Assembly (NCBI GenBank): GCA_026395915.1
Contig: JAPLXU010000013.1
Span: 16,428 to 80,427, forward strand
Origin: Candidatus Nomurabacteria bacterium
Lineage (GTDB): Bacteria; Patescibacteriota; Minisyncoccia; Phycocordibacterales; UBA9973
Length of the DNA: 64,000 nucleotides
Direction of reading: 5' to 3'
Shown: piece by piece, positions 1-64,000 of the stretch
How the letters are laid out: the number at the start of each line of letters is the position of its first letter
Position numbering within the stretch: the stretch's first letter is position 1
Notes under the pieces: generated by a model
Told to the model about the DNA's origin: nothing
What the model saw: only the letters and a program-made list of their open reading frames with translations
Databases searched by the model: none
Made by a program: the position numbers and the translations under genes

Positions 1-791
1 CTGTTGTTTTCTTCATCTTCGGCCTTATCATCGGCAGTTTTTTGAATGTCGTTATTTTCCGGCTCAATACGAAGAGGTCTTTCGGTGGCAGGAGCGGATG
101 CATGTCTTGTTTGAATAAACTCTCTTGGTATGAGCTTATTCCGCTTTTCAGCTTTCTCGGTTTGAAAGGAAGGTGCCGAAATTGCAAAAGCAAAATTTCG
201 ATTCAGTATCCTTTGGTGGAATTTGTGACGGGCATCGTTTTTGCTTTTCTTTTTTTAAGACTTTTTGCTTCTGGTGGACAAAATAGCTTTTTAACTTTAC
301 CGTTTATTATAACTTACACTTATTATGCTATCACCTTTTCGCTTTTGATGGTTATCTCAGTTTACGATTTAAGACACAAAATAATTCCCGATTCACTTGC
401 TTTTATTTTTGGCGCACTGGCTTTTCTCGGTTTATTTTTCTTCCACGGCGGAAATTTTTACTGGCAGATGCCGTCAATTCTAGAATTTTTGTCGGGCTTT
501 TTAATTGCTTTACCTTTTGCTTTTTTTTGGTTTGTGTCGAGTGGCAGGTGGATGGGTCTTGGAGATGCAAAGCTCGCTCTCGGCATCGGCTGGTTGCTCG
601 GTTTTGTCGGCGCGCTTTCAGGTCTCGTCATAGCTTTTTGGTCTGGAGCACTAGTAGGGATTTGTCTTATTATTTTCAAGAGCAGTAAAACAAGTAGATT
701 AGGAATGAAAAGCGAAATTCCATTCGCTCCATTTCTGGTCTTCGGAGCCTTCCTGGTTTTTATTTTTGGATTGAATCTTTTTGGGCTATGA
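1..791 (+). CDS. pilD: Type IV prepilin leader peptidase (A24 family), 5'-partial
   Basis: ORF 42..791 continues in frame to the window start (..FGLIIGSFLNVVIFRLN, the typical PilD N-terminal helix). Has CxxC...CxxC (CMSC..CRNC) and a polytopic TM core with GLGDAKL. Confidence 0.8.
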   Translation, partial: VVFFIFGLIIGSFLNVVIFRLNTKRSFGGRSGCMSCLNKLSWYELIPLFSFLGLKGRCRNCKSKISIQYPLVEFVTGIVFAFLFLRLFASGGQNSFLTLPFIITYTYYAITFSLLMVISVYDLRHKIIPDSLAFIFGALAFLGLFFFHGGNFYWQMPSILEFLSGFLIALPFAFFWFVSSGRWMGLGDAKLALGIGWLLGFVGALSGLVIAFWSGALVGICLIIFKSSKTSRLGMKSEIPFAPFLVFGAFLVFIFGLNLFGL

Positions 792-1429
792 AAAAAATGA
801 TAAAAATACAAAAGAATAAAGGTATGACTTACATAGAACTGATTGTAGTTCTTTCTATTTTTGCGATAATGAGTTCGATAGTTATTTTTAATTATGAACA
901 GTTCCAAGCGAAAGTGGATGTCAAAAATCTGGCGAGCGATATTGCTTTGAAAATTGTCGAAGCGCAGAAGTCAGCTCTGGACGGACAATTACCATCACTC
1001 ACTCAGCAATCACAGATAGATTCAACGTGGAAACCTTCTTATGGAGTTTATTTTGATCTTTCAACTGACAGCAAAAGTTTTATTTATTTTACTGATCTTA
1101 ACAATATTAACAATAATCCTGGTACGCAAAATAGCCAGTATGACGGAACTTCTTCTTGTAATGGTGAATGCATAGATAAAATTCTAATAACTAGGAATGA
1201 TTCTATATCTCAGATAGCAAGTTGCACAGGTTCTCCCATTGTTTGCACTCCAATTACAAATCCTTTTTCTGTGTCTTTTTCGAGACCCAGCTCAACTGCT
1301 GTATTTTTTTCCAACACTACACAATTAGTATTAACGGGTGCTTCCTACATTCAAATTACAATCAAGTCGCCAAAAACAGCTTCCGCCACAATAAAAGTCT
1401 ATCCTTCAGGTAGGATTCAAGTAGACTAG
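788..1429 (+). CDS. Type IV pilin-like/pseudopilin (prepilin-type N-terminal cleavage/methylation motif)
   Basis: N-terminus KG|MTYIELIVVLSIFAIMSSIV after a basic leader. Immediately downstream of pilD. Confidence 0.6.
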   Translation: MKKMIKIQKNKGMTYIELIVVLSIFAIMSSIVIFNYEQFQAKVDVKNLASDIALKIVEAQKSALDGQLPSLTQQSQIDSTWKPSYGVYFDLSTDSKSFIYFTDLNNINNNPGTQNSQYDGTSSCNGECIDKILITRNDSISQIASCTGSPIVCTPITNPFSVSFSRPSSTAVFFSNTTQLVLTGASYIQITIKSPKTASATIKVYPSGRIQVD

Positions 1430-1458
1430 ATAATTGTAAAGTAAAAAGTTATAAAGAG

Positions 1459-2097
1459 ATGCAAAATAAAAACAACAACAACAGAAAAAGAGGATTCACA
1501 ATAATAGAAACGATGATTTCAGTTTCGCTTTTTTTAATTATTGTCATGGTTGGTATGGGGGCGCTTTTAAATGCCGACATGCTTCACAACAAATCAAAAA
1601 GCATGCGTTCCATTATGGATAATTTGAGTTTCATTATGGAAGACATGTCTAGAAATATAAGGACGGGATACAATTATAGGTGTTACGAGAGTGGTACTTG
1701 GCCAGGCATAAGTCAGCAGTCCGTTTTTAATACTCCTCAAAGTTGCATAAGTGGCGGAGTATTAGTTTTTGAAGAAGCTCATGGAAAAAATCTTTTAACT
1801 ACTCCACCTGATACAAATGCGACCGATCAATGGATATATAAAATTGAATCAACCGATGGGGGTCTCACTTTTGATATTAGCAAATCTGTTGATGGCGGAG
1901 TTACTTGGGTTCAAATGAATTCAGATGAAGTCAGTCTAAATGGGGTAAGCGGTTTTTCAGTAATAGGCGCAGAGGCGGGTGATAATCAGCAACCTTTTGT
2001 CACCATAAAGTTGGTCGGAAATATAAATTTGCAAAATAATATTCAAACACCTTTCTCTTTACAAACTTCAGTTTCGCAAAGACAGATAGATAGATGA
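1459..2097 (+). CDS. Type IV pilin-like protein (prepilin N-terminal motif)
   Basis: RG|FTIIETMISVSLFLIIVMVGM motif. Upstream motif AAGTTATAAAGA-ATG is shared with the next pilin gene. Confidence 0.65.
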   Translation: MQNKNNNNRKRGFTIIETMISVSLFLIIVMVGMGALLNADMLHNKSKSMRSIMDNLSFIMEDMSRNIRTGYNYRCYESGTWPGISQQSVFNTPQSCISGGVLVFEEAHGKNLLTTPPDTNATDQWIYKIESTDGGLTFDISKSVDGGVTWVQMNSDEVSLNGVSGFSVIGAEAGDNQQPFVTIKLVGNINLQNNIQTPFSLQTSVSQRQIDR

Positions 2098-2135
2098 GTA
2101 GTTATAAAGTTGAAAGTTTATAAAGTTATAAAGAA

Positions 2136-2579
2136 ATGAAATTATTTTTTAAAAAAGTTAATAAGACAAATAAGGGTTTCACTTTAGTAGAGATGCTTGT
2201 TGCCATTTCGATTTTTACTGTGTCATTGCTTGGCATAATGTCTGTTTTGGCATCTGGTGTTGCTAATACCACTTATGCTAAACAGAAAATGGTAGCTACT
2301 TATCTGGCGCAAGAAGGTATCGAATATGTGAGAAATATGCGAGATACCGAAGTTTTATATGGGTCTGGTAATATTATCGCTAGATGGAATAGATTTAAAA
2401 ATAATCCCAACATTGCTAGTACAATACCTGCTCCTTCTGATGCAAGTTTTACTCGCACAATCTCAATGACCAAAATAAATTCAGATGAGGTGCAAATTTT
2501 TTCGAAAGTTGAATGGACCCAAGGTTCCGGCTCTTACAGCATAACTTTTTCAGAAAATTTATTTAATTGGATAGAATAG
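2136..2579 (+). CDS. Type IV pilin-like protein (prepilin N-terminal motif)
   Basis: KG|FTLVEMLVAISIFTVSLLGI motif. 147 aa. Confidence 0.7.
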   Translation: MKLFFKKVNKTNKGFTLVEMLVAISIFTVSLLGIMSVLASGVANTTYAKQKMVATYLAQEGIEYVRNMRDTEVLYGSGNIIARWNRFKNNPNIASTIPAPSDASFTRTISMTKINSDEVQIFSKVEWTQGSGSYSITFSENLFNWIE

Positions 2580-2583
2580 AATT

Positions 2584-3114
2584 ATGGAGATAAAAAAATT
2601 ACAAAAGAATAAGGCCTGCCCGCATTACTACGCAAAGCGTTGTAGGCGGGGATTCGTAATACTTTTTGCAGTTACGTTGGCGGCTATTCTTTTGTCTATA
2701 GCTATCGGTGTTACGAATGTGGCTTTGAAAGAAATAAAATTTAGCACATCAGCCAAGGGTACCAACGACGCTTTTTTTGCTGCTGATACAGGTATTGAAT
2801 GCGCGCTAGTTAATGATAAATCAACTATAAACTCTTTTACACAATCTGGAGGTCCATCTTCTATACAATGCATTGGTTTGACAATTACTCTCACTAAAAC
2901 CGGCACTTCTTTAAATCCTGTTTGGGATTTTGTAGTTCCAAGTTTGGGAAGTTCAAGTCAGTCTTGCGCTAAAGTGAAAGTTACGAAAGATTTTTCGCTC
3001 AATACTGCTGTTGTTGTTTCAAAAGGATACAATAACGGAAGTGGTGGGGATCCTTCGAATTGGACGTGTTCTAATACCAATAATGTAGAACGAGAATTAC
3101 AGGTAAGCTATTAA
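2584..3114 (+). CDS. Minor pilin-like protein (PilX_N-like hydrophobic N-terminus)
   Basis: RRGFVILFAVTLAAILLSIAIGV hydrophobic segment. Last gene of the pilin cluster. Confidence 0.4.
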   Translation: MEIKKLQKNKACPHYYAKRCRRGFVILFAVTLAAILLSIAIGVTNVALKEIKFSTSAKGTNDAFFAADTGIECALVNDKSTINSFTQSGGPSSIQCIGLTITLTKTGTSLNPVWDFVVPSLGSSSQSCAKVKVTKDFSLNTAVVVSKGYNNGSGGDPSNWTCSNTNNVERELQVSY

Positions 3115-3121
3115 CTGCGGT

Positions 3122-5245
3122 ATGGATAAATCTAGCATTCAAAAAAGAATAACAAAACTGCGAAGCGAAATCGCGCGATTGAGAGACGCTTATCATACAA
3201 AAAATGCGCCTGACGTTACCGACGAGGTGTATGATTCTCTGACTCGCGAGCTGAAAGAGCTTTTGCAAAATTATCCAGAATTTGACGATTCAAATGCTCC
3301 GGAAAACAGAGTGGCAGGCAAACCGCTCGACAAATTCGTCAAAGTAAAACACGAAGTGAAAATGTTTTCAATCGGCAATGTGTTTTCAGCAGAAGAACTT
3401 TTTGCTTGGGAAAAAAGAAACTTAAAATTACTTCCCAATCTACAAAAACAATCTTTGGATTATTTTTGTGAGTTAAAATTCGACGGACTGGCTATATCGC
3501 TTATCTACGAGGATGGAAAATTTGCAAGAGGTGTGACGAGAGGAGATGGAGAAATCGGCGAAGACATTACCCAAAATTTGAAAACAATTAAAACGATTCC
3601 GCTCGCGTTCGAGGCGCCATATCCAGAAAGGATAGAGATTCGTGGCGAAGCGATTATGAAAAAAAATGTGTTGAAAAAACTCAATGAAGAAAACGAAAAA
3701 GAGGGGAAATTACTTTTTGCCAATTCGCGAAACGCTGCGGCGGGAAGCTTGCGCCAACTCGATCCAAAACTCGCAGAAGAAAGGCATCTAGATTTTTTTG
3801 CATATGAAATAGCGCAAATCAAAGGAGAAAAATGGCAGAAATATGTTGATAAACATTCTTTGAAACACGAATTACTAAAAAAATTAGGCTTTGCCGTTGA
3901 TGTGTACGCGAAGGAGGTTGTCGATTCAAAAGACATTTTAAATTTCATCGATAAGATTTCCAAAGTCCGCGACAGTTTAGATTTTGGCATTGATGGAGTG
4001 GTTATCAATGTGAATGAAACGAAGATTTTTGAAAATCTTGGAGTGGCGGGGAAAGACCCTCGCGGAATTATTGCTTTTAAGTATCCGGCTGAGAAGGCGA
4101 CTACCATCGTGAAAGATATTTTGATTAATGTTGGGCGTACTGGTGTCTTGACGCCACTTGCCGTTTTTGAACCGACTCTCGTAGCGGGTTCTAGAGTTTC
4201 AAAAGCAACCTTGCATAATATGGATCAAATAGAACGTTTAGATTTACGAATTGGTGATACTGTTGTTATAGAAAAAGCGGGGGATGTTATTCCGAAAGTT
4301 GTCGAAGTTTTGACACGTATGCGCACAGGCAAAGAGAAGAAATTTAAAATGCCGAAAACTTGCCCAGCTTGTAGGGGGAGCATAGAGAAAAAAGAAACAT
4401 CTGCGCAAATTCGCGAAATTTCCTCTGGCTTGACCCTTCCCGGAGTACCGGGTGGGACCCACACCATTCAGAAATCTCGCGAATTTGCGCAGATGTCTGT
4501 TGCTTACTATTGTTCAAATCCAAAATGTCCGGCAAAAAATGAAAGATATCTTGAACATTTTGTGTCTGTTTTTGAAATATACGAGCTCGGTCCGAAAATT
4601 TTGAGTCGATTTAAAGACGAAGGATTGATAACAGACGCGGCGGATATTTTTACGCTTGAAAAAGTTGACATCGCGCCCTTGGAGAGGTTCGGAGAAAAAT
4701 CAGCCGAGAATATTATAAAAGAAATAGAAAACAAAAAACATGTTTCCCTCACACGTTTTCTGTGGGCGCTTGGAATTTTGCATGTGGGTGAGGAGACTGC
4801 GCGAGACTTAGCAGAACATTTTGGCACTCTGGAAAAGTTAATATTCTCTGCAAGGCAAGACCTTGCAGAAGTAGATAATATCGAAAACATCGGTCCCGCG
4901 GTATCAAAAAGCCTTGTTGTTTTTTTTAATGATAAAAATAATTTAAACTTCATAAAAAAATTAAAAAAAAATGGTGTGGTTGTGGAAAAAGCAGAAGAAA
5001 ATCTAGCAAAGAGAAACGGGAAATTAAAAGGATTAAGTTTTGTTTTGACTGGTACGCTCCCAAATATGTCTCGAGAGATGGCAAAAAAGAAAATAATCTC
5101 TTTAGGAGGAAAAGTTGTGGGTTCAGTTTCAAAAAACACTTCCTATGTCGTAGCGGGGGTTGATCCGGGTTCCAAGCTAAAAAATGCGGAAAAATTAGGC
5201 GTTAAAGTGCTAGATGAAAAAAAGTTCCAAAATATGATAGGATAG
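3122..5245 (+). CDS. ligA: NAD-dependent DNA ligase LigA (carries an in-frame insertion in the Zn finger)
   Basis: Adenylation motif KxDG (ELKFDGLAI), OB domain, Zn finger CPAC....CSNPKC, HhH region and C-terminal BRCT. 707 aa. Confidence 0.9.
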   Translation: MDKSSIQKRITKLRSEIARLRDAYHTKNAPDVTDEVYDSLTRELKELLQNYPEFDDSNAPENRVAGKPLDKFVKVKHEVKMFSIGNVFSAEELFAWEKRNLKLLPNLQKQSLDYFCELKFDGLAISLIYEDGKFARGVTRGDGEIGEDITQNLKTIKTIPLAFEAPYPERIEIRGEAIMKKNVLKKLNEENEKEGKLLFANSRNAAAGSLRQLDPKLAEERHLDFFAYEIAQIKGEKWQKYVDKHSLKHELLKKLGFAVDVYAKEVVDSKDILNFIDKISKVRDSLDFGIDGVVINVNETKIFENLGVAGKDPRGIIAFKYPAEKATTIVKDILINVGRTGVLTPLAVFEPTLVAGSRVSKATLHNMDQIERLDLRIGDTVVIEKAGDVIPKVVEVLTRMRTGKEKKFKMPKTCPACRGSIEKKETSAQIREISSGLTLPGVPGGTHTIQKSREFAQMSVAYYCSNPKCPAKNERYLEHFVSVFEIYELGPKILSRFKDEGLITDAADIFTLEKVDIAPLERFGEKSAENIIKEIENKKHVSLTRFLWALGILHVGEETARDLAEHFGTLEKLIFSARQDLAEVDNIENIGPAVSKSLVVFFNDKNNLNFIKKLKKNGVVVEKAEENLAKRNGKLKGLSFVLTGTLPNMSREMAKKKIISLGGKVVGSVSKNTSYVVAGVDPGSKLKNAEKLGVKVLDEKKFQNMIG
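4398..4495. repeat. Palindromic element (25-bp inverted repeats, one mismatch, flanking a 48-bp core with an inner hairpin) inserted in frame in ligA
   Basis: catctgcgcaaattcgcgaaatttc (4398-4422) and gaaatctcgcgaatttgcgcagatg (4471-4495) are reverse complements. Inner hairpin is cccggagtaccggg. The segment separates the CxxC and C..C halves of the LigA Zn finger by about 41 aa instead of about 14. Confidence 0.6.
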
Positions 5246-5262
5246 TTTATTGCAGATGATAA

Positions 5263-5349
5263 GGAGGGTTCGCATAGTGGTCTAGTGCGCATCCCTGGAA
5301 AGGATGTATGTCCGAAAGGGCATCGAGAGTTCGAATCTCTCACCCTCCG
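5263..5349 (+). tRNA. tRNA-Ser (anticodon GGA)
   Basis: Hand-folded cloverleaf: acceptor GGAGGGT/ACCCTCC, anticodon loop CUGGAAA, long variable arm, T-arm GAGAG-TTCGAATC-TCTC. Confidence 0.8.
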
Positions 5350-5387
5350 CACGGCCATTTTGGCTGTTTAAAAAATAAATAAAATTT

Positions 5388-5460
5388 GCCATCCTAGCTC
5401 AGTTGGTAGAGCACGTCTTTCGTAAAGACGGGGTCCCGAGTTCGATCCTCGGGGATGGCT
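5388..5460 (+). tRNA. tRNA-Thr (anticodon CGU)
   Basis: Acceptor GCCATCC/GGATGGC, D-arm GCTC-AGTTGGTA-GAGC, anticodon stem-loop CGTCT-TTCGTAA-AGACG, T-arm CCGAG-TTCGATC-CTCGG. Confidence 0.8.
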
Positions 5461-5461
5461 C

Positions 5462-6343
5462 ATGGATAAAGAAAGCATACAGCAAAAAATAAATGAGTTA
5501 GAGACGCAGATGCTCGCGCCGGAATTTTGGAATGATAAAAACAAAGCGCAAACGATCATCAAAGAAATTGCCGATTTGAAAAGTTCGCTTTCGGGCGTCG
5601 GTAAGTTTGATAAGGGTAACGCTATTGTGACTATTTTTTCCGGCGCAGGCGGGGACGACGCGGAAGATTTTTCGGCTATGCTTTACAGAATGTATAGGAA
5701 ATTTTTTGAAAAAAAAGGCTGGGGAATGGAGCTTATTCATTCGAACGAGAACGATCATGGAGGTTACAGAAATATAACTTTTGAAATATCCGGTAAAAAT
5801 GTCTATGGAACTTTGAAAAACGAATCAGGAGTGCATCGCTTGGTCCGCATTTCGCCTTTCAATGCCAAACAGCTTCGTCACACTTCTTTTTCGATGGTGG
5901 AAGTTATACCGAAATTTGAAAAGACTAACAGCGCGGACATAGAATTGCCGGAAAAAGACATAGAAATTTCTATTGCTCGTTCTGGTGGTCCCGGAGGACA
6001 GAATGTGAACAAGAGAGAAACAGCGGTGAGAATTGTGCATAAACTTACAGGGCTTTCCGTTCACGTGACGTCAGAAAGATCTCAAGCGCAGAATAAAGAA
6101 AAAGCGATAGATATTTTGAAGGGTAAACTTTTTAAAAGAAAGGAAGAAGAAAAAATCGCGAGAGAAAAAGGAATGTACATAAGCAAGACAACTTCCATCG
6201 AGTGGGGGAATCAGATTCGCTCGTATGTCCTTCATCCGTATAAAATGGTAAAAGACCACAGGACAGATACCGAGACTTCCAACGTTGACGCAGTTTTAAA
6301 CGGCGATTTGGATATTTTTATTGAAGCAGAGAAAAATTTGTAA
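5462..6343 (+). CDS. prfB: Peptide chain release factor 2 (short form, no programmed frameshift)
   Basis: GGQ motif ([11 protein letters not shown]). RF2-type SPF motif ([15 protein letters not shown]). 293 aa with truncated domain 1. ATG starts 1 nt after tRNA-Thr. Confidence 0.75.
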
Positions 6344-6359
6344 AAGCATTTAAAAAGCA

Positions 6360-7280
6360 ATGATATTTTCTATATTGATTACAATAATCGGCCTTTCGCT
6401 TTTTGAAACGGTTTCGTCTGTTGATAATGCGATTATCAATGCGGAAGTGCTTTCTACGATGGGCGCGCGGGCTCGGCGCTGGTTTCTTACTTGGGGGATA
6501 CTGGTTGCGGTTTTTGTTGTCCGGGGACTTCTGCCTTTCGTAATAATTTGGGCTTTCAATAAGTCGCTCAATCCGATTCAGATCTTGTCGGCCACATGGT
6601 CGAACGATCCTATAGTTTTGGAATCTATAGAGAAATCGGCTCCGATTTTGCTCGTGGCGGGTGGAATTTTTCTTTTATTTTTATTTCTGCATTGGCTTTT
6701 TCTTGAAGATAAACATCTTGGGTTACCGAGAACGGAGAAATTTTTTATGTCGAAAGGCGTTTGGTTCTATGCGACGGTTTCCATCTTACTCGCAGTTATT
6801 TCATGGTTTGCTCTAAAAGAAAATAGCCTGATGGGTTTTGGAGCTGTTGTTGGCTCAAGCATATTTTTTATTACTCACGGTTTTAAACAGAATGCAGAAG
6901 CACAAGAGAAGAGACTGTCCAATAGTGGGCGTTCCGATTTGAGCAAACTTTTATTTTTGGAAATAATTGATAGCACTTTTTCTGTCGACGGGGTTCTAGG
7001 CGCTTTCGCTTTTACTCTTTCGGTGCCTTTGATTTTGCTCGGGAATGGTCTAGGCGCTTTTATAGTACGAGGTCTAACAATTCGGAACATTGAGCGTATT
7101 AAAAAATATGTTTATTTAAAAAATGGGGCGATGTATTCCATTTTGGTTCTTGGTATAATCATGATATTGCACAGTTTTGGTTTCCGTGTTCCCGAATATG
7201 CTTCTCCGCTCGCCACCTTTTCCATAATCGGATTTTTCTTTTGGAAGTCAAAAATACATCTTAAATTAAATTTTAAATAA
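6360..7280 (+). CDS. TerC/DUF475-family integral membrane protein
   Basis: Polytopic membrane protein with SVDNAIINA and SVDGVLGAFAF-like repeated motifs. Confidence 0.45.
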   Translation: MIFSILITIIGLSLFETVSSVDNAIINAEVLSTMGARARRWFLTWGILVAVFVVRGLLPFVIIWAFNKSLNPIQILSATWSNDPIVLESIEKSAPILLVAGGIFLLFLFLHWLFLEDKHLGLPRTEKFFMSKGVWFYATVSILLAVISWFALKENSLMGFGAVVGSSIFFITHGFKQNAEAQEKRLSNSGRSDLSKLLFLEIIDSTFSVDGVLGAFAFTLSVPLILLGNGLGAFIVRGLTIRNIERIKKYVYLKNGAMYSILVLGIIMILHSFGFRVPEYASPLATFSIIGFFFWKSKIHLKLNFK

Positions 7281-7281
7281 A

Positions 7282-10251
7282 ATGAAAGATTCAGAAAAAA
7301 AATTCAAAGAGGAATATAGCAAGTTGAACAAAGCCCAGAAGGAGGCTGTGGATGCTATCGACGGACCAGTGATGGTGGTGGCTGGACCGGGGACAGGGAA
7401 GACACAGATACTGGCTCTTCGCATCGCGAATATTTTAACCAAGACGGACAACAAAGCAGATAGTATACTCTCTCTCACTTTTACGAACTCCGGTGTGAAA
7501 GCTATGCGCGAACGTTTGCGCGAATATATCGGCGTCGAGGCTTCAAAAATTCATGTTTCCACTTTTCACAGTTTTGGTATGGAGATTATCGAGAAATATT
7601 TTCGTGTTTTGGATTTAGAAGAGATGCCAAAATTGATGGATGAGATGGATTCTGTAGCGATCTACGATGCGATTTTGGAGGATAATGAATGGGAATATAT
7701 CCGTCCGAGGTCAGACGCTTCTAGATATTTTAACGATTTGAATAATTTGATTTCACTCTTGAAACGCGAGCGGATAGATCCTGAAGCTTTCGAAAATTTG
7801 ATAAAAGAGGAAATTGACAGTCTAGAATCCGATCCTGAAAATATCTCTTCGCGCGGGGCGACAAAGGGCGAACTAAAGAAAGATGTGCAAAAAAAGATAG
7901 AAGGATTGGCACGCACACGTGAAGCCGTTAAATTCTATGAATTTTACGAGGAAGTGAAGAAAGAAAAAAACTTTATTGATTACGACGATATCTTTCCATA
8001 TTTGGTGAAAATCATAGAGAACTCAGAAGAAGCATCTTTTGATTTGAAAGAGAAATACCAATATATTTTGATAGACGAGCATCAAGACTCTTCCGGCGTG
8101 CAAAACGAATTTTTGGAAAAAGTTTGGAAATCGGAAGAAAAGCCGAACATTTTCGTGGTGGGTGACGATCGTCAGCTTATCTATGGTTTTTCAGGCGCGT
8201 CTCTTTCTTATTTCGAAAATTTTAAGCATGTTTTTGGAAAAGCCAAGCTGATCACTTTGGAAGAGAATTATCGTTCAACGGAAAATATTTTGAATGCCTC
8301 TCATAGTTTGCTTCAAAGTTCCATTACTGATGGAAAGTTGAAAAGCAGTCATAAAGAAAATTATCCACTTCGTTTGGTTGAGGCGAGCTATTCCCGCGAT
8401 GAAATTATTGCCTGCGCGCTTGAGATAAAAGATAAAATATCAGCAAAAAATAGCGAGAAGAAAGTTGATCTTGACGAGATAGCCATACTTGTCCCCAAAA
8501 ATAAGCAGGCGCGAGAGGCTGTAGCGATTTTGCGAGATATGGGTATACCTGTGGCAGGTGGAGAGAAGTTGAATTTTTTTGATTCAGAAGAAGCACAGGC
8601 TTTCTTACAAGTTTTGAAGATAATTGCGAACCCAGCAGACGAAATTGTTCTTTCCGAATCTTTTTTCAATAAGTTTTCAGGAGTTTTACCACTCGAAGCT
8701 CACAAATTTGCAAAAGAAAATCATATGCGGGAATTTTCTATTTTGAATACCGTTTCGGAAACGCCAACCCTTTTTCAAGATGAAAGTTCTGTGAAAATTT
8801 GGCTAGCGAAATTAAAGTCCTGGATACAAAAATCCAGTGATTTGAGTTTGTATTCTTTGTTGCAAAATATTGGTTCAGAATTTTTGCTTGATACCGCGAA
8901 AAATCATGAAGATTTGATGGTTCGTATAGAGGTTGTACGCACACTTTTGCATTTAGTGCTTGCGCAAATGGAGAAAAATCCAAAAATGACATTGAAAGAA
9001 TTTTTGACTTTTGTGAATCGTCTAGAGTCTTACGGAAAACATATTCCACTCGCTGTATTTTCTGCGGATGTCGGCGTAAAAGTGCTGACGCTTCATGGTT
9101 CAAAGGGCTTAGAATTTGATTATGTGTGGATTGCGCATATGGATGAAAAATCTCTCAGTGGTGGCAGGCATGGCGGTTTCACGCTACCAAAAACATTGGA
9201 AGAGAAAGTTGAAAAGAAAGACGAGGAAGTATTGAAACGCCAACTCTATGTCGCTATTACACGAGCGAAAAGATTCTGCACGCTTTCATATTCCTTGCAT
9301 TCATACGGAGGAGGGGACTTGGAACTTGCAAACATTGTATCTGATCTCGGAGAACATTTTGAAAAGCAAAATGCGGAAGAAACTGAAAAGATAATTTTGA
9401 AAAATGATCCGAGAGCGTACGTGGGAAAAAAGCAGACAGAAAATAAAAATGTCACGTTAGCGGATTTGCAAAAACTGGTTGCTAAAGATTACGAGGATAG
9501 AAAAGTGTCCGTATCGCTTTTGAACAATTTTTTCGAATGCCCTTGGAAATGGTACTTCAGAAATTTGCTTCAGCTACCAGAAGCGAAGAGCGTGAGTTTG
9601 GAATTTGGCAACAAAGTGCATTCATCAATCGACAAGATTCTGAAGCTAAAGAAAATTCCTAAGGAGAAAGATTTAGATGAAATAACAGGTGGAGACAAAG
9701 AAGTTTTAAAAATCGTCTCAAGATGGATAAAAAATAGATTGGGAGAGATAGAACAAAAAAGAGAAAACGAGCGAAGTGTTTCTGTTTCCGACGACAGATT
9801 TCCTCATTTGAATGTCTACGGCAAGATAGACTTGATAGAAAATTTGAACGACAAAAGTGTTCGCGTGACGGACTTCAAAACCGGGAGCGTAAGAAAAAAA
9901 GTAGACATAGAAAAGATTGATGAGCATGGCAGGATGAGTTCGTATATGCGTCAGCTTTCAATGTATTCGTATTTATTAAAACAGAGTCCGAAATGGAAAG
10001 CGGATGTCAGCGAGTCGCGTTTAGAATTTTTAGAAGCAAAAAATGAGAAGGAAAGCATTTATAGTACATTGATTAAAAAAGAACAGATTGATTTGCTTAT
10101 CAAAGATATAAAAGATTACGATGAATCTGCAAAGAAAGGCGAGTGGGTAGATCGTCCTTGCAACTATAATTCCTATGGAAAAAATACTGAATGCGAATAT
10201 TGCAAAATGGCGGAAATTTACACTGGTCCATTATCCAACCAGCCAAAATAA
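7282..10251 (+). CDS. UvrD/PcrA-family SF1 helicase fused to a C-terminal PD-(D/E)XK (RecB/Cas4-like, Cys-cluster) nuclease domain
   Basis: Walker A GPGTGKT, LIDEHQDSS, VGDDRQLIY helicase motifs. C-terminus has DLIE..KTG...Y..QL and a 4-Cys cluster C..(x)..CNYNSYGKNTECEYC. Confidence 0.7.
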   Translation: MKDSEKKFKEEYSKLNKAQKEAVDAIDGPVMVVAGPGTGKTQILALRIANILTKTDNKADSILSLTFTNSGVKAMRERLREYIGVEASKIHVSTFHSFGMEIIEKYFRVLDLEEMPKLMDEMDSVAIYDAILEDNEWEYIRPRSDASRYFNDLNNLISLLKRERIDPEAFENLIKEEIDSLESDPENISSRGATKGELKKDVQKKIEGLARTREAVKFYEFYEEVKKEKNFIDYDDIFPYLVKIIENSEEASFDLKEKYQYILIDEHQDSSGVQNEFLEKVWKSEEKPNIFVVGDDRQLIYGFSGASLSYFENFKHVFGKAKLITLEENYRSTENILNASHSLLQSSITDGKLKSSHKENYPLRLVEASYSRDEIIACALEIKDKISAKNSEKKVDLDEIAILVPKNKQAREAVAILRDMGIPVAGGEKLNFFDSEEAQAFLQVLKIIANPADEIVLSESFFNKFSGVLPLEAHKFAKENHMREFSILNTVSETPTLFQDESSVKIWLAKLKSWIQKSSDLSLYSLLQNIGSEFLLDTAKNHEDLMVRIEVVRTLLHLVLAQMEKNPKMTLKEFLTFVNRLESYGKHIPLAVFSADVGVKVLTLHGSKGLEFDYVWIAHMDEKSLSGGRHGGFTLPKTLEEKVEKKDEEVLKRQLYVAITRAKRFCTLSYSLHSYGGGDLELANIVSDLGEHFEKQNAEETEKIILKNDPRAYVGKKQTENKNVTLADLQKLVAKDYEDRKVSVSLLNNFFECPWKWYFRNLLQLPEAKSVSLEFGNKVHSSIDKILKLKKIPKEKDLDEITGGDKEVLKIVSRWIKNRLGEIEQKRENERSVSVSDDRFPHLNVYGKIDLIENLNDKSVRVTDFKTGSVRKKVDIEKIDEHGRMSSYMRQLSMYSYLLKQSPKWKADVSESRLEFLEAKNEKESIYSTLIKKEQIDLLIKDIKDYDESAKKGEWVDRPCNYNSYGKNTECEYCKMAEIYTGPLSNQPK

Positions 10252-10377
10252 AATCCAAGCAAAGCGAACAAGATTATGGCGATAATCAAAATCAAATAAA
10301 TCCTCTTTGTTTTCTGGTCCATCAGTGAATTGTATCAAAATCTTGTAATTTTGTCTTTTTTTCGTTAAGATAACGAT

Positions 10378-11088
10378 ATGAGCACCGAAAATAAAAAAGG
10401 CACAGAGCATCCGCTTTCTATTGTTATAAACGAAGCAGTAAAGATCTTTACTGATTTGGGTTTTGAAGTTGCCAGCGGTCCAGAGCTCGAAGATGTTTGG
10501 CATAATTTCGATGCCTTGAATGTTCCCAAAGATCATCCAGCGCGTGATATGCAGGACACTTTTTACATCAAAGGAGAAGATGGAAAAGTTTTGAGAACTC
10601 ACACCTCGAATGTGCAGATTAGATATATGGAAAACTTTGTGAAGTCCAACAGGAAACCACCGTTTGCGGTCATTTCAGTTGGTAAATGTTTTCGCAATGA
10701 GGCAACCGACGCGACTCATGAGATGCAATTCTATCAGATCGAGGGGTTGATGGTTGGAGAAGATATTTCGATGGCAAATTTGAAAGGAGTGTTATCTCAT
10801 TTTTATAAAAAAATGCTTGGCGAGGACACGAATCTTCGTTTTCGTCCGAGTTTCTTCCCATTTACTGAGCCCTCGATAGAATTTGATTTGAAATATAAAG
10901 GAAAATGGATTGAGATGGGCGGGGCGGGCATGGTGCATCCGAAAGTTTTGGAAAATTGCGGGATTGATTCAAAAAAATACCAAGGTTTTGCTTTCGGTCC
11001 GGGACTCGAGAGGCTCATGGTTATAAAATACGTAATGCCGGACATCAGACCGGCTTATCAAGGCGACTTAAGGTTTAATCAGTTTTAA
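10378..11088 (+). CDS. pheS: Phenylalanine--tRNA ligase alpha subunit (short, catalytic core only)
   Basis: Class II motifs: HPARDMQDTFY, FRNEATDATHEMQFYQIEG, GGAGMVHP..GFAFGPGLERL. Confidence 0.85.
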   Translation: MSTENKKGTEHPLSIVINEAVKIFTDLGFEVASGPELEDVWHNFDALNVPKDHPARDMQDTFYIKGEDGKVLRTHTSNVQIRYMENFVKSNRKPPFAVISVGKCFRNEATDATHEMQFYQIEGLMVGEDISMANLKGVLSHFYKKMLGEDTNLRFRPSFFPFTEPSIEFDLKYKGKWIEMGGAGMVHPKVLENCGIDSKKYQGFAFGPGLERLMVIKYVMPDIRPAYQGDLRFNQF

Positions 11089-11091
11089 TTT

Positions 11092-11484
11092 ATGGAATAT
11101 GTGAAAGATTTTGATGCATGGAATACAAAGAAAAAAATAATTGATCAAAAAGAAACGTCTGATCATGTATTTTTTGCTGAACGTGAAATCTGGTGGGGCT
11201 CGTTAGGATTAAACATTGGATATGAACAAGACGGAAAGAATGAAAATTTTGAGCGTCCTTTGCTTTTGATAAAAAAATTCAATAGAGATATTGTTTTAGC
11301 AGTTCCATTAACAAGTGTTGCAAAGAATAATAAGTTTCATCATAAGTTGAAATCAAGCGGTTCTTTTGTCATACTTTCGCAGATGAGACTTATTAGCACG
11401 AAAAGATTACTTCGTAGAGTGGAGAAAATAACAGATTCGGAATTTGAAGAAATTATTAGTAAAATTAAGAGTTTGTTCCCATAA
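11092..11484 (+). CDS. PemK/MazF-family protein (putative endoribonuclease toxin homolog, orphan)
   Basis: EIWWGSLGLNIGYEQDGKNENFERPLLLIKKFNRDIVLAVPLTS ... SFVILSQMRLISTKRL aligns to the MazF/EndoA core (GSEQ.G.RPvlvi...vaPiTs; ..vl.dqiRtidk.RL). No upstream antitoxin ORF. Confidence 0.6.
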   Translation: MEYVKDFDAWNTKKKIIDQKETSDHVFFAEREIWWGSLGLNIGYEQDGKNENFERPLLLIKKFNRDIVLAVPLTSVAKNNKFHHKLKSSGSFVILSQMRLISTKRLLRRVEKITDSEFEEIISKIKSLFP

Positions 11485-11487
11485 AAG

Positions 11488-11520
11488 CGAAACCCCGCTT
11501 TCGCGGGGAATCTCGGGGGC
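11488..11520. repeat. GC-rich hairpin repeat (family shared with 46041-46071 and 46129-46160)
   Basis: cgaaaccccgctttcgcggggaatctcgggggc. Stem ccccgc/gcgggg. Three near-identical copies in the window, all downstream of MazF-like genes. Confidence 0.55.
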
Positions 11521-11607
11521 CTAACGACCATTTACCTAAGTAGTGTATACTAGACGAAAGGTAAAGTCAAGCAAAAAAAATATTTATAAATAATATATTC
11601 ATAAATT

Positions 11608-11886
11608 ATGGAACTCGAATTAATAGTAATTATTGGATTTATAACGACAGTTTTAACTATCTTGGTAAAAATTGTTGGTTTTCCAGACCAAATAAAGAAA
11701 AATTATCAAAGAAAATCCACTGAAGGAATTTCTACGGCTTTTTATGTACTTTCTTTTATAACATATATTTTTTGGACTATACATGGAATTTTGCAAAATG
11801 ATTGGGTAGTATATTTTGGTCAAGGTCTGGGAATACTAACTACTGGTATCATTGTATTTCAAATATTCTTTTATCATAAAAAATAA
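11608..11886 (+). CDS. SemiSWEET / PQ-loop family small membrane transporter
   Basis: 92 aa, 3 predicted TM helices. PQ-loop-like segment GFPDQIKKNYQRKSTEGIS between TM1 and TM2. Confidence 0.55.
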   Translation: MELELIVIIGFITTVLTILVKIVGFPDQIKKNYQRKSTEGISTAFYVLSFITYIFWTIHGILQNDWVVYFGQGLGILTTGIIVFQIFFYHKK

Positions 11887-11895
11887 TTTTTTGAC

Positions 11896-13716
11896 ATGAA
11901 AATTTCTTACAATTGGCTCAAATCATATATACCAGAAGCTCCCACGCCTGAAAAACTCGCAGAAGTTTTTACTTTTCATATTTGTGAAGTCGAAAGCTTT
12001 GATAGATTACCAAATGGCGACGTTGTTTTTGATTTGAAAATATTGCCGAACCGCGCGCATGATTTGCTTTCTCACCAAGGCATTGCTCGAGAACTTGCTT
12101 CGCTTCTTGATATAAAATTCGTTGATCCGACGGCAAAATATAAAATTCCAAAATCAAAACCGACAAAACTAAAAATAGAAATAAAAAGCAATAAGTGTCG
12201 CCGTTATATAGGCAGAATTATTAGGGGAATAAAAATTGGTCCATCTCCAGAATGGGTAGTAAAACATTTAGAATCCATAGGCCAGAGAAGTATAAATAAT
12301 ATAGTTGATGCCGCAAATCTCGTAATGTTTGATTGTGGTCAACCGACGCATGCTTTCGATTTGGATAAAATACCGGAAGAAAAAATCATTGTAAAGAATG
12401 CTACGGATTTAGAAAATGCTTCCATTACAATGGAAACTCTTGATGGAAAAGTTTGCAAACTGTCGAAAAACGATCTGGTCATAGCTTCTGTCAGCAATAC
12501 ATTAGCTATAGCAGGAATTAAGGGTGGTAAAAAAGCAGAGGTTCATAATGAAACCACAAATATAATTCTCGAATGCGCCAATTTCGATCCTGTGAGTGTT
12601 AGAAAAACTGCGCAAGCCTTGAATATCATTACCGACGCAAAAAAGCGTTTTGAGAATGATTTATCTCCTGAATTAGCCGAGTACGGAATGATGGAACTCT
12701 CAGCGCTTATTTTTGAAATGTGTCCAGATGCGATTTTTGAAGATGTCATTGACGTTTATCCTAATAAGGCTGAACAGAGAAAAGTTTTTGTTTCAGTCGA
12801 TTATATCAACAAGCGTCTCGGCTCGGATTTTTCAAAAAAAGAAATTGAGAATGTTTGGAAAAAATTAAATTTTAAATATGTAGAGAAAAATGGAGAATTT
12901 GAAATCGTGATTCCGTTTTCGAGGATTGATATAAACGATCCATGCGATTTGACGGAGGATGTAATAAGCGTTTTGGGGTACGATAAAATCAAAGAAAAGT
13001 TGCCAGAAACAAAAACTAAATCAAAAATGAATGAAACCTTTGCCAAAATGCTTTGGGCTAGAAACAAACTGCTCGATGATGGATATAGTGAGGTGATGAC
13101 ATACGTTTTCAGAGACAATGGTGAATTGGAAGTATTGGCTTCTGCCTCGGATAAAAAATTTTTACGCACGAATTTAACTGATGGGCTCAAGGAAAGTATT
13201 AAATTGAATCAAACAAACGCGTCGCTTCTTGGAATTGACAAGGTTAGGGTTTTTGAGATCGGGACCATTTTCAAAAAGAAAGGCGAGGAGATGCATGTTA
13301 CGTACGGAGACAAAAAAAATGTTGCCGAAGTCTCTTTGGAAGATTTTTGTAAAGGGCAGATTTTGCAAGGACAGTCCTTAAGAGAGTTTCCCCAAGGACT
13401 GTCCTTGGAAAAATCTAAGGAAACTAAGTTCAAAATGTGGTCCCTGTTTCCCTTTATTGCGCGCGACGTAGCTGTTTGGGTTCCGGAAAATGTAAAAAGC
13501 ACTGAAGTCGCTCAAATAATAAAAGAAAACATGGGAGAAATGGTGGTCCGAGGTCCGGAACTTTTTGATGAATTCAAAAAAGATGGAAAAACTTCTTATG
13601 CTTTCAGATTGGTTTTCCAATCTTACGACAGGACTCTCACCGACGCCGAGGTGAATGAAATTATGACGAAAATAACTGATAAAATAAAAGAAAATGTAGG
13701 TTGGCAGGTGAGGTAG
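11896..13716 (+). CDS. pheT: Phenylalanine--tRNA ligase beta subunit (short form)
   Basis: N-terminus MKISYNWLKSYIPE. B3/B4, B5 and C-terminal anticodon-binding-like regions. 606 aa. Confidence 0.85.
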   Translation: MKISYNWLKSYIPEAPTPEKLAEVFTFHICEVESFDRLPNGDVVFDLKILPNRAHDLLSHQGIARELASLLDIKFVDPTAKYKIPKSKPTKLKIEIKSNKCRRYIGRIIRGIKIGPSPEWVVKHLESIGQRSINNIVDAANLVMFDCGQPTHAFDLDKIPEEKIIVKNATDLENASITMETLDGKVCKLSKNDLVIASVSNTLAIAGIKGGKKAEVHNETTNIILECANFDPVSVRKTAQALNIITDAKKRFENDLSPELAEYGMMELSALIFEMCPDAIFEDVIDVYPNKAEQRKVFVSVDYINKRLGSDFSKKEIENVWKKLNFKYVEKNGEFEIVIPFSRIDINDPCDLTEDVISVLGYDKIKEKLPETKTKSKMNETFAKMLWARNKLLDDGYSEVMTYVFRDNGELEVLASASDKKFLRTNLTDGLKESIKLNQTNASLLGIDKVRVFEIGTIFKKKGEEMHVTYGDKKNVAEVSLEDFCKGQILQGQSLREFPQGLSLEKSKETKFKMWSLFPFIARDVAVWVPENVKSTEVAQIIKENMGEMVVRGPELFDEFKKDGKTSYAFRLVFQSYDRTLTDAEVNEIMTKITDKIKENVGWQVR

Positions 13717-13724
13717 AAATTTTA

Positions 13725-13753
13725 TTGACAAAAAATGGGCAGTTGCTAATATA
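13725..13753 (+). promoter_or_regulatory. Sigma-70-like promoter (TTGACA, 17 nt spacer, AATATA/TAATAT)
   Basis: Consensus -35 TTGACA at 13725-13730 and an AT-rich -10 at 13747-13753, downstream of pheT. Confidence 0.4.
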
Positions 13754-13866
13754 TACAATACAGATGAAAAACTTACGAAAAAACTATTATTTTAGTTTTT
13801 GGGCTCCACATTTGAGAGTCGATTTTTCTTATTGATTTCAACTAATTTAAACGATCAATTGAAAAA

Positions 13867-13895
13867 ATGGGCTCTCAAGTGAGAGCCCATTTTTA
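13867..13895 (+). terminator. Short intrinsic-terminator-like hairpin
   Basis: atgggctctc-aagt-gagagcccat followed by TTTTT. Confidence 0.45.
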
Positions 13896-13966
13896 GTTCT
13901 TCTTTGTTTTCACTGCCCGATCTCGGGATGAGTGAATTGTTCTTGTACAAATAAATCAGTGTTGTT

Positions 13967-14209
13967 ATGGTAAAAAGAATAGAGTCTGGCTGTAAGCTAA
14001 CGTTGGCAGATGAATTGCACCTATCTTTGGTGCTTGGTCCTGGCAATGGCGATTCTCCTAAACCAGAGGATATGCTCCATCTTGAGAGGGGGACGATAGT
14101 TACTGTGGCAGGAGATCATCCTGAAAATGCCTTTGAAATTGGGTTCAGAGTAAACAAAAAACCAGGAACTTTCTATGCTCCAAGGTCGCATTTTGCCGGA
14201 TGTGCCTAA
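13967..14209 (+). CDS. Hypothetical 80-aa protein (alternative: part of a structured ncRNA)
   Basis: ORF in a locally GC-richer segment (about 47% GC). Third codon positions are AT-rich (about 35% GC3) while positions 1-2 are GC-rich, which favours coding. Overlapping antisense ORFs give no similarity I recognise. Confidence 0.3.
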   Translation: MVKRIESGCKLTLADELHLSLVLGPGNGDSPKPEDMLHLERGTIVTVAGDHPENAFEIGFRVNKKPGTFYAPRSHFAGCA

Positions 14210-14302
14210 TGCGCTTGGCATTAACCAAGCAAAGGCTGAGAGTCCTTACGTAAACTCTTCGTGTTCGGCGGGACCGGACAGCATTGGGTGCTATACTCAA
14301 AG

Positions 14303-14340
14303 AACCGCAACGTGCAAAATGAACGTTGCGGTTTTTTTTT
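14303..14340 (+). terminator. Rho-independent terminator
   Basis: ccgcaacg-tgcaaaatgaa-cgttgcgg followed by a 9-T run. Confidence 0.65.
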
Positions 14341-14366
14341 GTAAACAAAATTGTTAGTAAATATGC

Positions 14367-14395
14367 TGGCAAATGCAAAGGAAATTTGCTATAAT
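14367..14395 (+). promoter_or_regulatory. gyrB promoter (TGGCAA, 17 nt spacer, TATAAT), near-leaderless
   Basis: TATAAT at 14390-14395, only about 11 nt before the gyrB ATG at 14407. Confidence 0.4.
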
Positions 14396-14406
14396 GCAAG
14401 TACATT

Positions 14407-16488
14407 ATGGCAAAAGAAAAGGAAGAAAAGAAAGGAAATGGGCATCATTATGATGCTTCAGATATCTCGGTTTTAGAGGGTCTGGAGCCCGTACGGCGCC
14501 GTCCTGGCATGTATATTGGCACCACAGGCCCGGAAGGGCTTCATCATTTGGTGTGGGAGATTTTTGACAACTCTCGCGATGAAGCGATGGGAGGATTTTG
14601 CAACGATATCGAAGTGACTCTTTTGCCGGAAAATCGCGTGCGAGTGGTGGACAATGGACGAGGCATACCTGTCGATATTCACAAAAAAACAAAAGTTTCA
14701 GCTTTGGAAACTGTCATGACGACTCTCCATGCCGGAGGAAAATTCGGCGGAGAAAACAGTGGATACAAAGTTTCCGGCGGTTTGCACGGAGTAGGCGCGT
14801 CTGTTGTGAACGCTCTTTCTATTTATTGCAGAGTGGAGGTTCATAAAGACGGTGGTATTTACATGCAAGAATATTCTCAAGGCAAGAAAAAATCTGCAGT
14901 AAAAAAAATCGGCAATTCGAAACTCCATGGCACGGTAGTGACTTTCGAACCAGACCAAGAAATTTTCAAGGAAATAAAATTCGACTGGAACACGATAGTG
15001 AATCATATCCGCCAGCAAGCGTACTTGGTCAAAGGATTAAAGATTTTGATAATCGACGCGCGAGGATGGGACAACAAAAAAGGTTTGAACGAATCGGATG
15101 TTTTTTATTTCAGAGATCTTGGTTTGGAGCTTCCATCGGTTTCTTTTTATTTCGAAGGCGGACTGATTTCTCTTATAAAATATTACAACAAATTTCAGAA
15201 AGCTATCCAGAGCCATATTTTTTACGTTGAAAAAGAGCTTGATGGCGTGGGAGTGGAAGTGGCTTTGCAATATGTCGATGACATAACCGACCGCATTGTT
15301 CCTTTTGCCAATAATATCAATACTCCAGAAGGTGGAACGCATGTGACCGGTTTCAAAACGGCGCTCACGAGGACTTTGAATACCTACTGCAAAAAAAATG
15401 AAATGATGAAAGAATCCGAAGGTGGATTCACTGGCGAAGACGTCTTGGAAGGTTTGACTGCGGTTATTTCCGTCAAACTTCGTGAGATACAGTTTGAAGG
15501 TCAGACAAAAGCGAAACTTGGCAGTCAAGAAGCGCAAGGGGCTGTGGCAACTGTGTTCGGCGAGGCGTTCAATAATTTCTTGGAAGAAAATCCTGATGAA
15601 GCTAGAGCTATAATCAACAAATCAATTCTTGCCTTGAAAGCTCGCAAGGCCGCAAAGGCTGCCAAAGATTCGATACTGCGAAAAGGCGCTCTCGAAGGCA
15701 TGACGCTTCCCGGCAAGCTCGCAGATTGCCAGAGCAAAGACGCTTCCGAATCCGAATTATTTTTGGTGGAGGGAGACTCGGCAGGAGGTTCCGCCAAACA
15801 GGGCAGGGATCGTCGAACGCAAGCCATACTCCCGCTTCGCGGAAAAATTTTGAACGTTGAGCGCGCTCGGATAGACAAGATGCTTGCGTCCAAAGAAGTG
15901 AAGTCACTCGTCATCGCTATGGGCACTTCGATTGGGGATACTTTTGATCTTTCAAAAATGCGTTATCATAAGATAATTATCGCAACCGATGCTGATGTCG
16001 ATGGATCACACATCCGCACATTGCTTTTGACTTTATTTTTCAGATATTTCAGAGCAGTTGTTGACGCTGGATACATTTACATCGCTCAGCCACCACTTTA
16101 CAAAATAAAAAAAGGTAAGGAAATTTTATATGCTTACACCGATGAAGAAAGGACAAAAATAGTCGGCAAGGGCTTAAATGTCAGTGATATAGAAGAAGTT
16201 GAAACGGATCTTCCAGCCGAGGAAGAGGCGGAGCCGGAAGAAGGTACCGAAGAAGCAAAAAAGAAATCAAACAAAGTTCATATCCAGCGCTTTAAAGGTC
16301 TCGGAGAAATGAATCCGGAAGAACTCTGGGAGACGACGATGGATCCTGCGCACCGCATCCTCAAAAAGGTAAATATCGATGACGCCGAAGAAGCAAATAA
16401 AATCTTTGATATTCTAATGGGTTCCGAAGTCCCGCCGAGAAAGTCTTTCATTCAATCAAATGCCAAATTGGCGGAGATAGATATCTAG
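14407..16488 (+). CDS. gyrB: DNA gyrase subunit B
   Basis: GHKL ATPase (EIFDNSRDEAMGG; GGLHGVGASVVNALS). TOPRIM (LFLVEGDSAGGSAKQGRDR). C-terminal tail. Acidic insert EEEAEPEEGTEE. Confidence 0.9.
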   Translation: MAKEKEEKKGNGHHYDASDISVLEGLEPVRRRPGMYIGTTGPEGLHHLVWEIFDNSRDEAMGGFCNDIEVTLLPENRVRVVDNGRGIPVDIHKKTKVSALETVMTTLHAGGKFGGENSGYKVSGGLHGVGASVVNALSIYCRVEVHKDGGIYMQEYSQGKKKSAVKKIGNSKLHGTVVTFEPDQEIFKEIKFDWNTIVNHIRQQAYLVKGLKILIIDARGWDNKKGLNESDVFYFRDLGLELPSVSFYFEGGLISLIKYYNKFQKAIQSHIFYVEKELDGVGVEVALQYVDDITDRIVPFANNINTPEGGTHVTGFKTALTRTLNTYCKKNEMMKESEGGFTGEDVLEGLTAVISVKLREIQFEGQTKAKLGSQEAQGAVATVFGEAFNNFLEENPDEARAIINKSILALKARKAAKAAKDSILRKGALEGMTLPGKLADCQSKDASESELFLVEGDSAGGSAKQGRDRRTQAILPLRGKILNVERARIDKMLASKEVKSLVIAMGTSIGDTFDLSKMRYHKIIIATDADVDGSHIRTLLLTLFFRYFRAVVDAGYIYIAQPPLYKIKKGKEILYAYTDEERTKIVGKGLNVSDIEEVETDLPAEEEAEPEEGTEEAKKKSNKVHIQRFKGLGEMNPEELWETTMDPAHRILKKVNIDDAEEANKIFDILMGSEVPPRKSFIQSNAKLAEIDI

Positions 16489-16490
16489 TT

Positions 16491-17072
16491 ATGAAAAAGA
16501 AGGCTTTAATTTTTGATTGTTTTGGGGTCGTTGCTTCAAGGGTGTTGGGTGGCTGGATCCCAGATAATCTGGGAACTAAATTTGAGTTTGATTCAAGCGA
16601 CATATTTAATAAAATTGACCTTGGTCAAATGTCGGAAAATGAAGCTATTTTAGAATTTTCGAATTTAGTTAATCGCCCACCTCAAGTTGTAAGAAAAGAA
16701 ATTGATGCCTATTTTAGGCCTAATTTGGAATTAGTAGATTGTATCAAAAAATTAAAATCCAAAAAGTATAAGATAATTTTGTTAACAAACTCTAGCCACT
16801 CATTTTTTGAAAGGTTTGTTTTTATTGAACATCCATGGTTTCGTGAATTATTTGATGACATAATTATTTCTTCACAAATAAAAATGATTAAGCCATATAA
16901 AGATATTTATTTATATGCTCTAAAACAAAATAATTTAAAACCCGAAGATGCTGTTTTTATTGATGATAGTCAATCTAATGTTATCGGTGCACAGAATGTT
17001 GGCATCGGATCAATTTTATTTAAAGATGTAGCTCAACTAAAAAAAGATCTATTAAAATATCAGATTGGTTAA
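16491..17072 (+). CDS. HAD-superfamily hydrolase (subfamily IA-like)
   Basis: Motif I FDCFGVV, motif II LLTNS, motif IV FIDDSQSNVIGAQNVG. Confidence 0.65.
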   Translation: MKKKALIFDCFGVVASRVLGGWIPDNLGTKFEFDSSDIFNKIDLGQMSENEAILEFSNLVNRPPQVVRKEIDAYFRPNLELVDCIKKLKSKKYKIILLTNSSHSFFERFVFIEHPWFRELFDDIIISSQIKMIKPYKDIYLYALKQNNLKPEDAVFIDDSQSNVIGAQNVGIGSILFKDVAQLKKDLLKYQIG

Positions 17073-17152
17073 TTTTTTTAAGCAATTTTTAATATACCAT
17101 ATATAGTAGGTTAAAGAACAGGAATTTTAAAAAGGCAAAATCGATTTTTAAA

Positions 17153-17551
17153 TTATTTATATAAGAATTTCCATTTGCCTCGACCCGCGATTGGAGGTAA
17201 TCCAGCTCTCAAGATTTTCTCCAAAATTTTCCAAATTTCAGTGTCATCTTTTTTAATTGCCTTCAAGAGAGAAGAATATCTACCAATATCATATTTAGCC
17301 GACATTCTAAAGATAGTAGTCGGACTCATGCAAAGAGATTCAGAGATATATGAAGTTGGAACATCCTTTGACAAAAGGTATATAACCGCAAATCTTTTTG
17401 CTAGCATTATTTTTTCCGTGTAGGTTAAAAAATCGTTTAAGAAAAGTTTTGTCCACGATTTTCTCGCTGATTTTTCAAGGGCAGTACCAAGTTCATTGTA
17501 AAGTTTTTGCAAGTGTTCCTTTTTAAGTTTTTTTGATGATACATGAGGCAT
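17153..17551 (-). CDS. TrpR/YerC/YecD-family HTH protein
   Basis: About 130 aa. Helix-turn-helix segment YISESLCMSPTTIFRMSAKY. Confidence 0.45.
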   Translation of the reverse strand: MPHVSSKKLKKEHLQKLYNELGTALEKSARKSWTKLFLNDFLTYTEKIMLAKRFAVIYLLSKDVPTSYISESLCMSPTTIFRMSAKYDIGRYSSLLKAIKKDDTEIWKILEKILRAGLPPIAGRGKWKFLYK

Positions 17552-17621
17552 ATATTTTATTTATTAGTATATCATATATGATAGATTAAGAAATGTAAAT
17601 TAAAAAGATTAAAATTGATAT

Positions 17622-18242
17622 CTAAAAAAGTTTAGTTTGTTCGACTTTTTTGTTTTCTTTTTCCTCCTTTTTTATTTTTTCCAAAATCTTTGGGATTTTT
17701 TTGAAGTCTTCCGTCAAAGTTTCTCTCATGTTTCCGTTGTAAAGAGCGGCTGCTGGGTGGTAGAGGGGGAGAAAATATTTTACATTCACGTGGCTGAATT
17801 TTTTCACTAAGAGTTTCCCATGCACCGAAGAAATTTTCTCTGTCGGGAAAAAGTCGTTCATTGAATGCCTGCCTAAAAACACTACAAGCTTCGGATTTAT
17901 AAAGTTGATTTCCTCTATTAACCAATCCCTGCAAGCGTCTTTTTCTTCCGGAAGTGGGTCGCGATTATTCGGCGGTCTGTATTTCACAATGTTTGTTATA
18001 TAAATTTCTTCGCGTTTCAATTTTATCGCTTCGAGCATTTCTGCCAAGAATTTTCCCGCGGCGCCGACAAAAGGTCGGCCTTGTTTGTCTTCATCTCTTC
18101 CAGGCGCTTCGCCAATGAAAATCATTTCTGAATCAGGATTGCCATCTCCGGGGACGGGTTGAGTCGCCGTCTTTTTTAGTTCGCATTTACAATCAGCAAA
18201 CCATTTTTCATGTATTTTTTTTAGCCCTTCGCTTTTATCCAT
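17622..18242 (-). CDS. Uracil-DNA glycosylase, family 4 (Fe-S type)
   Basis: GEAPGRDEDKQGRPFVGAAGKFL motif. Cys residues in WFADCKCEL and C..W for the 4Fe-4S cluster. HPAA near the C-terminus. Confidence 0.8.
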   Translation of the reverse strand: MDKSEGLKKIHEKWFADCKCELKKTATQPVPGDGNPDSEMIFIGEAPGRDEDKQGRPFVGAAGKFLAEMLEAIKLKREEIYITNIVKYRPPNNRDPLPEEKDACRDWLIEEINFINPKLVVFLGRHSMNDFFPTEKISSVHGKLLVKKFSHVNVKYFLPLYHPAAALYNGNMRETLTEDFKKIPKILEKIKKEEKENKKVEQTKLF

Positions 18243-18261
18243 TGAGAAAGTCCAATTAAAA

Positions 18262-20034
18262 TTATTTTTTGTTCTTGATTTCCTCCAAAAGTTTTTTCAC
18301 GAGTTCTTCTTTTGATATTTGACCAAGGTTTCCAGAATCGCGGGATTCTAATGTAACCTTTTTTGCTTCCATTTCTTTATCTCCAACGACAATCCAATAA
18401 GGAATTTTATTATTTTTTGCGTCGCGGACTTTTGTGCCAAGATTTTCATCATCATTATCGAATTCTGCGCGGATGTTATTTTCTTTCAACAACTCATAAA
18501 TTTGTTTAGCATATTCGTTGTGATTTTCTCGAACAGGGATGACTTTTACTTGCACCGGCGAGAGCCAGAGAGGGAAGGCGCCAGCAAAATGTTCGATGAT
18601 TATAGACATGAATCTTTCAATAGATCCCATGATAGCCGCATGAATCATTACGATTCTTTCTTTTTCTCCTTTTTCGTTCGTACAGGAAAGATCAAATCTC
18701 TCTGGCATATTCACATCCAATTGGATTGTTGCCACTTGCCATTCTCTTCCGAGCGAATCTTTTGCCATAAAATCAAGTTTCGGCGCGTAAAAAGCCGCTT
18801 CGCCGGGGGCTTCATAATGTTCTGTATTATTTTCTTTTGCCACTTCTCTCAAAACTTGTTCGGCTTTATCCCAATGATCTTTATCACCGAGATATTTTTC
18901 CGGATGCGCGGGATCTCTCAAAGACAGTCTCAAGACCAAAGGAAAATTAAAAGCCTTGTAAAACGCGTGAACTATTTCCCACACATTTTGTATTTCATTT
19001 TTTGCTTGGGAGATACGGCAGAAATCGTGAGCATCGTCTTGGGTAATACACAACACTCTAGACAAGCCAGAAAGTTCTCCTGATTGTTCGTCTCGGTAAA
19101 CCATTGTTGTGTTGGCATAACGCTGGGGCAACTCTTTGTAACTCCATGTTTTACGATTGTATATTTGAGTGTGGTGAGGACAACTCATAGGTTTCATGGC
19201 AAATTCGTGTTTTTCGCGGGTTGTTATTTTAAACAAGTCATCTTTGTATTTATCCCAGTGTCCGCTTGTCATGTAGAGTTCCTTTTTGGTGATATGTGGG
19301 ATTTCTACTTTTACGTAACCATATTTTTGACGAAGTTCCCAGACAAAATCATCCAGCAAGTTTCTCATTAAAGTCCCTTTTGGTGTCCAAAGGGGAAGTC
19401 CGCTTCCGACAAGTTCAGAAAATACGAAAAGATCTAGCTCTTTTCCTAATTTTTTATGATCTCTTTTTTTTGCTTCTTCTCTCTGTTTTGTGTAGGCTTC
19501 CAATTCTTCCTTTGTCTCAAACGCCAACCCATAAATACGAGTGAGCATTTTGTTTTTCTCGTCTCCTCGCCAATACGCTCCCGCTACGCGGTCGAGTTTG
19601 AATGAGTCCGGATCTATTTCCTTGCTCGGATTTTCCAAATGTCCGCCTCGGCATAAATCAGTGAATCCTCCGCAAGTGTAAGTGGTGATTTTTTCGCCAC
19701 GGTCGGCAATCTCGTTTATCAATTCTGTTTTGTATTCATTTTTGAAGAATTTTAAAGCTTCGTCCTTGCTTATTTCCTCATGTTTCCATTCAGTCCACTT
19801 TGGTAACTTTTTCCGCATTTTGTCTTCGATTTTTTTCAAGTCAGAATCAGTTACTTTTTCTCCGCAAAAATCGATATCATAGTAAAAACCGTTTTCTACA
19901 GCTGGTCCGAGGGTGAGCTTTATTTTGTCGAATTTATATATTTCTCCGACCGCGGACGCTAGTAAGTGCGCCAACGTATGCCTCAAATTGTTTAGTTTTT
20001 CTGTCTTTTCCATAATCCATCCATAATAACACAC
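18262..20034 (-). CDS. thrS: Threonine--tRNA ligase
   Basis: RDHRKLGKELDLF. Class II core and C-terminal anticodon-binding domain. Start may be the internal Met (MEKTEK, about 20013). Confidence 0.9.
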   Translation of the reverse strand: MCYYGWIMEKTEKLNNLRHTLAHLLASAVGEIYKFDKIKLTLGPAVENGFYYDIDFCGEKVTDSDLKKIEDKMRKKLPKWTEWKHEEISKDEALKFFKNEYKTELINEIADRGEKITTYTCGGFTDLCRGGHLENPSKEIDPDSFKLDRVAGAYWRGDEKNKMLTRIYGLAFETKEELEAYTKQREEAKKRDHKKLGKELDLFVFSELVGSGLPLWTPKGTLMRNLLDDFVWELRQKYGYVKVEIPHITKKELYMTSGHWDKYKDDLFKITTREKHEFAMKPMSCPHHTQIYNRKTWSYKELPQRYANTTMVYRDEQSGELSGLSRVLCITQDDAHDFCRISQAKNEIQNVWEIVHAFYKAFNFPLVLRLSLRDPAHPEKYLGDKDHWDKAEQVLREVAKENNTEHYEAPGEAAFYAPKLDFMAKDSLGREWQVATIQLDVNMPERFDLSCTNEKGEKERIVMIHAAIMGSIERFMSIIIEHFAGAFPLWLSPVQVKVIPVRENHNEYAKQIYELLKENNIRAEFDNDDENLGTKVRDAKNNKIPYWIVVGDKEMEAKKVTLESRDSGNLGQISKEELVKKLLEEIKNKK

Positions 20035-20088
20035 TTTTTTATATATTAAAATTGCTTTTTACCCACAATATGCTAGGATGTATTCATT

Positions 20089-20319
20089 ATGGTAGTACGA
20101 ATGAGAAGCACAAAATCGCATACAGGCAACAGACGTTCGCATCATGCTTTGGAGAGCACCAGTTTTTCCAAGTGTGAGAATTGCAAAGCTTTGAAGAGAC
20201 GCCACACGGTTTGTTCTTCTTGCGGTTTTTATAGGGGTAAAAAAGTTTTAGATTTAGTCAAAAAGATAGAAAAGAAGCAGAAAAAAGAGAAAGCAAAAAA
20301 AGTGGAAGCAGGTAAGTAG
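20089..20319 (+). CDS. rpmF: 50S ribosomal protein L32
   Basis: KSHTGNRRSHHAL ... C.NC....RHTVCSSCGFYRGKKV zinc ribbon with a Lys-rich tail. Confidence 0.75.
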   Translation: MVVRMRSTKSHTGNRRSHHALESTSFSKCENCKALKRRHTVCSSCGFYRGKKVLDLVKKIEKKQKKEKAKKVEAGK

Positions 20320-20398
20320 CGATTAGACCTTAGGCACTAGGCGCTAGCAAGTTTTTAAAATGCTAAAGCCTAACGCCTAGAGCCTAGCGCCTAAAATC

Positions 20399-21346
20399 AT
20401 GGCAAATAGGCACCTTTCAAGATCAATAGTACTCCAAACACTTTTCGAGTGGGACTTCTTGCCTGCAGGAAAGAAGATCGATGACGCCGAAAGCGAAAAA
20501 ATCAAAAAAGCGTTAGAAAGAAATCTAAAAGAATTTGCTCCCGGACTTGAGGATGATGATTTTGTGTTTTCTCTCATGGATGAAATTCTGAAGAAGCAAG
20601 AAGAGATCGATAAGATCATAGTGGCGTCGGCGCCGGACTGGCCGATCGAAAAGATTTCTGTCATCGATAGGAATATTTTGAGAATTGGTCTGACTGAACT
20701 TTTATTCGGCGATAGGTCGCAAGTGCCTCCAAAGGTTGCTATCAACGAAGCTATAGAATTGGCAAAAACTTTCGGTGGGGAAAATTCCGGCAAGTTTGTG
20801 AACGGCGTGCTTGGGGCAGTTTACAAAGAAATGGGCGAGCCTGAAAAAGAGCACCAAAAGTCTTCCAAAAAAAAGAACATCGCTGGTCAAAAAGAAAAAA
20901 ATGAAGTGGTTGATATTAGTAAGTTGCCTGTAGAAAAAAAAGGAGGAGCGTTAGTGTACGCAAAAAAAGATGGGAGTATTTTCTTTGCTTTAGTGCATGA
21001 TGTTTTCGGATATTGGACTATTTCAAAAGGCAGTATTGAAAAAGGAGAAAGCGAAGAAGTGGCGACAGTTAGAGAAATTAAAGAAGAAATTGGGCTTGAT
21101 ATTACGATAGAAGAAAGACTCGGGGAGAACGAATATGTCGCGACGCATCCTGCCAAAGGCAAAAGTCTGAAAAAAGTCGTGTATTTTCTCGCTTACAGCG
21201 AATACAAAGAGCTCCAGCTTGAAAAATCTGGCGGGCTTGATGGCGCTAGATGGTTCGAGATGTCAGAGATTCCAGAACTCCGCATTTACAACGATATTAT
21301 TCCACTTATCACAAAAGCGGTTGAAATTATTAGTAAAAAACGCTAG
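20399..21346 (+). CDS. nusB: NusB antitermination factor fused to a C-terminal NUDIX hydrolase domain
   Basis: N-terminal 140 aa match NusB ([25 protein letters not shown]...[26 protein letters not shown]). C-terminus has a complete Nudix box: [23 protein letters not shown] (Gx5Ex7REUxEExGU). Confidence 0.75.
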
Positions 21347-21404
21347 ACCTCACCCCGCCTTTGGCACCCCTCTCCTTGGCAAGGAGAGGGGCCAGGGGTG
21401 AGGT
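21347..21404. repeat. GC-rich nested palindrome (terminator/REP-like)
   Basis: Outer arms cctcacccc/ggggtgagg. Inner arms cccctctcc-ttggcaa-ggagagggg. GC-rich island in AT-rich DNA. Confidence 0.5.
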
Positions 21405-21439
21405 GAATTGAGAAATTATTAATATCCTTAATATTATCT

Positions 21440-22135
21440 ATGATCCAATTTTCAAATTTTGAGAAAAAAACAAAAATAATTTTTAAAAATAAAAATCTGC
21501 TAGAGCAGGCTTTTATTCACCGCTCATATATAAACGAAAATCCGGGAACCAAATTGTCGCACAATGAGAGGCTTGAGTTTTTGGGCGACGCCGTGCTAGA
21601 ACTCGTCGTGACAGATTTTCTTTTCAAAAAATATCCGAATTATGCGGAAGGAGAACTGACCGCCTTGCGTTCGGCTCTGGTTAACGCGGTTATTATTTCT
21701 GAAATTGCGACCGGTCTCGGTATGAATGATTTTTTGCTCTTATCAAAAGGTGAGACAAAAGATAACGGCAAAGCAAGACAGTATATTTTGGCAAACACGT
21801 ACGAAGCGTATATCGGCGCCTTGTATCTCGACCAAGGCATCGAGGCAGTGGATAAATTCGTGCACAAATCGCTCTTGCCGAAGACCGAGGAAATAGTTTC
21901 AAAAAAACTTTGGCGTGACGCGAAGTCTCTAGTTCAGGAAAAGGCGCAAGAATTCGTGAACGTCACGCCCGCTTACAAAGTTTTGCACGAGTCTGGCCCC
22001 GACCATGACAAGCATTTTACAGTTGGCATTTATTTCGGAGGCAATTTGATTGCGGAAGGCAAGGGTAAATCAAAGCAAGAAGCGGAGCAAAAAGCCGCCG
22101 AAGCGGCGCTCAAAACAAAAAATTGGCTAGATTAA
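21440..22135 (+). CDS. rnc: Ribonuclease III
   Basis: Signature ERLEFLGDAVLELVVTDFLF and a C-terminal dsRBD (…GKGKSKQEAEQKAAEAAL). Confidence 0.9.
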   Translation: MIQFSNFEKKTKIIFKNKNLLEQAFIHRSYINENPGTKLSHNERLEFLGDAVLELVVTDFLFKKYPNYAEGELTALRSALVNAVIISEIATGLGMNDFLLLSKGETKDNGKARQYILANTYEAYIGALYLDQGIEAVDKFVHKSLLPKTEEIVSKKLWRDAKSLVQEKAQEFVNVTPAYKVLHESGPDHDKHFTVGIYFGGNLIAEGKGKSKQEAEQKAAEAALKTKNWLD

Positions 22136-22156
22136 AAACGGTGCTAAATTTTTAAT

Positions 22157-23848
22157 ATGCAAGCGCAAAATAAAAAATGTCAGAATTGCAAAAAGGACTT
22201 CACGATAGAGTCGGAAGATTTTAATTTCTATGAAAAAATCAAAGTGCCTGCGCCCTCTTGGTGCCCTGAGTGTCGAATGATGCGAAGATTGAATTGGCAG
22301 GGATATCGGATTTTGTACAAAAGGAAATGTGATTTCACGGGAGAGATGATGTTCAGCACGTATCATCAAGATTCTCCATATAAAGTCTATCGCCAAGATA
22401 TTTGGTGGTCAGACAAATGGGATCCGAAAAGTTACGGAAAAGATATCGATTGGAATAGACCGTTTCTTGAACAATTCAAAGAGTTGATGTTAGAAGTTCC
22501 ACACGCTTCTTTAGCCACTGGACATTCGACGATGATTCGTAGCGATTATTGTAATGCGGCCTCAGAGTGTAAAGATTGTTATTTATGTTTTCGCATCACT
22601 GGCGGAGAGGACAGCGCGTATTTGAATACCATTGTCGATGGCAAGCAGTCTTTTGATTGTTCTTTTTTGAATCATTCCGAACTTTGTTATGGATCTACAA
22701 ATATAAATAAATGCTATCAGACTTTCTTTTCACAAGATTGCGCGGAGTGCCATTCTATCTGGTTCTCGCGCGATTTAGTCGGATGTTCTGATTGCATAGG
22801 CTGTATCAATTTGCGTATGAAGCAATATTGCATTTTCAACAAGCAATACAGCAGGGAAGAGTACAAGAAAAAATTTATGGAATTCGATTTCGGAACACTG
22901 GCAAAAATACAAAATTTCCAAAAAGAGACGGAAGAATTCACGAAAAAAGAACCGAGAAGACAATTTCATGGAGTAAAAAACACCAATGTCTCCGGAGAAT
23001 ATATTTCCAATTCAAAAAATGTGCACGATTCGTACCTGTTTGCAAACGGGCTCGATTTGCGATACTGCCAATTTTTAAAAAACGGACCGGCATCCTCATC
23101 CTATGACTGGTCGTTTTTTGGCGACAACGCAGAATTGATGTATGAATGTTGTTGGTGCGGACTGGATTCTCATAATGTGAAATTCAGTTCATGGAATTAT
23201 TACAATCATGATGTCGAGTATTGTTTCGGTTGCCATCATTCCAGCAACCTGTTTGGCTGTGTGAGTTTGATAAAAGGGGAATATTGCATCTTAAACAAAC
23301 AGTATTCGAAAGAAGAATATGAAAAATTAGTTCTTAAAATAAAAAAGCAAATGGCAGAAATTCCATACGAAGATAGACTTGGCAGAGAATATCGTTATGG
23401 CGAAATGTTGCCTGCGGAACTTTCACCGTGGTCTTATAACGAAGCGACAGTCTTCGAATGGTTTCCTCTTAAAAAGGAAGAGGCGGTTGCGAAAGGTTTT
23501 AACTGGCGCGATCCGGATTTGCGCGAATACAAAGATGCGACTGTGGAAATCCCGAGTCATATAAAAGACGTGGAGGACGATGTTTTGCAAGCAATCTTGA
23601 AATGTGTCTCTTGTGGAAAAAATTATCAAATTATTCCAAAAGAATTGCAATTTTTGCGCCGTTTCAATCTTCCGATTTCAGACAATTGTCCACTTTGTCG
23701 AGATCGAGCTCGTATTAAACAACTGAACCCGATGCAGATTTATAATCGTGAATGCGCAAAATGTGGCAAAGAAATTAAGACTTCCTATGCACCTGACCGT
23801 CCGGAAGTAGTATACTGTGAAAAGTGTTACCAACAAGAAGTGTATTAG
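22157..23848 (+). CDS. Cys-rich multi-zinc-ribbon/CxxC-repeat protein, paralog A (unknown function)
   Basis: 563 aa. N-terminal double Zn ribbon KCQNCKK..FYEKIKVPAPSWCPECR..RKCDFTGE. Two internal halves each ending GC.NLR.K.YCIFNKQY.REEY. C-terminal ribbon ..LCPLCR...ECAKCGKEIKTSYAPDRPEVVYCEKCYQQEVY. Confidence 0.7.
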   Translation: MQAQNKKCQNCKKDFTIESEDFNFYEKIKVPAPSWCPECRMMRRLNWQGYRILYKRKCDFTGEMMFSTYHQDSPYKVYRQDIWWSDKWDPKSYGKDIDWNRPFLEQFKELMLEVPHASLATGHSTMIRSDYCNAASECKDCYLCFRITGGEDSAYLNTIVDGKQSFDCSFLNHSELCYGSTNINKCYQTFFSQDCAECHSIWFSRDLVGCSDCIGCINLRMKQYCIFNKQYSREEYKKKFMEFDFGTLAKIQNFQKETEEFTKKEPRRQFHGVKNTNVSGEYISNSKNVHDSYLFANGLDLRYCQFLKNGPASSSYDWSFFGDNAELMYECCWCGLDSHNVKFSSWNYYNHDVEYCFGCHHSSNLFGCVSLIKGEYCILNKQYSKEEYEKLVLKIKKQMAEIPYEDRLGREYRYGEMLPAELSPWSYNEATVFEWFPLKKEEAVAKGFNWRDPDLREYKDATVEIPSHIKDVEDDVLQAILKCVSCGKNYQIIPKELQFLRRFNLPISDNCPLCRDRARIKQLNPMQIYNRECAKCGKEIKTSYAPDRPEVVYCEKCYQQEVY

Positions 23849-23897
23849 GGAAATACATATTTAAGCCATGGCGTAAATATGTATTTGAAGTAAAAAC

Positions 23898-25643
23898 ATG
23901 AAACAAGAAACAAAAAAATGTCAGAATTGCAAAAAAGAATTCACGATAGAGTCGGAAGATTTTAATTTTTACGAAAAAATAAGAGTGCCCGCGCCGACTT
24001 TTTGTCCTGAATGCAGATTGATCAAGCGTCTGCTTATGCGCAACGAGCGCACTCTTTATAAGCGAAAATGCGATTCTTGCGGTGAAGAAAAAATACTAGT
24101 TTTCCCGAAAGAAAGCGAATATAAAGTCTATTGCCACACTTGTTTTTACAGCGATGATTGGGACGGGCAAACTTATGAAAAAGATTACGATTTTTCTAAA
24201 ACTTTTTTTGAGCAATACAAAGAGCTATATGACAGTGTTCCCAGATTGGGAATTGCTAAACAAGGCTTTCAAGTGAACAGCGAATATGTAAATCGCGCGA
24301 GCGACGTGAAAAATTGTTATCTTATTTTTGCAAGCAACGTCAACGAAGATTGTTATTATGGCGTGGCATATTGGGAATCAAAAAATTGCATGGATTGCTA
24401 TAACGCACGAAAATGTGAGAGGTGTTATGAGTGCATAGATTGTTATAAATGTAACGGCGTGAAGTATTCGAAAGAATGCAACGAATGCATCGATTCCTAT
24501 TTCTTGAACAATTGTCGAAACTGCCAAAATTGTTTCGGTTGCACGAATTTAAGAAATAAAAGTTACTGCATTTTTAACAAGCAATACACGAGGGAAGATT
24601 ATTTGGCGACAATTTCCGAACTCAAGCTTTCGAACGGGGCGGAAATAGAGAAAATCGAAAAAGAAGTGAAAAAGGAATCTCTAAATTACGTTGTACCTTG
24701 CATCGTGGAAAAACATTCGGTGAATGTTTCCGGCAATTGGATTGAGAATTCAAAAAATGTGCAGAATTCTTATAATTGCGACAGGGTGGAAGATGGAAAA
24801 TATTTGTTTGGTGTTTCTGACGCCAAGGACGCTATGGATAACACATATTGGGGAGCAGGAAGCGAGCTAATTTATGAATCGTCCAGTATCGGCAGGCAAT
24901 GTTCGTCGGTATTTTTCTCGAATGAATCTTGGGATCAATTGGTACGAGCTGAGTATTGCATCAATTGTTTTGCTTCCTCGGACTTGTTTGGTTGTGTGGG
25001 GCTTCGCAAAAAGCAGTATTGCATTTTGAATAAACAATATACGAAAGAAGAGTACGAAGAATTGGTTCCTAAAATCAAAGAGCAAATGAAAAATATGCCT
25101 TTTGTGGACAACGTCGATAGAACTATCAGTTATGGCGAATTTTTCCCATCTGACATGCTTCCTTTTGCCTATAATGAATCTATAGCGCAAGAATATTTTC
25201 CAAAAACCGAAAAGGAAGCGCTTGCCGAAGGATATCGCTGGAGAAAACCGGATACGAAAAATTATGTTCCGACAATGTCGGCCGATGAATTGCCGAAAAA
25301 TATTAAACTGGTCAACGACAATATCACAAGTGAAATAATAGCTTGCGCGCACGAAGGGAAGTGCAACGAGCAGTGCACAACCGCTTTCAAAATTGTTTTC
25401 AATGAATTGCAATTTTACCGCGCAAACAATATACCGCTTCCGAAACTTTGCCCGAATTGCCGTCACTACGAAAGATTACTGAAACGCCAGCCGATAAAAC
25501 TCTGGCACAGGCAATGCATGTGTGACAAAGAAAATCACATTCACGGCGCGAATGTTTGCGAAACAGAATTTGAAACTTCATACGCTCCAGACAGGCCGGA
25601 GATTGTTTATTGCGAAAAATGTTATCAACAAGAAGTGTATTGA
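23898..25643 (+). CDS. Cys-rich multi-zinc-ribbon/CxxC-repeat protein, paralog B (unknown function)
   Basis: 581 aa. Same architecture and identical C-terminal 22 aa (TSYAPDRPE.VYCEKCYQQEVY). Central run of C-x2-C units at 9-12 aa spacing. Confidence 0.7.
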   Translation: MKQETKKCQNCKKEFTIESEDFNFYEKIRVPAPTFCPECRLIKRLLMRNERTLYKRKCDSCGEEKILVFPKESEYKVYCHTCFYSDDWDGQTYEKDYDFSKTFFEQYKELYDSVPRLGIAKQGFQVNSEYVNRASDVKNCYLIFASNVNEDCYYGVAYWESKNCMDCYNARKCERCYECIDCYKCNGVKYSKECNECIDSYFLNNCRNCQNCFGCTNLRNKSYCIFNKQYTREDYLATISELKLSNGAEIEKIEKEVKKESLNYVVPCIVEKHSVNVSGNWIENSKNVQNSYNCDRVEDGKYLFGVSDAKDAMDNTYWGAGSELIYESSSIGRQCSSVFFSNESWDQLVRAEYCINCFASSDLFGCVGLRKKQYCILNKQYTKEEYEELVPKIKEQMKNMPFVDNVDRTISYGEFFPSDMLPFAYNESIAQEYFPKTEKEALAEGYRWRKPDTKNYVPTMSADELPKNIKLVNDNITSEIIACAHEGKCNEQCTTAFKIVFNELQFYRANNIPLPKLCPNCRHYERLLKRQPIKLWHRQCMCDKENHIHGANVCETEFETSYAPDRPEIVYCEKCYQQEVY

Positions 25644-25663
25644 AAATATGCTAGAATAAAAAT

Positions 25664-27934
25664 ATGCGACTCAAGACACTTGAAATAAATGGCTTTAAAT
25701 CTTTTGCCCAGAAAACCGTTTTGGAATTCAATAACAGCATCGTCTGCGTGGTTGGCCCGAATGGTTCTGGAAAATCAAATGTTGTAGAAGCTCTCCGTTA
25801 TGTTTTGGGCGAGCAATCTATGAAGTCAATGCGCGGAAAGTCGGGTTTAGACCTTATTTTTAAAGGCTCAAAAAGCTTGTCCAAAGGTTCACGCGCCGGT
25901 GTCACAATCTATTTTGACAATTCCGACAAGGTTTTCAAACTTTCAAATAGCGAAGGAGGGGAGATAAATTTGAATTATGAAACTGTCAGCATTTCTCGCG
26001 AAGTTTATTCTGATGGATTGAACAAGTACATTTTGAATGGCTCGGAAGTTAGGTTGAAAGATATTCACAATCTCTTGGCGTCGGTCAATATCGGTTCCTC
26101 AGGACATCACATCATTTCTCAAGGTGAGGCGGATAGAATTTTAAACGCAAACATGGTGGACAGACGTGAGATGGTGGAAGACGCGCTCGGTCTCAAAATT
26201 TATCAATACAAAATAAAAGAAAGCGAGAGGAAACTCGAGCGAACGGAAGAAAACATGAAAGAGGTGACTCTTCAACGAAGAGAAAACGCTCCGCATTTGA
26301 ATTTTTTAAAAAAACAAGTAGAGAAGTTTGAGAAAGCAAAAGAAATGCAGGCCGACTTGGCTATTTTATATAAAGAATATTTAAGCAAGGAAAGTGTTTA
26401 TCTTGAAAATGAAAAAAACACGCTATCTCTTCAAAAAGATAAACTAAAAAGTGAACTTGAAAACGTTGCAAGCAAAATTTCAGCTACTGAAGATAACAAT
26501 TCTGCCGAGGGTAATAAAAAAATAAACGCCTTGCGTGTCGTTGAAGGCAATTTGAATTCTATTCGCGGAATGAAATCTGAAATGGAGCGCAAGCTCGGCA
26601 GAATAGAAGGAATGATCGAAATGGAAACTCGCAGGGCGGAACAAAATATCGCCGTTGTTGAAATTTCACAAGAAGAAATTAAAGCCGTTATCGCCGACAT
26701 CAACAATTCTATCGATGAAGCTATTTCCAAGAATGACGTGAGCGAAGTTAAACCAATTTTGGAGCGTATCAAAAGTATCTTGAAGAAATTCTCTTCGCAA
26801 AATACAGAAAAGTCCGGCGAAAATATCGAAATAAAAAATCTTAAACAAAGCCAGCAGGAGATTCTCGAAGAGATGAAGGGGATAGAGAGCAAGGAAAAAG
26901 ATATTGCAAAATCAGCAGAACTGCTCAAACAAGAAATAAACAAAGAGATGGAAGCCTTGCGGGATCTCGAACGAGAGAAATTCACTTGGAAGGTCAGGCA
27001 ACAAGAGTTGTCTTCTGCTTTAGAACTTACAGCGATCAAAGAAGGGAATCTAAAAAGCCGAACCGAAGCTTTTCTTAATGAGATAAAAGAAGGTGTGGCG
27101 CTGATCGGGCAAGAGATTTTGGCTTACAAAGATGAAGTTGCGGAAGCCTTGCTTCCGCCAGCTGGCGGAAGCAAGGCTTCCGCAACAACTCAAGAAGAAT
27201 TGAAACGCAAAATTGAAAGGATAAAAATAAAATTGGAAGATGCCGGCCTCGGCAGTGGCGCGGAAGTCCTGAAAGAATTCAAAGAAGTTTCGGAGAGGGA
27301 TGGATTTCTGGCTAAAGAAATGGAAGATTTAGCGAAAAGCATAGAGTCATTGGAAAAATTAATCGCAGATCTCAAAGAAAAAATAGATTTGGAATTCAAA
27401 GAAGGCGTTAGAAAAATCAATGTGGAATTTCAGGAATTTTTCTCTCTAATGTTCGGCGGGGGAACAGGTTCTCTTTCTATCGTGGTTGAAAATAAGAAGA
27501 AAAGGAAAAACGAGTTTGAAGAGGATGAATCTGTCGACGTCGAAAGCTCTGGCGAGTCGAAGGAAGAAATCGTGTTTGAAAAGGGGATAGAAATAAATGT
27601 TTCTCTTCCGCACAAGAAAGTCAAAGAGCTCAATGCTTTTTCAGGGGGAGAAAGATCGCTCACTTCCATCGCGCTTCTTTTTGCCATGTCGCAAGTCAAT
27701 CCGCCGCCATTTCTCGTTTTGGACGAGACCGATGCGGCGCTCGACGAAGCAAACTCTCGCAAATATGGAGACATGCTTGAGAAGTTGTCCAAACATTCAC
27801 AGCTCATCGTCGTCACCCACAATCGTGAGACGATGTCTCGAGCGGGTGTGCTTTATGGAGTGACGATAGGAAGCAACGGAGCCTCAAAACTTCTTTCTGT
27901 GAAATTCGACGAAGCAACTGCTATCGCGAAATAA
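25664..27934 (+). CDS. smc: SMC-family ATPase (short SMC-like chromosome segregation protein)
   Basis: N-terminal Walker A GPNGSGKSN. Long coiled coil. C-terminal signature FSGGERSLTSIALLFAM and Walker B/D-loop FLVLDETDAALD. 756 aa. Confidence 0.7.
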   Translation: MRLKTLEINGFKSFAQKTVLEFNNSIVCVVGPNGSGKSNVVEALRYVLGEQSMKSMRGKSGLDLIFKGSKSLSKGSRAGVTIYFDNSDKVFKLSNSEGGEINLNYETVSISREVYSDGLNKYILNGSEVRLKDIHNLLASVNIGSSGHHIISQGEADRILNANMVDRREMVEDALGLKIYQYKIKESERKLERTEENMKEVTLQRRENAPHLNFLKKQVEKFEKAKEMQADLAILYKEYLSKESVYLENEKNTLSLQKDKLKSELENVASKISATEDNNSAEGNKKINALRVVEGNLNSIRGMKSEMERKLGRIEGMIEMETRRAEQNIAVVEISQEEIKAVIADINNSIDEAISKNDVSEVKPILERIKSILKKFSSQNTEKSGENIEIKNLKQSQQEILEEMKGIESKEKDIAKSAELLKQEINKEMEALRDLEREKFTWKVRQQELSSALELTAIKEGNLKSRTEAFLNEIKEGVALIGQEILAYKDEVAEALLPPAGGSKASATTQEELKRKIERIKIKLEDAGLGSGAEVLKEFKEVSERDGFLAKEMEDLAKSIESLEKLIADLKEKIDLEFKEGVRKINVEFQEFFSLMFGGGTGSLSIVVENKKKRKNEFEEDESVDVESSGESKEEIVFEKGIEINVSLPHKKVKELNAFSGGERSLTSIALLFAMSQVNPPPFLVLDETDAALDEANSRKYGDMLEKLSKHSQLIVVTHNRETMSRAGVLYGVTIGSNGASKLLSVKFDEATAIAK

Positions 27935-27935
27935 G

Positions 27936-28668
27936 AACTACGGAGGCGTTGCCTCCGTAGTTCGGCTACAACTAATTATTATCAAAGTTAAGCCATTCAA
28001 ATAGCTCTTTTTTGTGATCGTCAGGATTTTTAAAATATTCAGGGAATTGAGAAGGATTTATAATTTTGAACTTTTTGTCTTTATATTCTTTTAAACTTGA
28101 ATATGAGTAAGAAAAAACATATTTTAGTAAATTTGCTACATTTCGATTTTTATTTTCTTTCCAGTTTTTATCTATTAGTTTTGCCGGATTTAAATGTATG
28201 TATGAATAAAGATATTTTAAATAATTATCACTGTTTGCGTGGATTGATTTGAATACACTCTCGTACAATTTTCCGGTCCTCTCATATTTTTTATTGAAAT
28301 ACATTGAATAACTGGTCATAAGTTTAAGCATATATTTTGAGATTCCGTGTTCTATTTTCTCATGAACCAGAATGTGAAAATGATTAGGCATTAGACAATA
28401 TGTTCCAATATCAATAATAGTTTCCCCACGATCAAAATTCTCGCCAATATTTCTTAATTCTATACTTTTTGCTGTGTTGCAGATGTACATTAAAAATAGG
28501 AAGTGCTTATGGTCCTGTTCATCCAGAAATATTGTTCTTTTTTCTGTACCACGATTATATAAATGATAATACTCACCTGGAGCAAAAACTTGTTTTCGTA
28601 AAGTCATGTATAAAGTATAGCAAATAACTACTACGGAGGCAATGCCTCCGTATGTTCTCCGTATGTTA
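27936..28668. mobile_element. IS200/IS605-like minimal element (tnpA only) with subterminal hairpins
   Basis: Hairpins tacggaggc-gtt-gcctccgta (27939-27959) and tacggaggc-aat-gcctccgta (28632-28652) flank the HUH transposase gene. Tandem ctccgtatgtt x2 at 28647-28668. Confidence 0.6.
27972..28607 (-). CDS. tnpA: IS200/IS605-family HUH-Y1 transposase (RAYT-like TnpA)
   Basis: HuH motif NHFHILV. Catalytic Tyr region YLYSYIHLNP. 211 aa. Paralogous to 61795-62451. Confidence 0.7.
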   Translation of the reverse strand: MTLRKQVFAPGEYYHLYNRGTEKRTIFLDEQDHKHFLFLMYICNTAKSIELRNIGENFDRGETIIDIGTYCLMPNHFHILVHEKIEHGISKYMLKLMTSYSMYFNKKYERTGKLYESVFKSIHANSDNYLKYLYSYIHLNPAKLIDKNWKENKNRNVANLLKYVFSYSYSSLKEYKDKKFKIINPSQFPEYFKNPDDHKKELFEWLNFDNN

Positions 28669-29673
28669 TTTCACTTTTTCTTCTTTACCTTGAATTATTT
28701 TTTCCGGCTGGAAAACGGAATTTAGTTGCACGGTGTCTTTTTTTACTGTCATTGAACCATCTTTGTTCAATCTCACTTCGAGGAGCATTCCTTTCATCGT
28801 CGGCGCGCTCCAAGATTGATCAAAAATAAAGTTACCGAGAGAATAAGCGATGAAACTCGCGCACGAACTTTGAGTGCAATCTTTTCTGCTGTAAACTTCC
28901 GTGTCTTCCACGACGTGTGGATGAGTTCCGATAATAATTTTCGCGCCGTCATCGACTGCACGATGCGCGAGGTATTCTTGTCTCGCATTGTGTTTCGGTT
29001 TATATTCATCGCCAAAATGAAATGCGACGACGAGATAATCGACTTGTTTTGTCGCATTTTTTATTATTTCGTCAAAACGCGGATCGCTCGCCAAGAGGAT
29101 TCCATTTTGTTCGGCAGTTGCTTTCATCCAATTTGGATCGACGTCAGAGAAGCCAAGAAATCCTATTTTCATTCCGTATTTTTCAACAATAACTGGCGTT
29201 TCCGCTTCGATATTATTTTGTCCTCCACCAGTGTAGGCTATTTCATTCTCTTTTAAACGCGAAAGGGTGTCTGCAAAAGCAAGACGACCCCAATCTCCGA
29301 CATGATTGTTTGCTACAGATAAAACGCTTATGCCCGCGCCTTTCAAAGCAGGAATTGTTTCGGGATCCATTCTGAAAGAATAAAGATTGTGCATGTCACT
29401 GCCTTGGTCCGAAGCGGTACCTTCTAAATTTGCAAAAGCGATGTCAGAATTTTTGAATTCGTCCACGTTTTCAAAAAGCGCCGAGTAATCGTTGCTGAAA
29501 TTTTTTACGACTGATTTTCTCACTCCGCGGTCAAGCATTATGTCGCCCCCGAAGGCGAGCGTTACAAATTCAGGAGCTTTGACTTCCGGTATTACAACTT
29601 TTTCTTCTACTAAAAAATAAACGGGGAAAAGTATTACAATAACAATAAAAAATATATAAAGAAATTTTTTCAT
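28666..29673 (-). CDS. capA: CapA/PgsA-family poly-gamma-glutamate synthesis metallophosphatase-like protein (membrane anchored)
   Basis: N-terminal TM. LAFGGDIM, ANLEG, VANNH, GIHPHV metallophosphatase-like motifs. Confidence 0.7.
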   Translation of the reverse strand: MKKFLYIFFIVIVILFPVYFLVEEKVVIPEVKAPEFVTLAFGGDIMLDRGVRKSVVKNFSNDYSALFENVDEFKNSDIAFANLEGTASDQGSDMHNLYSFRMDPETIPALKGAGISVLSVANNHVGDWGRLAFADTLSRLKENEIAYTGGGQNNIEAETPVIVEKYGMKIGFLGFSDVDPNWMKATAEQNGILLASDPRFDEIIKNATKQVDYLVVAFHFGDEYKPKHNARQEYLAHRAVDDGAKIIIGTHPHVVEDTEVYSRKDCTQSSCASFIAYSLGNFIFDQSWSAPTMKGMLLEVRLNKDGSMTVKKDTVQLNSVFQPEKIIQGKEEKVK

Positions 29674-31736
29674 ATCAAAACATATTCTATCGTCTTTCGT
29701 TCCAAATCAACTCCTTTCACTTTTATTTTGACTCGATCACCCAAGCGATATCTTTTTTTATTTTTTTGTCCAACTAATTCCAATTTCTTTTCATTGAAAA
29801 TATAAAAATCGTCTTTGAGATCTCGCACACGCACCAAGCCTTCACATTTTGTTTCTGCCTCCTCGACATAGAAACCCCATTCCGTGATTCCGCTTATTAT
29901 TCCCTCGAAACTTTCTCCTAAACGTTTAGACATGTATTCTGCTTGTTTGTATTTTATAGATGCTCGTTCGGCATCGGAAGCGCGTTTTTCTTGTTCGGAT
30001 GAAATTCGTGCGATTTTTTCATATTCAAACATGCGTTCTTTGCCGACTTTTTTACCAGACAAATAATTTGTAAGTAGTCTGTGCACTATTATGTCCGGAT
30101 ATCGCCTAATCGGGGAAGTGAAGTGCGTGTAATGAGAAAAGGCTAGACCGTAGTGCCCGATATTTTCTGTGGAGTAGATCGCTTTTGCCATAGACCTTAT
30201 GACTGCTCTGTTGACCGTATTTTCTTCAGTTTTTCCTTCCAATTTTTTGAGGAGATTATTTATCTCATGACTGGGGATGATTCCGTTTACCAAGGATATC
30301 TTGTGTCCCAAGCTTCGCAGGAAGAATGCCAAGTCGTGCATCTTTTCTTTGCTTGGAAGATCGTGAATGCGGTACAAAGAAATGCTTTCATCTTTTTTAT
30401 CTTTCATTTTTTTTGGAGACAAAACCTGCGCCACTTTTTTGTTTGCTAAAAGCATAAATTCTTCAACCAATCTGTTTGAATCGCCTCGTTCTTTGGTGAT
30501 TACTTTTGTCGGGACTCCATCTTTGTCCAATACGAATTTCACTTCTTCTTGTTCGAGCGATATAGCGCCTTGCGCGAATCTTTCTTTAGTAAGTTTTTTA
30601 GCCAGATCATTTAATATCGACAATTCTTTGTGAAATGGCGCTTCTCTATTTTTGATTGATTCTTCTGCTTCCTCATAGGTGAATCTTTTTTGAGAATGAA
30701 TAACTGTGCGTCCGAACCATTCACTTTTAATCTTGGCATTTTTATCCACGACAAAAACCGCGCCCATCGTGAGTCTGTCTTTGTTCGGCACCAAACTACA
30801 CAAATCGTTCGAAAGTTCTTCCGGTAGCATAGGTATCGTCCTATCCACCAAATACACCGAGGTCCCGCGTTCGCGAGCTTCGAGATCAAGCGCGCTACCT
30901 ATTTTCACATAGTGCGAAACATCAGCGATATGAATGCCGATTTCATAGAGATCTTCTTCTACATAAACCTGCTTTTTTTCAGGTCCTCGGTTCTCCGGGG
31001 CCCCGACCCCGGCCAGACCATGAAAAAAAGCAGGTTTATGTTTCAGACCACAAAACGAAATTGCATCGTCGAAATCTTTTGCGTCAGATGGGTCGATAGT
31101 GAATGTCAAAGTTTTTCTAAAATCTCTGCGTCCCGCATAATCGCTTTCCTTTATACCTTGCCTTTTTATCTCCAAAGCTTCGTGCTCCACATTTTTTGGC
31201 AGTTCCGAATCGAAACCTTTTTCTATGGCGATAGCATGCATTTCGACGTTATTATCTCCCGGATTTCCCAAAATTTTAATAACTTTTCCTTCCGGCATTT
31301 TTCGGGAGTCAGACCAAGAAATTATTTCCACGAAAACTTTCTGACCAACCCTTGCGCCGTTTAACATATTTTCTGATACCAATATATCTATGTACATTTT
31401 CGGATCGTCAGGATTCAAGGAAAAAATATGGTTCTTTGATTCTAATATTCCAACAAAACGCATTTTAGCGCGAGTGATTATTTTTGTTACTTCAGCAGTC
31501 TGTCTTGACTTACCTTTTGAATGCAAAACAATTTCCACCATGTCTCCATGCAAAGCAGTATTCAAATGCTTGAAATCAACTTCAGGATCTTGTTTATCTT
31601 TCTTATTTCCAGTTCCAATAGCGACATATCCAGTGCCTTTTCCTGAAATGGAAATAATGCCCTGCAATCTATTTATTTTCGCTTCTTCATGTCTTCTTTG
31701 GTGTTTCATTCCTTTTAATATAGCATAAAAGTGCAA
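29670..31736 (-). CDS. rnr: Ribonuclease R (RNase II/R family 3'-5' exoribonuclease)
   Basis: N-terminal cold-shock/OB domains. RNB catalytic motif HIADVSHYV. C-terminal S1 domain. 4-nt overlap with capA. Confidence 0.85.
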   Translation of the reverse strand: MHFYAILKGMKHQRRHEEAKINRLQGIISISGKGTGYVAIGTGNKKDKQDPEVDFKHLNTALHGDMVEIVLHSKGKSRQTAEVTKIITRAKMRFVGILESKNHIFSLNPDDPKMYIDILVSENMLNGARVGQKVFVEIISWSDSRKMPEGKVIKILGNPGDNNVEMHAIAIEKGFDSELPKNVEHEALEIKRQGIKESDYAGRRDFRKTLTFTIDPSDAKDFDDAISFCGLKHKPAFFHGLAGVGAPENRGPEKKQVYVEEDLYEIGIHIADVSHYVKIGSALDLEARERGTSVYLVDRTIPMLPEELSNDLCSLVPNKDRLTMGAVFVVDKNAKIKSEWFGRTVIHSQKRFTYEEAEESIKNREAPFHKELSILNDLAKKLTKERFAQGAISLEQEEVKFVLDKDGVPTKVITKERGDSNRLVEEFMLLANKKVAQVLSPKKMKDKKDESISLYRIHDLPSKEKMHDLAFFLRSLGHKISLVNGIIPSHEINNLLKKLEGKTEENTVNRAVIRSMAKAIYSTENIGHYGLAFSHYTHFTSPIRRYPDIIVHRLLTNYLSGKKVGKERMFEYEKIARISSEQEKRASDAERASIKYKQAEYMSKRLGESFEGIISGITEWGFYVEEAETKCEGLVRVRDLKDDFYIFNEKKLELVGQKNKKRYRLGDRVKIKVKGVDLERKTIEYVLI

Positions 31737-31769
31737 ATACTTTGCTTTTTTTAGTTTTTATGTTAGGCT

Positions 31770-32096
31770 ATGCCTATGTTAAAAATAAGATTACAGAGAA
31801 TAGGCAGGAAGAACGATCCATCTTTTCGGGTGGTTTTGACTGATTCTAAAAACAGCACCAAGAGCGGAAGGTTTTTGGAATTGCTCGGCACTTATAACCC
31901 AAAGGCCGTAGATAAGAAAACAAGGACGAGTTTTGTTGATGACAGAATAAAATACTGGATGTCGCAAGGAGCGAAATGTTCAGACACAATGCACAATTTT
32001 TTAGTACAAGGCAAAATCATAGAAGGCAAGAAAATAAACGTTCTCCCAAAGAAAAAACCAACGGTAAAAAGAAAAGAATTGAAAGCTAAAAAATAA
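31770..32096 (+). CDS. rpsP: 30S ribosomal protein S16
   Basis: MPMLKIRLQRIGRKNDPSFRVVLTDSKNSTKSGRFLELLGTYNP. Confidence 0.85.
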   Translation: MPMLKIRLQRIGRKNDPSFRVVLTDSKNSTKSGRFLELLGTYNPKAVDKKTRTSFVDDRIKYWMSQGAKCSDTMHNFLVQGKIIEGKKINVLPKKKPTVKRKELKAKK

Positions 32097-32203
32097 CTTG
32101 CCTCGCTGTGGTGAGGTAGAGTATAATTACAGGTAGAGCAGTATTTCAGGTCGTAAAACTGCCAAGATATTAAATTAAAAATTAAAATAATCCTGAAACA
32201 CAT

Positions 32204-32548
32204 ATGGAAGAAGCAGACAAGGTATTTTTGGAATATGTAGTGAAGGCTCTCGTTGACAATCCGAACGATATAAAAATCGATCGCACTGTTGACGAAATGG
32301 GAGTGCTTATCAGTCTCACTGTGAATCCTGCCGACATGGGCAAGATTATCGGAAGAATGGGAAACACTGCCAAAGCTATTCGCACTCTTCTCCGAATCAT
32401 CGGTATGAAGAACAATGCTCGCGTGAATTTGAAAATCAACGAGCCGGAAGGAAGCACGAGACCTGAGAGGTCCATGGGCGCAAGTAGCGTTGCTCCTTCT
32501 TCGCTGAAGACTGTTGACCAAGCGATGGAAGACCTTAAGGGTATATAA
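32204..32548 (+). CDS. KH-domain RNA-binding protein (YlqC/UPF0109-like)
   Basis: GKIIGRMGNTAKAIRTLL KH (GXXG) motif. Conserved rpsP-KH-trmD neighbourhood. Confidence 0.7.
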   Translation: MEEADKVFLEYVVKALVDNPNDIKIDRTVDEMGVLISLTVNPADMGKIIGRMGNTAKAIRTLLRIIGMKNNARVNLKINEPEGSTRPERSMGASSVAPSSLKTVDQAMEDLKGI

Positions 32549-32601
32549 TTAGTTTCTTCCAGATAGTGCTTAAGTACTATCTGGCTAGGTTCTAGTGAAA
32601 G

Positions 32602-32636
32602 GCCCAGAGCAATCTGGGCTTTTCGTTTGCTTTTTT
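32602..32636 (+). terminator. Intrinsic terminator after KH gene
   Basis: gcccaga-gcaa-tctgggc followed by ttttcgtttgctttttt. Confidence 0.5.
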
Positions 32637-32674
32637 ATACTAGAAGCTATAACCTAGAAGCTATAACCTAATTT

Positions 32675-33367
32675 ATGCGTTTTCATATAATCACAATTTT
32701 TCCGGAGATTTTCGATTCATACATTCATGAATCTATTTTAGGGCGGGCGATAAAAAACAAACTTGTAGAAATGAAATTTTACAATCCGCGAGATTTTGTT
32801 AAAGTGCCGAAGAATAAAAATCAGAATAATTATAAACCGGTGGATGACAGACCATATGGTGGGGGACCGGGCATGGTGATGAGAGCCGAGCCGATTTTGT
32901 CTGCCGTCGCCAAAGCTATGACGGACAAGAAAGTTAAAAAAGGCAAAGTTAAAATTATTATTTTTTCCCCCTCAGGAAAAAAGTTTGATACGGCTTACGC
33001 AAAAAAATCTGCGCAAAAATACACGGACATTGTCCTAATTTCTGGACGTTATGAAGGCATAGATGCCCGAGTGCAAAAGATTTTACGCGCGGAAGAAATT
33101 TCAATAGGCGATTATGTGCTGACTGGCGGTGAACTTCCAGCGATGGTTTTGATAGATTCTATTTCTCGTCAAATTCCGGGAGTTTTAGGCAAGTTTGAGT
33201 CTCTAGAAGAAGAAAGAGTTTCCAGTAGTGAAGTTTACACCCGTCCGGAAATTTTGAAATATCCCTTCGGCAAGGCTCAGGGTAAAAATTATAAAGTTCC
33301 AAAGGTCTTATTGTCAGGCAATCACAAGCTTATTGAAAACTGGAAAAAATCTAAAGGTAACTTGTAG
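32675..33367 (+). CDS. trmD: tRNA (guanine37-N1)-methyltransferase
   Basis: MRFHIITIFPEIF. SPOUT knot motifs (IISGRYEGIDARV; GDYVLTGGELPAMVLIDSI). Confidence 0.85.
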   Translation: MRFHIITIFPEIFDSYIHESILGRAIKNKLVEMKFYNPRDFVKVPKNKNQNNYKPVDDRPYGGGPGMVMRAEPILSAVAKAMTDKKVKKGKVKIIIFSPSGKKFDTAYAKKSAQKYTDIVLISGRYEGIDARVQKILRAEEISIGDYVLTGGELPAMVLIDSISRQIPGVLGKFESLEEERVSSSEVYTRPEILKYPFGKAQGKNYKVPKVLLSGNHKLIENWKKSKGNL

Positions 33368-33404
33368 TGTTTGTTTTTTGGAATTATGGTATGATAAAAA
33401 GCGT

Positions 33405-33809
33405 ATGATAATAAATGATGAGCAAAAAAATAGTGTCCAAACAGTGGCCGAAAAATACGGTCTGGATTTGTTGATGCTATTTGGTTCATACGCCGAAGAC
33501 AGGAATACAAAAAATAGCGATATTGACATTGGTTATCTAAAAAGTGAAAGGCTTTCTTTTGATGCCGAGATAGAACTTGCATCTCTATTTCAAACTATTT
33601 TCAAAATAAAACGGGCGGATATCGTGTATATTCCAAGCTCTTCGCCATTGTTTATGTATATGATTTTGCAAAAAGGCAAGATTTTATTTAAGCGAAATTT
33701 AACACTTTTTCCAAACATATACACATACGCGCTGAAACGATTTGAGGATAATAAACCTTTATATAAAGCGCGTTTTGATTATTTGTGCAAGCAATATCAA
33801 GTGGTATAA
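33405..33809 (+). CDS. mntA: Minimal nucleotidyltransferase (MntA-type antitoxin)
   Basis: GSYAEDRNTKNSDIDIGY (GS..DIDI NTase motif). Start placed at the internal ATG 33405 to avoid overlap with trmD. Confidence 0.65.
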   Translation: MIINDEQKNSVQTVAEKYGLDLLMLFGSYAEDRNTKNSDIDIGYLKSERLSFDAEIELASLFQTIFKIKRADIVYIPSSSPLFMYMILQKGKILFKRNLTLFPNIYTYALKRFEDNKPLYKARFDYLCKQYQVV

Positions 33810-33827
33810 TATAAAACATAAAAAAAT

Positions 33828-34250
33828 ATGACCATCAGTCAAATTTTTATAACAGAAAAAGCGCGTTTGTTAAAAGAGTACATTCAAAAATCCAAAGATA
33901 TTTTTGGGATGGTTTCAGATGATAAGATTATTCTTGGATCGGACAATGTCTATGTTTTAGAACGGATGTTTCAGCTTGCCGTGGAAGTGGTGATTGACAT
34001 TAATAATTATTTAATAAAAGAACTTGATATCGAACCGGCGGAAGATATAGAGGGGACATTTCAAACTTTGGCTAGGAAAGATATTCTGCCTATGGATTTT
34101 GCCGTTAAAATTAGTCCGACAGTAGGGTTGCGAAATAAACTGGTTCATGTTTACGAAAAAGTGGACAGAGCTTTTTTTGTTAGCAATTTCAGAAAAAATG
34201 TCGATGATTTTGATAAATATATTTCGTATGTTTTAAAATTTGTGAAATAA
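33828..34250 (+). CDS. hepT: HEPN-domain protein HepT (DUF86) toxin
   Basis: Rx4HxY motif RNKLVHVY. 140 aa. Immediately downstream of the MNT gene. Confidence 0.65.
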   Translation: MTISQIFITEKARLLKEYIQKSKDIFGMVSDDKIILGSDNVYVLERMFQLAVEVVIDINNYLIKELDIEPAEDIEGTFQTLARKDILPMDFAVKISPTVGLRNKLVHVYEKVDRAFFVSNFRKNVDDFDKYISYVLKFVK

Positions 34251-34287
34251 AAATATGTATGATTCAAAAAATATGTCAGCATTTTAC

Positions 34288-34308
34288 GAGAGAGAGAGAG
34301 AGAGAGAG
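34288..34308. repeat. (GA)10 dinucleotide microsatellite
   Basis: gagagagagagagagagagag, lying between in-frame ATGs (34255/34273) and the surface-protein ORF start. Confidence 0.9.
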
Positions 34309-34361
34309 TAAATCTCGCTCCGCGGAAGTTTAATTTTGGTTTCGTTAAGACCATTGCGGTT

Positions 34362-37300
34362 TTGTTTTGCTTTGGATTTTTGCTTTTGGCTTTAGTGGCT
34401 GTTGCCTTTGTAAAATTTTCTCCGGTATCTGCTACAGTATCATCTACCTCTGCAACCGTTCTCGCCAAATCCGATCTCCTCCAATTCACTTCGCATGGTC
34501 AAGTTATCGGTTTCCAAAACACAGGCTTTATCCTCGCATCTCCCACACACATGCTCAAAATTGATTTTTTAAATTCCAACAACATCACGCCAGTATCAGA
34601 TAGCGCGCCAACCACACCTTCCACTTCTACCACCTTACCTTCCACAACAGAAAAAGCCGCTCCGCTTACAAAAGTTACTTACTCCAATGTTTGGAATGGC
34701 ATAGATATTGTTTATGAAGCCAACAAAGATTCTCTGATGAAAAGCACCTATTATGTTGATATCACAAAGCAAGGAGTTTCTCCAGACAGTATCAAGCTTC
34801 ACTACAACCGTCCTCTTTCTTTGGATAAAAATAAAAGTCTCACAATCAAATATGACATTGGCACAATCACCGAATCAGCTCCTCTCGCTTGGCAAATAAT
34901 AAATAACAAAAAAGTTTTTGTACCAATTTCTTACAAACTTATAAACGAAAATGATATCGGATTTACTCTTGGAGCTTACACTCCAAATATTCCAATAGTC
35001 ATCGATCCCACTTATACATGGAATCCTTTTTTGGGAGGAAGCGGGAGTGATACTGGCCACGGGATTGCGGTAGACGTTAATGGAAACGTTTATGTCAGTG
35101 GTTATAGTAGTTCCACATGGGGTTCACCTGTGCGAGCATATACTGATGGTGGTGATGCCTTTGTAGCAAAACTCAGTAGCACAGGAATTCTTATCTGGAA
35201 CACCTTTTTGGGTGGAAATGGAGAAGATTATGGTTTTGGTGTCGCCGTAGATACAAACGGAAATGTTTATGCTACTGGATACAGTAATGATACATGGGGG
35301 GTAACACCAGTGCGATCATATACTTCAAGCACTGATGCTTTTGTCGTTAAACTTGATAGTGCGGGCGTATTAACTTGGAATACTTTCTTGGGAGGTAGTA
35401 GAGAGGATCAAGGAAATGGAATCGCCGTAGACATCAGCGGAAATGTTTATGTTACCGGAACTACTAGTGGCGCCACTTGGGGTTCACCTGTAAAAGCATA
35501 CCTGTCAACTCAAGATGCTTTTGCCGCTAAAATCAGTAGTGCTGGCGCTCTCACATGGAATACTTTTGTGGGTAGGAGTAGTACTGTTGGTCAAGGAATA
35601 GCAGTTGATACTAGTGGTAATGTTTACATTGCTGGAAGTGTTGGTGGTGGCTCCGGTTTTGCCTCTATTGTTAGAGCATATACCTCATCTAATGATGGCT
35701 TTGTTGTAAAATTCGCAAATAATGGCGCTCTCACGTGGACCTCTTTTTTGGGTGGAAATGGAGGTGATGAAAGTTACGCAATTGCAGTTGACACGATTGG
35801 AAATATTTACGTAACTGGACTCAGCGACACCACTTGGGGTTCACCAGTGCGAGCGTATTATGGTTCTAGTTACGATATTTGGGCAGCTAAGCTAGATACT
35901 AATGGCGCTCTTACGTGGAATACTTTTTTAGGCGATAGTGGTAATGACTATGGCTACGGGATCGCTATCGACATTAATGGAAACGTATATGTCGTTGGAT
36001 ACACTTCAGCCACTTGGGGTTCACCAGTGAGAACATACTCTTCCGGTCTTGATGTCTTCGCCGCTAAACTTGATGGTGTTGGTACTCTTGTATGGAATAC
36101 TTTTTTGGGAGGAAATGAGACCGATGTTGGTTACGGTATCGCTATCGACATTAATGGAAATGTTTATATTGGCGGGGCTGGTCCCACTACCTGGGAATCT
36201 CCAACAATTGCTCATGATTTAGGAGCCAACACAGATGCCTTTGTAGCCAAGTTAACCTCCCTTGGCGCTCTCACCACCATCATCGTTCCCACAATCACTC
36301 CAACAGCAGGAAGTAACGGTGCAATATCTCCAAGTGTTCCAACTGATGTAACAAGCGGTGGCAGCCAATCCTTCACCCTCACCCCATCAGCTCACTACCA
36401 CGTAGCCGATGTATTAGTCGACAGTGTCTCTCAAGGGGCAATAACTTCATACACTTTTTCAAATGTCACAGGAGATCACGCAATCTCTGCCACCTTTGCC
36501 ATAGACACCCAAACAGTTACCTTCAACAAAAACGGTGGTGACACAGAAGCAAGTCCAACAACCAGAACAACTAATTACAATACAACAGTAACACTACCAA
36601 CAGCGCCAACAAAGACAGGTTATACTTTCTCTGGCTGGAACACAGCAGCCAATGGTTCAGGCACTGCATTCATAGGAAGCACTGCAGTTGTTGCAGATGT
36701 TACTGTATATGCTCAATGGACTATTAATAGTTATACTTTGACCTACACCGCCGGCTCTCATGGTTCAATCACAGGCACTTCTCCTCAAACAATCAATTAC
36801 GGTTCAAATGGTTCAGAAGTTACTGCTGTCCCAAATGCTCATTATCACTTTGTAAACTGGTCTGACTCTTCCATTACTAACCCAAGAACAGACACAAACA
36901 TAACTGACAATCTCTCTTTCTCAGCTAACTTTGCCATAACTACCCACACCCTCACTCCATCCTCAGATTCAAACGGTTCAATCAGTCCTTCCACATCAAC
37001 CACAATAAATGACGGTGACTCAGAAACCTTCACCATCATCCCAAACAACGGTTACCGCATCTCTGACATTCAAATAGACGGTATATCTCAAGGAACAATT
37101 GCTTCCTACACTTTCTCAAACGTTACAGATAATCACACTATCTCTGTCACCTTTGCTCGTCGTCCATCCGGTCGTCCCATAATTTCAATAACTCCACCGA
37201 CTCCAGTAGTTGCAACCCCTTCTCCTTCGACAAGCTCAGGACAAGCAACCACTCCGCCTCCTTACACAAATACAACAACAGTTTACAACTTCGGTACAAA

Positions 37301-37514
37301 AACTTTAAAGAATGGTAGCACTGGTGATGCAGTCAAAGAACTTCAAAGATTCTTGAATGCCAAGCTGAATCTTAATCTAACCATTGATGGCAAACTAGGT
37401 CCAAAGACTATTCTTGTCATCAAAGCATGGCAGAAAGCTCATGGTTTAACTCCTGATGGACTTATTGGAGCAAAGACGAAGGAGAGGATGAAAATCGAAG
37501 CGGAAAAATTCTAA
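34362..37514 (+). CDS. Large cell-surface protein: signal peptide, SBBP/beta-propeller repeats, Listeria-Bacteroides (InlB B-type) repeats, C-terminal peptidoglycan-binding domain
   Basis: ORF as listed starts at TTG (no in-frame ATG). More than 12 repeats of ..TW(G/N)SPVRAY.(S)..DAFV(A/V)KL..(G/A)(A/V)LTWNTFLGG. 'TGYTFSGWNTAANGSG...VYAQWT' repeat. C-terminus NGSTGDAVKELQRFLN...DGKLGPKT (PG_binding_1-like). Confidence 0.7.
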   Translation: MFCFGFLLLALVAVAFVKFSPVSATVSSTSATVLAKSDLLQFTSHGQVIGFQNTGFILASPTHMLKIDFLNSNNITPVSDSAPTTPSTSTTLPSTTEKAAPLTKVTYSNVWNGIDIVYEANKDSLMKSTYYVDITKQGVSPDSIKLHYNRPLSLDKNKSLTIKYDIGTITESAPLAWQIINNKKVFVPISYKLINENDIGFTLGAYTPNIPIVIDPTYTWNPFLGGSGSDTGHGIAVDVNGNVYVSGYSSSTWGSPVRAYTDGGDAFVAKLSSTGILIWNTFLGGNGEDYGFGVAVDTNGNVYATGYSNDTWGVTPVRSYTSSTDAFVVKLDSAGVLTWNTFLGGSREDQGNGIAVDISGNVYVTGTTSGATWGSPVKAYLSTQDAFAAKISSAGALTWNTFVGRSSTVGQGIAVDTSGNVYIAGSVGGGSGFASIVRAYTSSNDGFVVKFANNGALTWTSFLGGNGGDESYAIAVDTIGNIYVTGLSDTTWGSPVRAYYGSSYDIWAAKLDTNGALTWNTFLGDSGNDYGYGIAIDINGNVYVVGYTSATWGSPVRTYSSGLDVFAAKLDGVGTLVWNTFLGGNETDVGYGIAIDINGNVYIGGAGPTTWESPTIAHDLGANTDAFVAKLTSLGALTTIIVPTITPTAGSNGAISPSVPTDVTSGGSQSFTLTPSAHYHVADVLVDSVSQGAITSYTFSNVTGDHAISATFAIDTQTVTFNKNGGDTEASPTTRTTNYNTTVTLPTAPTKTGYTFSGWNTAANGSGTAFIGSTAVVADVTVYAQWTINSYTLTYTAGSHGSITGTSPQTINYGSNGSEVTAVPNAHYHFVNWSDSSITNPRTDTNITDNLSFSANFAITTHTLTPSSDSNGSISPSTSTTINDGDSETFTIIPNNGYRISDIQIDGISQGTIASYTFSNVTDNHTISVTFARRPSGRPIISITPPTPVVATPSPSTSSGQATTPPPYTNTTTVYNFGTKTLKNGSTGDAVKELQRFLNAKLNLNLTIDGKLGPKTILVIKAWQKAHGLTPDGLIGAKTKERMKIEAEKF

Positions 37515-37931
37515 CTATTACGAAGCCATTGACATATTCTTTCAATATGATATGTTACTGACAATATGCAAACCATTGACAGAAGTAGCAACGTGTATTT
37601 GCTACCTGTATGGATGAGGGTCGTATTGTCGGTAGGTATTGGTATCATCGCGATCTGTATTGTGATTGGTGCTTGTATCTGTTTCGACTATGCGGCAGAA
37701 CAGTTCTCCTTGTGGTGTGCTCGACATTAGGGCAGATAACGAGGAGGAAAAAAGCGCGCTGGCTTGAGGGACAACTCCTTCTTGCTGGCGCTTTTTATTT
37801 GCCTCCTTCGTAATCCCCAATTCGCATTTGACAAAAAAAGAAAAATAGAGTAGGCTGTTTGAGATTCATTGATTGAGTATTGGATGCAATCTCCGTAATT
37901 ATTATAAGCTTTAACAGGCCTTTTTTAATTT

Positions 37932-40900
37932 ATGCATACAATAGCCAAGCGTCCGAAGAAGTATTTTTCTAGATACAAGAAACCTCTCGTCGAATTTCCG
38001 AATTTGATCGAGGCACAATTAAAAAGTTTTAAATGGTTGGTGGAGCAGGGAATCGGAGAAGTGTTCAAGGAATTTTCTCCCATTAGCGATTACTCCACAA
38101 AAAAGTTTCAGCTAGAATTCACTTCTTTCTCTCTTTCTGAATGCAAGTATGATGAAAATAATGCGAAGGTAAATAAACTTTCGTATCAAGGTCTCTTGAA
38201 AGCTCGAGTAAAATTGACGAACAAAGTTTTGGGCACTGTGAAAGAGCAGGAAATTTTCATGTCGGAACTTCCTCTCATGACGAATCACGGAACTTTTATC
38301 ATCAACGGTGTAGAACGCGTTATCGTTCCGCAACTCGCGCGAAGTTTTGGAGTTTTCTTTACAGAATCCGAAAGCAAAGGCAACAGATATTTTGGCGCCA
38401 AGATTATTCCTGCGCGAGGTGTTTGGATTGAGATAGAGTCGGAAGCTGATGGAGCCATTTATATAAGAATAGACAAGAAAAGAAAATTCCCTGCGACAGC
38501 GCTTCTGCGAGCTATGGGTTATGAGAGTAATGAGGATATTTTGAAGGCTTTTTCCACGAATTCTATTTTCGAAGAAACGATAAAAACTTGTTTGGCGAAA
38601 GACGGAGTTAAAAGTCTGAATGATTCGTATGTAGAAATCTACAAACGCTTGAGAGATGGAGATATGGCTACAGCGGAAAACGCAAAAGAATTTATCAATT
38701 CTTTGTTTACACCTGAGCGTTACGATCTTTCTCCTGTCGGCCGTTTCAGATTCAACCAACGTTTCGGGAAGCCTATGGATGAAGTGGCGCTCGCTCGTCG
38801 AACTATTTCCAAAGAAGATTTAGCGACGGTGATTATGAATATCATCACTTTGAATAATACTCCCGACGCAAAGAGCGATGATATAGATCACTTGGGTCAG
38901 AGACGTGTAAGATTTGTCGGCGAAATACTTCAACAGAAAGTTCGCACTGGTATGATGCAGATCAAGAGAAACATTCAAGACAGAATGTCTATTATCGACG
39001 TTGATACTGCGATGCCTATCGCCATTATCAACCAACGTCCGCTTCAAGCTCGAATAAAAGAATTTTTCACCACGAACCAGCTTTCCCAATTTATGGCGCA
39101 AGAAAATGTGCTTTACGAAATAGAACATTTGCGCACTCTTTCGGCTTTGGGACCCGGAGGTCTCACTCGCGAGCGCGCAGGACTCGAAGTCCGCGATGTG
39201 CATCCTTCTCACTATGGAAGAGTTTGTCCTATTCACACTCCTGAAGGTCCGAACATTGGGCTCATTTTGCACCTTTCCACTTACGCTAAAATAAATGATT
39301 TTGGAATTATTGAAACTCCATATGTAAAAGTTTCAAAAGGAAAAATCACCGGCGAAGTAGTTTACTTAAACGCGCTTGAGGAAGAAAAGTACAATATCGC
39401 GCATGCCGGAATTCCTTATGATGAAAGTGGAAGAATCACAGAAGAAAAAGTAGAAGCCAGAATCAAGACAGAGCCGGGTCAAGTTTCCCGCGATGAAGTT
39501 GATTTCATTGACGTCTCTCCCAACCAAGCTTTTTCGATAGCGACTTCAATGATTCCGTTTTTGGAACACAACAATGCAAACAGAGCATTGATGGGAAGCA
39601 ACATGCAGAAGCAGGCAGTGCCTTGCGTGTTGCCCGAAGCTCCTCTTGTCGCCACAGGCATAGAAGAATTAGCGGCTCGCGATGGAGGACGTTTGGTTAT
39701 CGCTGAAGAAGATGGTCTAATCTCTTATTTAGATGCGAAAAAAATAACTATCAAAGGGAAAAAAGAGCAGACTTATCCTCTTGTTAATTTTATGAGGAAT
39801 AACAACTTCGCTGTATTTCATCAGCGTCCGTTGGTGAATGTCGGTGATAAGGTGAAGAAGGGCGATGTGTTGGCGGATACCAGTAGCACAGTAGGTGGGC
39901 AAATTTCTCTAGGGCAAAATATTTTTGTTGCCTTTCTGTCTTGGTCTGGATCAACTTATGAAGATGCAATAGTTGTTTCTGAACGTTTAGTGAAAAAGAG
40001 TAAATTTACGTCGGTCTATGTCGAAGAATTCACTTGCGTTGTTCGTGATACGAAACTCGGACCTGAAATCACTACTCGAGATATACCAAACGTCGGGGAA
40101 CTCAAACTGAAAGATCTAGACGAAGATGGCATTGTTCGCATTGGCGCGGAAGTTAGAGAAAATGATATTTTGGTTGGTAAGATCACTCCAAAAGGTGAGA
40201 CAGAACTTACTCCAGAAGAGCGACTCTTGCGTTCGATTTTTGCCGAGAAGGCGCGAGATGTCAAAGACACATCACTCCGAGTGGAACACGGAAAACGCGG
40301 ACGCATTATTGGTGTGAAGATTTTTTCTCGCGATTTGGGACATACGCTTGAAGCGGGAATCATCAAAAAAATTGTGATTGAAGTGGCTCAGATTAGAAAT
40401 ATTTCGGTTGGAGACAAACTTTCCGGACGACATGGAAACAAAGGAGTTATCTCAAGAATTTTGCCTGAAGAAGATATGCCTTACATGGCAGATGGCACGC
40501 CGGTTGATATTATTTTGTCGCCACTTGGTGTTCCTTCTCGTATGAACTTGGGACAAATATTGGAAATGCATCTTGGTATGGCGGCAAACAGTCTCGGTTA
40601 TCAAGCTATCGTTCCGCCGTTTTTGGGAGCTAAACACGAGGAAATCAGTCAAGAATTGGAAAAAGCCGGATTGCCAGCAAATGGAAAAGTGAAACTTTTT
40701 GACGGACGCACCGGAGAAGCTTTTGAACAAGATGTCGCTGTCGGTTATATGTACATGTTGAAACTTCATCACATGGTGGAAGACAAGATTCACATGCGTT
40801 CTATTGGACCTTATTCTTTAATCACTCAACAGCCTCTCGGCGGAAAAGCTCAAGGCGGTGGACAGAGATTCGGGGAAATGGAAGTCTGGGCGCTCGAAGG

Positions 40901-41102
40901 TTACGGCGCGGCTTATACTTTGCGTGAAATGCTTACTATTAAGTCTGACGATATTCTAGGTCGTTCGCAGACTTTTGATTCTATTATCAAAAATGAAATG
41001 ATTCGACCGCCAAATTCACCAGCTTCGTTCAATGTGCTCCTAAATTACTTGCGAGGGTTGGCGCTTGATGTGAATTTAAAGAAAGGCGTAGACGAGAAAT
41101 AA
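37932..41102 (+). CDS. rpoB: DNA-directed RNA polymerase subunit beta
   Basis: Full-length conserved RpoB (…GPGGLTRERAGLEVRDVHPSHYGRVCPIHTPEGPNIGL…). Confidence 0.95.
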   Translation: MHTIAKRPKKYFSRYKKPLVEFPNLIEAQLKSFKWLVEQGIGEVFKEFSPISDYSTKKFQLEFTSFSLSECKYDENNAKVNKLSYQGLLKARVKLTNKVLGTVKEQEIFMSELPLMTNHGTFIINGVERVIVPQLARSFGVFFTESESKGNRYFGAKIIPARGVWIEIESEADGAIYIRIDKKRKFPATALLRAMGYESNEDILKAFSTNSIFEETIKTCLAKDGVKSLNDSYVEIYKRLRDGDMATAENAKEFINSLFTPERYDLSPVGRFRFNQRFGKPMDEVALARRTISKEDLATVIMNIITLNNTPDAKSDDIDHLGQRRVRFVGEILQQKVRTGMMQIKRNIQDRMSIIDVDTAMPIAIINQRPLQARIKEFFTTNQLSQFMAQENVLYEIEHLRTLSALGPGGLTRERAGLEVRDVHPSHYGRVCPIHTPEGPNIGLILHLSTYAKINDFGIIETPYVKVSKGKITGEVVYLNALEEEKYNIAHAGIPYDESGRITEEKVEARIKTEPGQVSRDEVDFIDVSPNQAFSIATSMIPFLEHNNANRALMGSNMQKQAVPCVLPEAPLVATGIEELAARDGGRLVIAEEDGLISYLDAKKITIKGKKEQTYPLVNFMRNNNFAVFHQRPLVNVGDKVKKGDVLADTSSTVGGQISLGQNIFVAFLSWSGSTYEDAIVVSERLVKKSKFTSVYVEEFTCVVRDTKLGPEITTRDIPNVGELKLKDLDEDGIVRIGAEVRENDILVGKITPKGETELTPEERLLRSIFAEKARDVKDTSLRVEHGKRGRIIGVKIFSRDLGHTLEAGIIKKIVIEVAQIRNISVGDKLSGRHGNKGVISRILPEEDMPYMADGTPVDIILSPLGVPSRMNLGQILEMHLGMAANSLGYQAIVPPFLGAKHEEISQELEKAGLPANGKVKLFDGRTGEAFEQDVAVGYMYMLKLHHMVEDKIHMRSIGPYSLITQQPLGGKAQGGGQRFGEMEVWALEGYGAAYTLREMLTIKSDDILGRSQTFDSIIKNEMIRPPNSPASFNVLLNYLRGLALDVNLKKGVDEK

Positions 41103-41105
41103 AAT

Positions 41106-41936
41106 ATGGACAAAAATCAATTGGCTATTTTTGAAAACTTTAAAATAAGAAGGCATTATAACGAGAAAGAAGAAGTCTGGTATTTTTCAGTGGTTGATAT
41201 TATTGGAGCGCTTTTAGATCAGAATGATTTTCAAAAATCTAGAAGTTATTGGAAAAAGCTGGCACAACGACTCAGAGAGGAGGGAAGTCAAGTGGTGACA
41301 AATTGTCACCGGTTGAAAATGGTGGCAGCTGATGGAAAAATGAGAGAAACTGATGTAGCTAGTGTAGAAACTATTTTACGCATTATTCAAACAGTGCCAA
41401 GTAAAAGAGCTGAACCATTTAAGCTCTGGCTGGCGAAAGTTGGTTATGAAAGATTGCAGGAAATGGCTGATCCGGAAAAATCAATAAACAGAGCAAGAGA
41501 AAATTGGCAAAAACATGGACGTAGCAATCAATGGATACAGCAAAGAATGATGGGGCAGGAAATTAGAAACAAGCTCACGGATTATTGGAAAAATAATGAA
41601 GTAAAAGAAAAAAAAGAATATGCCATTTTGACGAATATTATTCACGAAGAATGGAGCGGTGTTTCTGTCCAAAGTCATAAAAAAATGAAGGGGCTAAAAA
41701 CTCAAAACTTGCGCGATCATATGTCCGACGCGGAATTGGTTTTTACCGCTTTGGCTGAATTATCCACCAGACAAATTGCTGAAACGATGGAAACAAAAGG
41801 ATTGGAAGAAAATAAAATTCCAGCAATAAAAGGTGGAAGCATTGCCAAAAATGCGCGAAAATCATTGGAGGCAAAAACTGGAAAGCCAGTGGTAACCGGC
41901 AAAAATTTTTTATTAGCAAGTGAAGTTAAAAAGTAA
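41106..41936 (+). CDS. Bro-N domain / DinD-like (DNA-damage-inducible protein D family) protein inserted between rpoB and rpoC
   Basis: N-terminus IFENFKIRRHYNEKEEVWYFSVVDIIGAL = Bro-N fold motif. Remainder (…RAEPFKLWLAKVGYERL…) resembles DinD-like proteins. Confidence 0.55.
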   Translation: MDKNQLAIFENFKIRRHYNEKEEVWYFSVVDIIGALLDQNDFQKSRSYWKKLAQRLREEGSQVVTNCHRLKMVAADGKMRETDVASVETILRIIQTVPSKRAEPFKLWLAKVGYERLQEMADPEKSINRARENWQKHGRSNQWIQQRMMGQEIRNKLTDYWKNNEVKEKKEYAILTNIIHEEWSGVSVQSHKKMKGLKTQNLRDHMSDAELVFTALAELSTRQIAETMETKGLEENKIPAIKGGSIAKNARKSLEAKTGKPVVTGKNFLLASEVKK

Positions 41937-41940
41937 ACAT

Positions 41941-44900
41941 ATGAAAACTTTAAACACAACTGAATTTGATTCCATCGGATTGCGTCTCGCTTCGCCAGAG
42001 CAGATACAGGAATGGTCTTTTGGAGAAGTGACCAAACCGGAAACCATAAATTATCGCACGGGAAGGAGCGAACGTGGAGGTCTCTTTGACGAAAAAATAT
42101 TCGGGCCGGAAAAAGACTACGAATGTTACTGTGGAAAGTATCGCCGAATTCGTTACAAGGATATTATTTGCGAAAAATGCGGAGTGGAAGTTACGCGTTC
42201 GATTGTTCGTCGTGAACGCATGGGACATATCGAGCTTTCTACACCGGTATCGCATATTTGGTTCTTGCGTGGAGTGCCTTCTCGCATGAGCATCTTGCTC
42301 AATATCTCCGTGATTGATCTTGAAAAGGTTATTTATTTTGCCGGCTATATAATCACCAAAGTTCATGAGGAAGAAAAACAGTCAATAATCACAGGCTTGG
42401 ACAAAGAATATAAAGCCAAGCTAAAAAATGCGGCTGATGATGACATCAAAGAGAAGCTGAAAAATTTGCTTTCCGTCACCAAAAAAGAAATTGGAGAAAT
42501 CTACGAAGGAAAAGTTTTGAATGAAATTTCTTTCCATCATTATTCTCTGAAATACGGAACTTGTTTTGAAGCGAATATCGGCGCCGAAGCTATTTACTCA
42601 ATTTTCAAAAATCTTGACTTGAATAAATTAAAAGCTCACACCGAAAAAATGTTGGAGAAGGCGAGCGCTGCGGAAAAAGACAAATTACAGAAGAGGCTTT
42701 CTCTCATTCGCGCTATGACTTATGCTGGGATCAGACCGGAATGGATGTTCCTTACGATTATTCCTGTCATTCCTCCAGTTTTGCGTCCGATGGTGGCTCT
42801 CGATGGAGGCAGACATGCTACTTCTGATTTGAACGATCTTTACCGCAGAGTTATAAACAGAAATAATCGTTTGAAAAAATTAAAAGAGATCAACGCGCCG
42901 GACGTAATCTTGCGAAATGAAAAAAGAATCATCCAAGAAGCTGTCGACGCTTTGATTGATAACTCAATCGCGAAACAAAATGATTCTGCGGCGATGAGTC
43001 AATCTCAGAAACGCCCACTAAAATCTCTTTCGGACAATTTGAAATCTAAACAAGGTCTTTTTCGCCAAAATTTGCTCGGAAAAAGAGTAGACTATTCTGG
43101 ACGTTCGGTTATTGTTGTTGGTCCCGAACTCAAACTCAATCAATGCGGTTTGCCGAAGCATATGGCGCTCGAACTTTTCCGACCATTCGTGATTTCAAAA
43201 ATCTTGCAGGCGGAATTGGCGTTTAACATTCGCGGGGCAAATAAGCTCATCGAAGAACGCACCCCCGAAGTTTGGGCGATGCTCGAAGAAGTTATTGCGG
43301 GAAAGTATGTGCTTTTAAACCGCGCGCCGACCTTGCACAGATTGGGTATTCAAGCTTTTAATCCAATTCTGATTGAAGGAAATGCTATTCAAGTGCATCC
43401 TCTTGTTTGTCAGGCTTTTAACGCTGATTTCGATGGAGACCAAATGGCTGTCTATGTTCCTCTTCTCGAAGAAGCGCAGTCTGAAGCGAAAGAATTAATG
43501 GCTGCGAATAAAAATCTGCTCAAACCTCAAAACGGAGAGCCGATCGTAAACCCTCGCATGGACATGGTGCTCGGAAGCTATTGGATGACAAAATCAATGG
43601 AAGGAGAAAAAGGGGAGGGAAAATATTTTTCGCGACCTAATGTGGCTATTAGCGCCTATGAATATGGGATCACTTCTTTGCGCGCGAAAGTAAAAGTCTT
43701 AGCGGATACAGCTAAAGTAAAATACAAGAAATTTGATGGGGGAATTTTTGAAACTTCTGCCGGCAAACTTCTCTTTAATAGTATTTTGCCAGACGATTTT
43801 CCTTACGTGGGCGATGAAATGACTCAGGACAGACTGATTGCGCTTCTCGATGAACTCATAGTGCATTACGGCGTGGACGCTACTCCTAAAATCTTGGACA
43901 AGATAAAGGCGTTTGGTTTCAAATATTCGACAGTTTCTGGCACCACTTGGGGACTCGATAATGTTTCTGTGTCTCTCGACAAGCCAAAAATTATTGCGCA
44001 AGGTAAAAAATTGGAAGAAGAAATTATCTCTCAATGGAGGGAAGGTCTTTTGTCTGAAGAAGAGAAGTATCAAAAAATTATTGAAATTTGGACTCACACA
44101 AAAAAGGATTTGGAAAAAATTCTACCAAAAACATTGGATAAAAAAAGTTCCACTTACGATCTTTTCACTTCGAAAGCTAGAGGCACGATGTCTAGCTTGA
44201 TGCAAATGACAGGCATGATCGGACTTATCCAGAACAACCAAGGCAAGACTTTGGAGTTCCCGATTATTCCTTGTTATCAAGAAGGACTTTCTCCGATCGA
44301 GTATTTCGTCATCACACACGGAGCTCGTAAAGGTGCTTCTGATACCGCGCTCAATACCGCAAAAGCCGGATATTTGACGCGAAGACTGGTTGACGTTGCG
44401 CAGGATGTTGTCATTACGGAAATAGATTGTGGTACAAAAGAAGGAAGAATGGTCAGAAGCGAAGATATTTCCGGAATAAAAATTCCACTTTCAAAAAATA
44501 TTCGTGGACGAGTTTTGGCAGCCGATCTAAAAGACAAGGACGGCAAAGTGGTTTACAAAAAAGGATTTTTGGTCACCAAAGAAGAAGCTTACAATATCGA
44601 AGGCGCTGGTTTCACAGAAGTTTTTGTCCGTTCTCCACTAACCTGTGAGACTATTCACGGCCTCTGCGTCAATTGTTACGGACTTGATTTGGGACGCAAT
44701 CATCTTGTCGAGCTCGGTGAAGCAGTCGGTATCATTGCCGCTCAAGCTATCGGCGAACCGGGTACTCAGCTTACTCTTCGCACGTTCCATGCTGGAGGCG
44801 TGGCGGGAACTGATATCACGACTGGTTTGCCTCGCGTTGAAGAAATATTTGAAAGAAGAGTTCCCAAAAATCCTGCTATTATTTCTGAGACAGACGGAGA

Positions 44901-45579
44901 AGTTGTTGAGATAAAAGTCAAAGATGAGAAAGAGAAAATCATCAAAGTATTGTCCGATATTAAAGCCGACGGGAAAGGGGGTGATAAGAAAAATGAAATG
45001 GAATATATTGTGGCTTTTCATCGAACGCCGACAGTTAAAGTTGGCGACCACGTGAAAGCGGGCGACCTTTTGACTGACGGATCGGCTGATATTGCTGAGA
45101 TCTTCAAATTCGGTGGCAAGGAATTGGTTGAAAGATATATCATTCGAGAAATAAATAAAGTTTACGAATTGCAGAGCGCTTCGATTAGCAGAAAGCACAC
45201 GGAAATAATCATCCGCCAGATGTTCTCACGTCGAAAAATAAAAGATGCGGGTATCACCAATTTTTCGATTGGTGATATTGTTGAGAATACTGCATTTATA
45301 GAGGAAAATCAAAGAGTTGCTGGGTTAGATAAAAAAATAACTGAAGATGAAATTGGAGGACAGGCAAAAGCAGAAACAGTTGTACTCGGCATTACCGAAG
45401 TCTCGCTTCGTACAAAGAGCTGGCTCTCTGCCGCTTCGTTCCAAAACACAAATCGTGTTCTTATTGAAAACGCAATAAAAGGGGGAGTAGACGACCTACG
45501 AGGATTGAAAGAAAATGTCATAATCGGGCGACTCATTCCGGCCGGAACTGGGTTTAAAAATAAGATAAAGGCTGAATAA
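41941..45579 (+). CDS. rpoC: DNA-directed RNA polymerase subunit beta'
   Basis: Zn-binding CxxC..CxxC, NADFDGD catalytic motif, trigger loop, C-terminal domains. Start placed at ATG 41941 (the listed ORF 41920 start overlaps the upstream gene). Confidence 0.95.
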
Positions 45580-45614
45580 ATTTATCAAGGTGAGTCCTTG
45601 ATAAAGTAAAAGTA

Positions 45615-46127
45615 GTGGTGAAGGTTGAAAAGGGGAAATGGATATTTATGCAAAAAGATTTTGATAAATGGAACACAGAGAAAAAAGCTGTAGATGCAAA
45701 AGTTGTAAATACAGAACTTTTCTTTCATGCTCGGGAAATTTGGTGGTGTAGCGCAGGATTAAATGTTGGAGTAGAAGCAGATGGAAAACACGAAAACTTT
45801 GAAAGGCCGATGCTAATTGTAAAAAAGTTTAATGCGGATATGGTATGGGCGCTTCCACTTACTACGCAAGGAAGAAAAAATAAGTATTATTATAAGTTGA
45901 ATCACGAAGAAGTAAAATCGTGGGTTGTTCTGTCACAAATAAAAACAATAAGCACAAAAAGATTTTTGCGAAAGGTAGGATCTATTTCTGAGTCAGATTT
46001 CAAGGAAGTAATTTTGAGGTTGCAAAAGTTGCTAAAAATCGAAAACCCCCTTACGGGGGCTTTCTCGGAGGCCGAAGCCACTAATACAAGAAGTATAAAC
46101 GGCAATCAAAACAAAGTCAAGCGATAG
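45615..46127 (+). CDS. PemK/MazF-family protein, paralog 2 (orphan). The C-terminal 30 aa are probably read-through into a GC-hairpin repeat
   Basis: REIWWCSAGLNVGVEADGKHENFERPMLIVKKFNADMVWALPLTT...WVVLSQIKTISTKRFL is paralogous to 11092-11484. Homology ends near ..ILRLQKLL, after which the ORF runs through repeat copy 46041-46071. Confidence 0.55.
   Translation: MVKVEKGKWIFMQKDFDKWNTEKKAVDAKVVNTELFFHAREIWWCSAGLNVGVEADGKHENFERPMLIVKKFNADMVWALPLTTQGRKNKYYYKLNHEEVKSWVVLSQIKTISTKRFLRKVGSISESDFKEVILRLQKLLKIENPLTGAFSEAEATNTRSINGNQNKVKR
46041..46071. repeat. GC-rich hairpin repeat copy (ccccc-ttac-ggggg + tttctcggagg)
   Basis: cgaaaacccccttacgggggctttctcggag, inside the 3' end of the MazF-like ORF. 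Confidence 0.5.
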
Positions 46128-46128
46128 A

Positions 46129-46176
46129 CGAAACCCCCTTTCGGGGGTTTCTCGGGGTCTCCGACAAGGGAGACAT
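46129..46176. repeat. GC-rich hairpin repeat copy plus adjacent hairpin
   Basis: cgaaaccccctttcgggggtttctcggggtc followed by gtctcc-gacaag-ggagac. Confidence 0.5.
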
Positions 46177-46269
46177 TTACAACGTAAGTATATCAAATAC
46201 AAAAGACATGTCAAGTAAAAAATCAACCTTAATTTACAAGCTTATTATTAAAAATTTAACCAAAATAAT

Positions 46270-47889
46270 ATGAACAAAAAAATTATTTGGAGGGTTATCG
46301 TAGCGATTGTCATAATCGCAGGGGGCTTCGCGTATAATTATCTATCAAAACCAAAACCAGTGTGTTGGCCTTATTGTCCTGGAATGACGGATCAAGATCG
46401 TGAAGCAATCAAAAAATCTGCGCTTGAAGCCGAAACTGCGAATTGGAAAACGTACACAAATACTAAATATGGATTTGAAGTAAAGTATCCAGTAGATTGG
46501 AGAACTGAAGAGACAAAAACACGTTATGGTTCTACTATTTTCTCTCTAGCTCTAGTATCTCCAGAAACTGATGATTTTATCAAAAAAGTTCCTGGCACTG
46601 ATGCAAGTACATTTGACGTTGATTTTATGATATATCCATTAAATTACAGATCTAATGGTGTTCGTAGTCAGGTTGTGTTTAATGGAATTAATGCAGAAAA
46701 AGTTGTATCTGAATCTGAGCTGGGTACTCATAGTATTATCTATTTGGATGGAAAAAATTATACGTATGGGATATATAATATTAGTCCAAGAAACATTGAG
46801 GAGAATGATCAAATTCTCTCTACTTTCAAATTCATTGAGCCAACGACACAAATTGATACTTCGAATTGGAAAACGTATACAAATGAAAAATATGGTTTTT
46901 CATTATCATATCCAACCGACTTTGAAAATGTGAATGATTTAACTGCCACACAACAAAATTCTCTTTTGACGTATATGGCAGTATGTCTTGTTGGTAATAA
47001 TAATTCACGGATACGGCCAGATCAAAGTGGTTTCTGTTATGTAGGAAAACAAACGTCAGATGGGTTTACAATGGCTTCTTTGAACATAACTCCTAGTGTA
47101 TCGAAAAGTGCGCAAGAATGTAATAATACATCTGCTCAAATTAAGCAAACGACACTTAATGGTATTATCTTTGATCAATCCCATCTCGACGACGCTGGTT
47201 TAGGTCACTATGTATCAACAGATTCTTATAGGACATATCACCAGGGAATATGTTATACGATAGATCTAAACATTGAGTCGAATATAGGTAAATTAGAAAA
47301 GGGACTTAGCGTTGATTTTGCTTCTTTGATACATTCTAAATTAGAATCGATTCTTTCCACTTTCAAATTCATTCCAACCGCAAATATTTCCTCAAATGAT
47401 TCTTTGTTAAAAGCTGGAACAGATGTTTTGACTGCATTAAGAGATGATAATTATCAAAAACTAGAGGAACTTACGAGCTCAAGTGGTTTATCTTGGAATG
47501 AATATCCGCAACTTGATTTTACGAAAAATGATATTTCTAAAGATAGCATATCGGATATATCAACAGACAATAAAACTTATATGTTCGGTTACACAGATGG
47601 AAAAGGTGATCCTATCGTTTTAACAAAAAAAGACTATATAAAAGAATATCTTTATAATTACGACTACTTGTATGCTGAAAAGGTTGCTGTAAATAAAACA
47701 TTAGGTAGTGGAAACAGTGTTAATTCTATTATTAAGGATTCTGGAAATAGAACTGTCGTAGCTTACTATTTTTCTGGGTTTGATGCAAAATATGGTGGTA
47801 TGGATTGGACAACTTTGTATTTAGTTTTTGACAAGGAAAATGGTGTGTATAAGCTTTGTGGAATTGCAAAAGACAATTGGACAATTTAG
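46270..47889 (+). CDS. Membrane-anchored secreted repeat protein (WKTYTNxKYGF..KYP modules), paralog A
   Basis: N-terminal TM (IIWRVIVAIVIIAGGF). Two modules starting (T/D)(A/T)(S/N)NWKTYTN(T/E)KYGF(E/S)(V/L)(K/S)YP and ending ILSTFKFI(E/P)PT. 539 aa. Confidence 0.65.
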   Translation: MNKKIIWRVIVAIVIIAGGFAYNYLSKPKPVCWPYCPGMTDQDREAIKKSALEAETANWKTYTNTKYGFEVKYPVDWRTEETKTRYGSTIFSLALVSPETDDFIKKVPGTDASTFDVDFMIYPLNYRSNGVRSQVVFNGINAEKVVSESELGTHSIIYLDGKNYTYGIYNISPRNIEENDQILSTFKFIEPTTQIDTSNWKTYTNEKYGFSLSYPTDFENVNDLTATQQNSLLTYMAVCLVGNNNSRIRPDQSGFCYVGKQTSDGFTMASLNITPSVSKSAQECNNTSAQIKQTTLNGIIFDQSHLDDAGLGHYVSTDSYRTYHQGICYTIDLNIESNIGKLEKGLSVDFASLIHSKLESILSTFKFIPTANISSNDSLLKAGTDVLTALRDDNYQKLEELTSSSGLSWNEYPQLDFTKNDISKDSISDISTDNKTYMFGYTDGKGDPIVLTKKDYIKEYLYNYDYLYAEKVAVNKTLGSGNSVNSIIKDSGNRTVVAYYFSGFDAKYGGMDWTTLYLVFDKENGVYKLCGIAKDNWTI

Positions 47890-47907
47890 TGTGAATTAAA
47901 AAAACAT

Positions 47908-49275
47908 ATGAAGATTAATATAAAATTTATAGCATCGGTGATATTAATTGCGCTTTTTGCTGCCGGATTTTATTTTGTTGTATCACAGAAAAAGGTGCCA
48001 ATTACTTCTGCAACAGATGATTGGAAAACATACACAAATGAAAAGTACGGATTCGAGTTTAAATATCCAGCTTCAAAATATACGGTATTAGGATATGAAC
48101 TTAGTAGTCGGTATTATAAAGATGAATATGAAGTTGGTGTATATCCCATTGAAGAATATGGAGAATATTCAGGTACTGGACTCGGTATCTCTATAAGGAA
48201 TTTAGGAAAAACTCCAGTCAAATTAGAAGAGCTTATCAATTATCGTCCTCTTGGTATAGACAATACTCACAATACTAAAAAAATATTGGTGGGAGGCCAG
48301 GAGGCTGTTCGAGTTGATCATGATCTTATTCAGATTTCTGGATATGACGGTCAGCAATCAATTTTTCAGTCTTATGTTTATTTTATTAAAAATAACTTGC
48401 TTTATACTATAAATATAGAAAAAGATTCAGTCGACTTAGAAAAAAATATTTCTTTAGAAGAAATTCTTTCTTCTTTTGAATTTACTGATCCAACGACTGA
48501 CGTTTCAAATTGGAAAACATATAGCGGATATGGAATTTCTTTTAAATACCCTAGCTCTATGGGTGAGCCGAAGATCACGCAGTTAAGTACCATGACGTCA
48601 TTTAGTTTTAGTAATAGTGTAGAATTTGATATAGGTGTTTATTATGATCAAAATTTTGGTAGAAATAAAACATTTGACGAAGTTGTAAATAAGGCAAAAA
48701 ATAATCCGGAAGTTGTCTATCGTGGAGAAAAAGATATTACTGTGGGTAATAAAACTGGTGTAGAGCTTTTTCTGTTAGATAAAGTCTCTGGCGGTGAATC
48801 GGTAGAAATTTATGTTCCAAACATAGATAAGCATGGAAATATGTTATCTGGTTCTGAATATAACAGGGCGGTGGCTAATGTTGGTGGTGCTGATCTTCTG
48901 TCAATCATGAAAACTTTAGAATTTACTGAACCAGCAACACAAATTGACACTTCAAATTGGAAAACATATAAAAATGAAGACTATGGGATAGAGTTTAAAT
49001 ATCTTAGTACTTATAGCATATTAGATAGAAGTTATATAACTCCAGGAGGAGGTGTTTTTCCATCAGTAGCGATTGTTCCTCCAACTGATCAAGAAAATGA
49101 TCTAATAATTATTGGTTCTAGAACTTTAGTAAGTACGGCACCTGCAATTTCTTGTAATTCTACATTTACAAGGTGTAAAGAATTTGGGTCAAATATTGTA
49201 TATACTAAAGCTCAAAATAGTAACATTCAGGTTCTGTTTGATAACTTTATTGATACCGTAAAATTCACCAAATAA
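47908..49275 (+). CDS. Membrane-anchored secreted repeat protein, paralog B
   Basis: N-terminal TM. Three modules: DDWKTYTNEKYGFEFKYP, SNWKTYSGYGISFKYP, SNWKTYKNEDYGIEFKYL. Ends LSSFEFTDPT / MKTLEFTEPAT. 455 aa. Confidence 0.65.
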   Translation: MKINIKFIASVILIALFAAGFYFVVSQKKVPITSATDDWKTYTNEKYGFEFKYPASKYTVLGYELSSRYYKDEYEVGVYPIEEYGEYSGTGLGISIRNLGKTPVKLEELINYRPLGIDNTHNTKKILVGGQEAVRVDHDLIQISGYDGQQSIFQSYVYFIKNNLLYTINIEKDSVDLEKNISLEEILSSFEFTDPTTDVSNWKTYSGYGISFKYPSSMGEPKITQLSTMTSFSFSNSVEFDIGVYYDQNFGRNKTFDEVVNKAKNNPEVVYRGEKDITVGNKTGVELFLLDKVSGGESVEIYVPNIDKHGNMLSGSEYNRAVANVGGADLLSIMKTLEFTEPATQIDTSNWKTYKNEDYGIEFKYLSTYSILDRSYITPGGGVFPSVAIVPPTDQENDLIIIGSRTLVSTAPAISCNSTFTRCKEFGSNIVYTKAQNSNIQVLFDNFIDTVKFTK

Positions 49276-49280
49276 AACAT

Positions 49281-51026
49281 ATGTCTTCATCAGTCGATCA
49301 AATTAAATCACGAATAGATATCCTCTCGCTCGTTTCATCTTACATGAAGCTAGACAGGGCGGGAGCTAGTTGGAAAGGCAAGTGTCCATTTCATAACGAA
49401 AAGACACCTTCTTTTTTTGTGTCGCCAGATCGAGGAAGTTATTATTGTTTTGGTTGTGGAGCCTCTGGGGACATTTTTACTTTTGTGGAAGAATTCGAAG
49501 GGCTTGATTTCAAAGGCGCGCTTAAACTTTTGGCAGATAGGGCTGGAGTCACCCTCGAGGTTTACAGCAAGAACGACAAAGATGAAAAAGAAACAAAAAG
49601 CGAGAAAGAAAAACTCTACGAAATAATGGAAGAAGCCACAAAGTTTTTTGAGAAAAATCTGAAAGAAAATACAAAAGAAAGTGAAGAGGCTCGAGCGTAT
49701 TTGAAGTCGCGCGGTTTGACGGATAAAACTATCCAAGATTTCAGAATCGGTTTTGCAATTTTGGATTGGCGCAAACTTTATGATTACCTGAAAGGTAAAG
49801 GTTTTGTTGATAAAGAAATAGAGCTTGCTGGATTAGCAAAGAGACCAGAAGATGTAAAAAAGGCCATGTATGATCGTTTTCGTGGGCGAGTGATGTTTCC
49901 AATAAGCGATTCGAGCGGGCGTATTATTGCTTTCTCAGGTAGGATTTTAGTTGACGACGGCAAGTCCGCAAAATATCTAAACAGCCCAGAGACCCCTATA
50001 TTCAATAAATCTTCCGTGCTCTTTGGTATAGACAAAGCGAAAGATTCTATTCGCAAAAATAATTTTTCCATTTTAGTCGAAGGCCAGATGGACTTGGTGT
50101 TGTCCCATCAAGCTGGTTTCAAAAACACAGTTGCGTCTTCCGGTACAGCGATGACAGACAAGACAGTGTCCAAAGAAAATATTATAAACAACCTCGGGCT
50201 TGTTTATAGGTTGTCAAAAAATATTGTTCTAGCGTATGATGCCGACAAGGCCGGAGTGAACGCTTCAAATCGTTTTGCAAAAATTGCGCTGTCTCTCGGC
50301 ATGGATGTAAAAGTTGCTAGCATGAAAGAAGGAGTGGATCCCGCGGATGTTATTTCAAAAGAGGGGAGAGACGCTTGGCATGAGGTGATAAGAAATTCAA
50401 AACATTTTATTCCATTTATGCTGGAGAGAATTTTGAAAGATGCTTCCGGCGACGAGAGAAAAGCAGGCAGAGGAATCAGGGAACGCCTTTTGCCTTTTGT
50501 GAATGACTTGGAAAGTTCTATAGAAAAATCTCATTTTATAAGGCTTATTAGCGACAAATCGGGCATTGCTGAAGATGCTTTGATTGAAGATTTGAAAAAG
50601 GTCGAGTCTGAATTAAAATATGAAAAAGAAGAAACAGAAATTGCGAAAGCCAATGTCGAGAAAAAATTTAGAAAAGATCCCATCGAGCGCAGGCTCCTTG
50701 GTATAGCCTTTTGGCAAGAAGGCGTTAAAGATAAAATTATTGAACCGGAATTGATTTTTAATAAACTAAGCAAAGTAAAAGACGCTTACAAAGATATCAG
50801 AGAAGATTTGATTTACGAAGCGGAGGAATTTTATTTAAATAGTGAAAATTTACAAAAAGATGTGCAGGAAATGTTATTATCCATAGAAGAAGAATATCTT
50901 AATGAAGAACTTGTTAAAATGATGGTAGAATTTAAAAATCTTAAAGACAAATCAAAAGAGGTGGAAATTCTGAAGAAGATAAATGAAATAAATAAAAGGA
51001 AAGAAGAAATTAAAAATAGTCGTTAG
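49281..51026 (+). CDS. dnaG: DNA primase
   Basis: Zn-binding CPFHNEKTPSF...CFGCGASGD. TOPRIM (SILVEGQMDLV..YDADKAG). Confidence 0.9.
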   Translation: MSSSVDQIKSRIDILSLVSSYMKLDRAGASWKGKCPFHNEKTPSFFVSPDRGSYYCFGCGASGDIFTFVEEFEGLDFKGALKLLADRAGVTLEVYSKNDKDEKETKSEKEKLYEIMEEATKFFEKNLKENTKESEEARAYLKSRGLTDKTIQDFRIGFAILDWRKLYDYLKGKGFVDKEIELAGLAKRPEDVKKAMYDRFRGRVMFPISDSSGRIIAFSGRILVDDGKSAKYLNSPETPIFNKSSVLFGIDKAKDSIRKNNFSILVEGQMDLVLSHQAGFKNTVASSGTAMTDKTVSKENIINNLGLVYRLSKNIVLAYDADKAGVNASNRFAKIALSLGMDVKVASMKEGVDPADVISKEGRDAWHEVIRNSKHFIPFMLERILKDASGDERKAGRGIRERLLPFVNDLESSIEKSHFIRLISDKSGIAEDALIEDLKKVESELKYEKEETEIAKANVEKKFRKDPIERRLLGIAFWQEGVKDKIIEPELIFNKLSKVKDAYKDIREDLIYEAEEFYLNSENLQKDVQEMLLSIEEEYLNEELVKMMVEFKNLKDKSKEVEILKKINEINKRKEEIKNSR

Positions 51027-51039
51027 AAAATAAAAAATT

Positions 51040-52218
51040 ATGAAAAAGAAAAAAATCACAAAAAAAATAAAAAACAAAAAGCTTAAAACAAAGAAGACTA
51101 AAAAAAGAAAAATTTTAAGAAAAAAAGTCGCGAAATCTTCTTATCTCGAAAAGAAGGCAGATAATTTGGCTCGCATCTCGAACGAACTCATAGAAAAAGG
51201 ACGCAAGAGAGGATTTATTACTTATGATGAGATACTGAAAACTTTCCCCGATATTGAAAATAACATTTTGTTCTTAGACGAGCTTTATGAAAAGTTTGCG
51301 ATTGCTGGTATCGACGTGCTTGAGGGGGGGAATTTGCTTAATCTCAATGTTGACTTGACCGATAAAGATTTGAACAAGTCTACGATGCATGACTCTATTC
51401 AGATGTATTTGAAAGAGATAGGACAATATCCGCTCATTCATGCAGGCGACGAAAAAGATTTGGCCAAGCGCATCGAACAGGGTGACCTCGAAGCGAAGAA
51501 TCTTCTTGCTCGAGCAAACTTGCGTCTTGTGGTTTCGATTGCTAAAAAATACGTCGGCAGGTCTGCCAATCTTACGCTTCTCGATTTAATTCAGGAAGGC
51601 AATTTGGGTCTATTTAAAGCAGTTGAAAAATTTGATTGGACGAAAGGATATAAATTCTCCACTTATGCGACTTGGTGGATCCGCCAGTCTATCACTCGCG
51701 CTTTGGCTGACCAATCTCGTACTATCCGCATACCTGTCCACATGGTGGAGACGATTTCTAAATATAAACAGACGCACAGAAGGTTATCGCAAGACTTGGG
51801 ACGAGAACCGCTTGCTGAAGAGATTGCCACAGAAATGGGTATTCCGGTGGATAAAATCCATGTCATTGAAAACATCAGTCAGGAGACAGTCTCTCTTGAA
51901 CAGCCGGTTGGAGATGACGATGATAAGTCAACGCTGGAGAATTTTATTCCCGATGATAAAATTTTGCGTCCAGACCAAGAATCTTCTCGCAGAATTCTTT
52001 CTGATCAAATCCGTGAAGTGTTAGGCGAACTTAATCCAAAGGAACGCAAGATACTCGAGATGCGTTATGGACTGTTGGACGGCATTCAACATACTCTTGA
52101 AAGAGTGGGGGAAGAATTCGGTGTGACTCGCGAACGCATTCGTCAAATAGAAGCGAAAGTTCATGAAAAACTCCGCCAGCACGAAAAAATCGCAAGATTG
52201 AAGAATTACTTTGATTAA
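51040..52218 (+). CDS. rpoD: RNA polymerase sigma factor RpoD (sigma-70)
   Basis: Lys-rich N-terminus. Region 2 ([29 protein letters not shown]). Region 4 ([19 protein letters not shown]). Classic dnaG-rpoD adjacency. Confidence 0.9.
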
Positions 52219-52219
52219 A

Positions 52220-53053
52220 TTATTTTAATTTCATTTCTTTCGCAAATAGTTTCAAATTAAGACTTGAAAAGTTTCCCTGATTTTCTCCATCTTGGTGTCC
52301 ATACAGATAGTCATGGTATTCCCAGAATTTTCCTTGATCTCCAGCGCATCTTGCTGCTTCAGCTGATTTTATAGATTCCGGACCTAGAAATGCCCAATCT
52401 CTATAAACAAATTTCACATTTCCCTTTTTTGTGTATTCGTTAACTCCAAGCATAAAAGGATTCCAGCTCGGATCTCTCTGTATCAGGGATTGTATTAAGG
52501 GTGCATCTGATTTCATCAAACCAGAAACTGCTCCGCAAAAAGGACATTGGAAGTCCTCATACAACACTAAAACAACTTTTGCTTGAGTGCTTCCAATTGA
52601 AAAGTCTGAAATTGAAATCGGATCTAAATTTATATTATTTATCGTTTTTTCATTACCAACCAAAGCTTTGTCTATCTTCTGGATGACAAGTTCTGCAGAT
52701 TCAGCACCGTCGACAGTAGCGACAACCTTACCATCTCTTAAGAGAAATCCTTTAGGTGTTCCACTTACTCCAGCATTAGTTCCTTTTGTCTTAGAATCCG
52801 CAATTGCTTGCGCATATTTTCCAGAATCAAGACAACTGCTGAATGTTGGCATAGATTTCGTTAATTCGGCTTCTTGTTTTACAGGATCAATTTTTGCGGG
52901 TATTCCACCACCTTTTAACAAAATCGCTCCGGCAATAATAATTCCGGCAATGATTATTGCTCCAGCTATTTGTTTTTGGCTATTGTTCTGATTATTATTT
53001 GGCTTGCTTTCCGCCGTATTTTCTTCTTTATTTTCTATATTGTTTTCTTCCAT
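52220..53053 (-). CDS. DsbA-family thiol:disulfide oxidoreductase, membrane anchored
   Basis: N-terminal TM (IAGAIIIAGIIIAGAILL). Thioredoxin-fold active site CPFC. Confidence 0.65.
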   Translation of the reverse strand: MEENNIENKEENTAESKPNNNQNNSQKQIAGAIIIAGIIIAGAILLKGGGIPAKIDPVKQEAELTKSMPTFSSCLDSGKYAQAIADSKTKGTNAGVSGTPKGFLLRDGKVVATVDGAESAELVIQKIDKALVGNEKTINNINLDPISISDFSIGSTQAKVVLVLYEDFQCPFCGAVSGLMKSDAPLIQSLIQRDPSWNPFMLGVNEYTKKGNVKFVYRDWAFLGPESIKSAEAARCAGDQGKFWEYHDYLYGHQDGENQGNFSSLNLKLFAKEMKLK

Positions 53054-53177
53054 GCGTTTTTATGTTAATTACTAATATTGCCATTGTAGCATTTTTTTGG
53101 AATATGGTATACTTGCTTCATTAACAAATAAAGGTCTCTCTTATTAATAACTAATGTCCCTGACGGGATAAAAACAT

Positions 53178-53468
53178 ATGTGTAAATCAATGAATGGTTG
53201 TTGCAAAGGTTATTGCGTTCCGGCTTTGATTGGCAAAATCTTGCTGATAATCGGAGGCATTAACTGGGGTTTGATTGGTGTCGGAATGTTGATGGGTAAC
53301 GATTGGAATGTCGTCAAACTGCTTCTAGGATCTTGGCCGACTGTTGAGGCGATTGTTTACATACTCGTAGGTATTGCAGCCGTGGTGAAAATTTTTGGTT
53401 GCAGATGCAAGAAGTGTGGCACATGTGCTTGTGCTCCAGCCGAAGAAGTTATGGATAAACAGATGTAA
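53178..53468 (+). CDS. DUF378-family small membrane protein with Cys-rich termini
   Basis: GGINWGLIGVGML...VYILVGIAAVVKIF core. Terminal Cys clusters CKSMNGCCKGYC and CRCKKCGTCAC. Confidence 0.5.
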   Translation: MCKSMNGCCKGYCVPALIGKILLIIGGINWGLIGVGMLMGNDWNVVKLLLGSWPTVEAIVYILVGIAAVVKIFGCRCKKCGTCACAPAEEVMDKQM

Positions 53469-53484
53469 AATTTGTGTTTTTCAT

Positions 53485-53513
53485 CAAAAAAGCCCTTTTG
53501 AAAGGGCTTTTTT
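53485..53513. terminator. Bidirectional intrinsic terminator
   Basis: aaaaaagccc-ttttgaaa-gggctttttt. Confidence 0.6.
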
Positions 53514-53557
53514 GATTGCATTTTGCCAGAAAAATGCTATAGTGTGAAGATAAATCT

Positions 53558-54802
53558 ATGGCTTCAATTCCAGACATAATGTTTTTTGTTGTGACTTTTT
53601 TGGCTATTTATATACAGATTTTTTTCCTTGTCACGTTTATGGACAATAGAAATAAACTGGTCACAAGACGGGGTCAAACAAAGTTGGCGAGTTATCCAGC
53701 AGTCACTGTTATTGTGCCTTGCTGGAACGAGGAAACAACCATATTTGCCACGATAAAATCTTTGCTTGCTCTGAATTACCCAAAAGATAAAGTAAATATT
53801 ATTTTAATTGACGACGGTTCGACGGACAACACATGGGAAGTTATTAAGAAATTTGTCGGACATTCTAATATAAAAATTTTCCACAAAGAAAATGGAGGAA
53901 AGCACACTGCGCTCAATTTTGGCCTTCTTCATACCAATACCGAATTCGTGGGTTGCTTGGACGCCGATTCGTTGGTTCATCCAGAATGCCTCGTTCGGAT
54001 TATGAGTTATTTTGAAGCGGATCGAGATACTATGGCTGTGGTTCCTTCAGTGGTTGTGTATAATCCAAAAAATATGATTCAGAAAGCTCAGGCTTTTGAA
54101 CATTTCATTACTGTTTTCATGAGAAAGATGCACGGGCTTCTGGGCGCTGTTTCTGTGCTTCCTGGACCGTTTTCAATATACAAAAAGAAAGTATTTGACG
54201 ATCTTGGTCCATATCGTCAGGCTTATAATGTGGAGGATACAGAGATGGCCTATCGTATGCAGAAGAATCATTACAAGATTGATGATTGCAATGACGCTTA
54301 TGTTTATACCAATATGCCGTCCACATTGGTGAAGCTTTACCGCCAAAGACTGCGCTGGATTTATGGAATTATAAATAACATTATTGACTATCGAGATGTT
54401 ATTTTCAAAAAAAAATATGGTGATTTTTCAATGATTATTATTCCTTCAGTTATTATCTTGATGTTTTCCGCGCTCTATATGTTTGGCATAGGGGTTTATC
54501 ATCTGCTCGATTTTATTATTTCAAAAATTATGAAGTTGGAAATAATCGGGTTTCATCTTTCAAATTACTTTAGTCATTTTGATATGTTTTTTGTGCCGGC
54601 TAGATTTTCTTTTATTATTATATTGCTTGTGTACTTTTTTATTGTATTAGTAAGCACGCTTGGAAGGAAAATGGTCGAAGACAAATGGGTAATTTCATTT
54701 GATGCCATTTACTTTTTTCTCATATTCAGTTTTTTCGCTCCGTTTTGGCTTATGAAAGCTGTTTATAATACCATTTTATCCAAGAAACCTGTGTGGAGAT
54801 AA
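53558..54802 (+). CDS. Family-2 processive beta-glycosyltransferase (PgaC/IcaA/NodC/cellulose-synthase-like)
   Basis: VTVIVPCWNEE...IILIDDGSTDNT, DAD, and Q(R)xRW motif QRLRWIYG. Several C-terminal TM helices. Confidence 0.75.
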   Translation: MASIPDIMFFVVTFLAIYIQIFFLVTFMDNRNKLVTRRGQTKLASYPAVTVIVPCWNEETTIFATIKSLLALNYPKDKVNIILIDDGSTDNTWEVIKKFVGHSNIKIFHKENGGKHTALNFGLLHTNTEFVGCLDADSLVHPECLVRIMSYFEADRDTMAVVPSVVVYNPKNMIQKAQAFEHFITVFMRKMHGLLGAVSVLPGPFSIYKKKVFDDLGPYRQAYNVEDTEMAYRMQKNHYKIDDCNDAYVYTNMPSTLVKLYRQRLRWIYGIINNIIDYRDVIFKKKYGDFSMIIIPSVIILMFSALYMFGIGVYHLLDFIISKIMKLEIIGFHLSNYFSHFDMFFVPARFSFIIILLVYFFIVLVSTLGRKMVEDKWVISFDAIYFFLIFSFFAPFWLMKAVYNTILSKKPVWR

Positions 54803-54808
54803 TTTTAT

Positions 54809-55495
54809 ATGATACAAAAACAAATTGATTGGAGAAAATATTTGATAGTTTTTTTAATCACCTTAGGCATATTTTTAACTGCCAGCTATGCAAGCAATTA
54901 TTTTAGTAATAGAAAAATCAACGAATTGAAATCGATTCAAGATAAGATAGCCATTGATATTCTTTCTTCGGAAACTCAATTTTCTTTGCTTACAGAATTA
55001 TCTTGTAAAAATATCTCTGATTCTGTATATTCTCCCGAACTTGGAGAATTGGGAAGTAAATTAGAATGGAGCAGAAATAATTTGGGGGTTACTCCCGAAG
55101 TGTCTTATCTAAGAAAATATTATTCGTTGTTGCAAATTAAAGATTATCTTTTGGCAAAAAAAATATCTGAACGTTGTGGAGTAAAATCATCTTTCATTCT
55201 TTATTTTTACATCGCGCAAGAAAATTGTAGCGAGTGCGAAAAAGAAAGCTTGGTGCTTTCAGATCTGCGTGACAAGTATCCAGAATTGCGCGTTTATTCC
55301 TTTGATTACACTACAAAATTAGGAGCAGTGGAGGCCATGCTTCAAATTTATAAAATAAAGGACACTGAACTTCCGGCGCTTGTCTTGGACGACGAAGTGT
55401 TGACTGGCTTTCATAGCGTGGAAGATCTTGACGCTCGTATTGTAAAATCTTTCAAGCTTCAAGAGAAGAAATCTATCAACAAAACGAACTCATAA
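54809..55495 (+). CDS. Hypothetical membrane-anchored protein with CxxC (thioredoxin-like?) motif
   Basis: N-terminal TM. NCSECE motif. No family I recognise with confidence. Confidence 0.3.
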   Translation: MIQKQIDWRKYLIVFLITLGIFLTASYASNYFSNRKINELKSIQDKIAIDILSSETQFSLLTELSCKNISDSVYSPELGELGSKLEWSRNNLGVTPEVSYLRKYYSLLQIKDYLLAKKISERCGVKSSFILYFYIAQENCSECEKESLVLSDLRDKYPELRVYSFDYTTKLGAVEAMLQIYKIKDTELPALVLDDEVLTGFHSVEDLDARIVKSFKLQEKKSINKTNS

Positions 55496-55496
55496 T

Positions 55497-55955
55497 ATGG
55501 TCTCAAAAAAAGTTAAGAAGAATAAAATAGGTTTTACTGCTGGAAGTTTTGATCTGTTGCATGCGGGGCACATTCTTATGTTAAAAGAATGTAAGACGCA
55601 GTGCGACTATTTGATTGTCGGATTGCAGACAGATCCTAGCTCGGATAGACCTGAGAAAAATAAACCGATTGAAACTTTAAAAGAAAGGATGATCCGATTG
55701 CAAGGATGCAGATATGTAGATAAAATTGTAATTTATGACACAGAAAGAGACTTATACGATATTTTAAAGAGATTAAAACCCAATGTCCGTTTTATGGGGG
55801 CAGATTGGAAAGGCAGGCCTAATTATTCGAGAGATTTGTTGCCTAATATAAGAGTTATCTATAACAGTCGGGATCATTCTTATTCGTCTTCATCACTCAG
55901 AAAACATATTTATGAAGCGGAGATGGTTTTAATTTACAAGAACAAAAAACACTAA
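55497..55955 (+). CDS. Cytidylyltransferase-like nucleotidyltransferase (TagD / RfaE domain II-like)
   Basis: HxGH-type motif GSFDLLHAGH. 152 aa. Confidence 0.65.
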   Translation: MVSKKVKKNKIGFTAGSFDLLHAGHILMLKECKTQCDYLIVGLQTDPSSDRPEKNKPIETLKERMIRLQGCRYVDKIVIYDTERDLYDILKRLKPNVRFMGADWKGRPNYSRDLLPNIRVIYNSRDHSYSSSSLRKHIYEAEMVLIYKNKKH

Positions 55956-55958
55956 GTT

Positions 55959-56819
55959 TTAAGGAAGGCTGTGTATCACTTCGCAGGCGTAAGCTTGTGG
56001 CATGAAGATTCTACATCTATCTTTGGAGAATTTTTCGTCGATAATTCCAATATTACTATCAAGAGACAAAAAAGCTCTTACTTGCGATTTATATTTTTCA
56101 ATGGCAACAATTTTTTCTGAAAGCATCGGCTCGCTTAATTCAATTGGATTTTCTTGAAATTTAACATTTTCTTTTTTTTCTAAATATGTGTTTAAGTCGC
56201 CAAGGCTAGAAGTTGTAAACTGCTTAATGTAGGGAAAATCTTCATAAATAAAAAAATGCGCATTTTGTGTTTTGTATTTTTTAAAGACATCCATAAACGC
56301 ATCGTGAATTATTTGATGGTCGGGATGTGTAATGGCCGCGCCAAAAGTAGCTGGTCCGTATATTAAAAGTTCTCGATTCTGATAAGTTTTTATTAGGTTT
56401 TCAATATCTTTTGAAATTTTTTCTTCGATTTCTTTGTCTTTATTCTTTTCTCGATATTGAGAATCAAGGTGGTCGTAATTTTTTATGATTACCTTAAAAG
56501 GTGATAAAGCATTTTCGTTTTCTTTCGTTCTGGCAAGCATTGCTTCGTCGCTATCTTTAAATCCGGAAATTTTATCCCAATAAGTATGCATAATTTCTGT
56601 TGGCTTTTTTGTGAAAAATGTCGCCACCAAAATATTAGTTTCTTTTTTTGCTATAAGTCCGCCGAGAGACAAAACCGCATCGTCAAGGTGAGGGGACAGG
56701 ATGATGGTAAACGGTGTCGTGGTATTTTGCTCAGTCGGAAATTTTAATGATTCTGTAAAATAAACTAGACTCCCAGCGAGCAGAACAAAAAAAATTATTA
56801 TTAGAAAATTCTTTTTCAT
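55959..56819 (-). CDS. PIG-L/LmbE-family N-deacetylase
   Basis: LSPHLDDAVLSLGG and ITHPDHQIIHDAF motifs. N-terminal signal anchor. Confidence 0.65.
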   Translation of the reverse strand: MKKNFLIIIFFVLLAGSLVYFTESLKFPTEQNTTTPFTIILSPHLDDAVLSLGGLIAKKETNILVATFFTKKPTEIMHTYWDKISGFKDSDEAMLARTKENENALSPFKVIIKNYDHLDSQYREKNKDKEIEEKISKDIENLIKTYQNRELLIYGPATFGAAITHPDHQIIHDAFMDVFKKYKTQNAHFFIYEDFPYIKQFTTSSLGDLNTYLEKKENVKFQENPIELSEPMLSEKIVAIEKYKSQVRAFLSLDSNIGIIDEKFSKDRCRIFMPQAYACEVIHSLP

Positions 56820-56834
56820 ATTTCTTAAATATCT

Positions 56835-58997
56835 TTACGATTTCAATTTATCTAAAGGTATTGGATCTGAAATAAAGAATTTAAAATGAAATCCTTTATA
56901 AATATCACATTCACCTAATCCATTCTTTTGATCTATCGGACACTCTTCTAATGGAACACGATCAATACCCAAAGAAGCTTCCACGAGATAAAAATTATTA
57001 TTGACAAGATAAAATTGCACTGTTTGTTGTCCATTCTTCTCAAAAATAGCAGGTGCATACCAACGATTGGTCAGTTCATCAAACACATCCCAACCCACAG
57101 GATCGAAATGATGATATATTGATTGTATATATTCATGTCCCCAAATATATTCACGTCTTAAAAGATCAGTTGATATATTTTCGATGAAACGATCAAGGTC
57201 ATCTTGGGCAACACTTGCAGAATGAATAGGTGTTTGAGCAGATGTATAAATAATAGATCCGGCAACTTGAGACCCAGATACGTAAACGGTATGGTCCTTT
57301 GCAATAGATTTATCAAAACCTTTTTTAGTGCCGACGAATACCAATTTAGGCATCGAACTAATTTTAACTAGTGGAGATAATACAAATTGAGTATTTTTTG
57401 TGTCAAAAGATTCTTCAAACCAAAATCTGATTGTACTACTATCTATAGGTTTTCTATCTGAAATTTTTGCCGCACTAGTCTCTATCGCAGATATACCTAG
57501 TAGCCCAAGTCTTGAGAAATCTTTTCGTGCTTGTTCATAATGTTCTCCGTCGAATAAACCGTAGCACTCATCTTGTGCAGTGCCTCGCTCTTTACCATCA
57601 TGACATGTTGTCAGAAATGAAGTGATAACTTCAGCAGAAGGTTTGTAATCCTTAAAAAGAGGCAACAGACCATATACAAGTTTAGAATAACCACCCTCAA
57701 ACGCATAGTCCATTGCTGATAAGCCACTACTATCTTTGCTGTGGACATTTACGCCGAGCTTAACAAAATCAGTCGCGTAAGAATTTTCTACAGCTTGACC
57801 ATTTTTACTTCCTAAGGCTGAGTCAAGAATATACGATAAATAATTTTTTCCCGTTAGGTCTACACTATTCGGATTGACACCAATTGAAGACAGCCAATAA
57901 AGTATATCGGGGGTTTTGATCGGAACACCATATTTATCGTAGCCAGTAATAATATGCGCATTGAACCAGAGAGGTGTTCCATCTGCGTCTAACTCATTAA
58001 TAGTTTTTTTATCGAGACATTGTCCAATAATTACGGCATCTTTTCCATTATTGTCATCAGAACCATAATAACTCCCTTTCTTGATGGCATTAAAAGAAGC
58101 ACTGCACATAGAAGTCCACGCTTGAGTGCTGATGTATGGTAAAAGACATACAGCTCTTCGCGCCAGATTTTTAATTCCATTACAAGTTGCCGCTTTATCA
58201 TCTAATGAAATCGAAGATTGAGTGTCTTGTGCTAAGAGTTGAGCTTGGTGTGTGACACATTCCTGATAAGGATTTCCATTATAATCGGGCGCATTTTCAA
58301 AGAAACCACTCAAAATATCCTCTCTTGTAGATAACGGTATAAGTTCACAATGAGCATAATATTCTTTTTCTGTCTGTGAATCACGTAGGCATCTTATTCC
58401 TGCTCCTGGCGTATTAAAAAAATCGGGATCAAAAGATTTTCCAGGCATTAATGAACAGAATCTAGGCTGACGAAATAAAGTGGCTAAAATTTTAGGAAAA
58501 TTATTTATTGTAGGAATAGTCACAGTGCCATAGAGCGGTCCCCATGGTCCAAATAAAGCAAAAAGAAAAACGAGGACGCTTGTGACTGTTGCAAACTGTA
58601 AAAATAAACGAGATTTAGTTGGGGATACATCCGCTTCAGATGCTTTGATAGCATATATAATTCTGGTTCGAATATAAATAAAGCCAGCAACACAAGCTAA
58701 AAAAGTTGGCGCAATTGCGTAAAAATAAATAAGTTTATCTCCATAAGAGAATGCTAAAATTCCTAAAAGTTGCGCTATTTCTGGAGCGAGCAAGCGTGCG
58801 ACTAAGAATAATAAAAGACTAGCTAAGATTGAAAATAGTTTGCTTAGGATTAAAAAAACAACTGCTCCGACAGTAAACGCGAGGACTTTATTTTTGCAAA
58901 GTTTCCATAAATACCGACGAAGGAAAACCAACATTAGAAATGCTACGATTAGTGACAAAACAAAAACAAGAAGGGGGAAAAAAATGATAACAATCAT
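56835..58997 (-). CDS. Large polytopic membrane protein with ankyrin-like repeats in its soluble domain (unknown function)
   Basis: About 6 N-terminal TM helices. DLTGKNYLSYILDSALGSKNGQ...LGVNVHSKDSSGLSAMDYAFEGGYSKLVYGLL resembles two ANK repeats. Confidence 0.35.
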   Translation of the reverse strand: MIVIIFFPLLVFVLSLIVAFLMLVFLRRYLWKLCKNKVLAFTVGAVVFLILSKLFSILASLLLFLVARLLAPEIAQLLGILAFSYGDKLIYFYAIAPTFLACVAGFIYIRTRIIYAIKASEADVSPTKSRLFLQFATVTSVLVFLFALFGPWGPLYGTVTIPTINNFPKILATLFRQPRFCSLMPGKSFDPDFFNTPGAGIRCLRDSQTEKEYYAHCELIPLSTREDILSGFFENAPDYNGNPYQECVTHQAQLLAQDTQSSISLDDKAATCNGIKNLARRAVCLLPYISTQAWTSMCSASFNAIKKGSYYGSDDNNGKDAVIIGQCLDKKTINELDADGTPLWFNAHIITGYDKYGVPIKTPDILYWLSSIGVNPNSVDLTGKNYLSYILDSALGSKNGQAVENSYATDFVKLGVNVHSKDSSGLSAMDYAFEGGYSKLVYGLLPLFKDYKPSAEVITSFLTTCHDGKERGTAQDECYGLFDGEHYEQARKDFSRLGLLGISAIETSAAKISDRKPIDSSTIRFWFEESFDTKNTQFVLSPLVKISSMPKLVFVGTKKGFDKSIAKDHTVYVSGSQVAGSIIYTSAQTPIHSASVAQDDLDRFIENISTDLLRREYIWGHEYIQSIYHHFDPVGWDVFDELTNRWYAPAIFEKNGQQTVQFYLVNNNFYLVEASLGIDRVPLEECPIDQKNGLGECDIYKGFHFKFFISDPIPLDKLKS

Positions 58998-59061
58998 TTG
59001 AACTCAAGTATATCATATTTTATGTAAGAATTGGTACACAAATAGATATAACTTGTTCTTG

Positions 59062-59134
59062 AGCCGCCTCTCGGATTTGAACCGAGGACCTTCGCTTTAC
59101 AAAAGCGTTGCTCTACCAACTGAGCTAAGGCGGC
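59062..59134 (-). tRNA. tRNA-Thr (anticodon UGU)
   Basis: The reverse complement folds: acceptor GCCGCCT/AGGCGGC, D-arm GCTC-AGTTGGTA-GAGC, anticodon loop TTTGTAA, T-arm CTCGG-TTCAAAT-CCGAG. Confidence 0.8.
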
Positions 59135-59158
59135 TTTTAAAACACACTACCATATTAT

Positions 59159-59581
59159 TTACAAATCTTCTTCTTTTTTGATTTTGTGCTTGATTTCTCT
59201 GATCTTGTGTTTGTAATCGCCAATGATTTTTAAAAACTTTGAAATCTCTCTTTTTTCGTCATCTATATGATTTTCCCTACTTCTGTTTTTTATTTTGATT
59301 TTTATTTCTTCGTATTTATTTTTGAAAAAACTTGTTCCACGGACATAATATCTGACTATCGCCACCAGAAGAGCGTATCCATGTTTTTTAACATTCGCCA
59401 CTGTTACATGCCTGATTTCCTTCAAATATGGAAATTCAAGCAAAACGTTTTCTTGATTCGAGATTTGTTCGTGATCCAAAAAGACCAATTTTCTGCCTAT
59501 CATAATGATGATGGAGACTAGCGACGCGAAGAATAAAGTTAAAAGAAAATACATCATCATATCGTTTTTTATATTGAGCAA
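59159..59581 (-). CDS. Hypothetical membrane protein
   Basis: N-terminal TM, Lys/Glu-rich C-terminus. Overlaps the tsf end by 13 nt. No family I recognise. Confidence 0.3.
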   Translation of the reverse strand: MLNIKNDMMMYFLLTLFFASLVSIIIMIGRKLVFLDHEQISNQENVLLEFPYLKEIRHVTVANVKKHGYALLVAIVRYYVRGTSFFKNKYEEIKIKIKNRSRENHIDDEKREISKFLKIIGDYKHKIREIKHKIKKEEDL

Positions 59582-60348
59582 CGTTTTACTTCTTTGATTT
59601 TTGCGCCTGCTTTTTCTAACAATTTGCTTACCGTCATTTCTCCGTTTTTTATGAATGCTTGCTCGAGCAATGTTTTTTCTTTGAAGTAAGTGCTTATTTT
59701 TCCATCAAGCATTTTTTTCTTTATATTTTCTGGTTTGTTTACATTTGCAATTTCTTTTTCGAAAATTTCTATCATTGTTTTTTTAGCTTCTTCGCTGATT
59801 TCAGCGCTTGTGATATATTCCGGTTTCATTGCAGTGATATGCATAGCTACATCTTTTGCAAGTTCTGAGCTACCTTTTTCTAAAGATACAATCACGCCAG
59901 TTTTGTTATTGTGCACATAATAGCCGAGAACGTCTCCACGCATTTCATAAACTTCTCCAAGCTGAATATTCTCTCCAGTTTTTTGAATTATAGGATCTAC
60001 CAAGTCCTTTGCCTCTTTCTTCATTTTTTCTATTCCATCTTTGAAAGTGATGTCTACCAATTTCTTAAGCAGGTTTGTAAAATCTTCATTTCTTGACACA
60101 AAATCTGTTTCGCAATGAAGAGATACGAGAACAATTTTCTTGCCTTCCGCTTTGACCATTACTGCGCCATCTTTGACTTCACGACTGACTTTCTTGAGCG
60201 CGATGTCGGAGCTTGTCTTTCTTAAAATAGCCAAGGCTTTTTTCATGTCGCCTTCAGCCTCTTCGAGTGCTCGTTTGCACTGCATCACAGAAATGCCCGT
60301 AGCATTTCTAAGTTCCTTTATTAACTCAGTTGTTATTTCTTGTGCCAT
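59569..60348 (-). CDS. tsf: Elongation factor Ts
   Basis: N-terminal UBA-like ITTELIKELRNATGISVMQCKRALEEAEGDMKKA. 259 aa. Confidence 0.9.
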   Translation of the reverse strand: MAQEITTELIKELRNATGISVMQCKRALEEAEGDMKKALAILRKTSSDIALKKVSREVKDGAVMVKAEGKKIVLVSLHCETDFVSRNEDFTNLLKKLVDITFKDGIEKMKKEAKDLVDPIIQKTGENIQLGEVYEMRGDVLGYYVHNNKTGVIVSLEKGSSELAKDVAMHITAMKPEYITSAEISEEAKKTMIEIFEKEIANVNKPENIKKKMLDGKISTYFKEKTLLEQAFIKNGEMTVSKLLEKAGAKIKEVKRCSI

Positions 60349-60352
60349 ATAT

Positions 60353-61081
60353 TTATTTTGTTATAGTTGGCGCGACAGGAGCGTTTGTTTTATAAGCGGT
60401 CGCGATAGCTCCAGCGAAAAACTTTATAGAAGGAATACTGGAATCGTTGCCGATGATAGGATAGGCGATGTCTTTGATATTTGAATCAGAATTCATCAAA
60501 GAAATTACGGGCACATCTTTGCTTTTTGCTTCAGTCGCGGCGATATGTTCAGCCCTTGCGTCTATGATAAATAGCGCGTCAGGAGCTTTCTTCAAACCTA
60601 CGAGTCCGGAATAATATCTTTCAAGTTTCTCCATTTTTTTCGCCATGACCACTCGTTCTTTTTTGGTGTACTTATCGAGTCCGCCTTCGGCGCTATCTTT
60701 GCGATAATTTTCAAGCTCGTTGATTCTCTTTTTTATTTCTGTGAAATTGCTCAAGGTGCCTCCGATCCAGCGTTCACTCACATACGGCATATTCAAAGAT
60801 TCTGCCGTGTTCTTGGTCACATTTTTAGCCTCGGGTTTTGTGCCGACAAAAAGAATAACTCCATTTTTCGCGCTTAAATTTTTCACAAATTCTACTGCTT
60901 TATCTAGCATAATGCTTGTCTTTTCAAGGTCTATAATGTCTCCTTTGTTCTTGGTGGCAAATATGTATTTTGACACAGAAGGATGTCTGCGAGTTTTTGA
61001 GTACCCGTAATGCGCTCCGACTCGGAACATCTTTTCTACGACTGTATCGGAATTTTCTTTGATTTCTTTTGTTTTTTGCAT
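60353..61081 (-). CDS. rpsB: 30S ribosomal protein S2
   Basis: MFRVGAHYGYSKTRRHPSVSKYIF.. S2 core. Start placed at the internal ATG (61081), because the listed ORF start 61159 overlaps the upstream gene. Confidence 0.85.
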   Translation of the reverse strand: MQKTKEIKENSDTVVEKMFRVGAHYGYSKTRRHPSVSKYIFATKNKGDIIDLEKTSIMLDKAVEFVKNLSAKNGVILFVGTKPEAKNVTKNTAESLNMPYVSERWIGGTLSNFTEIKKRINELENYRKDSAEGGLDKYTKKERVVMAKKMEKLERYYSGLVGLKKAPDALFIIDARAEHIAATEAKSKDVPVISLMNSDSNIKDIAYPIIGNDSSIPSIKFFAGAIATAYKTNAPVAPTITK

Positions 61082-61136
61082 GTGAATAATATAGCAGAAA
61101 GAATTGATTTTTGCAAACTTAGACAGCTTTGTATAA

Positions 61137-61715
61137 TTATTGTCTAACTCTTCCAACATTTATAAACAAGTCAGTGATTTTATCATTAGATATTTTATAC
61201 CCAACTGATGCTTTATTTTGTTGTGAAATATCAGATTCAACCCCAATTAATAATTCATCAAAATATAATTTTGGGGAACTTTTTATCAATCGTCGATCTG
61301 GATATTGAGAAGCGATGTAAGCCATATATTCTTTTACTACGGCGTTATTTTGATTAAAGGTAAATATAAGCCCCTTGATTCTTTTTAATTCTTGTATGGC
61401 GCGACTTGTAGAAACTTCACCACAACATGAAGATCCTTCAAGCACTACATATACTTTATCTGCAAAATATTTACTAGCATTACTGAAATCTGACTTATTT
61501 ATTGCTTCTTCAAATGCTACAATGTGTTCAGCAATAGTCACTTGTTGTGTTGGGATTGGTTGATTTTGATTATTTGTCTGTTGCGTTCCAGTATCAACGA
61601 TTGGAGGAGTTTCTGCTTTTTTATTTTCATAAATATAGACACCGCCACCTATCACTAATAATCCTATTATTACTAAAAGCACTGGCACAATGAAACCTTT
61701 TTGTAAGTTTTTCAT
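61137..61715 (-). CDS. Hypothetical membrane-anchored protein
   Basis: N-terminal TM (IVPVLLVIIGLLVIGGGVYI). Gln/Thr-rich linker. Globular C-terminus. No family recognised. Confidence 0.3.
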   Translation of the reverse strand: MKNLQKGFIVPVLLVIIGLLVIGGGVYIYENKKAETPPIVDTGTQQTNNQNQPIPTQQVTIAEHIVAFEEAINKSDFSNASKYFADKVYVVLEGSSCCGEVSTSRAIQELKRIKGLIFTFNQNNAVVKEYMAYIASQYPDRRLIKSSPKLYFDELLIGVESDISQQNKASVGYKISNDKITDLFINVGRVRQ

Positions 61716-61767
61716 ATAGAAATTATATCACAAAGCCAAAAAAGTTATTCACAATAAAAATTTTTAC

Positions 61768-62499
61768 AAACCTGCAAGGCAAGACCTTGCAGGTTTAGTC
61801 ATTAAAACTTAACCATTCAAAAATTTCTCTTTGGAATGATTTGCTATCTGAAAAATACTCTGGAAAAGATTTGATGTCTAATATTTTATTTTGAATTCTT
61901 TTTATTCCCAAATAATCAAGATAGCTTGAGTATTTATAATTTTGCAAATATTCCAGAGTTTCTTTTTTATTTTTAATTCCAACTTCTTTCCAATCTTTTT
62001 GTATTAGTTTGATAGGATTCAAATGAATATAGGAAAATAAATATTTTAAGTGGCGGTCATCTTTTGCGTGTTCTGATTTAAATTTACCTTCAAAAAGTCC
62101 GCCAGTTCTTTTATATTTTTTATTGTAATACATTGCGTAAGCAGTTGTAAGTTTTTGCATAAATTTACTGATACCATTTTCTTCTTTTTGAGTTATTAGA
62201 ATATGAAAATGATTAGACATAATACAATAAGACCCGATGGACGCAATTTGTTTTCCTCTTCCAAAATCATATGGGCTTTCTCCTTTTGAAAGGATACCTG
62301 CTCTAAAATTATTAATAGAGTTACAAGCAAATAAAAGACCCATGAAATGGAAATAATCTTCATTGTCGTGAAAAATTTTCTGTTTACTATTTCCGCGATT
62401 ATAAATATGGTAATACTCGTCACTGATCAAATTTACTTTTCTTAAAGACATGTATATATTATATACTTGAAAATCTGCAAGGCAAGACCTTGCAGATTT
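61768..62499. mobile_element. IS200/IS605-like minimal element #2 with distinct subterminal hairpins
   Basis: aaacctgcaagg-caaga-ccttgcaggttt (61768-61796) and aaatctgcaagg-caaga-ccttgcagattt (62471-62499) flank the transposase gene in the same orientation. Confidence 0.6.
61795..62451 (-). CDS. tnpA: IS200/IS605-family HUH-Y1 transposase (RAYT-like TnpA), paralog 2
   Basis: HuH SNHFHILI. Tyr region YLFSYIHLNP. Overall similarity to 27972-28607 (…YYH(L/I)YNRG…YC(L/I)M(P/S)NHFHIL…). Confidence 0.7.
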   Translation of the reverse strand: MSLRKVNLISDEYYHIYNRGNSKQKIFHDNEDYFHFMGLLFACNSINNFRAGILSKGESPYDFGRGKQIASIGSYCIMSNHFHILITQKEENGISKFMQKLTTAYAMYYNKKYKRTGGLFEGKFKSEHAKDDRHLKYLFSYIHLNPIKLIQKDWKEVGIKNKKETLEYLQNYKYSSYLDYLGIKRIQNKILDIKSFPEYFSDSKSFQREIFEWLSFND

Positions 62500-62536
62500 C
62501 TTTGACCAAAAGACTTTTTTCGGTTAAGATTGCATT

Positions 62537-64000
<1,464 letters not shown>

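Follow-up and report, generated by a model that had tools for sequence, protein, structure and literature searches.

In pathogens such as Helicobacter, Neisseria, Haemophilus, Campylobacter, and Mycoplasma, microsatellite slippage is a textbook route to phase variation. The bacteria of the Candidate Phyla Radiation (CPR) are believed to spend their lives attached to other cells, and little is known of their surface variation apart from diversity-generating retroelements and in-frame repeats. The closest described system to the locus in this report is oipA (hopH) of Helicobacter pylori, in which CT repeats in the signal-peptide coding region form an established switch; units are gained or lost by slipped-strand mispairing, which shifts the frame between On and Off, and the Off alleles stop soon after the tract (PMC10564699). 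Enrichment of repeats toward the N terminus is a recognized signature of phase variation (PMC3315296). Among CPR bacteria, slipped-strand mispairing has been proposed for a hypervariable PTD-repeat surface gene of Gracilibacterium (Sieber et al. 2019; PMC6851277). Our full-text literature search found no description of SSR phase variation in CPR/Patescibacteria, in agreement with the first-pass annotation of this DNA, which had called such switches uncharacterized in the group. The mechanism considered here is therefore known, of the oipA-like kind, and the lineage is new.

The features of the locus, which lies in a 64-kb stretch of Nomurabacteria DNA (the window), are collected in Table 1. 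The (GA)10G tract is the sole dinucleotide repeat of at least 5 units in the window, as found by a repeat scan and by TRF, and none of 100 dinucleotide-preserving shuffles matched it with 3 mismatches allowed. Perfect dinucleotide SSRs are taken to be hypermutable from roughly 5 to 6 units upward, a range that includes this tract. Its codons alternate between Glu and Arg, and it is free of stops in all frames. Following a TGA at 34260, the large frame runs open through 1084 codons (34263 to 37514), and its first ATG, GTG, or TTG is the TTG at 34362, as the first-pass annotation had read it.

Table 1. Features of the GA-tract locus, in window coordinates
Feature	Position	Strand	Basis and remarks
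Promoter-like site TTGATA-18 nt-TAAAAT	34210..34239	+	Within HepT 3' end; consensus scan, 10/12 matches
ATG 34255	34255..34257	+	4 nt past HepT stop; possible surface-gene start if tract in frame
ATG 34273	34273..34275	+	Second ATG, sharing the frame of ATG 34255; likely ancestral start
(GA)10G microsatellite	34288-34308	+	(GA)10 at 34288-34307, then G 34308; uninterrupted
Putative signal-peptide coding region	34308..34433	+	Translation in ORF frame
n-region VNLAPRKFNFGFVKT	34308-34352	+	Translation
TAA	34309..34311	+	Terminates ATG-initiated reading in the GA10 state; product is the 18-aa peptide MYDSKNMSAFYERERERE
Hydrophobic core IAVLFCFGFLLLALVAVAFV	34353-34412	+	Translation
CDS MCX6752260.1	34362..37514	+	GenBank annotation, 1050 aa, TTG start; identical to P0001
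c-region KFSPVSA	34413-34433	+	Translation

The number of units gates the frame: the gene is ON with n = 9, 12, or 15 and OFF with n = 10 or 11. Fusion of the ATGs to the large ORF requires the loss of one GA unit or the gain of two. With GA9 or GA12 in silico, either ATG is fused to the ORF, giving products of 1079 to 1087 aa; across alleles with n = 3, 6, 9, 12, 15, and 18 the products are 1075 to 1091 aa, and with n = 10 translation ends at the TAA at 34309. The in-silico alleles show a 5' in-frame repeat toggling between full-length and truncated product. The first-pass annotation had predicted the same unit arithmetic, and its positions for both ATGs, the tract, G 34308, and the TAA were all correct; its GA9 fusion sequence had one Glu too many and should read MSAFYERERER-VNLAPRKF.... 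An alternative genetic code, with TGA 34260 read as sense, was considered and set aside, the frame then reaching only TAA 34248 with no start codon gained. A reverse-strand ORF across the tract (34151-34489), which overlaps both HepT and the surface gene and was called as a gene on only one short Logan contig, was treated as spurious.

The protein encoded by the large frame has a DUF7948 domain (PF25778, 105 bits against a cut-off of 27), seven SBBP beta-propeller repeats (PF06739, 145 bits over the 7 repeats against a cut-off of 20.5), List_Bact_rpt / InlB B-repeats, and a C-terminal PG_binding_1 domain, with further Pfam matches to Flg_new and Flg_new_2. Both DUF7948 and SBBP score above their gathering thresholds, which places the protein in the SBBP/DUF7948 secreted family, whose homologues number in the thousands across many phyla. 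The beta-propeller, InlB-B-repeat, and PG-binding calls made from the sequence at first pass were recovered by Pfam, and DUF7948 is additional to them. From the hydrophobic core with its VSA, the propeller, the InlB-type repeats, and PG_binding_1, we infer that the product would be surface exposed or an interaction molecule.

The locus resembles oipA (hopH) and the sabA/hopZ-type genes of H. pylori in having a dinucleotide repeat in the 5' part of the gene, which codes for the signal peptide of a surface protein, CT being AG/GA on the opposite strand. The likeness is one of mechanism only: the protein here is of the unrelated DUF7948/SBBP/PG_binding_1 type, and the Pfam scan found no Hop outer-membrane domain in it. 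The repeat here encodes Glu-Arg in the n-region, whereas that of oipA encodes Leu-Ser in the core, and the organism is a free-living lake CPR bacterium rather than a pathogen. Hundreds of H. pylori isolates document On/Off polymorphism, compared to GA10 alone in three assemblies here. The opa genes of Neisseria (CTCTT), the tetranucleotide genes of Haemophilus, and the poly-G genes of Campylobacter likewise carry a 5' coding repeat in a surface-structure gene and give reversible null mutations, but they occur as many loci (a phasome), often in multigene families. The window has one such tract in its 64 kb and no sign of a multigene phasome; a search of the window for a multigene expression site found no second copy of the 5' leader, and there are no mismatch-repair genes among the window genes scanned. 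The Gracilibacterium PTD gene is likewise a CPR gene for a surface-type protein with a perfect tandem repeat, but its repeat is a 9-mer that keeps the frame, so that the length and sequence of the protein vary with no on/off frame switch. Finally, the order of signal peptide, LLQFTS motif/DUF7948, and SBBP repeats is shared with other SBBP/DUF7948 secreted proteins, and among the loci of this kind that were read, this is the sole case in which a microsatellite separates start codon and signal peptide.

Three assemblies cross the tract: the MAG and the Logan contigs L068 and L072, which are independent assemblies of other runs and samples with flanks 100% identical to the MAG. All three have GA10, the OFF length, with no ON or other non-GA10 allele among them. 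The Lac Pavin runs with this population include SRR20698638, ERR15302179, ERR15302205, ERR15302213, and ERR15302223. The 100%-identical population also occurs in SRR25046532, SRR25046533, and others of the series ERR15302175-ERR15302224, and shared samples suggest that the MAG itself probably stems from the Lac Pavin project PRJNA852163. An exact-flank scan of JGI metagenome contigs for other tract lengths gave 0 matches. The contig index has no record of the TTG-start product (P0001), the GTG-start product, or the rpoB product, so that L068 and L072 are the only long contigs found there to cross the tract. The protein collection holds no ON-length protein, and P0001 is a singleton cluster in it; a second protein search, with the DUF7948 region, returned 2 matches only and missed P0001 itself, and negatives from that index are therefore not informative. 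Of the phase-variation switch proposed at first pass, the anatomy stands, but the property that defines phase variation, length polymorphism with ON alleles, did not appear in the assemblies that cross the tract.

Three of the five contigs that reach the tract break at its edges, once at 34308 and twice at 34287. The end of L070 at exactly 34308 is what would be expected from a k=31 graph containing GA10 and a longer allele; changes in unit number do not account for the two ends at 34287. A variant at 34288 may lie behind these two, or a second haplotype that joins at 34258, such as one without the MNT/HepT cassette. These edge-breaking contigs hint, ambiguously, at heterogeneity. Repeated +1-unit stutter or a phasing error is an alternative source for the L070 end.

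The best reading of the locus, which we hold with moderate confidence, is a slipped-strand contingency locus caught in the OFF state. Its main rival is a recent frameshift pseudogene, in which the tract has gained one unit or is otherwise stuck at 10 and an everyday loss-of-function mutation at a mutational hot spot has silenced a dispensable gene, with no reversible switch being maintained; we consider this unlikely but a serious alternative. The OFF length in three assemblies from different samples is in keeping with it, as are the orthologues. The repeat is absent from the orthologous position in L001/L058, L002, L056, and L059 (about 5 informative loci), around which synteny is not conserved. 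The first-pass annotation had named such absence from related genomes among the findings that would count against a switch, and it does lean that way, but taken alone it carries little weight, since repeats of contingency loci are often confined to one lineage. The L001/L058 orthologue has a non-repeat frameshift that two assemblies share, and in L002 the gene is split; these disruptions point to gene loss or remodelling as common in CPR, and the surface-protein family may simply be decaying there. Against a pseudogene, no second lesion occurs in the 3.2-kb frame 3' of the tract and its domains all score well, and therefore any inactivation must either have happened very recently or be open to reversal. 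An uninterrupted, perfect run of 10 units is inherently unstable, so that reversion is mechanistically expected, and the edge breaks described above also count against this rival. A poly-G10 run upstream of a Staskawiczbacteria SBBP gene was considered as a second switch in the family and rejected, its length being identical in 4/4 assemblies.

A second alternative, which we regard as improbable, is that the TTG at 34362 or a GTG at 34395 is the start in use, the tract then lying ungated in a 5' leader with a short uORF, MYDSKNMSAFYERERERE. The TTG is the start annotated by GenBank/PGAP, and an uncharged signal peptide has some precedent: the L059 homologue group has no charged residues before the core, and 2 of 108 homologues are without an n-region. 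The start contexts argue otherwise. ATG 34255 scores 4.93, which ranks it within the top 1% of all start-like triplets and, measured against real genes, at the 84th percentile, and ATG 34273 scores 4.19, compared to -6.76 for the TTG, lower than 98% of the window genes, nearly all of which are ATG-started. The A-rich start context typical of the genome is present at both ATGs and absent at the TTG. The first-pass annotation was right that no Shine-Dalgarno sequence precedes the TTG, but the point has no weight as an argument, because no gene in the window has one; short or absent leaders are the rule there. The candidate promoter at the HepT 3' end would start a transcript about 7 to 9 nt before ATG 34255, the start being predicted near 34246-34250. 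The start given by an alternative caller on contig L068 is the GTG at 34395, which would truncate the hydrophobic core, and the disagreement between PGAP and this caller is a sign that the frame has no good start of its own. An in-frame ATT at 34281 is not favored as a start, with a context score of -0.79 and ATT starts being very rare.

The codons upstream of the TTG have the character of coding sequence. Those at 34308-34361 belong to the putative signal-peptide region and precede the annotated start, and the N termini of the orthologues align past the TTG and back to ATG 34273; on the ATG side, MSAF... lines up with MPKF... and MSS... in the orthologues from L001 and L002, with M1 invariant. 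The segment RKFNFGFVKTI matches RGFLFGFFKII of the L001 orthologue, an equal score arising in 123 of 5000 shuffles. Compared with the orthologue n-region, the 18 codons 5' of the TTG score 31 in the ORF frame and 15 and 13 in the others. Lys or Arg precedes the core in 106 of the 108 homologues, and the TTG-initiated product has no such charged n-region. Two claims of the first reading, that the TTG product would be without a positively charged n-region and that the ATG fusion has a signal-peptide layout of n-region, core, and VSA, hold up on translation and on comparison with orthologue and homologue N termini. Because of the A-rich context, the promoter-like site, the orthologue alignment, and the family-wide charged n-region, we take the ATGs to be the native start. 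GenBank has probably placed the CDS start wrongly at TTG 34362, and we recommend treating the locus as frame-variable.

The remaining alternatives leave the gene intact or its product constitutive. A sequencing or assembly artefact, with a true tract of 9 or 12 units, has in its favor that dinucleotide repeats stutter in PCR-based libraries and that the source is a short-read metagenome bin; it is nonetheless very unlikely, because three independent assemblies share GA10, two of them from other runs with identical flanks, and the 21-nt tract is far below read length. The first reading had itself raised this objection. Recoding, in which the ribosome or RNA polymerase would slip on the GA run (+2/-1) and make full-length protein constitutively from the GA10 template, is scarcely credible: the tract is open and repetitive in three frames, and tRNA-Glu on GAG could conceivably re-pair two bases downstream, but a slippery heptamer of the X XXY YYZ form is absent, no stimulatory RNA structure is seen in the 176-nt region (z = 0.16 versus shuffles), the tract region has no Rfam match, the orthologues have no tract, so that a programmed ribosomal frameshift site was rejected, and to our knowledge neither efficient +2 shifts nor dinucleotide transcriptional slippage is an established mechanism.

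As a contingency locus, the system might operate as follows. The native start of the gene, which encodes a secreted beta-propeller protein associated with the cell wall, would be ATG 34273, possibly 34255, with transcription probably from the promoter-like site in the last part of HepT, the gene upstream. Among the codons of the charged n-region of the signal peptide would lie the (GA)n tract, where slipped-strand mispairing at replication could add or remove GA units. With n = 9, 12, 15, etc., the ATG would be in frame and the cell would make and export the full pre-protein; at n = 10 or 11, translation would end after 18 to 27 codons, leaving no protein or a trace from poor internal starts. 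The sampled lake population would be predominantly GA10 OFF. We infer that tract length changes often enough to be useful, that such changes can revert, and that the switching is adaptive; for example, an episymbiont pressed by its host or by phages might thereby vary one of its surface or attachment proteins.

If the tract is fixed at 10, the locus is merely a fresh pseudogene of little interest. We tentatively suggest, short of favoring it outright, that this is the first SSR contingency locus in the Candidate Phyla Radiation, by which Nomurabacteria of a stratified lake switch a PG-binding propeller protein stochastically through (GA)n. Such switching would plausibly alter how the bacteria attach to host cells or phages or are recognized by them. 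If true, slipped-strand bet-hedging would extend beyond host-associated pathogens to environmental ultrasmall episymbionts. If verified, an on/off switch that acts on a propeller protein anchored in the wall would single out a molecule important for the attachment interaction of CPR cells, and the tract, easily scored by counting reads, would serve as a marker of bet-hedging at the population level in uncultured bacteria.

The (GA)10G tract lies at 34288-34308, in the order TAA(34248) AAAT ATG(34255) TAT GAT TCA AAA AAT ATG(34273) TCA GCA TTT TAC (GA)10 G TAA(34309), and a script check bore out the coordinates that the first-pass annotation had assigned to the ATGs, the tract, and the stop. 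It is the sole dinucleotide repeat with at least five units in the 64-kb window, whose G+C content is 38%, and the TRF entry for it gives 10.5 perfect copies; a 20-nt GA run had no match in dinucleotide-preserving shuffles, even when three mismatches were allowed. The tract encodes alternating Glu and Arg, and all of its frames are free of stops. The frame of the ATGs ends at TAA 34309, and the large frame, open from 34263 to 37514, has TTG 34362 as its earliest ATG, GTG, or TTG, giving 1050 aa. Reading TGA 34260 as sense gives no additional start codon. Alleles constructed in silico behaved as had been proposed, in that loss of one GA unit or gain of two fuses either ATG to the large frame: nine units yield 1079 or 1085 aa and twelve yield 1081 or 1087 aa, every unit number divisible by 3 being ON (ATG in frame with the large frame).

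Over its 1050 aa the product shows no difference from GenBank MCX6752260.1, [quoted passage not shown] whose contig measures 86 kb; clustering at 90% identity leaves it as a singleton. Pfam bore out the beta-propeller, InlB B-repeat, and PG-binding domains previously called from the sequence; its hits are DUF7948, seven SBBP beta-propeller repeats, one Listeria-Bacteroides repeat, two divergent InlB B-repeats, and a C-terminal PG_binding_1 domain. Housekeeping genes flank the gene, with TrmD upstream and rpoB and rpoC downstream, and directly upstream is an MNT (nucleotidyltransferase)/HepT toxin-antitoxin pair at 33333-34250, the HepT stop being 4 nt from ATG 34255. The HepT coding sequence also contains what is likely to be the promoter of the surface gene. 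The best-supported mechanism, to which we give about an even chance, is that slipped-strand mispairing in the signal-peptide codons would gate translation, the present allele being OFF.

Few orthologues exist, and the comparison of orthologous loci suggested earlier was run, with the GA repeat found in none of those examined (L001/L058, L002, L056, and L059). L001 and L058 represent one organism assembled twice, and their protein is 53-60% identical to that of the window. This closest orthologue (SESB01011762/SESG01032029) carries the same 1-nt frameshift in both assemblies, in non-repetitive sequence, and the frameshift parts the signal peptide and an LLQFTS segment from the remainder of the protein. 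In L002, a Lac Pavin Staskawiczbacteria MAG, two separate genes, one for DUF7948 and one for SBBP, make up the split orthologue, each with its own signal peptide; the ATG of the SBBP gene lies 6 nt after its TGATATAAT box, and the nearby homopolymer has 10 G in 4/4 assemblies crossing it. The gene is intact in L056 and L059. The family is often remodeled or broken in CPR genomes, so that a plain-pseudogene reading stays alive, in which the frameshift would be recent and effectively fixed; we regard this as unlikely. That the 3.2-kb frame is intact and that a perfect tract of 10 units is inherently unstable both favor reversibility; the lack of any length other than GA10, and of the repeat in the orthologues, calls for caution.

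A start-context position weight matrix, trained on 43 gene starts in the window, separated the upstream ATGs from TTG 34362 (Table). A Shine-Dalgarno sequence is absent before every gene in the window; gene starts are nearly all ATG, A-rich upstream, and often have a TATAAT box 6-12 nt before them, contexts which suggest that leaderless or very-short-leader mRNAs are widespread here. Examples of such starts are at 14407, 25664, 33828, 61715(-), and 62451(-). A promoter-like TTGATA-18-TAAAAT at 34210-34239 lies 16 nt before ATG 34255. The alignment of the closest orthologues extends upstream of TTG 34362: the N-termini of L001 (MPKFNRILGATKMRGFLFGFFKII...) and L002 (MSSRNKKIFSSRGLWF...) align with MSAFYERERERVNLAPRKFNFGFVKTI..., with an invariant first Met column, and the local match RKFNFGFVKTI/RGFLFGFFKII scores 31, a value reached by 123/5000 shuffles, against 15 and 13 for the remaining two frames of the same DNA. 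Lys or Arg precedes the hydrophobic core in 106 of the 108 homologues that have a Met start and a recognizable core. From context, promoter, orthologue alignment, and n-region as four independent lines, we conclude that the upstream ATGs are the probable native start, the gene beginning at ATG 34273 or 34255 and the assembled sequence being frame-shifted within the tract. Use of the poor downstream start TTG 34362, called by PGAP, is improbable in view of its score and of a product (MFCFGFLLL...) without any n-region. The Logan-contig caller chose GTG 34395, and such disagreement is the expected outcome when no proper in-frame start exists.

Positions of features, in window coordinates unless a contig is named
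Feature	Position	Remarks
ATG 34255	34255	score 4.93; top 1% of start-like triplets; 84th percentile of genes
ATG 34273	34273	score 4.19; top 1% of start-like triplets; 74th percentile of genes
TTG 34362	34362	score -6.76; below 98% of genes
Contig L068, window end	36399	crosses tract, GA10
Contig L072, window end	34570	crosses tract, GA10
Contig L070, window end	34308	stops on tract's final base
Contig L069, window end	34287	stops one base before tract
Contig L071, window end	34287	stops one base before tract
Shared orthologue frameshift	L001 about 400-425; L058 about 1131-1167	
G10 homopolymer	L002 3703-3712 (= L061 3760-3769)	directly upstream of second gene's TGATATAAT box
Release-factor gene, peptide chain, 293 aa	5462-6343	directly after tRNA-Thr (5388-5461)
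rpoB	37932-41102	
BRO-N-domain ORF	41106-41936	between rpoB and rpoC, overlapping rpoC start
rpoC	41920-45579	
MazF/PemK-like toxin gene	45615-46127	after rpoC

With HepT, TrmD, and MNT as anchors, 12 contigs (L068-L072, L074-L079, and L082) were obtained from Logan assemblies that are independent and derive from other runs (SRR20698638, SRR2504653x, and ERR153021xx-022xx); some of these run series also include a Lac Pavin Staskawiczbacteria MAG. The 11 that were mapped back to the window are 100% identical to it except for one mismatch; five contigs reach the tract, and GA10 is the sole length observed (MAG, L068, and L072). Its recurrence in independent assemblies indicates that it is not an assembly slip, countering the artefact that the first-pass annotation had raised as a refutation, and we consider a sequencing or assembly artefact very improbable. 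Recoding across the tract is less probable still, since the region has no canonical slippery heptamer, no Rfam match, and an RNA fold no better than shuffles (z = 0.16).

Unitig ends were predicted by a k=31 de Bruijn simulation of allele mixtures. The left unitig stops at 34308 when GA10 is mixed with a longer allele, as L070 does, and at 34306 when GA10 is mixed with GA9; the L070 end could also arise from recurrent +1-unit stutter or phasing error. For a stop at 34287, either position 34288 must vary or another sequence, differing in its left context, must join at 34258; GA-unit changes do not account for the L069 and L071 ends, which imply such a variant or a co-occurring second haplotype. 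A haplotype without the MNT/HepT cassette would be one example with different sequence left of 34258. The other right-hand ends (33390, 33700, 33779, 33812, 33817, 34038, 34570, and 36399) fall in ordinary sequence and none coincide. The tract-edge ends hint at heterogeneity, suggestively rather than as a demonstration; JGI metagenome contigs gave no exact-flank match and the protein collection no ON-length protein.

Elsewhere in the window, the BRO-N domain of the ORF between rpoB and rpoC represents a family characteristic of phages and mobile elements. The release factor aligns to the PCRF domain only from profile position 86 onward and so is N-terminally short. At the sigma-70 (rpoD-like) gene, which starts at 51040, an A-rich low-complexity 38-nt tract (51043-51080) would encode a Lys-rich N-terminus. 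Two adjacent ORFs (563 and 581 aa) without a Pfam match and a nearby IS200-like Y1 transposase gene are placed at 22157-25643 and 27972-28607(-).

In full-text literature searches, no paper connected phase-variable repeats to Patescibacteria or CPR, in agreement with the earlier view that such switches are uncharacterized there. The closest case is a Gracilibacterium surface gene with an in-frame 9-mer repeat (PMC6851277), whereas the GA tract is frame-changing. In H. pylori, the On/Off status of oipA and related genes is set by CT repeats located where the signal peptide is encoded (PMC10564699), the same mechanism as proposed here in proteins that are not homologous by Pfam; contingency loci with N-terminal repeats as a general class (PMC3315296) likewise match in mechanism and not in product (Pfam). 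The tract locus is a candidate repeat contingency locus, whose mechanism is already known and whose lineage is new.

What the first reader, a model, noticed from the sequence alone, without database searches (positions are those of the whole stretch)
41106..41936. Bro-N/DinD-like (phage-associated) gene inserted between rpoB and rpoC
Seen in sequence: a 276-aa ORF occupies the rpoB-rpoC junction (4 nt after the rpoB stop; rpoC ATG 5 nt after its stop). Its N-terminus (IFENFKIRRHYNEKEEVWYFSVVDIIGAL) matches the Bro-N domain, which is typical of phage anti-repressor/KilA-like and DinD-family proteins. Established knowledge: rpoB and rpoC are almost universally adjacent and co-transcribed, so a phage- or damage-associated gene inside this core operon is unusual and would be expressed with RNAP subunits.
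Basis: partly seen in the sequence, partly recalled or inferred. Interest (0 to 1): 0.55.

Follow-up and report, generated by a model that had tools for sequence, protein, structure and literature searches.

The report
DinD-like accessory gene inside rpoBC operon
A single horizontally acquired gene for a Bro-N/DinD-type DNA-binding protein, from a family listed as an untested anti-phage candidate, sits scarlessly between the two large RNA polymerase subunit genes of one Candidatus Nomurabacteria strain; this is real and unusual in position, but the gene is an ordinary member of a very large known family.

Summary
ORF 41106-41936 (276 aa) lies 3 nt after the rpoB stop and 4 nt before the rpoC ATG. 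It scores just above threshold for Pfam Bro-N. It matches PHROG 15286 (E 3e-92) and PADLOC candidate-defence model PDC-S13 (E 2e-118) over its full length.

It is an insertion, not a lineage-core gene. Of 79 related genomes, 75 have rpoB and rpoC directly adjacent and none carries this gene there. Four carry other cargo at that junction: a MazF toxin, a RelB/YafQ pair, an NYN protein and a genuine DinD.

Close homologues (73-87% identical) lie in unrelated contexts across many Patescibacteria, where housekeeping proteins are only 35-44% identical. dN/dS is about 0.1. No repeats, integrase, private promoter or terminator accompany the gene, so it must be co-transcribed with rpoBC.

This genome also has insertions at both neighbouring junctions (trmD|rpoB and rpoC|dnaG), which relatives fill more often than rpoB|rpoC. 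"Phage-associated" is only weakly supported.

Verdict: a new member of a known family in an uncommon position. Function is inferred, not shown.

The parts
37529..37556 (+). Promoter-like site (TTGACA-16-TATGTT with TG) upstream of rpoB; the candidate start of the transcript that would carry rpoB, the ORF and rpoC
   Evidence: Consensus scan. The number of promoter-like sites in the region is not above the shuffle expectation, so this is only a candidate.
37932..41102 (+). rpoB (RNA polymerase beta subunit, 1056 aa)
   Evidence: Pfam Rpb2 domains 1, 2, 3, 45, 6 and 7. The C-terminus ...LKKGVDEK matches relatives, so the insertion did not alter it.
41100..41108 (+). Left junction: rpoB stop TAA, 3-nt spacer AAT, ORF start ATG
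41106..41936 (+). Inserted gene: 276-aa Bro-N / DinD-like protein (PADLOC PDC-S13, PHROG 15286)
   Evidence: AF2 model with pLDDT 89.6. dN/dS about 0.1 against homologues.
41151..41438 (+). Bro-N domain (residues 16-111): beta-hairpin plus winged-helix-like alpha/beta fold
41403..41879 (+). All-helical C-terminal domain (residues ~100-258) with invariant motifs, including NLRDHM..EL and GG
41934..41943 (+). Right junction: ORF stop TAA, 4-nt spacer ACAT, rpoC start ATG
41941..45579 (+). rpoC (RNA polymerase beta' subunit, 1212 aa)
   Evidence: Pfam Rpb1 domains 1-5.
33333..37514 (+). Second accessory block in the same conserved array, between trmD and rpoB: MNT nucleotidyltransferase, HepT toxin and a 1050-aa SBBP/PG-binding surface protein
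   Evidence: Pfam. In 25 of 52 relatives trmD directly precedes rpoB.
45615..49275 (+). Third accessory block, between rpoC and dnaG: a MazF/PemK-like protein and two PsbP_2-like proteins
   Evidence: Pfam. In 43 of 51 relatives dnaG directly follows rpoC.

Best explanation
The ORF is a horizontally acquired single-gene cassette. It encodes a two-domain, non-enzymatic DNA-binding protein: an N-terminal Bro-N domain and a helical C-terminal domain of DinD/DdrC type. It belongs to the family PADLOC lists as candidate defence gene PDC-S13.

In the ancestor of this Nomurabacteria strain the bare ORF was inserted into the few bases between the rpoB stop and the rpoC start. It brought no promoter, terminator, recombinase or repeats. 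It is therefore transcribed as part of the rpoB-rpoC mRNA and made whenever RNA polymerase is made.

Shown: identity of the flanks; family membership; absence from 79 relatives; dispersed contexts of homologues; purifying selection; the fold match.

Inferred: the protein binds DNA as a dimer, by analogy with DdrC, which bridges nicks and ends, and with E. coli DinD, which acts on RecA-DNA filaments. It would serve either as an accessory DNA-damage or foreign-DNA (anti-phage) factor, or simply persist as a hitch-hiker. Lodging between two essential co-transcribed genes gives it guaranteed expression, and only precise deletion can remove it. This is the same 'embedding' habit that made PADLOC's authors flag this family inside BREX/DISARM/type I RM operons.
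For: Anatomy.

Family:
- PHROG 15286, E 3e-92.
- PADLOC PDLC04920, E 2e-118 over the full length.
- More than 8000 relatives; the top 120 are 71-87% identical and come from Nomura-, Pace-, Falkow-, Uhr-, Moran- and Saganbacteria. Some sources name them BRO family, antirepressor or DNA-damage-inducible protein D.
- 677 clusters at 50% identity with E<1e-30.

Insertion:
- 75 of 79 relatives have rpoB and rpoC adjacent (2-107 nt), and 0 of 79 carry this gene there.
- Alignments of empty sites show the insert equals the ORF plus about 4 nt.

Mobility:
- Homologues lie next to AbiEii, a Cu-ATPase/methyltransferase pair, a reverse transcriptase, a T2SS ATPase, RhuM/DUF5680, and peptidase M48.
- On those contigs the homologue is 73-83% identical to the window protein, while DnaG and another shared protein are 35-44% identical.
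- The flanks of these homologues share no sequence.

Functionality: dN/dS 0.09-0.12 with saturated dS.

Co-transcription: no + strand terminator-like site in or beside the ORF, and no promoter enrichment.

Fold:
- AF2 pLDDT 89.6.
- Foldseek PDB top six hits are all DdrC, best E 4e-7, probability 1.0, over 215-241 columns.
- DdrC is a DNA-binding dimer that binds nicks and ends (PMC11347143, PMC9303277).
- DinD acts on RecA filaments (Uranga 2011, cited in PMC4849656).

Embedding habit:
- PDC families were defined by being embedded in BREX/DISARM/RM-I operons (bioRxiv 10.1101/2024.01.29.577857).
- A dinD+RhuM-domain CDS lies between the core genes of a type I RM system (PMC9881135).
- A 45%-identical paralogue is embedded between the KH gene and trmD in L055, with a 4-nt overlap.
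- A true DinD lies 1 nt before rpoC in L029.
Against: - No function of this clade has been tested. PDC-S13 is an untested candidate, and no paper in the library mentions it.
- The DdrC match rests on a predicted model with modest TM-scores (0.3-0.5) and 12-15% identity. No sequence-level link to any PDB chain was found.
- Homology of the C-terminal domain to DinD is weak: BLASTP gives nothing, a shallow hhalign gives nothing, and a broader hhalign gives E 0.006 at 6% probability.
- The many invariant H/D/E/R/W residues could mean an enzymatic activity that the fold search did not reveal.
- Co-transcription is inferred from anatomy only.
- The closest empty-site genomes are only about 83% identical in rpoB/rpoC DNA. 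The insertion cannot be dated, and the empty site of a truly close relative was not seen.
Confidence: 0.6

Rival explanations
1. The gene is a purely selfish hitch-hiker. It gives the host nothing and persists because any imprecise deletion would damage rpoB or rpoC, and because the operon guarantees its expression ('positional addiction'). Purifying selection acts at the level of the gene's own spread.
For: - Other cargo at the same junction in relatives consists of classic addiction or toxin genes: MazF, RelB/YafQ, NYN.
- The family sits in many unrelated, tightly packed positions.
- It is far better conserved than the housekeeping genes of its hosts.
Against: - No partner antitoxin, no recognisable toxin or nuclease domain, and no transposition machinery.
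- A gene with no transmission mechanism of its own needs some benefit, or linkage, to spread so widely.
- dN/dS of about 0.1 over saturated dS implies long-term selection for protein function.
Confidence: 0.22
2. The protein is an RNA-polymerase-linked factor. It either binds RNAP or monitors host transcription (for example, a sentinel for phage shut-off), and the rpoB|rpoC position is selected because it fixes the protein's dosage to that of RNAP.
For: - Two distantly related Bro-N/DinD-type genes, the window clade and a true DinD in L029, arrived independently at the same junction among only five occupied junctions.
- Both are tightly coupled to rpoC (4 nt and 1 nt).
Against: - The nearest homologues (87% identical) and all others examined lie away from RNAP genes.
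- The other occupants of the junction are unrelated toxins.
- The neighbouring junctions are filled more often, so position looks opportunistic.
- There is no fold similarity to known RNAP-binding factors above noise.
Confidence: 0.07
3. The gene is a remnant of a prophage or phage-derived anti-repressor (the classical Bro/Ant role), left behind after an integration event.
For: - Bro-N domains are common in phage anti-repressors.
- A PHROG family exists.
- BFVD fold hits are Bro-N, KilA-N and 'repressor domain' phage proteins.
Against: - No phage gene, integrase, att-like repeat or extra DNA flanks it; the insert is the ORF alone.
- Only 4 weak hits in 50,697 phage records.
- No ANT or KilA-C C-terminal domain.
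- Viral fold matches are remote, 9-19% identity.
Confidence: 0.05
4. The gene is lineage-core, or the arrangement is an assembly chimera.
For: None beyond the tight packing, which makes it look native.
Against: - 0 of 79 relatives carry it at the junction.
- Four independent assemblies from other runs reproduce the junctions exactly.
Confidence: 0.01

Closest known systems
PADLOC phage defence candidate PDC-S13 (single-gene candidate; Payne et al. 2024, bioRxiv 10.1101/2024.01.29.577857)
   Same: Full-length HMM match to PDLC04920 (E 2e-118, residues 1-274 of 276). It is a single gene inserted between the genes of an operon in the same orientation, which is the 'embedded' behaviour by which PDC families were found.
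   Different: Here the host operon is the essential rpoBC operon, not BREX, DISARM or type I RM. No anti-phage activity has been shown for PDC-S13 anywhere, and no paper in the library mentions it.
E. coli DinD (DNA-damage-inducible protein D, PRK11525)
   Same: Same length (about 275 aa) and the same order of a Bro-N domain followed by a helical C-terminal part. A true DinD (L029) belongs to the same PADLOC family and cross-hits the window's model over its C-terminal half (E 9e-8). The two share the motif KG(L/I)K..L(R/L)D....EL.
   Different: No significant pairwise similarity and no NCBIfam hit. It is a separate clade, not an orthologue. It has no private promoter, so LexA-type damage induction of its own is anatomically impossible. 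RecA-filament inhibition is untested.
Deinococcus radiodurans DdrC (PDB 7QVB, 7UDI, 8U0G)
   Different: 12-15% identity, no sequence-level hit, and low TM-scores because of domain placement. DdrC's domain-swapped asymmetric dimer and nick/end binding (PMC11347143) are not testable here. DdrC is damage-induced, whereas this gene is wired to rpoBC.
Phage Bro / KilA-N / anti-repressor (Ant) proteins
   Same: Bro-N N-terminal domain; remote fold matches in BFVD.
   Different: No ANT or KilA-C type C-terminal domain. It is chromosomal in Patescibacteria and almost absent from phage records.
Accessory genes embedded in type I RM operons (PrrC, RhuM, Fic/DOC, a dinD+RhuM-domain CDS; PMC9881135)
   Same: A small gene sits between core genes of an operon, co-oriented, with minimal spacers. 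A close homologue (P0008) is immediately followed by a RhuM-family gene.
   Different: The host operon here is a housekeeping operon. No functional dependence on the flanking genes is known or suggested.

Membership tests
Pfam Bro-N (PF02498) | Profile score at or above the curated gathering threshold | tested here: met
   26.1 bits against a cut-off of 25.6, residues 16-111 covering profile positions 3-92 of 96. The pass is marginal. Relatives in the database carry a precomputed PF02498.
Pfam Bro-N (PF02498) | Bro-N/KilA-N/APSES-like alpha/beta DNA-binding fold | tested here: met
PADLOC PDC-S13 | Full-length match to a PDC-S13 HMM | tested here: met
   PDLC04920, E 2.2e-118, residues 1-274 against profile positions 1-272 of 286.
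PADLOC PDC-S13 | Embedded in, or associated with, BREX/DISARM/type I RM (the basis of the candidate status) | tested here: not met
   The flanks are rpoB and rpoC. Some homologues lie next to AbiEii or RhuM, but not this copy.
PADLOC PDC-S13 | Anti-phage activity | not testable with these tools
   The 145 PDCs, PDC-S13 among them, are untested in the source paper (10.1101/2024.01.29.577857). No paper mentions PDC-S13.
DinD (E. coli DinD / PRK11525) | Significant sequence similarity to DinD-clade proteins | tested here: inconclusive
   BLASTP against the L029 DinD is not significant. The shallow hhalign gives nothing, and the broader hhalign gives E 0.006 over 151 C-terminal columns. The L029 DinD hits the window's PADLOC model at E 9e-8. 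This indicates a remote homologue, not an orthologue.
DinD (E. coli DinD / PRK11525) | Own DNA-damage-inducible (LexA-controlled) promoter | tested here: not met
   Only 3 nt separate the ORF from the rpoB stop, so there is no room for a private operator or promoter. The promoter scan shows no enrichment.
DinD (E. coli DinD / PRK11525) | Inhibition of RecA filaments | not testable with these tools
   This is a biochemical property (Uranga 2011, cited in PMC4849656).
DdrC | Two-domain fold (beta-hairpin plus wHTH N-terminal domain, helical-bundle C-terminal domain) | tested here: met
DdrC | Sequence homology to DdrC | tested here: not met
   No PDB chain is hit by phmmer or by the family profile at E<=1 and E<=10 respectively, other than chance hits.
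DdrC | Domain-swapped dimer that binds nicks and DNA ends | not testable with these tools
   Needs multimer modelling or biochemistry.
Phage anti-repressor (Ant/KilA type) | Bro-N or KilA-N domain joined to an ANT or KilA-C C-terminal domain, in a phage or prophage context | tested here: not met
   No such Pfam domain, no phage genes in the flanks, and only 4 weak hits in phage records.
Type II toxin-antitoxin module | Adjacent cognate antitoxin, and a recognisable toxin fold | tested here: not met
   The neighbours are rpoB and rpoC. There is no toxin family hit.
Autonomous mobile element (IS, homing endonuclease gene, integrative element) | Transposase, integrase or nuclease; terminal repeats; or target-site duplication | tested here: not met
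   No such domain or fold. The only repeats are a 9-10-nt near-repeat, TAAA(-/C)ATATG, that coincides with the stop/start signals, and a 13-nt repeat expected by chance in about 8% of simulations.

The most novel reading that the evidence does not exclude
Core operons of streamlined Patescibacteria genomes, rpoBC included, may serve as 'safe harbours' for single-gene defence or toxin cassettes. On this reading DinD/DdrC-type proteins are selected at rpoB|rpoC because their dose is then locked to RNA polymerase synthesis. That would make them a constitutive sentinel or protector of the transcribed chromosome, for example by sensing DNA breaks or phage take-over of transcription, in organisms that may lack a classical SOS response (my assumption; not checked here). 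Two independent arrivals of distantly related Bro-N/DinD genes at this one junction would then be convergence, not chance. It would also follow that 'guilt-by-embedding' reflects an intrinsic embedding habit of these genes rather than a defence-specific association.
Probability: 0.1. Interest if true: 0.65.

Novelty: new member of a known kind. Interest (0 to 1): 0.35.

Why it matters
rpoB and rpoC are among the most stably linked genes in bacteria. A foreign gene that must be read through to make the beta' subunit is a clear natural example of how far operon 'embedding' of accessory genes can go.

The finding has three consequences:
- A family flagged as a defence candidate only because it is embedded in defence operons also embeds in housekeeping operons (rpoBC here, rpsP-trmD in L055). 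This tempers the guilt-by-embedding argument for that family.
- In this group of Nomurabacteria the rpoB|rpoC junction has been invaded at least five times by different toxin or defence-like genes.
- The DinD-like family shows a structural link to Deinococcus DdrC, which its structural papers describe as Deinococcus-specific with no known structural homologues. This suggests concrete biochemical tests: binding to nicks and DNA ends, and effects on RecA.

The gene itself is already annotated in GenBank as 'BRO family protein' and belongs to a family of thousands of members.

Tried and rejected
- NCBIfam scan: no meaningful hit.
- PDB sequence searches with the protein and with the family profile: nothing beyond chance.
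- Profile-profile comparison of the window clade (A3) with the DinD clade (A4): failed because both alignments are shallow, Neff about 2. A broader local alignment gave only E 0.006.
- AF2 model of the DinD clade: too poor to search, pLDDT 62.8 with a disordered C-terminal half. The planned DinD-versus-DdrC fold test was dropped.
- The afdb50 library was not available.
- Insertion scars: no inverted repeats at the borders. The TAAA(N)ATATG near-repeat at both ends coincides with stop and start codons that empty sites also carry. The 13-nt exact repeat TGAAAACTTTAAA (41132 and 41942) occurs by chance in about 8% of simulated regions, and it falls in conserved codons of the family. I do not count either as a scar.
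- Paralogues elsewhere in the window: none.
- Rfam: only three tRNAs in the window, nothing near the gene.
- Literature: searches for 'PDC-S13' found nothing, and a search for insertions 'between rpoB and rpoC' found nothing relevant.
- 'Recent transfer' as the reason for the high identity among homologues: rejected as the sole cause. Synonymous sites are saturated (dS>1), so strong purifying selection must contribute.
- 'The rpoB|rpoC junction is a special hot spot': rejected after the baseline. The two neighbouring junctions of the conserved trmD-rpoB-rpoC-dnaG array are occupied more often. About half of relatives have something between trmD and rpoB, and 8 of 51 have something between rpoC and dnaG, against 4 of 79 for rpoB|rpoC.
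Full report
**1. What is in the sequence**

The window is a chromosome segment of a Candidatus Nomurabacteria (Patescibacteria/CPR) bacterium, 38.3% G+C.
- ORF 37932-41102 carries all Rpb2 domains and is rpoB.
- The ORF whose ATG is at 41941 and which ends at 45579 carries Rpb1 domains 1-5 and is rpoC.
- Between them lies ORF 41106-41936: ATG start, 276 codons, TAA stop.
- It is separated from the rpoB stop by 3 nt (AAT) and from the rpoC ATG by 4 nt (ACAT).
- Four contigs assembled from four other sequencing runs are 100% identical to the window across both junctions. The arrangement is therefore not an assembly artefact, although these contigs represent the same strain and not independent lineages.

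The spacer lengths it gave are each one base too long.

**2. What the protein is**

Profile hits:
- Pfam gives one hit, Bro-N, residues 16-111, 26.1 bits against a gathering cut-off of 25.6. This is a marginal pass.
- PHROG 15286 (function unknown) matches over the full length, E 3e-92.
- PADLOC model PDLC04920 of 'PDC-S13' matches over the full length, E 2e-118.
- NCBIfam gives nothing.

PDC families are 145 untested 'phage defence candidates'. They were defined because they are found embedded between the genes of BREX, DISARM or type I RM operons (bioRxiv 10.1101/2024.01.29.577857). No paper in the library mentions PDC-S13 itself.

The family is very large:
- More than 8000 database clusters match. 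The best 120 are 71-87% identical and come from many Patescibacteria lineages. Their sources name them BRO family protein, antirepressor or DNA-damage-inducible protein D.
- Among representatives clustered at 50% identity there are 677 hits with E<1e-30 and 9085 with E<1e-3.
- The window protein itself is already in GenBank as 'BRO family protein'.

**3. Is it an insertion?**

I fetched 80 loci around rpoC from GTDB species representatives whose RpoC N-terminus is 75-97% identical to the window's. I measured the interval between rpoB and rpoC in the 79 loci that hold both genes.
- In 75 the two genes are adjacent (2-107 nt).
- None has the window's gene in the interval.
- Four have other genes there.

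| Locus | Cargo at the rpoB-rpoC junction |
|---|---|
| L022 | MazF/PemK toxin plus a small membrane ORF |
| L023 | 209-aa anchored protein plus a RelB-like antitoxin and a YafQ/RelE toxin |
| L029 | PsbP_2-like protein plus a 279-aa genuine DinD ending 1 nt before rpoC |
| L075 | NYN-domain protein |

Aligning empty sites with the window shows that the extra DNA is the ORF itself plus about four bases. The RpoB C-terminus and the rpoC start are untouched.

One caveat applies. The nearest empty-site genomes are only about 83% identical in rpoB/rpoC DNA, so the event cannot be dated.

**4. Where the family lives otherwise**

Close homologues sit in unrelated places:

| Homologue or locus | Context |
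|---|---|
| P0008 | Cluster with RhuM, DUF5680, an AAA_14/DUF4143 ATPase and two further paralogues |
| P0060 (Moranbacteria) | After peptidase M48 |
| L096 | Two genes upstream of AbiEii |
| L098-L101 | Between a Cu-ATPase and a methyltransferase, with 18- and 2-nt spacers |
| L102 | After a reverse transcriptase |
| L106 | 7 nt after a T2SS/T4P ATPase |
| L105, L107, L108 | Other, unannotated neighbours |
| L055 | 45%-identical paralogue between the KH-domain gene and trmD of the rpsP operon, overlapping trmD by 4 nt |

Even the nearest relatives (87% identical: L105-L108) are not at rpoB|rpoC. Elsewhere the gene can have promoter-like and terminator-like flanks of its own, and the flanks share no sequence. 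The mobile unit is therefore the ORF alone.

On contigs that also carry genes shared with the window, the homologue is 73-83% identical, whereas DnaG and another shared protein are 35-44% identical. This, together with the lack of synteny, requires horizontal spread. However, synonymous sites between copies are saturated (dS>1) and dN/dS is 0.09-0.12. The high identity therefore also reflects strong, long-lasting purifying selection on the protein.

**5. How it is expressed**

No + strand terminator-like site lies in or beside the ORF. Promoter-like sites are not enriched. A good candidate promoter lies upstream of rpoB at 37529-37556. With 3- and 4-nt spacers, rpoC can only be transcribed by reading through the insert. 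Co-transcription, and probably translational coupling, is the anatomical inference; it has not been shown experimentally.

**6. Fold**

An AlphaFold2 model built from 74 family members is confident: pLDDT 89.6, pTM 0.77. It has an alpha/beta N-terminal domain (residues about 1-96) and an all-helical C-terminal part (about 100-258).
- Against the PDB, the six best Foldseek hits are all chains of Deinococcus radiodurans DdrC (best E 4e-7, probability 1.0, 215-241 columns).
- DdrC is a damage-induced DNA-binding dimer that recognises and bridges nicks and ends (PMC11347143). It has a beta-hairpin plus winged-helix N-terminal domain, whose own nearest neighbours are Dachshund and SKI, and a four-helix-bundle C-terminal domain (PMC9303277).
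- Sequence searches do not connect the two proteins, so this is a fold-level resemblance based on a predicted model.
- Viral structures give only remote Bro-N, KilA-N and 'repressor domain' matches.

**7. Relation to DinD**

Points in favour:
- The genuine DinD in L029 has a Bro-N domain.
- It belongs to PDC-S13 through a different model (PDLC04919, E 1e-99).
- It also hits the window's model over its C-terminal half (E 9e-8).
- A broader profile-profile alignment lines up 151 C-terminal columns, including a shared KG(L/I)K..L(R/L)D....EL motif, but only at E 0.006.

Points against:
- BLASTP between the two is not significant.
- The shallow profile comparison failed.
- An AlphaFold model of the DinD clade was too poor to use.

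E. coli DinD is reported to act on RecA filaments (Uranga 2011, cited in PMC4849656).

**8. Baseline for 'unusual position'**

In relatives the conserved array is trmD-rpoB-rpoC-dnaG-rpoD.
- dnaG directly follows rpoC in 43 of 51 evaluable loci.
- trmD directly precedes rpoB in 25 of 52.
- The window has extra genes at all three junctions:

| Junction | Coordinates | Inserted genes |
|---|---|---|
| trmD / rpoB | 33333-37514 | MNT, HepT and a 1050-aa surface protein |
| rpoB / rpoC | 41106-41936 | The Bro-N gene |
| rpoC / dnaG | 45615-49275 | A MazF-like gene and two PsbP_2-like genes |

Sources for the table.

The inserted genes have lower GC3 (0.20-0.35) than rpoB and rpoC (0.39), and most core genes in the window fall between 0.35 and 0.44. 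rpoB|rpoC is thus the least often invaded of the three junctions: 4 of 79 relatives, or 5 of 80 counting the window. It is not a special hot spot. The window's genome simply carries accessory genes wherever two genes meet.

**9. Interpretation**

Most likely, a bare ORF of the PDC-S13/DinD-like family was acquired horizontally and lodged between rpoB and rpoC. It is now made from the rpoBC transcript and encodes a DNA-binding protein of DdrC/DinD type. Whether it benefits the cell (DNA-damage handling or defence against foreign DNA) or merely hitch-hikes cannot be decided here.

The company it keeps is toxins, Abi, RhuM and RM-embedded relatives (PMC9881135). This fits both the defence-candidate reading and the selfish reading. 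An RNAP-specific role is suggested only by the double, independent arrival of Bro-N/DinD genes at this junction. It is contradicted by the contexts of all other homologues.

The mechanism of insertion is unknown. No recombinase, repeat or target duplication is present, which leaves illegitimate or short-homology recombination as the default inference.

**10. Verdict**

The insertion is supported, the Bro-N/DinD-like assignment is supported as remote family membership, and 'phage-associated' is weakly supported. The gene is a new member of a known, very abundant and functionally untested family, in an uncommon but not unique position. Interest is moderate to low. The points worth keeping are the operon-embedding behaviour in housekeeping operons and the structural link to DdrC.

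Noticed in passing
window 33333-37514: An MNT nucleotidyltransferase/HepT toxin pair and a 1050-aa SBBP-repeat, InlB-repeat, peptidoglycan-binding surface protein lie between trmD and rpoB. In 25 of 52 relatives trmD directly precedes rpoB, so this block also looks like an insertion.
   Followed up: partly
window 45615-49275: A MazF/PemK-like 170-aa gene with no visible antitoxin and two PsbP_2-like proteins (539 and 455 aa, GC3 only 0.20-0.24) lie between rpoC and dnaG. In 43 of 51 relatives dnaG follows rpoC directly. The MazF-like protein is 39% identical to the MazF that occupies the rpoB|rpoC junction in L022.
   Followed up: partly
L022 5150-5950; L023 4723-5995; L029 4554-5999; L075 5278-5778: Four related genomes carry different cargo at the same rpoB|rpoC junction: MazF plus a small membrane ORF; an anchored protein plus RelB/YafQ; a PsbP_2-like protein plus a genuine DinD; and an NYN-domain protein. 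All are co-oriented with rpoBC.
   Followed up: partly
L055 1201-2004: A 267-aa paralogue of the window gene (45% identical) is embedded in another housekeeping operon, between the KH-domain gene and trmD, overlapping the trmD start by 4 nt (ATGA).
   Followed up: partly
model of window 41106-41933 versus PDB 7QVB/7UDI/8U0G: DdrC of Deinococcus is described in its structural papers as Deinococcus-specific with no known structural homologues. It is the best and only strong structural match of this Bro-N/DinD-like family. The papers do not mention Bro-N or DinD. DdrC may be a divergent member of this architecture.
   Followed up: partly
window 41132-41144 and 41942-41954: An exact 13-nt direct repeat, TGAAAACTTTAAA, links the FENFK codons of the inserted gene with the first codons of rpoC. 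About 8% of simulated 1.5-kb regions contain such a repeat, and homologues use AAT rather than AAC at that codon. It is probably chance, but it could be a microhomology used in recombination.
   Followed up: partly
L005 341-5309 (also L006-L010): One Patescibacteria locus carries two to three paralogues of this family within 5 kb, interleaved with a RhuM-family gene, DUF5680 and an AAA_14/DUF4143 ATPase. It looks like an accessory or defence-type islet.
   Followed up: no
L022 3745-3840 (rpoB), L022 8980-9042 (rpoC), L029 9160-9204 (rpoC): Short G+C-rich, hairpin-forming in-frame inserts (peptides such as GLAHKPRPSSYDQGATAEGKSPASAGGEK and GLAHRSTTEGKS) interrupt rpoB and rpoC of two relatives. 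They are absent from the window's genes. They are reminiscent of palindromic elements that insert in frame into coding genes.
   Followed up: partly
L029 6001-9747 (rpoC): The predicted RpoC contains a perfect tandem duplication of about 46 residues ([45 protein letters not shown], twice). This is either an assembly artefact or a real duplication in a conserved region.
   Followed up: no
PADLOC model PDLC03083 (Specificity_I) versus L029 5160-5996: A PADLOC 'type I specificity subunit' model of 717 positions matches the whole DinD protein in its first 275 positions (E 4e-69). DinD-like modules therefore also occur fused to HsdS-type proteins.
   Followed up: no

Follow-up and report, generated by a model that had tools for sequence, protein, structure and literature searches.

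A covarying small RNA gene that faces MazF-like toxin genes in Patescibacteria: a candidate RNA antitoxin

The window analyzed here, i.e. the entire 64-kb stretch of Candidatus Nomurabacteria DNA, encodes two MazF/PemK-like proteins, and a GC-rich hairpin is located at the 3' end of each of these genes. The locus raises the question of what the hairpin is and what, if any, antitoxin accompanies the predicted toxins. In the initial annotation, the hairpin was considered to be a terminator, an antitoxin RNA or an insertion-site relic within a unit that delivered these genes next to essential operons. The toxin genes are the following:

11092 to 11484, plus strand: paralog 1, MazF/PemK-family toxin gene, 130 aa (Pfam, E=6e-11, 43.0 bits)
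45648 to 46034, plus strand: core of paralog 2, MazF/PemK-family toxin gene, 129 aa (Pfam, AlphaFold model, homologs)
45615 (GTG) or 45648 (ATG) to 46127, plus strand: open reading frame (ORF) of paralog 2, 68 nt past rpoC (41920-45579)

The presence of a MazF/PemK-like gene immediately behind rpoC, as initially proposed, is confirmed by the match of paralog 2 to PF02452 (PemK_toxin; E=3.5e-15, 56.6 bits), and both paralogs score well above the curated Pfam cut-off of 23.1 bits. The two proteins are 53% identical across 127 aa. In paralog 2, the MazF beta-barrel is preceded by an N-terminal helical extension (KDFDxWNxxKK) and followed by a C-terminal helix; the fold in its AlphaFold model (pLDDT 74) ends with the helix at residues 115-128. 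The top 50 Foldseek matches of this model in the PDB are all MazF/PemK/EndoA proteins (TM 0.56-0.74), so that the predicted structure has the SH3-like beta-barrel MazF/Kid fold. The scores of the window proteins with the NCBIfam MazF equivalogs are far below the respective cut-offs, which indicates a divergent MazF subfamily, and the MazF proteins with solved structures are only distant relatives (E about 1e-3). Within the family, the 'ERP' motif (R53, P54) is invariant and the 'PLTT' motif (T72) almost invariant; by motif inspection, R53 and T72 are tentatively assigned to the positions of R29 and T52 of E. coli MazF, with the HMMER alignment to MazF-mt1 being ambiguous at RP due to a loop insertion. 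The window proteins are divergent but probably active MazF-fold endoribonucleases. The family is large, with at least 227 homologs of paralog 2 and 1615 clusters at 50% identity (E<=1e-10).

The window genes share with the type II MazEF/PemIK systems the toxin fold and the Pfam family, and the RP and T motifs would correspond to the catalytic positions, but they differ in the lack of a mazE/pemI-like gene and in the extra conserved N-terminal helix. No mazE/pemI-like gene adjoins either window paralog: the upstream genes are rpoC and, for paralog 1, which starts 3 nt after it and lies within the pheS...pheT interval, pheS. Across 82 loci, for which the analysis covered neighbor sizes, orientations and ten selected partners, the upstream neighbors encode proteins of 84-1219 aa on either strand, with gaps mostly below 200 nt, and the downstream gap is taken up by the RNA unit described below. 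Given this variation in size and strand, there is no conserved protein antitoxin gene upstream. A protein antitoxin encoded elsewhere in the genome may nevertheless exist, as in Myxococcus, where the MazF-mx toxin is paired with the unlinked MrpC protein (PMC4803016).

The hairpin occurs at 11487-11520, 46038-46072 and 46129-46160, and a covariance model of the element confirms the initial count: it matches the 64-kb sequence at full length three times only, each time on the minus strand, with 69.5 bits at 46035-46087, 56.4 bits at 11483-11537 and 43.7 bits at 46124-46182. Shuffled sequence yields about 0 matches to the core patterns. The repeat of about 32 nt that was originally delimited is too short, and it was read on the wrong strand: the unit comprises about 90 nt, promoter plus RNA, has a conserved sigma-70 promoter of its own and a second covarying hairpin, and its functional strand is opposite to the MazF genes. 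Each unit is convergent with the toxin gene and consists of TTGAC(T/A), a spacer of 16-17 nt, TA(T/C)ACT and a predicted RNA of about 50-57 nt that starts with a short AU-rich leader and a small hairpin and continues, across an invariant CCGAG junction, into a GC-rich terminator hairpin with a U-tail. The GC hairpin is the intrinsic terminator of a predicted convergent, minus-strand small RNA (sRNA) gene. The three units are:

46035 to 46085, minus strand: sRNA-2A, class 1, predicted transcript 5'-AUUAGUGGCUUCGGCCUCCGAGAAAGCCCCCGUAAGGGGGUUUUCGAUUUU-3' (covariance model, terminator scan, minimum free energy (MFE), covariation)
46092 to 46120, minus strand: promoter of sRNA-2A, TTGACT, 17 nt, TATACT (10/12 match)
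46124 to 46180, minus strand: sRNA-2B, class 2, orphan copy, predicted transcript 5'-GUAAAUGUCUCCCUUGUCGGAGACCCCGAGAAACCCCCGAAAGGGGGUUUCGUCUAU-3' (covariance model, MFE)
46187 to 46214, minus strand: promoter of sRNA-2B, TTGACA, 16 nt, (TG)TATACT (11/12 match, extended -10)
11483 to 11535, minus strand: sRNA-1, class 2, predicted transcript 5'-GUAAAUGGUCGUUAGGCCCCCGAGAUUCCCCGCGAAAGCGGGGUUUCGCUUUU-3' (covariance model, terminator, MFE)
11542 to 11570, minus strand: promoter of sRNA-1, TTGACT, 17 nt, TACACT (9/12 match; position homologous to the conserved promoter)

Hairpin 1 of sRNA-2A is GGC-UUCG-GCC, and its terminator stem spans 46041-46064. The minus-strand fold is stronger than the plus-strand fold in two of the three copies, sRNA-2A (MFE -22.8 kcal/mol, z=-3.1, against -17.0) and sRNA-1 (-21.3 against -14.6 kcal/mol), and about equal to it in sRNA-2B (-27.3 kcal/mol, z=-4.7). 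A GC stem-loop followed by a U-tract, i.e. an intrinsic terminator, is present on the minus strand but not on the plus strand of sRNA-1 and sRNA-2A, whereas the U-tail of sRNA-2B is weaker; the U-tail of sRNA-1 extends over the final two bases of the stop codon of paralog 1. The sRNA-2B unit is nearly identical to a sequence in a related genome (L002, 5213-5271) that abuts a third MazF paralog (4833-5210), and no such third paralog is present within the window. The third copy is an orphan sRNA gene and belongs to none of the MazF genes in the window; all three copies lie next to such genes.

The ORF of paralog 2 extends 30 codons past the core, through the unit of sRNA-2A:

46035 to 46127, plus strand: ORF tail KIENPLTGAFSEAEATNTRSINGNQNKVKR, translation of the complement of sRNA-2A and of its promoter

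As initially noted, the similarity to paralog 1 stops before the hairpin, at ..LQKLL (nt 46034), and the ORF reads through the stem at 46041-46064. Among 120 homologs, 71 translate these nucleotides in frame A, 7 in frame B and 2 in frame C, and about 40 have a stop codon ahead of them. With three reading frames in use among the homologs, the conservation of the tail KIENPLTGAFSEAEA is at the nucleotide rather than the protein level; the "KIENPLTGAFSEAEATN" tail is an artefact, and KIENPLTGAFSEAEATNTRSINGNQNKVKR is probably not a functional protein segment. Within it, 'NKVK' corresponds to the complement of the -35 box and 'SI' to that of the -10 box. It is highly improbable that the segment KIE(N/S)PLxGAFSEAEATN is a genuine toxin extension, for example, an autoinhibitory peptide, with the nucleotide conservation being secondary: the same-frame tail in 71 of the 120 homologs would fit, but nine homologs use the two other frames and about 40 leave the sequence untranslated, the stop codon of paralog 1 precedes the element, both sequence and length vary past 'ATN', with the short conserved patches corresponding to promoter-box complements, and the modeled fold ends at the helix of residues 115-128.

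The evolutionary signal in the unit is that of a structured RNA. Compensatory changes are detected in 12 of the 13 base pairs, with 95.9% of the cells paired; none of 500 shuffles reaches the observed value, and controls in which the alignment was slid collapse. On the minus strand, there are 42 G·U pairs vs 3 A·C, and this asymmetry implies that selection acts on one RNA strand. The possibility that the element is a plus-strand 3'-UTR or terminator is ruled out by this excess, by the lack of a U-tract on the plus strand and by the minus-strand promoter, and is also countered by the weaker plus-strand fold in two of the window copies. The conserved promoter, TTGAC(A/T)-17-(TGn)TATACT, ends about 7 nt ahead of the conserved 5' end of the RNA, and of 88 homologous elements, almost all have these boxes at an unchanged distance. 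The first 22 nt of the RNA are identical next to proteins with 46-50% identity, and the 5' half (AUUAGUGGCUUCGGCCUCCGAGA) is identical over the range of 46-90% protein identity. The CCGAG junction and the closing CG are about 95% invariant; a K-turn or tandem G·A arrangement of CCGAG...CG is unsupported, the third partner base being not conserved. Proteins of the paralog 1 type are accompanied by a distinct RNA class. In Rfam 15, at the gathering threshold, only tRNAs were detected in the window, and at E<=10 the element produced only weak, terminator-like local matches and no family. A search for trans targets of the sRNAs within the 64-kb window found none at <=3 mismatches.

We surveyed 80 genomes and 120 metagenome contigs, in which the unit is present at the 3' end of almost all genes of this family. 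The 80 genome loci span Paceibacteria, Peregrinibacteria, Moranbacteria, Doudnabacteria and other lineages, with protein identities of 44-90%. A full-length, convergent and abutting covariance model match is present at 76 of the 82 MazF-like genes in these loci, and four of the six exceptions retain a divergent promoter and a two-hairpin unit. If upstream of the modeled 3' end of the sRNA, the stop codon is at most 6 nt away from it in the 76 loci with an adjacent match; it falls at -6 to 0 in 40 loci and within the sRNA or past it in the other 36. The RNA core was also used for an independent scan of metagenomes, which identified 109 real class 1 copies, with 84 of these (77%) adjoining a convergent gene for a MazF-like protein (31-100% identity). 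In accord with the initial view, the hairpins are specifically linked to MazF-like genes rather than being generic terminators. The link, although strong, does not hold for every copy: about 23% of the real class 1 metagenome copies adjoin other genes, often those of other RNase toxins (NYN, HicA, RelE/ParE-like, HTH, HAD, rpoC, ClpS in total), including some that already possess protein antitoxins (HicA/HicB-like, HTH) and some housekeeping genes (rpoC, ClpS), and some copies have no convergent ORF. Tandem and orphan copies were observed as well (the third window copy and locus L090), and orphan copies retain intact promoters (46124-46214 in the window). Carriage of the element by phages was rejected: the IMG/VR viral contigs contain no true copy, and all four exact-core matches are attributable to chance in GC-rich DNA. 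The neighborhoods vary widely, and neither the insertion-site relic nor delivery next to essential operons has direct support; among the roles initially listed, that of antitoxin RNA is favored, with the hairpin serving as the terminator of the sRNA gene. As a side observation, other terminators in the window, such as the D10 hairpins at 61768 and 62471, have a different appearance.

Most likely, the sRNA is the RNA antitoxin of this MazF-like family across Patescibacteria, and we consider it somewhat probable that each locus is a two-gene toxin/RNA-antitoxin module, with type I-like antisense control being favored. This interpretation builds on the observed anatomy, conservation, covariation, strand, promoter and toxin-family linkage of the unit and on the lack of a conserved protein antitoxin gene; we infer that the sRNA gene is transcribed and that its RNA neutralizes the protein, which would itself be toxic. 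The sRNA gene of about 50-57 nt, with its strong predicted sigma-70 promoter, faces the toxin gene, and its predicted terminator abuts or overlaps the ORF end, as is the case in all 76 loci with an adjacent covariance model match; overlap of the transcripts themselves hinges on read-through from the toxin gene. Given that the toxin strand of the hairpin has no U-tract, toxin transcripts should continue into the sRNA gene, and such read-through transcripts would carry the perfect complement of the whole sRNA, a complement that always includes or precedes the stop codon. An abundant sRNA could then pair with the 3' region of the toxin mRNA, and the resulting duplex would lead to cleavage, decay or stop-less messages, so that toxin synthesis would be kept off.

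Control of this kind would resemble that in type I systems with convergent antisense RNAs that overlap at the 3' end, such as txpA/RatA and bsrG/SR4 of Bacillus subtilis, or Enterococcus par, in which RNA I and RNA II share a bidirectional terminator. The common features are a small convergent antisense RNA with its own promoter, overlap of the 3' ends at a terminator hairpin and the absence of a protein antitoxin. However, type I toxins are small hydrophobic membrane peptides, whereas the window toxin is a soluble 129-aa MazF-fold RNase; the window RNA, unlike type I RNAs, is only about 50 nt long, and the conservation of its sequence between lineages of phylum rank is uncommon among cis-antisense RNAs. 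A purely cis-antisense role would not require the sequence to be conserved, but the first 22 nt remain the same beside proteins of 46-50% identity; the very high conservation of the 5' half suggests a second layer, namely, direct recognition of the RNA by the toxin or regulation of sister loci in trans. The class 1 copies next to other genes, some of these with protein antitoxins, and the orphan copies also weigh against the antitoxin module.

A less likely but still tangible alternative is a type III-like mechanism, in which the sRNA would bind the MazF-like protein as a pseudo-substrate or decoy, perhaps via the KDFDxWNxxKK helix, and would thus inhibit the enzyme and not the mRNA, the antisense overlap being incidental. 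In the type III systems ToxIN, CptIN and TenpIN, an endoribonuclease toxin with a fold related to Kid/MazF is neutralized by a small structured RNA (PMC3401426, PMC5086642). The much stronger conservation of the RNA 5' half compared to the protein fits an RNA that is recognized by a protein rather than a cis-antisense RNA, and the N-terminal extension, invariant throughout the family, is missing from MazE-partnered MazFs. The pairing of a distinct RNA class with paralog 1-type proteins points in the same direction, although this correlation is explicable by co-inheritance alone, as does the relatedness of the MazF and ToxN folds. Conversely, the known type III antitoxins are upstream, same-strand tandem direct repeats, with an intervening terminator, that are processed by the toxin, whereas the window units are single (sometimes two), downstream, on the opposite strand and equipped with their own promoters; repeat scans of the window found no upstream tandem-repeat array beside either toxin gene. 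Furthermore, a single RNA class is associated with very different MazF clades as well as NYN, HicA and RelE, which argues against one-to-one recognition. We regard as unlikely, if worth noting, a specific version in which the sRNA would be a sequence-specific inhibitor shared across loci rather than a simple cis-antisense RNA: the leader, hairpin and CCGAG would be bound by the N-terminal helix of the toxin, making the RNA a monomeric, convergent, own-promoter 'type III-like' antitoxin, and the orphan or outer copies would be trans-acting spare antitoxins or anti-addiction genes for MazF, NYN, HicA and RelE.

It appears improbable that the element is a general 3'-end device, i.e. a bidirectional terminator or insulator that contains an antisense promoter and would shield housekeeping genes downstream from transcription running on from acquired genes, or an independent family of trans-acting sRNAs near which toxin genes settle. 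Such a device would account for the copies at the 3' ends of rpoC, ClpS, HAD, HTH, HicA and RelE-like genes, including those without a convergent ORF, for the intact promoters of orphan copies and for the location of paralog 1 with its sRNA between pheS and pheT, where insulation would matter. However, a terminator or insulator needs neither an invariant 25-nt 5' half nor a second covarying hairpin, the linkage to a single protein family (77-93%) greatly exceeds the chance level, the other terminators in the window look different, and the window contains no near-complementary trans target. That the element is an untranscribed DNA site of a mobile cassette (integron attC-like or a transposon end) carried along with the toxin gene is very hard to reconcile with the 42:3 ratio of G·U over A·C, the -35 and -10 boxes at the correct spacing and the U-tail, the absence of a recombinase among the neighbors examined by inspection and of true copies in the IMG/VR viral contigs, even if the element is imperfectly palindromic, has a conserved core, lies at the 3' end of one gene in many unrelated neighborhoods and occurs in tandem and orphan copies.

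Returning to the RNA antitoxin module, full-length relatives of the toxin are encoded in Campylobacterota, on Campylobacter pVir, in CJIE4 prophages and on Helicobacter and Nitratiruptor plasmids, none of them annotated with an antitoxin. A -10-like box is present on the minus strand 60-90 nt past the stop codon in all four relatives examined, and a clear GC hairpin abuts the stop codon in three (pVir, Nitratiruptor and Helicobacter). The PemK-like ORF of pVir (31% identity, E=3e-8, full-length including the N-terminal extension) resembles the window genes in having no annotated neighboring antitoxin and in the minus-strand promoter and GC hairpin at its stop codon, but its predicted downstream RNA is longer (about 80 nt) than the patescibacterial sRNA and has no Rfam family. 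With the patescibacterial covariance model, no homology to the Campylobacterota downstream RNAs was detected, the layout being common but not the sequence. An antisense RNA antitoxin of C. jejuni pVir, CjrA, with the toxin CjpT, was reportedly validated by Shen et al. in 2016 (Mol Microbiol 101:909). CjpT may be the PemK-like ORF of this plasmid (WP_011117588, pVir 30630-31034), in which case CjrA would be expected at about 31035-31115 on the opposite strand. Two other papers likewise assign a type I system to pVir, with the antisense RNA CjrA as the antitoxin (PMC7826846, PMC10470494).

The sRNA also differs from the pemK RNA motif of Rfam, a Bacillota motif upstream of pemK genes reportedly described by Weinberg et al. 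in 2017. Both are conserved structured RNAs linked to PemK/MazF genes, but the window RNA is downstream, antisense and from another phylum, and the element has no match to this motif at E<=10. In the literature, we found no paper that ties a patescibacterial MazF to an sRNA.

Patescibacteria (CPR) have minimal genomes with very few described regulatory RNAs, and here a widespread sRNA family with a covarying structure, a promoter of its own and no Rfam match is locked to a MazF subfamily of 1615 clusters that is routinely annotated as 'type II toxin' despite the lack of a protein antitoxin. If the RNA is the antitoxin, the MazF-fold RNases would join the RNA-controlled toxins and the boundaries between types I, II and III would blur; hundreds of 'orphan MazF' annotations, together with spurious C-terminal extensions of 15-30 aa, would need correcting; and the compact toxin/sRNA pair would be easy to test in E. 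coli. The layout shared with Campylobacter and Helicobacter plasmids and prophages suggests an old principle that reaches medically relevant bacteria.

Finally, masking of the toxin Shine-Dalgarno sequence by a 'CCUCC' in the sRNA was considered and rejected, because most of the toxin genes lack a Shine-Dalgarno sequence. A -10 box is located 5-10 nt ahead of the ATG in 18 of 72 toxin genes, compared to 3.6% of control ATGs, so that about a quarter of these genes appear to be leaderless.

All three copies of the GC-rich hairpin that the initial annotation had listed next to two MazF/PemK-like genes were found in the window, and they are not chance occurrences. DNA alignment showed that the conservation 3' of both genes exceeds the hairpin, spanning about 90 nt and ending in '..AGTATA..' and '..GTCAAG', which on the minus strand read as a sigma-70 promoter. 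Downstream of each of the three promoters lies a predicted RNA of 51-57 nt, and in sRNA-1 and sRNA-2A a simple terminator scan also identified the hairpin as a minus-strand intrinsic terminator.

Features of the two MazF-like loci in the window
10378-11088, pheS
11092-11484, plus strand, paralog 1, MazF-like gene (Pfam PemK_toxin, E=6e-11)
11483-11535, minus strand, sRNA-1, class 2
11570-11542, minus strand, promoter of sRNA-1, TTGACT-17-TACACT
11896-13716, pheT
45615/45648-46127, plus strand, paralog 2, MazF-like ORF, 68 nt downstream of rpoC
46035-46085, minus strand, sRNA-2A, class 1
46120-46092, minus strand, promoter of sRNA-2A, TTGACT-17-TATACT
46124-46180, minus strand, sRNA-2B, class 2
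46214-46187, minus strand, promoter of sRNA-2B, TTGACA-16-TATACT with TG

The predicted RNA consists of a 6-nt AU-rich leader, a short hairpin, a CCGAG junction and the GC hairpin with a U-tail. The sequence of hairpin 1 varies among the three window copies with pairing retained (GGC-UUCG-GCC, GGUC-GUUA-GGCC and GUCUCC-CUUGUC-GGAGAC). Two copies fold more stably on the minus than on the plus strand (-22.8 vs -17.0 and -21.3 vs -14.6 kcal/mol), and in the third the two strands are about equal. Two RNA classes were distinguished. In class 1 the leader is of the AUUAG type and the hairpin carries UUCG; in class 2, which accompanies paralog-1-type proteins, the leader is GUAAAU or ACAAAU and the hairpin has 4-6 bp. 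No Rfam family matched the element, and a literature search for MazF and an sRNA in Patescibacteria found no paper.

Scanning a single genome for each GTDB species yielded 541 loci with relatives, of which 80, with 44-90% identity, were kept (Paceibacteria/Parcubacteria, Peregrinibacteria, Moranbacteria, Doudnabacteria and others); judged by eye, about 78 of these share the downstream element. A covariance model (55 positions, 13 pairs) was searched against the window and the 80 loci (896 kb). Exactly three matches fall inside the window, and a full-length match abuts, in convergent orientation, 76 of the 82 MazF-like genes (those of the 80 loci and the two of the window). Further full-length matches adjoin extra paralogs or a MazF remnant (loci L002, L045, L058 and L021), and four paralogs without a match still carry a divergent promoter and two-hairpin unit. 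In the model alignment, 95.9% of cells are paired and 12 of the 13 pairs show compensatory changes; none of 500 shuffles attained the observed values, and the signal collapsed when the partners were slid. Across the 88 full-length copies, 42 G·U pairs stand against 3 A·C mismatches, so selection acts on the strand opposite the toxin gene. Nearly every copy is preceded by cTTGAC(a/t)-17-(TGn)TATACT, which stops about 7 nt short of the conserved 5' end. The sRNA feature is real, specific and strongly conserved, and the element is very probably a gene for a structured sRNA that is transcribed toward the toxin gene. A Kaiserbacteria contig (L045, 22-1598 and 3433-3866) encodes four MazF-like paralogs, including a tandem duplicate pair, with one convergent sRNA-like unit each, two of these being of a divergent type that lacks CCGAG.

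An AlphaFold model of paralog 2 (pLDDT 74) comprises an N-terminal helix (5-16), the MazF beta-barrel and a C-terminal helix (115-128), and every top match in a structure search of the PDB is MazF, PemK or EndoA, with weak sequence similarity to the solved MazFs (E about 1e-3). The 'RP' and 'PLTT' motifs, with the putative catalytic Arg and Thr positions of MazF, are invariant or nearly so, and an N-terminal KDFDxWNxxKK extension that is absent from canonical MazFs is conserved throughout the family (1615 clusters at 50% identity, E<=1e-10). The upstream neighbors are so variable (84-1219 aa, on either strand, with gaps mostly below 200 nt) that no conserved protein antitoxin gene is found among them. 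A TATAAT box (at least 5/6 matches) ends 5-10 nt before the ATG in 18 of 72 genes from the 80 loci, compared with 3.6% of control ATGs, suggesting that the toxin mRNAs may be leaderless; most of the toxin genes lack a Shine-Dalgarno sequence. Masking of the toxin ribosome-binding site by the CCUCC of the sRNA is ruled out by these -10 positions and the scarcity of Shine-Dalgarno sequences.

The two window paralogs share 53% identity over 127 aa, and the homology ends at ..LQKLL, as initially annotated; residues 1-129 of paralog 2 (to nt 46034) match Pfam PemK_toxin (E=3.5e-15), and its ORF runs 30 codons further, across the GC hairpin. The 227 homologs found by a protein search come almost exclusively from Patescibacteria. 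Of 120 homologs, 71 carry the annotated tail '..KIE(N/S)PLxGAFSEAEATN..', 7 '..GGFLGGRSH' and 2 '..SRRPKPL..', and about 40 end directly after the MazF domain. Because the three tail types are three reading frames of a single nucleotide sequence, conservation of this region is at the nucleic-acid level and the tail is a by-product of an absent stop codon; a real protein extension is highly improbable.

In all 76 loci with an adjacent match, the toxin stop codon lies at most 6 nt upstream of the modelled sRNA 3' end: it overlies the U-tail or the stem base in 40, and the ORF enters or crosses the sRNA complement in 36. No U-tract follows the hairpin on the toxin strand, so the toxin mRNAs should extend across the sRNA gene and would be complementary to the whole sRNA, in a segment that includes the stop codon or lies ahead of it. 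This layout matches that of 3'-overlapping type I systems; formation and cleavage of the duplex would plausibly remove the stop codon and destabilize the message. We lean, with some reserve, toward the sRNA being the RNA antitoxin of the toxin via a type I-like antisense route. The main rival, direct type III-like binding of the sRNA to the toxin, is rather unlikely; it draws on how well the RNA 5' half is conserved. A stretch of 22 nt (AUUAGUGGCUUCGGCCUCCGAG) stays the same next to proteins that share only 46-50% identity with the window protein, and mean pairwise identity is 66% in the 5' half and 48% in hairpin 2. Such conservation weighs against an exclusively antisense role and suggests that a conserved partner recognizes the RNA, be it the toxin or a function shared in trans.

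When metagenome contigs were independently searched for exact matches to the RNA core AGTGGCTTCGGCCTCCGAG, 120 were retrieved, of which 115 were testable, having enough flanking sequence; 6 of these 115 matches are chance occurrences within GC-rich coding sequence. A convergent MazF-like gene (31-100% identity) adjoins 84 of the 109 real copies (77%). The others lie at the 3' end of different genes or lack a convergent ORF within 260 nt. The proposed tie to MazF-like genes is thus very strong but not exclusive. Non-MazF partners, which are enriched for toxin-type RNases, include NYN-domain RNases (four contigs), HicA and a ParE/RelE-like toxin, along with HicB-like, XRE-type HTH, RhuM, rpoC, ClpS and HAD hydrolase genes. 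Among the 80 genome loci, three copies lie away from a MazF 3' end, behind rpoC and, without a promoter, behind yebC and a Fic-domain gene. A general 3'-end role or an independent sRNA is the third-placed reading and a doubtful one. The metagenome scan and the genome loci rule out a generic terminator widespread at unrelated gene ends, and a recombination site is very improbable.

In the Fic/Doc case (L031, 3873-4502; HPFxxGNGR), the copy scores 36 bits and lacks promoter boxes. At four NYN-domain RNase loci (L090, about 7350-7500; L147; L117; L131), a different convergent promoter unit occupies the 3' end of the gene and the class-1 sRNA gene is a second, outer copy, so that the window's arrangement of tandem sRNA genes behind a toxin gene is a recurrent one. 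In the window, the third copy (46124-46182; class 2, promoter 11/12) has no MazF gene of its own, and a nearly identical element in a related Nomurabacteria genome (L002, 5213-5271) lies directly beside a third MazF paralog; the third copy is thus an orphan sRNA gene, either left over from a lost cassette or kept as a spare.

Outside the CPR (Patescibacteria), tblastn identified full-length homologs, including the N-terminal extension, with 28-41% identity on the Campylobacter jejuni plasmid pVir, in CJIE4 prophages and on Helicobacter and Nitratiruptor plasmids, all annotated as PemK/MazF toxins and none with an annotated antitoxin. In all four examples analysed, a -10-like box lies on the minus strand 60-90 nt past the stop codon, and in three (pVir, Nitratiruptor, Helicobacter) a clear GC hairpin abuts the stop codon, the CJIE4 hairpin being unclear. 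The predicted Nitratiruptor RNA is about 50 nt long, with two hairpins and a UAAAU leader. According to two reports (PMC7826846, PMC10470494), CjrA, a type I antitoxin RNA of pVir, has been validated experimentally. The CPR covariance model detected no shared sequence in the predicted RNAs of these plasmid and prophage relatives. Shen et al. in 2016 reportedly termed CjpT, the protein partner of CjrA, 'a unique type I toxin'. If CjpT is the PemK-like ORF of pVir, the module has an experimental precedent, and the CPR system would be a new, far more widespread variant whose RNA is unrelated and highly conserved.

The genes pheS and pheT are neighbors as a rule; in the window, paralog 1, which starts 3 nt past pheS, its antisense sRNA and a 92-aa PQ-loop/SemiSWEET-like gene (together 11092-11886) lie between them, and in L024 a MazF gene and sRNA immediately precede pheT. 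Other terminator-like hairpins of this genome are unrelated to the sRNA hairpin, and the gene at 61795-62451 is bounded on both sides by a 29-nt palindromic hairpin of another kind, AAAyCTGCAAGGCAAGACCTTGCAGrTTT (61768-61796 and 62471-62499). A 1050-aa ORF (34362-37514, plus strand) contains internal repeats with a period of about 180 nt (35106-36167; repeat families D1, D2 and D8) and an additional duplicated segment at 36420/37077. Tandem paralogous genes of 563 and 581 aa (22157-23848 and 23898-25643) share several stretches of 70-80% identity (D3, D4, D7, D12, D16 and D18). Adjacent paralogous proteins (46270-47889, with a PsbP_2-like Pfam match, and 47908-49275) carry repeated 'NWKTYTNEKYGFxFKYP' modules. 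Finally, a 276-aa ORF (41106-41936) lies between a 1056-aa ORF, presumably rpoB (37932-41102), and rpoC (41920-45579), and rpoB may be split or frameshifted.

Follow-up and report, generated by a model that had tools for sequence, protein, structure and literature searches.

P1 and P2 and their setting

P1 and P2 are adjacent genes from a Candidatus Nomurabacteria MAG (Patescibacteria/CPR), and they lie within the window (the whole 64-kb stretch of DNA that was analysed) among rpoC, a PemK-like gene, dnaG, and rpoD. A sequence-only reading of this DNA had called them as two adjacent paralogous ORFs, and their coordinates and lengths were as claimed (Table 1). The order P1-P2-dnaG-rpoD is tightly packed, with gaps of 18, 5, and 13 nt, and no terminator was predicted on the + strand between positions 45400 and 49500. 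Because this order was not repeated among the relatives with neighborhoods examined, we give the arrangement no functional weight. The neighborhoods of five relatives (L001, L003, L004, L125, and L126) show no conservation apart from occasional PsbP_2 or NTF2-like neighbors (the two domain types described below); the operon context therefore gives no functional clue, and with nearly nothing shared among these five loci, inference of function from the operon was dropped.

Table 1. Features of P1 and P2, with positions in the window
Feature	Position	Strand	Description
P1	46270..47889	+	ORF of 539 aa; locus tag NTZ87_02075; anchor, Cys-containing linker, two PsbP_2 modules, and predicted NTF2-like C-terminal domain
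P1 N-terminal hydrophobic helix	46282..46341	+	about aa 5-24; putative signal anchor or signal peptide; preceded by K3, K4, and R8
P1 linker	46342..46428	+	aa 25-53; contains CWPYCPGMTDQDREAIKKSALEAE
P1 module 1	46429..46860	+	aa 54-197; predicted PsbP/Mog1 fold
P1 module 2	46861..47394	+	aa 198-375; longer PsbP_2 module with four Cys
P1 C-terminal NTF2-like domain (predicted)	47395..47886	+	aa 376-539; large family without a Pfam or NCBIfam model
P2	47908..49275	+	ORF of 455 aa; locus tag NTZ87_02080; anchor and three PsbP_2 modules
P2 N-terminal hydrophobic helix	47923..47988	+	about aa 6-27; from Kyte-Doolittle scan
P2 module 1	48007..48504	+	aa 34-199; A2 profile E 9.8e-31
P2 module 2	48505..48951	+	aa 200-348; A2 profile E 5.7e-18, full length
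P2 module 3	48952..49272	+	aa 349-455; shortened to about 107 aa

The repeated module

The repeated unit of P1 and P2 opens with WKTYxNxxYGFxFKYP and closes with ILSTFKF, and the two proteins together hold five copies. WKTY occurs at aa 59 and 200 of P1 and at aa 39, 202, and 351 of P2, bearing out the five recurrences and the two to three modules per protein that had been described for the pair (two in P1 and three in P2), and it was found in none of the remaining ORFs of the window. The closing motif, in the form I[LM][SK][ST][FL][KE]F, lies at aa 182 and 361 of P1 and at aa 186 and 333 of P2, and in the fifth module the protein terminus reads FIDTVKFTK. The earlier picture of a module of about 150 aa was right in overall architecture, but lengths spread from about 109 to 179 aa (about 144, 179, 166, 153, and 109 aa, the last being shortened). 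Likewise, the opening motif taken to be near-invariant is present in all five copies but has lost two residues in P2 module 2, and the TTQIDTS said to follow the closing motif is found at two junctions and has diverged at a third, so it does not mark every junction.

Compared end to end, the modules match one another with BLASTP E values of 1e-7 to 1e-12 at 24-28% identity (E 2.7e-11 for P1 module 2 against P1 module 1), and repeats at the DNA level are confined to the motif junctions, where identity is 65-82%. The repeats are therefore old duplications and not the artefactual assembly duplication that the sequence-only reading had allowed for. Nor does chance account for the motifs: among 20,000 shuffled P1/P2 sequences, 104 contained at least one WKTY and none contained more than two, as against the five observed. 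Furthermore, identical proteins have been deposited from an 86-kb contig, and 110 of the 116 relatives retrieved carry at least two modules in the same layout. The shuffles, the low identity of the copies, and the restriction of DNA similarity to junctions together rule out both chance recurrence and duplication generated by assembly, to which we attach virtually no probability.

The module family, which the sequence-only reading did not recognize, was identified by profile search as the already catalogued Pfam family PF18933 (PsbP_2). As whole proteins, P1 scores 46.3 bits and P2 41.0 bits (in three stretches) against a gathering threshold of 27, and single modules score 11.1 to 22.2 bits (E 1.6e-4 to 0.39), all below that threshold. 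The profile made from alignment A2, which comprises 59 family modules, recognizes all five. It matches P1 module 2 over its full length (E 2.8e-21), and in P2 module 3 it matches the N-terminal third only (positions 2-48, E 5.9e-12), together with a weak C-terminal stretch; P2 module 1 aligns at positions 41-184 of the PF18933 profile. Consistent with this assignment, all 10 relatives that were rescanned match PF18933, and homologs carry precomputed matches to it, some under the NCBI name "PsbP-related protein." P1 and P2 share with this group the sequence family, the opening and closing motifs, and the N-terminal anchor; the 184-position model, in contrast, describes a single module, whereas P1 and P2 carry two and three, and P1 adds the NTF2-like domain. 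The fold predicted for the module is an alpha-beta-alpha sandwich of the PsbP/Mog1 type, with TM-scores of only about 0.5 against solved structures, and a PDB sequence search with the module profile returned no solved relative. The module therefore maps to a known family and fold, but not to a domain of defined function in these bacteria.

P1 and P2 are not true PsbP proteins of photosystem II. They score below threshold against PF01789 (17.0 bits versus 23.5) and against NCBIfam NF040946 PSII_PsbP (14.4 versus 60), and CPR bacteria are not known to be photosynthetic. PsbP, CyanoP, and PNSL1 (PF01789) are extrinsic lumenal proteins of photosystem II and NDH, each a single soluble or lipidated domain, whereas P1 and P2 are membrane-anchored tandem modules. 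A literature search on PF18933, or on PsbP in CPR, Patescibacteria, Saccharibacteria, or Parcubacteria, turned up nothing of relevance; one preprint names PsbP/MOG1 domains as markers of T6SS delivery.

Relatives, whose loci were sought by a degenerate DNA motif scan, are abundant in Patescibacteria, where one to three modules usually follow a membrane anchor. Of the 116 relatives retrieved as proteins, two modules are present in 80 and three in 29, with the N-terminal anchor ahead, and adjacent paralogous genes occur at many genome loci. P1 and P2 belong to a family that is very common in CPR and are ordinary examples of it. The DNA motif scan also placed the motif in cultivable Saccharibacteria such as Nanosynbacter and Southlakia. 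As a single module, the motif-bearing domain is further present in Nostocales, in Chloroflexota- and Acidobacteriota-labelled MAGs, and in other lineages. Mean column entropy across modules rises from 1.26 bits at positions 4-24 to 3.22 bits at positions 25-120 and falls back to 1.98 bits at positions 121-136; part of this contrast stems from the retrieval of homologs by exact words shared in the conserved motifs. These values indicate a conserved frame, made up of a beta-hairpin at the N terminus (WKTYxNxxYGFxFKYP) and a helix and strand at the C terminus (ending in ILSTFKF), within which some 100 residues are almost free to vary.

The C-terminal domain of P1

The C-terminal part of P1 is a separate domain and not a further module, a point that the sequence-only account of the P1 C-terminus had missed. 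Its predicted structure is a cone-shaped NTF2-like alpha+beta fold, with helices followed by a curved antiparallel sheet. A Pfam search with the P1 domain at E values up to 10 gave no match, scans of diverse relatives left the domain without a Pfam or NCBIfam match, and a PDB search with a profile of the domain gave no convincing relative, the two marginal matches having E values of 0.045 and 0.77. The family comprises about 1,900 clusters at 50% identity and is represented in the cultured organisms Paenibacillus donghaensis (WP_087919455.1) and Acetivibrio thermocellus (WP_003513081.1, with the architecture zf-HC2-GerMN-NTF2-like). A metagenome scan with a single sequence found nothing, and one with an alignment found six loci. 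Compared with the NTF2-like/SnoaL/ketosteroid-isomerase superfamily, in which matched chains are mostly 110-160 aa long, the P1 domain has 164 aa and belongs to no named Pfam or NCBIfam family; domains of its type are always C-terminal in exported or anchored proteins and have their own signature, WGYxDGxGxPI ... GMDW ... WTI-COOH. NTF2-like cones are often enzymes, so that "binding" as a label for the P1 domain is a guess.

The domain recurs together with PsbP_2 in CPR and with cell-wall domains in Firmicutes and Chloroflexota. Among its 17 closest long representatives, 12 have it fused directly after a PsbP_2 module, as is also the case at locus L128, and at L003 and L131 a PsbP_2 gene adjoins an NTF2-like gene. 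The linker of P1 is also found in P0137, directly ahead of the NTF2-like domain, and in P0154, ahead of a single PsbP_2 module and the NTF2-like domain. Other fusion partners are Cu_amine_oxidN1, Amidase_3, Germane with zf-HC2, WG repeats, SLH, SH3_3, and Big_7. In one neighborhood, a stand-alone homolog adjoins two M14 peptidase genes, and a gene matching Beta-lactamase2 and Peptidase_S11 lies about 5 kb upstream. Firmicutes wall proteins and an anti-sigma-factor-like protein have the domain in common.

Location and candidate roles

Each protein has one strongly hydrophobic stretch, at its N terminus and preceded by Lys/Arg (in P1 the only Kyte-Doolittle windows above 1.6 are the N-terminal ones), in keeping with the transmembrane anchor that had been described for both, topology here being judged solely from hydrophobicity and charge. 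It is reasonable to infer that P1 and P2 are membrane-tethered and extracytoplasmic, because of this single charged-flanked helix, because bacterial structural neighbors are mostly periplasmic, secreted, or lipoproteins, and because the domain fused at the C terminus of P1 elsewhere accompanies SLH, SH3, amidase_3, and GerM. Neither protein has a lipobox, since neither the hydrophobic helix nor the residues just after it include a Cys (in P1 the first one is aa 32, within KPVC), so we do not regard them as lipoproteins. A role in sensing or signaling was also rejected, since few residues would face the cytoplasm and there is no output domain.

On balance, we think it probable that P1 and P2 are anchored ectodomains of PsbP/Mog1 modules with a non-catalytic binding or spacer role in the cell envelope. 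To our knowledge, the functionally studied PsbP/Mog1-fold proteins are all non-enzymatic binding proteins, which is why the modules are read as non-catalytic binding or spacer units. The two paralogs would be single-pass, N-terminally anchored proteins with their bulk most likely outside the cytoplasmic membrane, presenting strings of PF18933 modules whose variable faces may bind protein, lipid, or wall ligands. In P1, the modules would sit between the membrane anchor and the NTF2-like cone. Because that domain is found elsewhere on proteins with cell-wall-targeting or -processing domains, P1 probably places an NTF2-like pocket, which would bind a ligand and might be enzymatic, in the wall zone; D443, D465, N482, D512, and W513 are candidate residues for the lining of such a pocket.

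Other roles can be proposed for variable modules at the cell surface. That they bind the host of an episymbiotic CPR bacterium, in line with the "accessory surface protein" label, seems unlikely: with a short tether and two or three compact modules, the proteins may fail to extend past a wall or S-layer, adhesin-type repeats and sorting signals are absent, and the domain is also found as a single module in the lineages named above, among them the presumably free-living Nostocales. We consider it rather improbable that the proteins handle lipids or lipoproteins as LpqN and DcrB do, passing host-scavenged lipids or lipid-linked precursors to membrane machinery. LpqN, MTC28, Apa, and DcrB are Mog1/PsbP-fold lipoproteins or secreted antigens with single domains, whereas P1 and P2 are tandem, lack the lipobox, and match none of those families; searches at E values up to 1 for whole proteins and up to 10 for single modules gave no LpqN/DUF1795 Pfam match, LpqN and DcrB are less similar to the modules than PsbP or BT_1490, and no MmpL-type partners lie nearby.

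An immunity-type function, in which the modules would block muralytic or lipolytic enzymes of a host or competitor in the manner of Tsi3 and TplEi and the paralogs would form an arms-race array, is distinctly improbable in our estimation. No cognate effector or T6SS gene was seen in the annotated neighborhood (about 34-57 kb of the window); the adjoining genes are instead the PemK-like gene, dnaG, and rpoD, and in relatives they are housekeeping genes. In addition, structural similarity is equally high to CyanoP, BT_1490, and LpqN, which are not immunity proteins; the PsbP-fold T6SS immunity proteins Tsi3 and TplEi have no detectable sequence similarity to P1 and P2; and a multi-module, membrane-anchored architecture is untypical of Tsi3. 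A bolder reading, to which we give similarly little credence, is that PsbP_2 is a hypervariable recognition or neutralization system expanded in CPR and that the NTF2-like domain is a new domain for binding or processing peptidoglycan or other envelope ligands. If so, a conserved frame would display fast-evolving binding faces, and multi-module proteins and tandem gene arrays would diversify specificity toward host envelope components or toward lytic enzymes of hosts or competitors.

With an anchored binding or spacer role as the preferred reading, the main gain at this locus is a clean annotation, in which an unrecognized module becomes PF18933 with a predicted PsbP/Mog1 fold. Of more use is a side result, the outlining of a large family of NTF2-like extracytoplasmic domains matched by no Pfam or NCBIfam model, which could become a new family model and be tractable in cultivable Paenibacillus and Acetivibrio thermocellus. 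Most CPR/Patescibacteria are uncultured, and functions are lacking for a large part of their proteome. Their commonest envelope proteins include membrane-anchored ones with the PsbP fold, whose ligands would inform how such tiny cells build their envelopes, defend themselves, or make contact with hosts.

The repeated module and its family

The two adjacent ORFs of 539 and 455 aa described in the sequence-only reading are both real; the database entries for both come from a Candidatus Nomurabacteria MAG, in which they lie on a contig of 86,483 bp. Their products, P1 and P2, each have one strongly hydrophobic stretch, which is N-terminal and preceded by Lys/Arg, in agreement with the anchor claimed for them. 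The opening motif recurs five times, as stated, with WKTY at aa 59 and 200 of P1 and aa 39, 202 and 351 of P2. WKTY is found in no other ORF of the 64-kb window, and when P1 and P2 were shuffled it arose at least once in 104 of 20,000 shuffles and never more than twice. Searching each of the six reading frames with a profile likewise located the module in these two ORFs alone. The description of modules of about 150 aa, each with a closing motif, holds for the five copies but only in part for their form: lengths range from 109 to 179 aa (144, 179, 166, 153 and 109 aa), and the closing motif I[LM][SK][ST][FL][KE]F is present in four of the five, the fifth module ending the protein with FIDTVKFTK.

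Features of P1, P2 and the surrounding genes
Feature	Coordinates	Strand	Remarks
Large surface protein ORF	34362-37514	+	1,050 aa; just upstream of rpoB
rpoB	37932-41102
Bro-N ORF	41106-41936	+	276 aa; 26.1 bits (threshold 25.6)
rpoC	41920-45579		listed GTG start
PemK/MazF-like toxin ORF	45615-46127	+	PF02452, 56 bits; directly 3' of rpoC
P1 ORF	46270-47889	+	539 aa; hypothetical protein NTZ87_02075
NTF2-like domain of P1	47395-47886	+	aa 376-539; not a module
P2 ORF	47908-49275	+	455 aa; hypothetical protein NTZ87_02080

End-to-end alignments of the modules with one another show 24-28% identity (BLASTP E 1e-7 to 1e-12), and DNA similarity is restricted to stretches of 24-74 nt at motif junctions (65-82% identity). 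The copies therefore represent old, diverged duplications, excluding the assembly artefact that had been considered at the outset. One module-to-module junction (..TFKFIEPTTQIDTSNWKTY..), at 46822-46895 in P1 and 48913-48986 in P2, shows 82% DNA identity, against a protein identity of only about 25% in the module interiors. Strong constraint at this site is one possible cause, gene conversion or module shuffling there another.

Although the module family had not been recognized from the sequence, both proteins pass the curated threshold (27 bits) of Pfam PF18933 ('PsbP_2, PsbP-like protein'), P1 with 46.3 bits and P2 with 41.0 bits, while single modules score 11-22 bits each; PF18933 was also matched by 10 of 10 relatives re-scanned. 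A model of one module matched the solved structures of cyanobacterial PsbP (score 9.3), the T6SS immunity proteins Tsi3 (9.0) and TplEi (8.5), plant and algal PsbP and PNSL1 (8.3-7.4), MTC28 (7.9), LpqN (7.7), Apa (7.0), Mog1 (6.9), PA0094 (6.7) and DcrB (5.6). Foldseek, run independently, matched BT_1490, PsbP, CyanoP and Tsi3, each with a probability of 1.00 and a TM-score near 0.5. A PDB search found no solved structure related to the module by sequence. Computed here, the profile and structure searches that had been proposed as checks thus place the module in a family that had been catalogued before, with a predicted PsbP/Mog1 fold. The module is distinct from PsbP proper, since PF01789 and NCBIfam PSII_PsbP both scored below threshold. 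The beta-hairpin that opens the modelled module is made by WKTYT and FEVKY, and its final helix and short strand by ..ENDQILSTFKF. Mean column entropy across 59 modules is 1.26 bits at positions 4-24, 3.22 at 25-120 and 1.98 at 121-136, a contrast partly inflated because the relatives were gathered via shared words in the motifs; the module is a conserved frame round a highly variable interior.

A database search returned 116 relatives, many with precomputed PF18933 matches and some named 'PsbP-related protein' by NCBI; those with a named source are all from Patescibacteria (CPR), save two labelled 'bacterium' and one labelled Pacearchaeota. Two modules are present in 80 of the 116, three in 29 and five in one, counts skewed by a query that itself has three modules. 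When one genome per GTDB species was scanned with a degenerate DNA motif for W-K-T-Y-x-N-x-x-Y-G-F, at least 120 loci matched, and the module profile confirmed 118 of the 120 listed. These lie mostly in Patescibacteria, spread over many classes (Saccharibacteria, Berkelbacteria and Microgenomates among them), and also in Nostocales, Chloroflexota, one Woesearchaeota MAG and further lineages. Their ORFs hold one module in most cases and two or three in many, and paralogs often lie side by side (L007, L080, L084, L096 and L124 are examples), so that P1 and P2 are a typical local expansion. Many PsbP_2 and NTF2-like relatives outside the window start with MKNxQKGF(I/V/A)xP(V/I)LL.. (P0124, P0133, P0141, P0148, P0151, P0152, P0165 and P0168 have N-termini of this type), which is reminiscent of prepilin-type (class III) signal peptides except that Glu is missing at +5; the N-termini of P1 and P2 differ from this type.

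The C-terminal domain of P1

The last part of P1, aa 376-539, lies outside the repeats and forms an NTF2-like domain, which was overlooked in the sequence-only reading. This region has no Pfam match even at E 10, and no Pfam-A or NCBIfam model matched its family. For the 33 homologs that were aligned (among database relatives P0117-P0295), identity is 37-64% by MAFFT and, by BLASTP, 52-66% except for the most distant, at 39%; nearly all of them are anchor-plus-domain proteins of about 200 aa from Paceibacterota or Taylorbacteria. Among 1.84 billion cluster representatives searched with a profile, 1,939 were members, 577 at E <=1e-30; in all but a few of the best 150 of the 1,939 the match reaches the last residues of the protein, and the family ends in ..WTI. 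Near-invariant residues (P1 numbering) are G440, D443, G444, G446, D465, G481, N482, G510, D512, W513 and W537.

The coupling of PsbP_2 with this domain is recurrent. A PsbP_2 module lies directly N-terminal of it in 12 of the 17 closest long members; among metagenome and genome loci, L128 encodes a PsbP_2-NTF2-like fusion, a PsbP_2 gene directly follows the NTF2-like gene in L003 and L131, and L003 and L129 keep the module tail (..STFKFIP) ahead of the domain. In L003:2-733 and L129:1-687, both from Paceibacterota, the in-frame PsbP_2 remnant comprises the last residues only. In L003 it reads ..LKIRSTFKFIP, and stop codons occur further upstream, close to a contig end. Decay of a former fusion may explain such remnants, as may a frameshift or an effect of the assembly end. 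In the relative P0137 a linker of the P1 type (CWPYCPGMTD.DRE.IKKSA) leads straight into the NTF2-like domain, and in P0154 one module stands between them. Given this common linker, P1 appears to be a protein of this kind in which two modules separate the linker from the cone, the fold of the domain. Outside CPR, carriers include Paenibacillus donghaensis, Acetivibrio thermocellus and a Chloroflexota MAG, and the domain is fused to Cu_amine_oxidN1, Amidase_3, WG repeats, SLH, SH3_3, Big_7, and Germane with a zf-HC2 anti-sigma-type N-terminus.

PF18933 is the closest known entity; P1 and P2 add to its membership and differ from its one-module model in having several modules and, in P1, the NTF2-like fusion. 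Judged from the relatives, neither feature is unique to this locus, since both recur in other CPR genomes.

Gene neighbourhood

P1 is preceded by rpoB, a Bro-N ORF, rpoC and a PemK-like ORF, and P2 is followed by dnaG and rpoD. The P1-P2, P2-dnaG and dnaG-rpoD gaps measure 18, 5 and 13 nt, and terminator prediction on the + strand gave nothing between 45400 and 49500. Since the relatives lie among unrelated housekeeping genes, context gives no functional lead, with one exception: a stand-alone NTF2-like homolog adjoins two M14 peptidase genes, with a gene matching Beta-lactamase2 and Peptidase_S11 about 5 kb upstream.

The Bro-N ORF, which overlaps the listed rpoC start by 17 nt, is inserted between rpoB and rpoC, two genes that normally adjoin, which is unusual. 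The space around the PemK-like ORF, from the rpoC end to the P1 start, shows no evident ORF of antitoxin size. A GC-rich hairpin, GAAA(A)CCCCCTT(A/T)CGGGGG(C/T)TTCTCGG, occurs at 46040-46073, inside the PemK-like ORF at its 3' end, and at 46129-46162, just past its stop; neither copy is followed by a T-run on the + strand, so they are not classic terminators. The ORF upstream of rpoB, with DUF7948, five SBBP beta-propeller repeats, Flg_new / InlB B-repeat domains and a C-terminal PG_binding_1 domain, encodes another large cell-wall-associated surface protein.

Possible roles in the cell envelope

To our knowledge, the functionally studied proteins of the PsbP/Mog1 fold are binding proteins; PsbP binds photosystem II, Mog1 binds Ran, Tsi3 and TplEi bind effectors, and LpqN is described in its PDB entry as lipid-binding. 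For this reason the PsbP_2 modules are probably non-catalytic, and their variable interior may be the binding face. The N-terminal helix of P1 and P2 would serve as a Sec signal anchor or signal peptide, placing the remainder outside the membrane, and in P1 the modules would act as spacers for the NTF2-like cone, or present it, in the wall zone, the site of action of its fusion partners in other phyla (SLH, SH3, amidase, GerM). We think it somewhat more likely than not that P1 and P2 are envelope binding or scaffold proteins. Were their exposed parts to attach to a host they would be adhesins, which seems unlikely. Lipid handling of the LpqN/DcrB kind is slightly less likely again, and least likely is a role as immunity-type neutralizers. 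We found no paper on the PF18933 family in CPR bacteria, and the one text found to touch on the subject notes PsbP/MOG1 domains alongside toxins delivered by the T6SS (bioRxiv 10.1101/2025.01.14.632903).

The observation of tandem modules is real and the annotation of P1 and P2 is ordinary; the most useful by-product of their analysis is the unnamed NTF2-like family.
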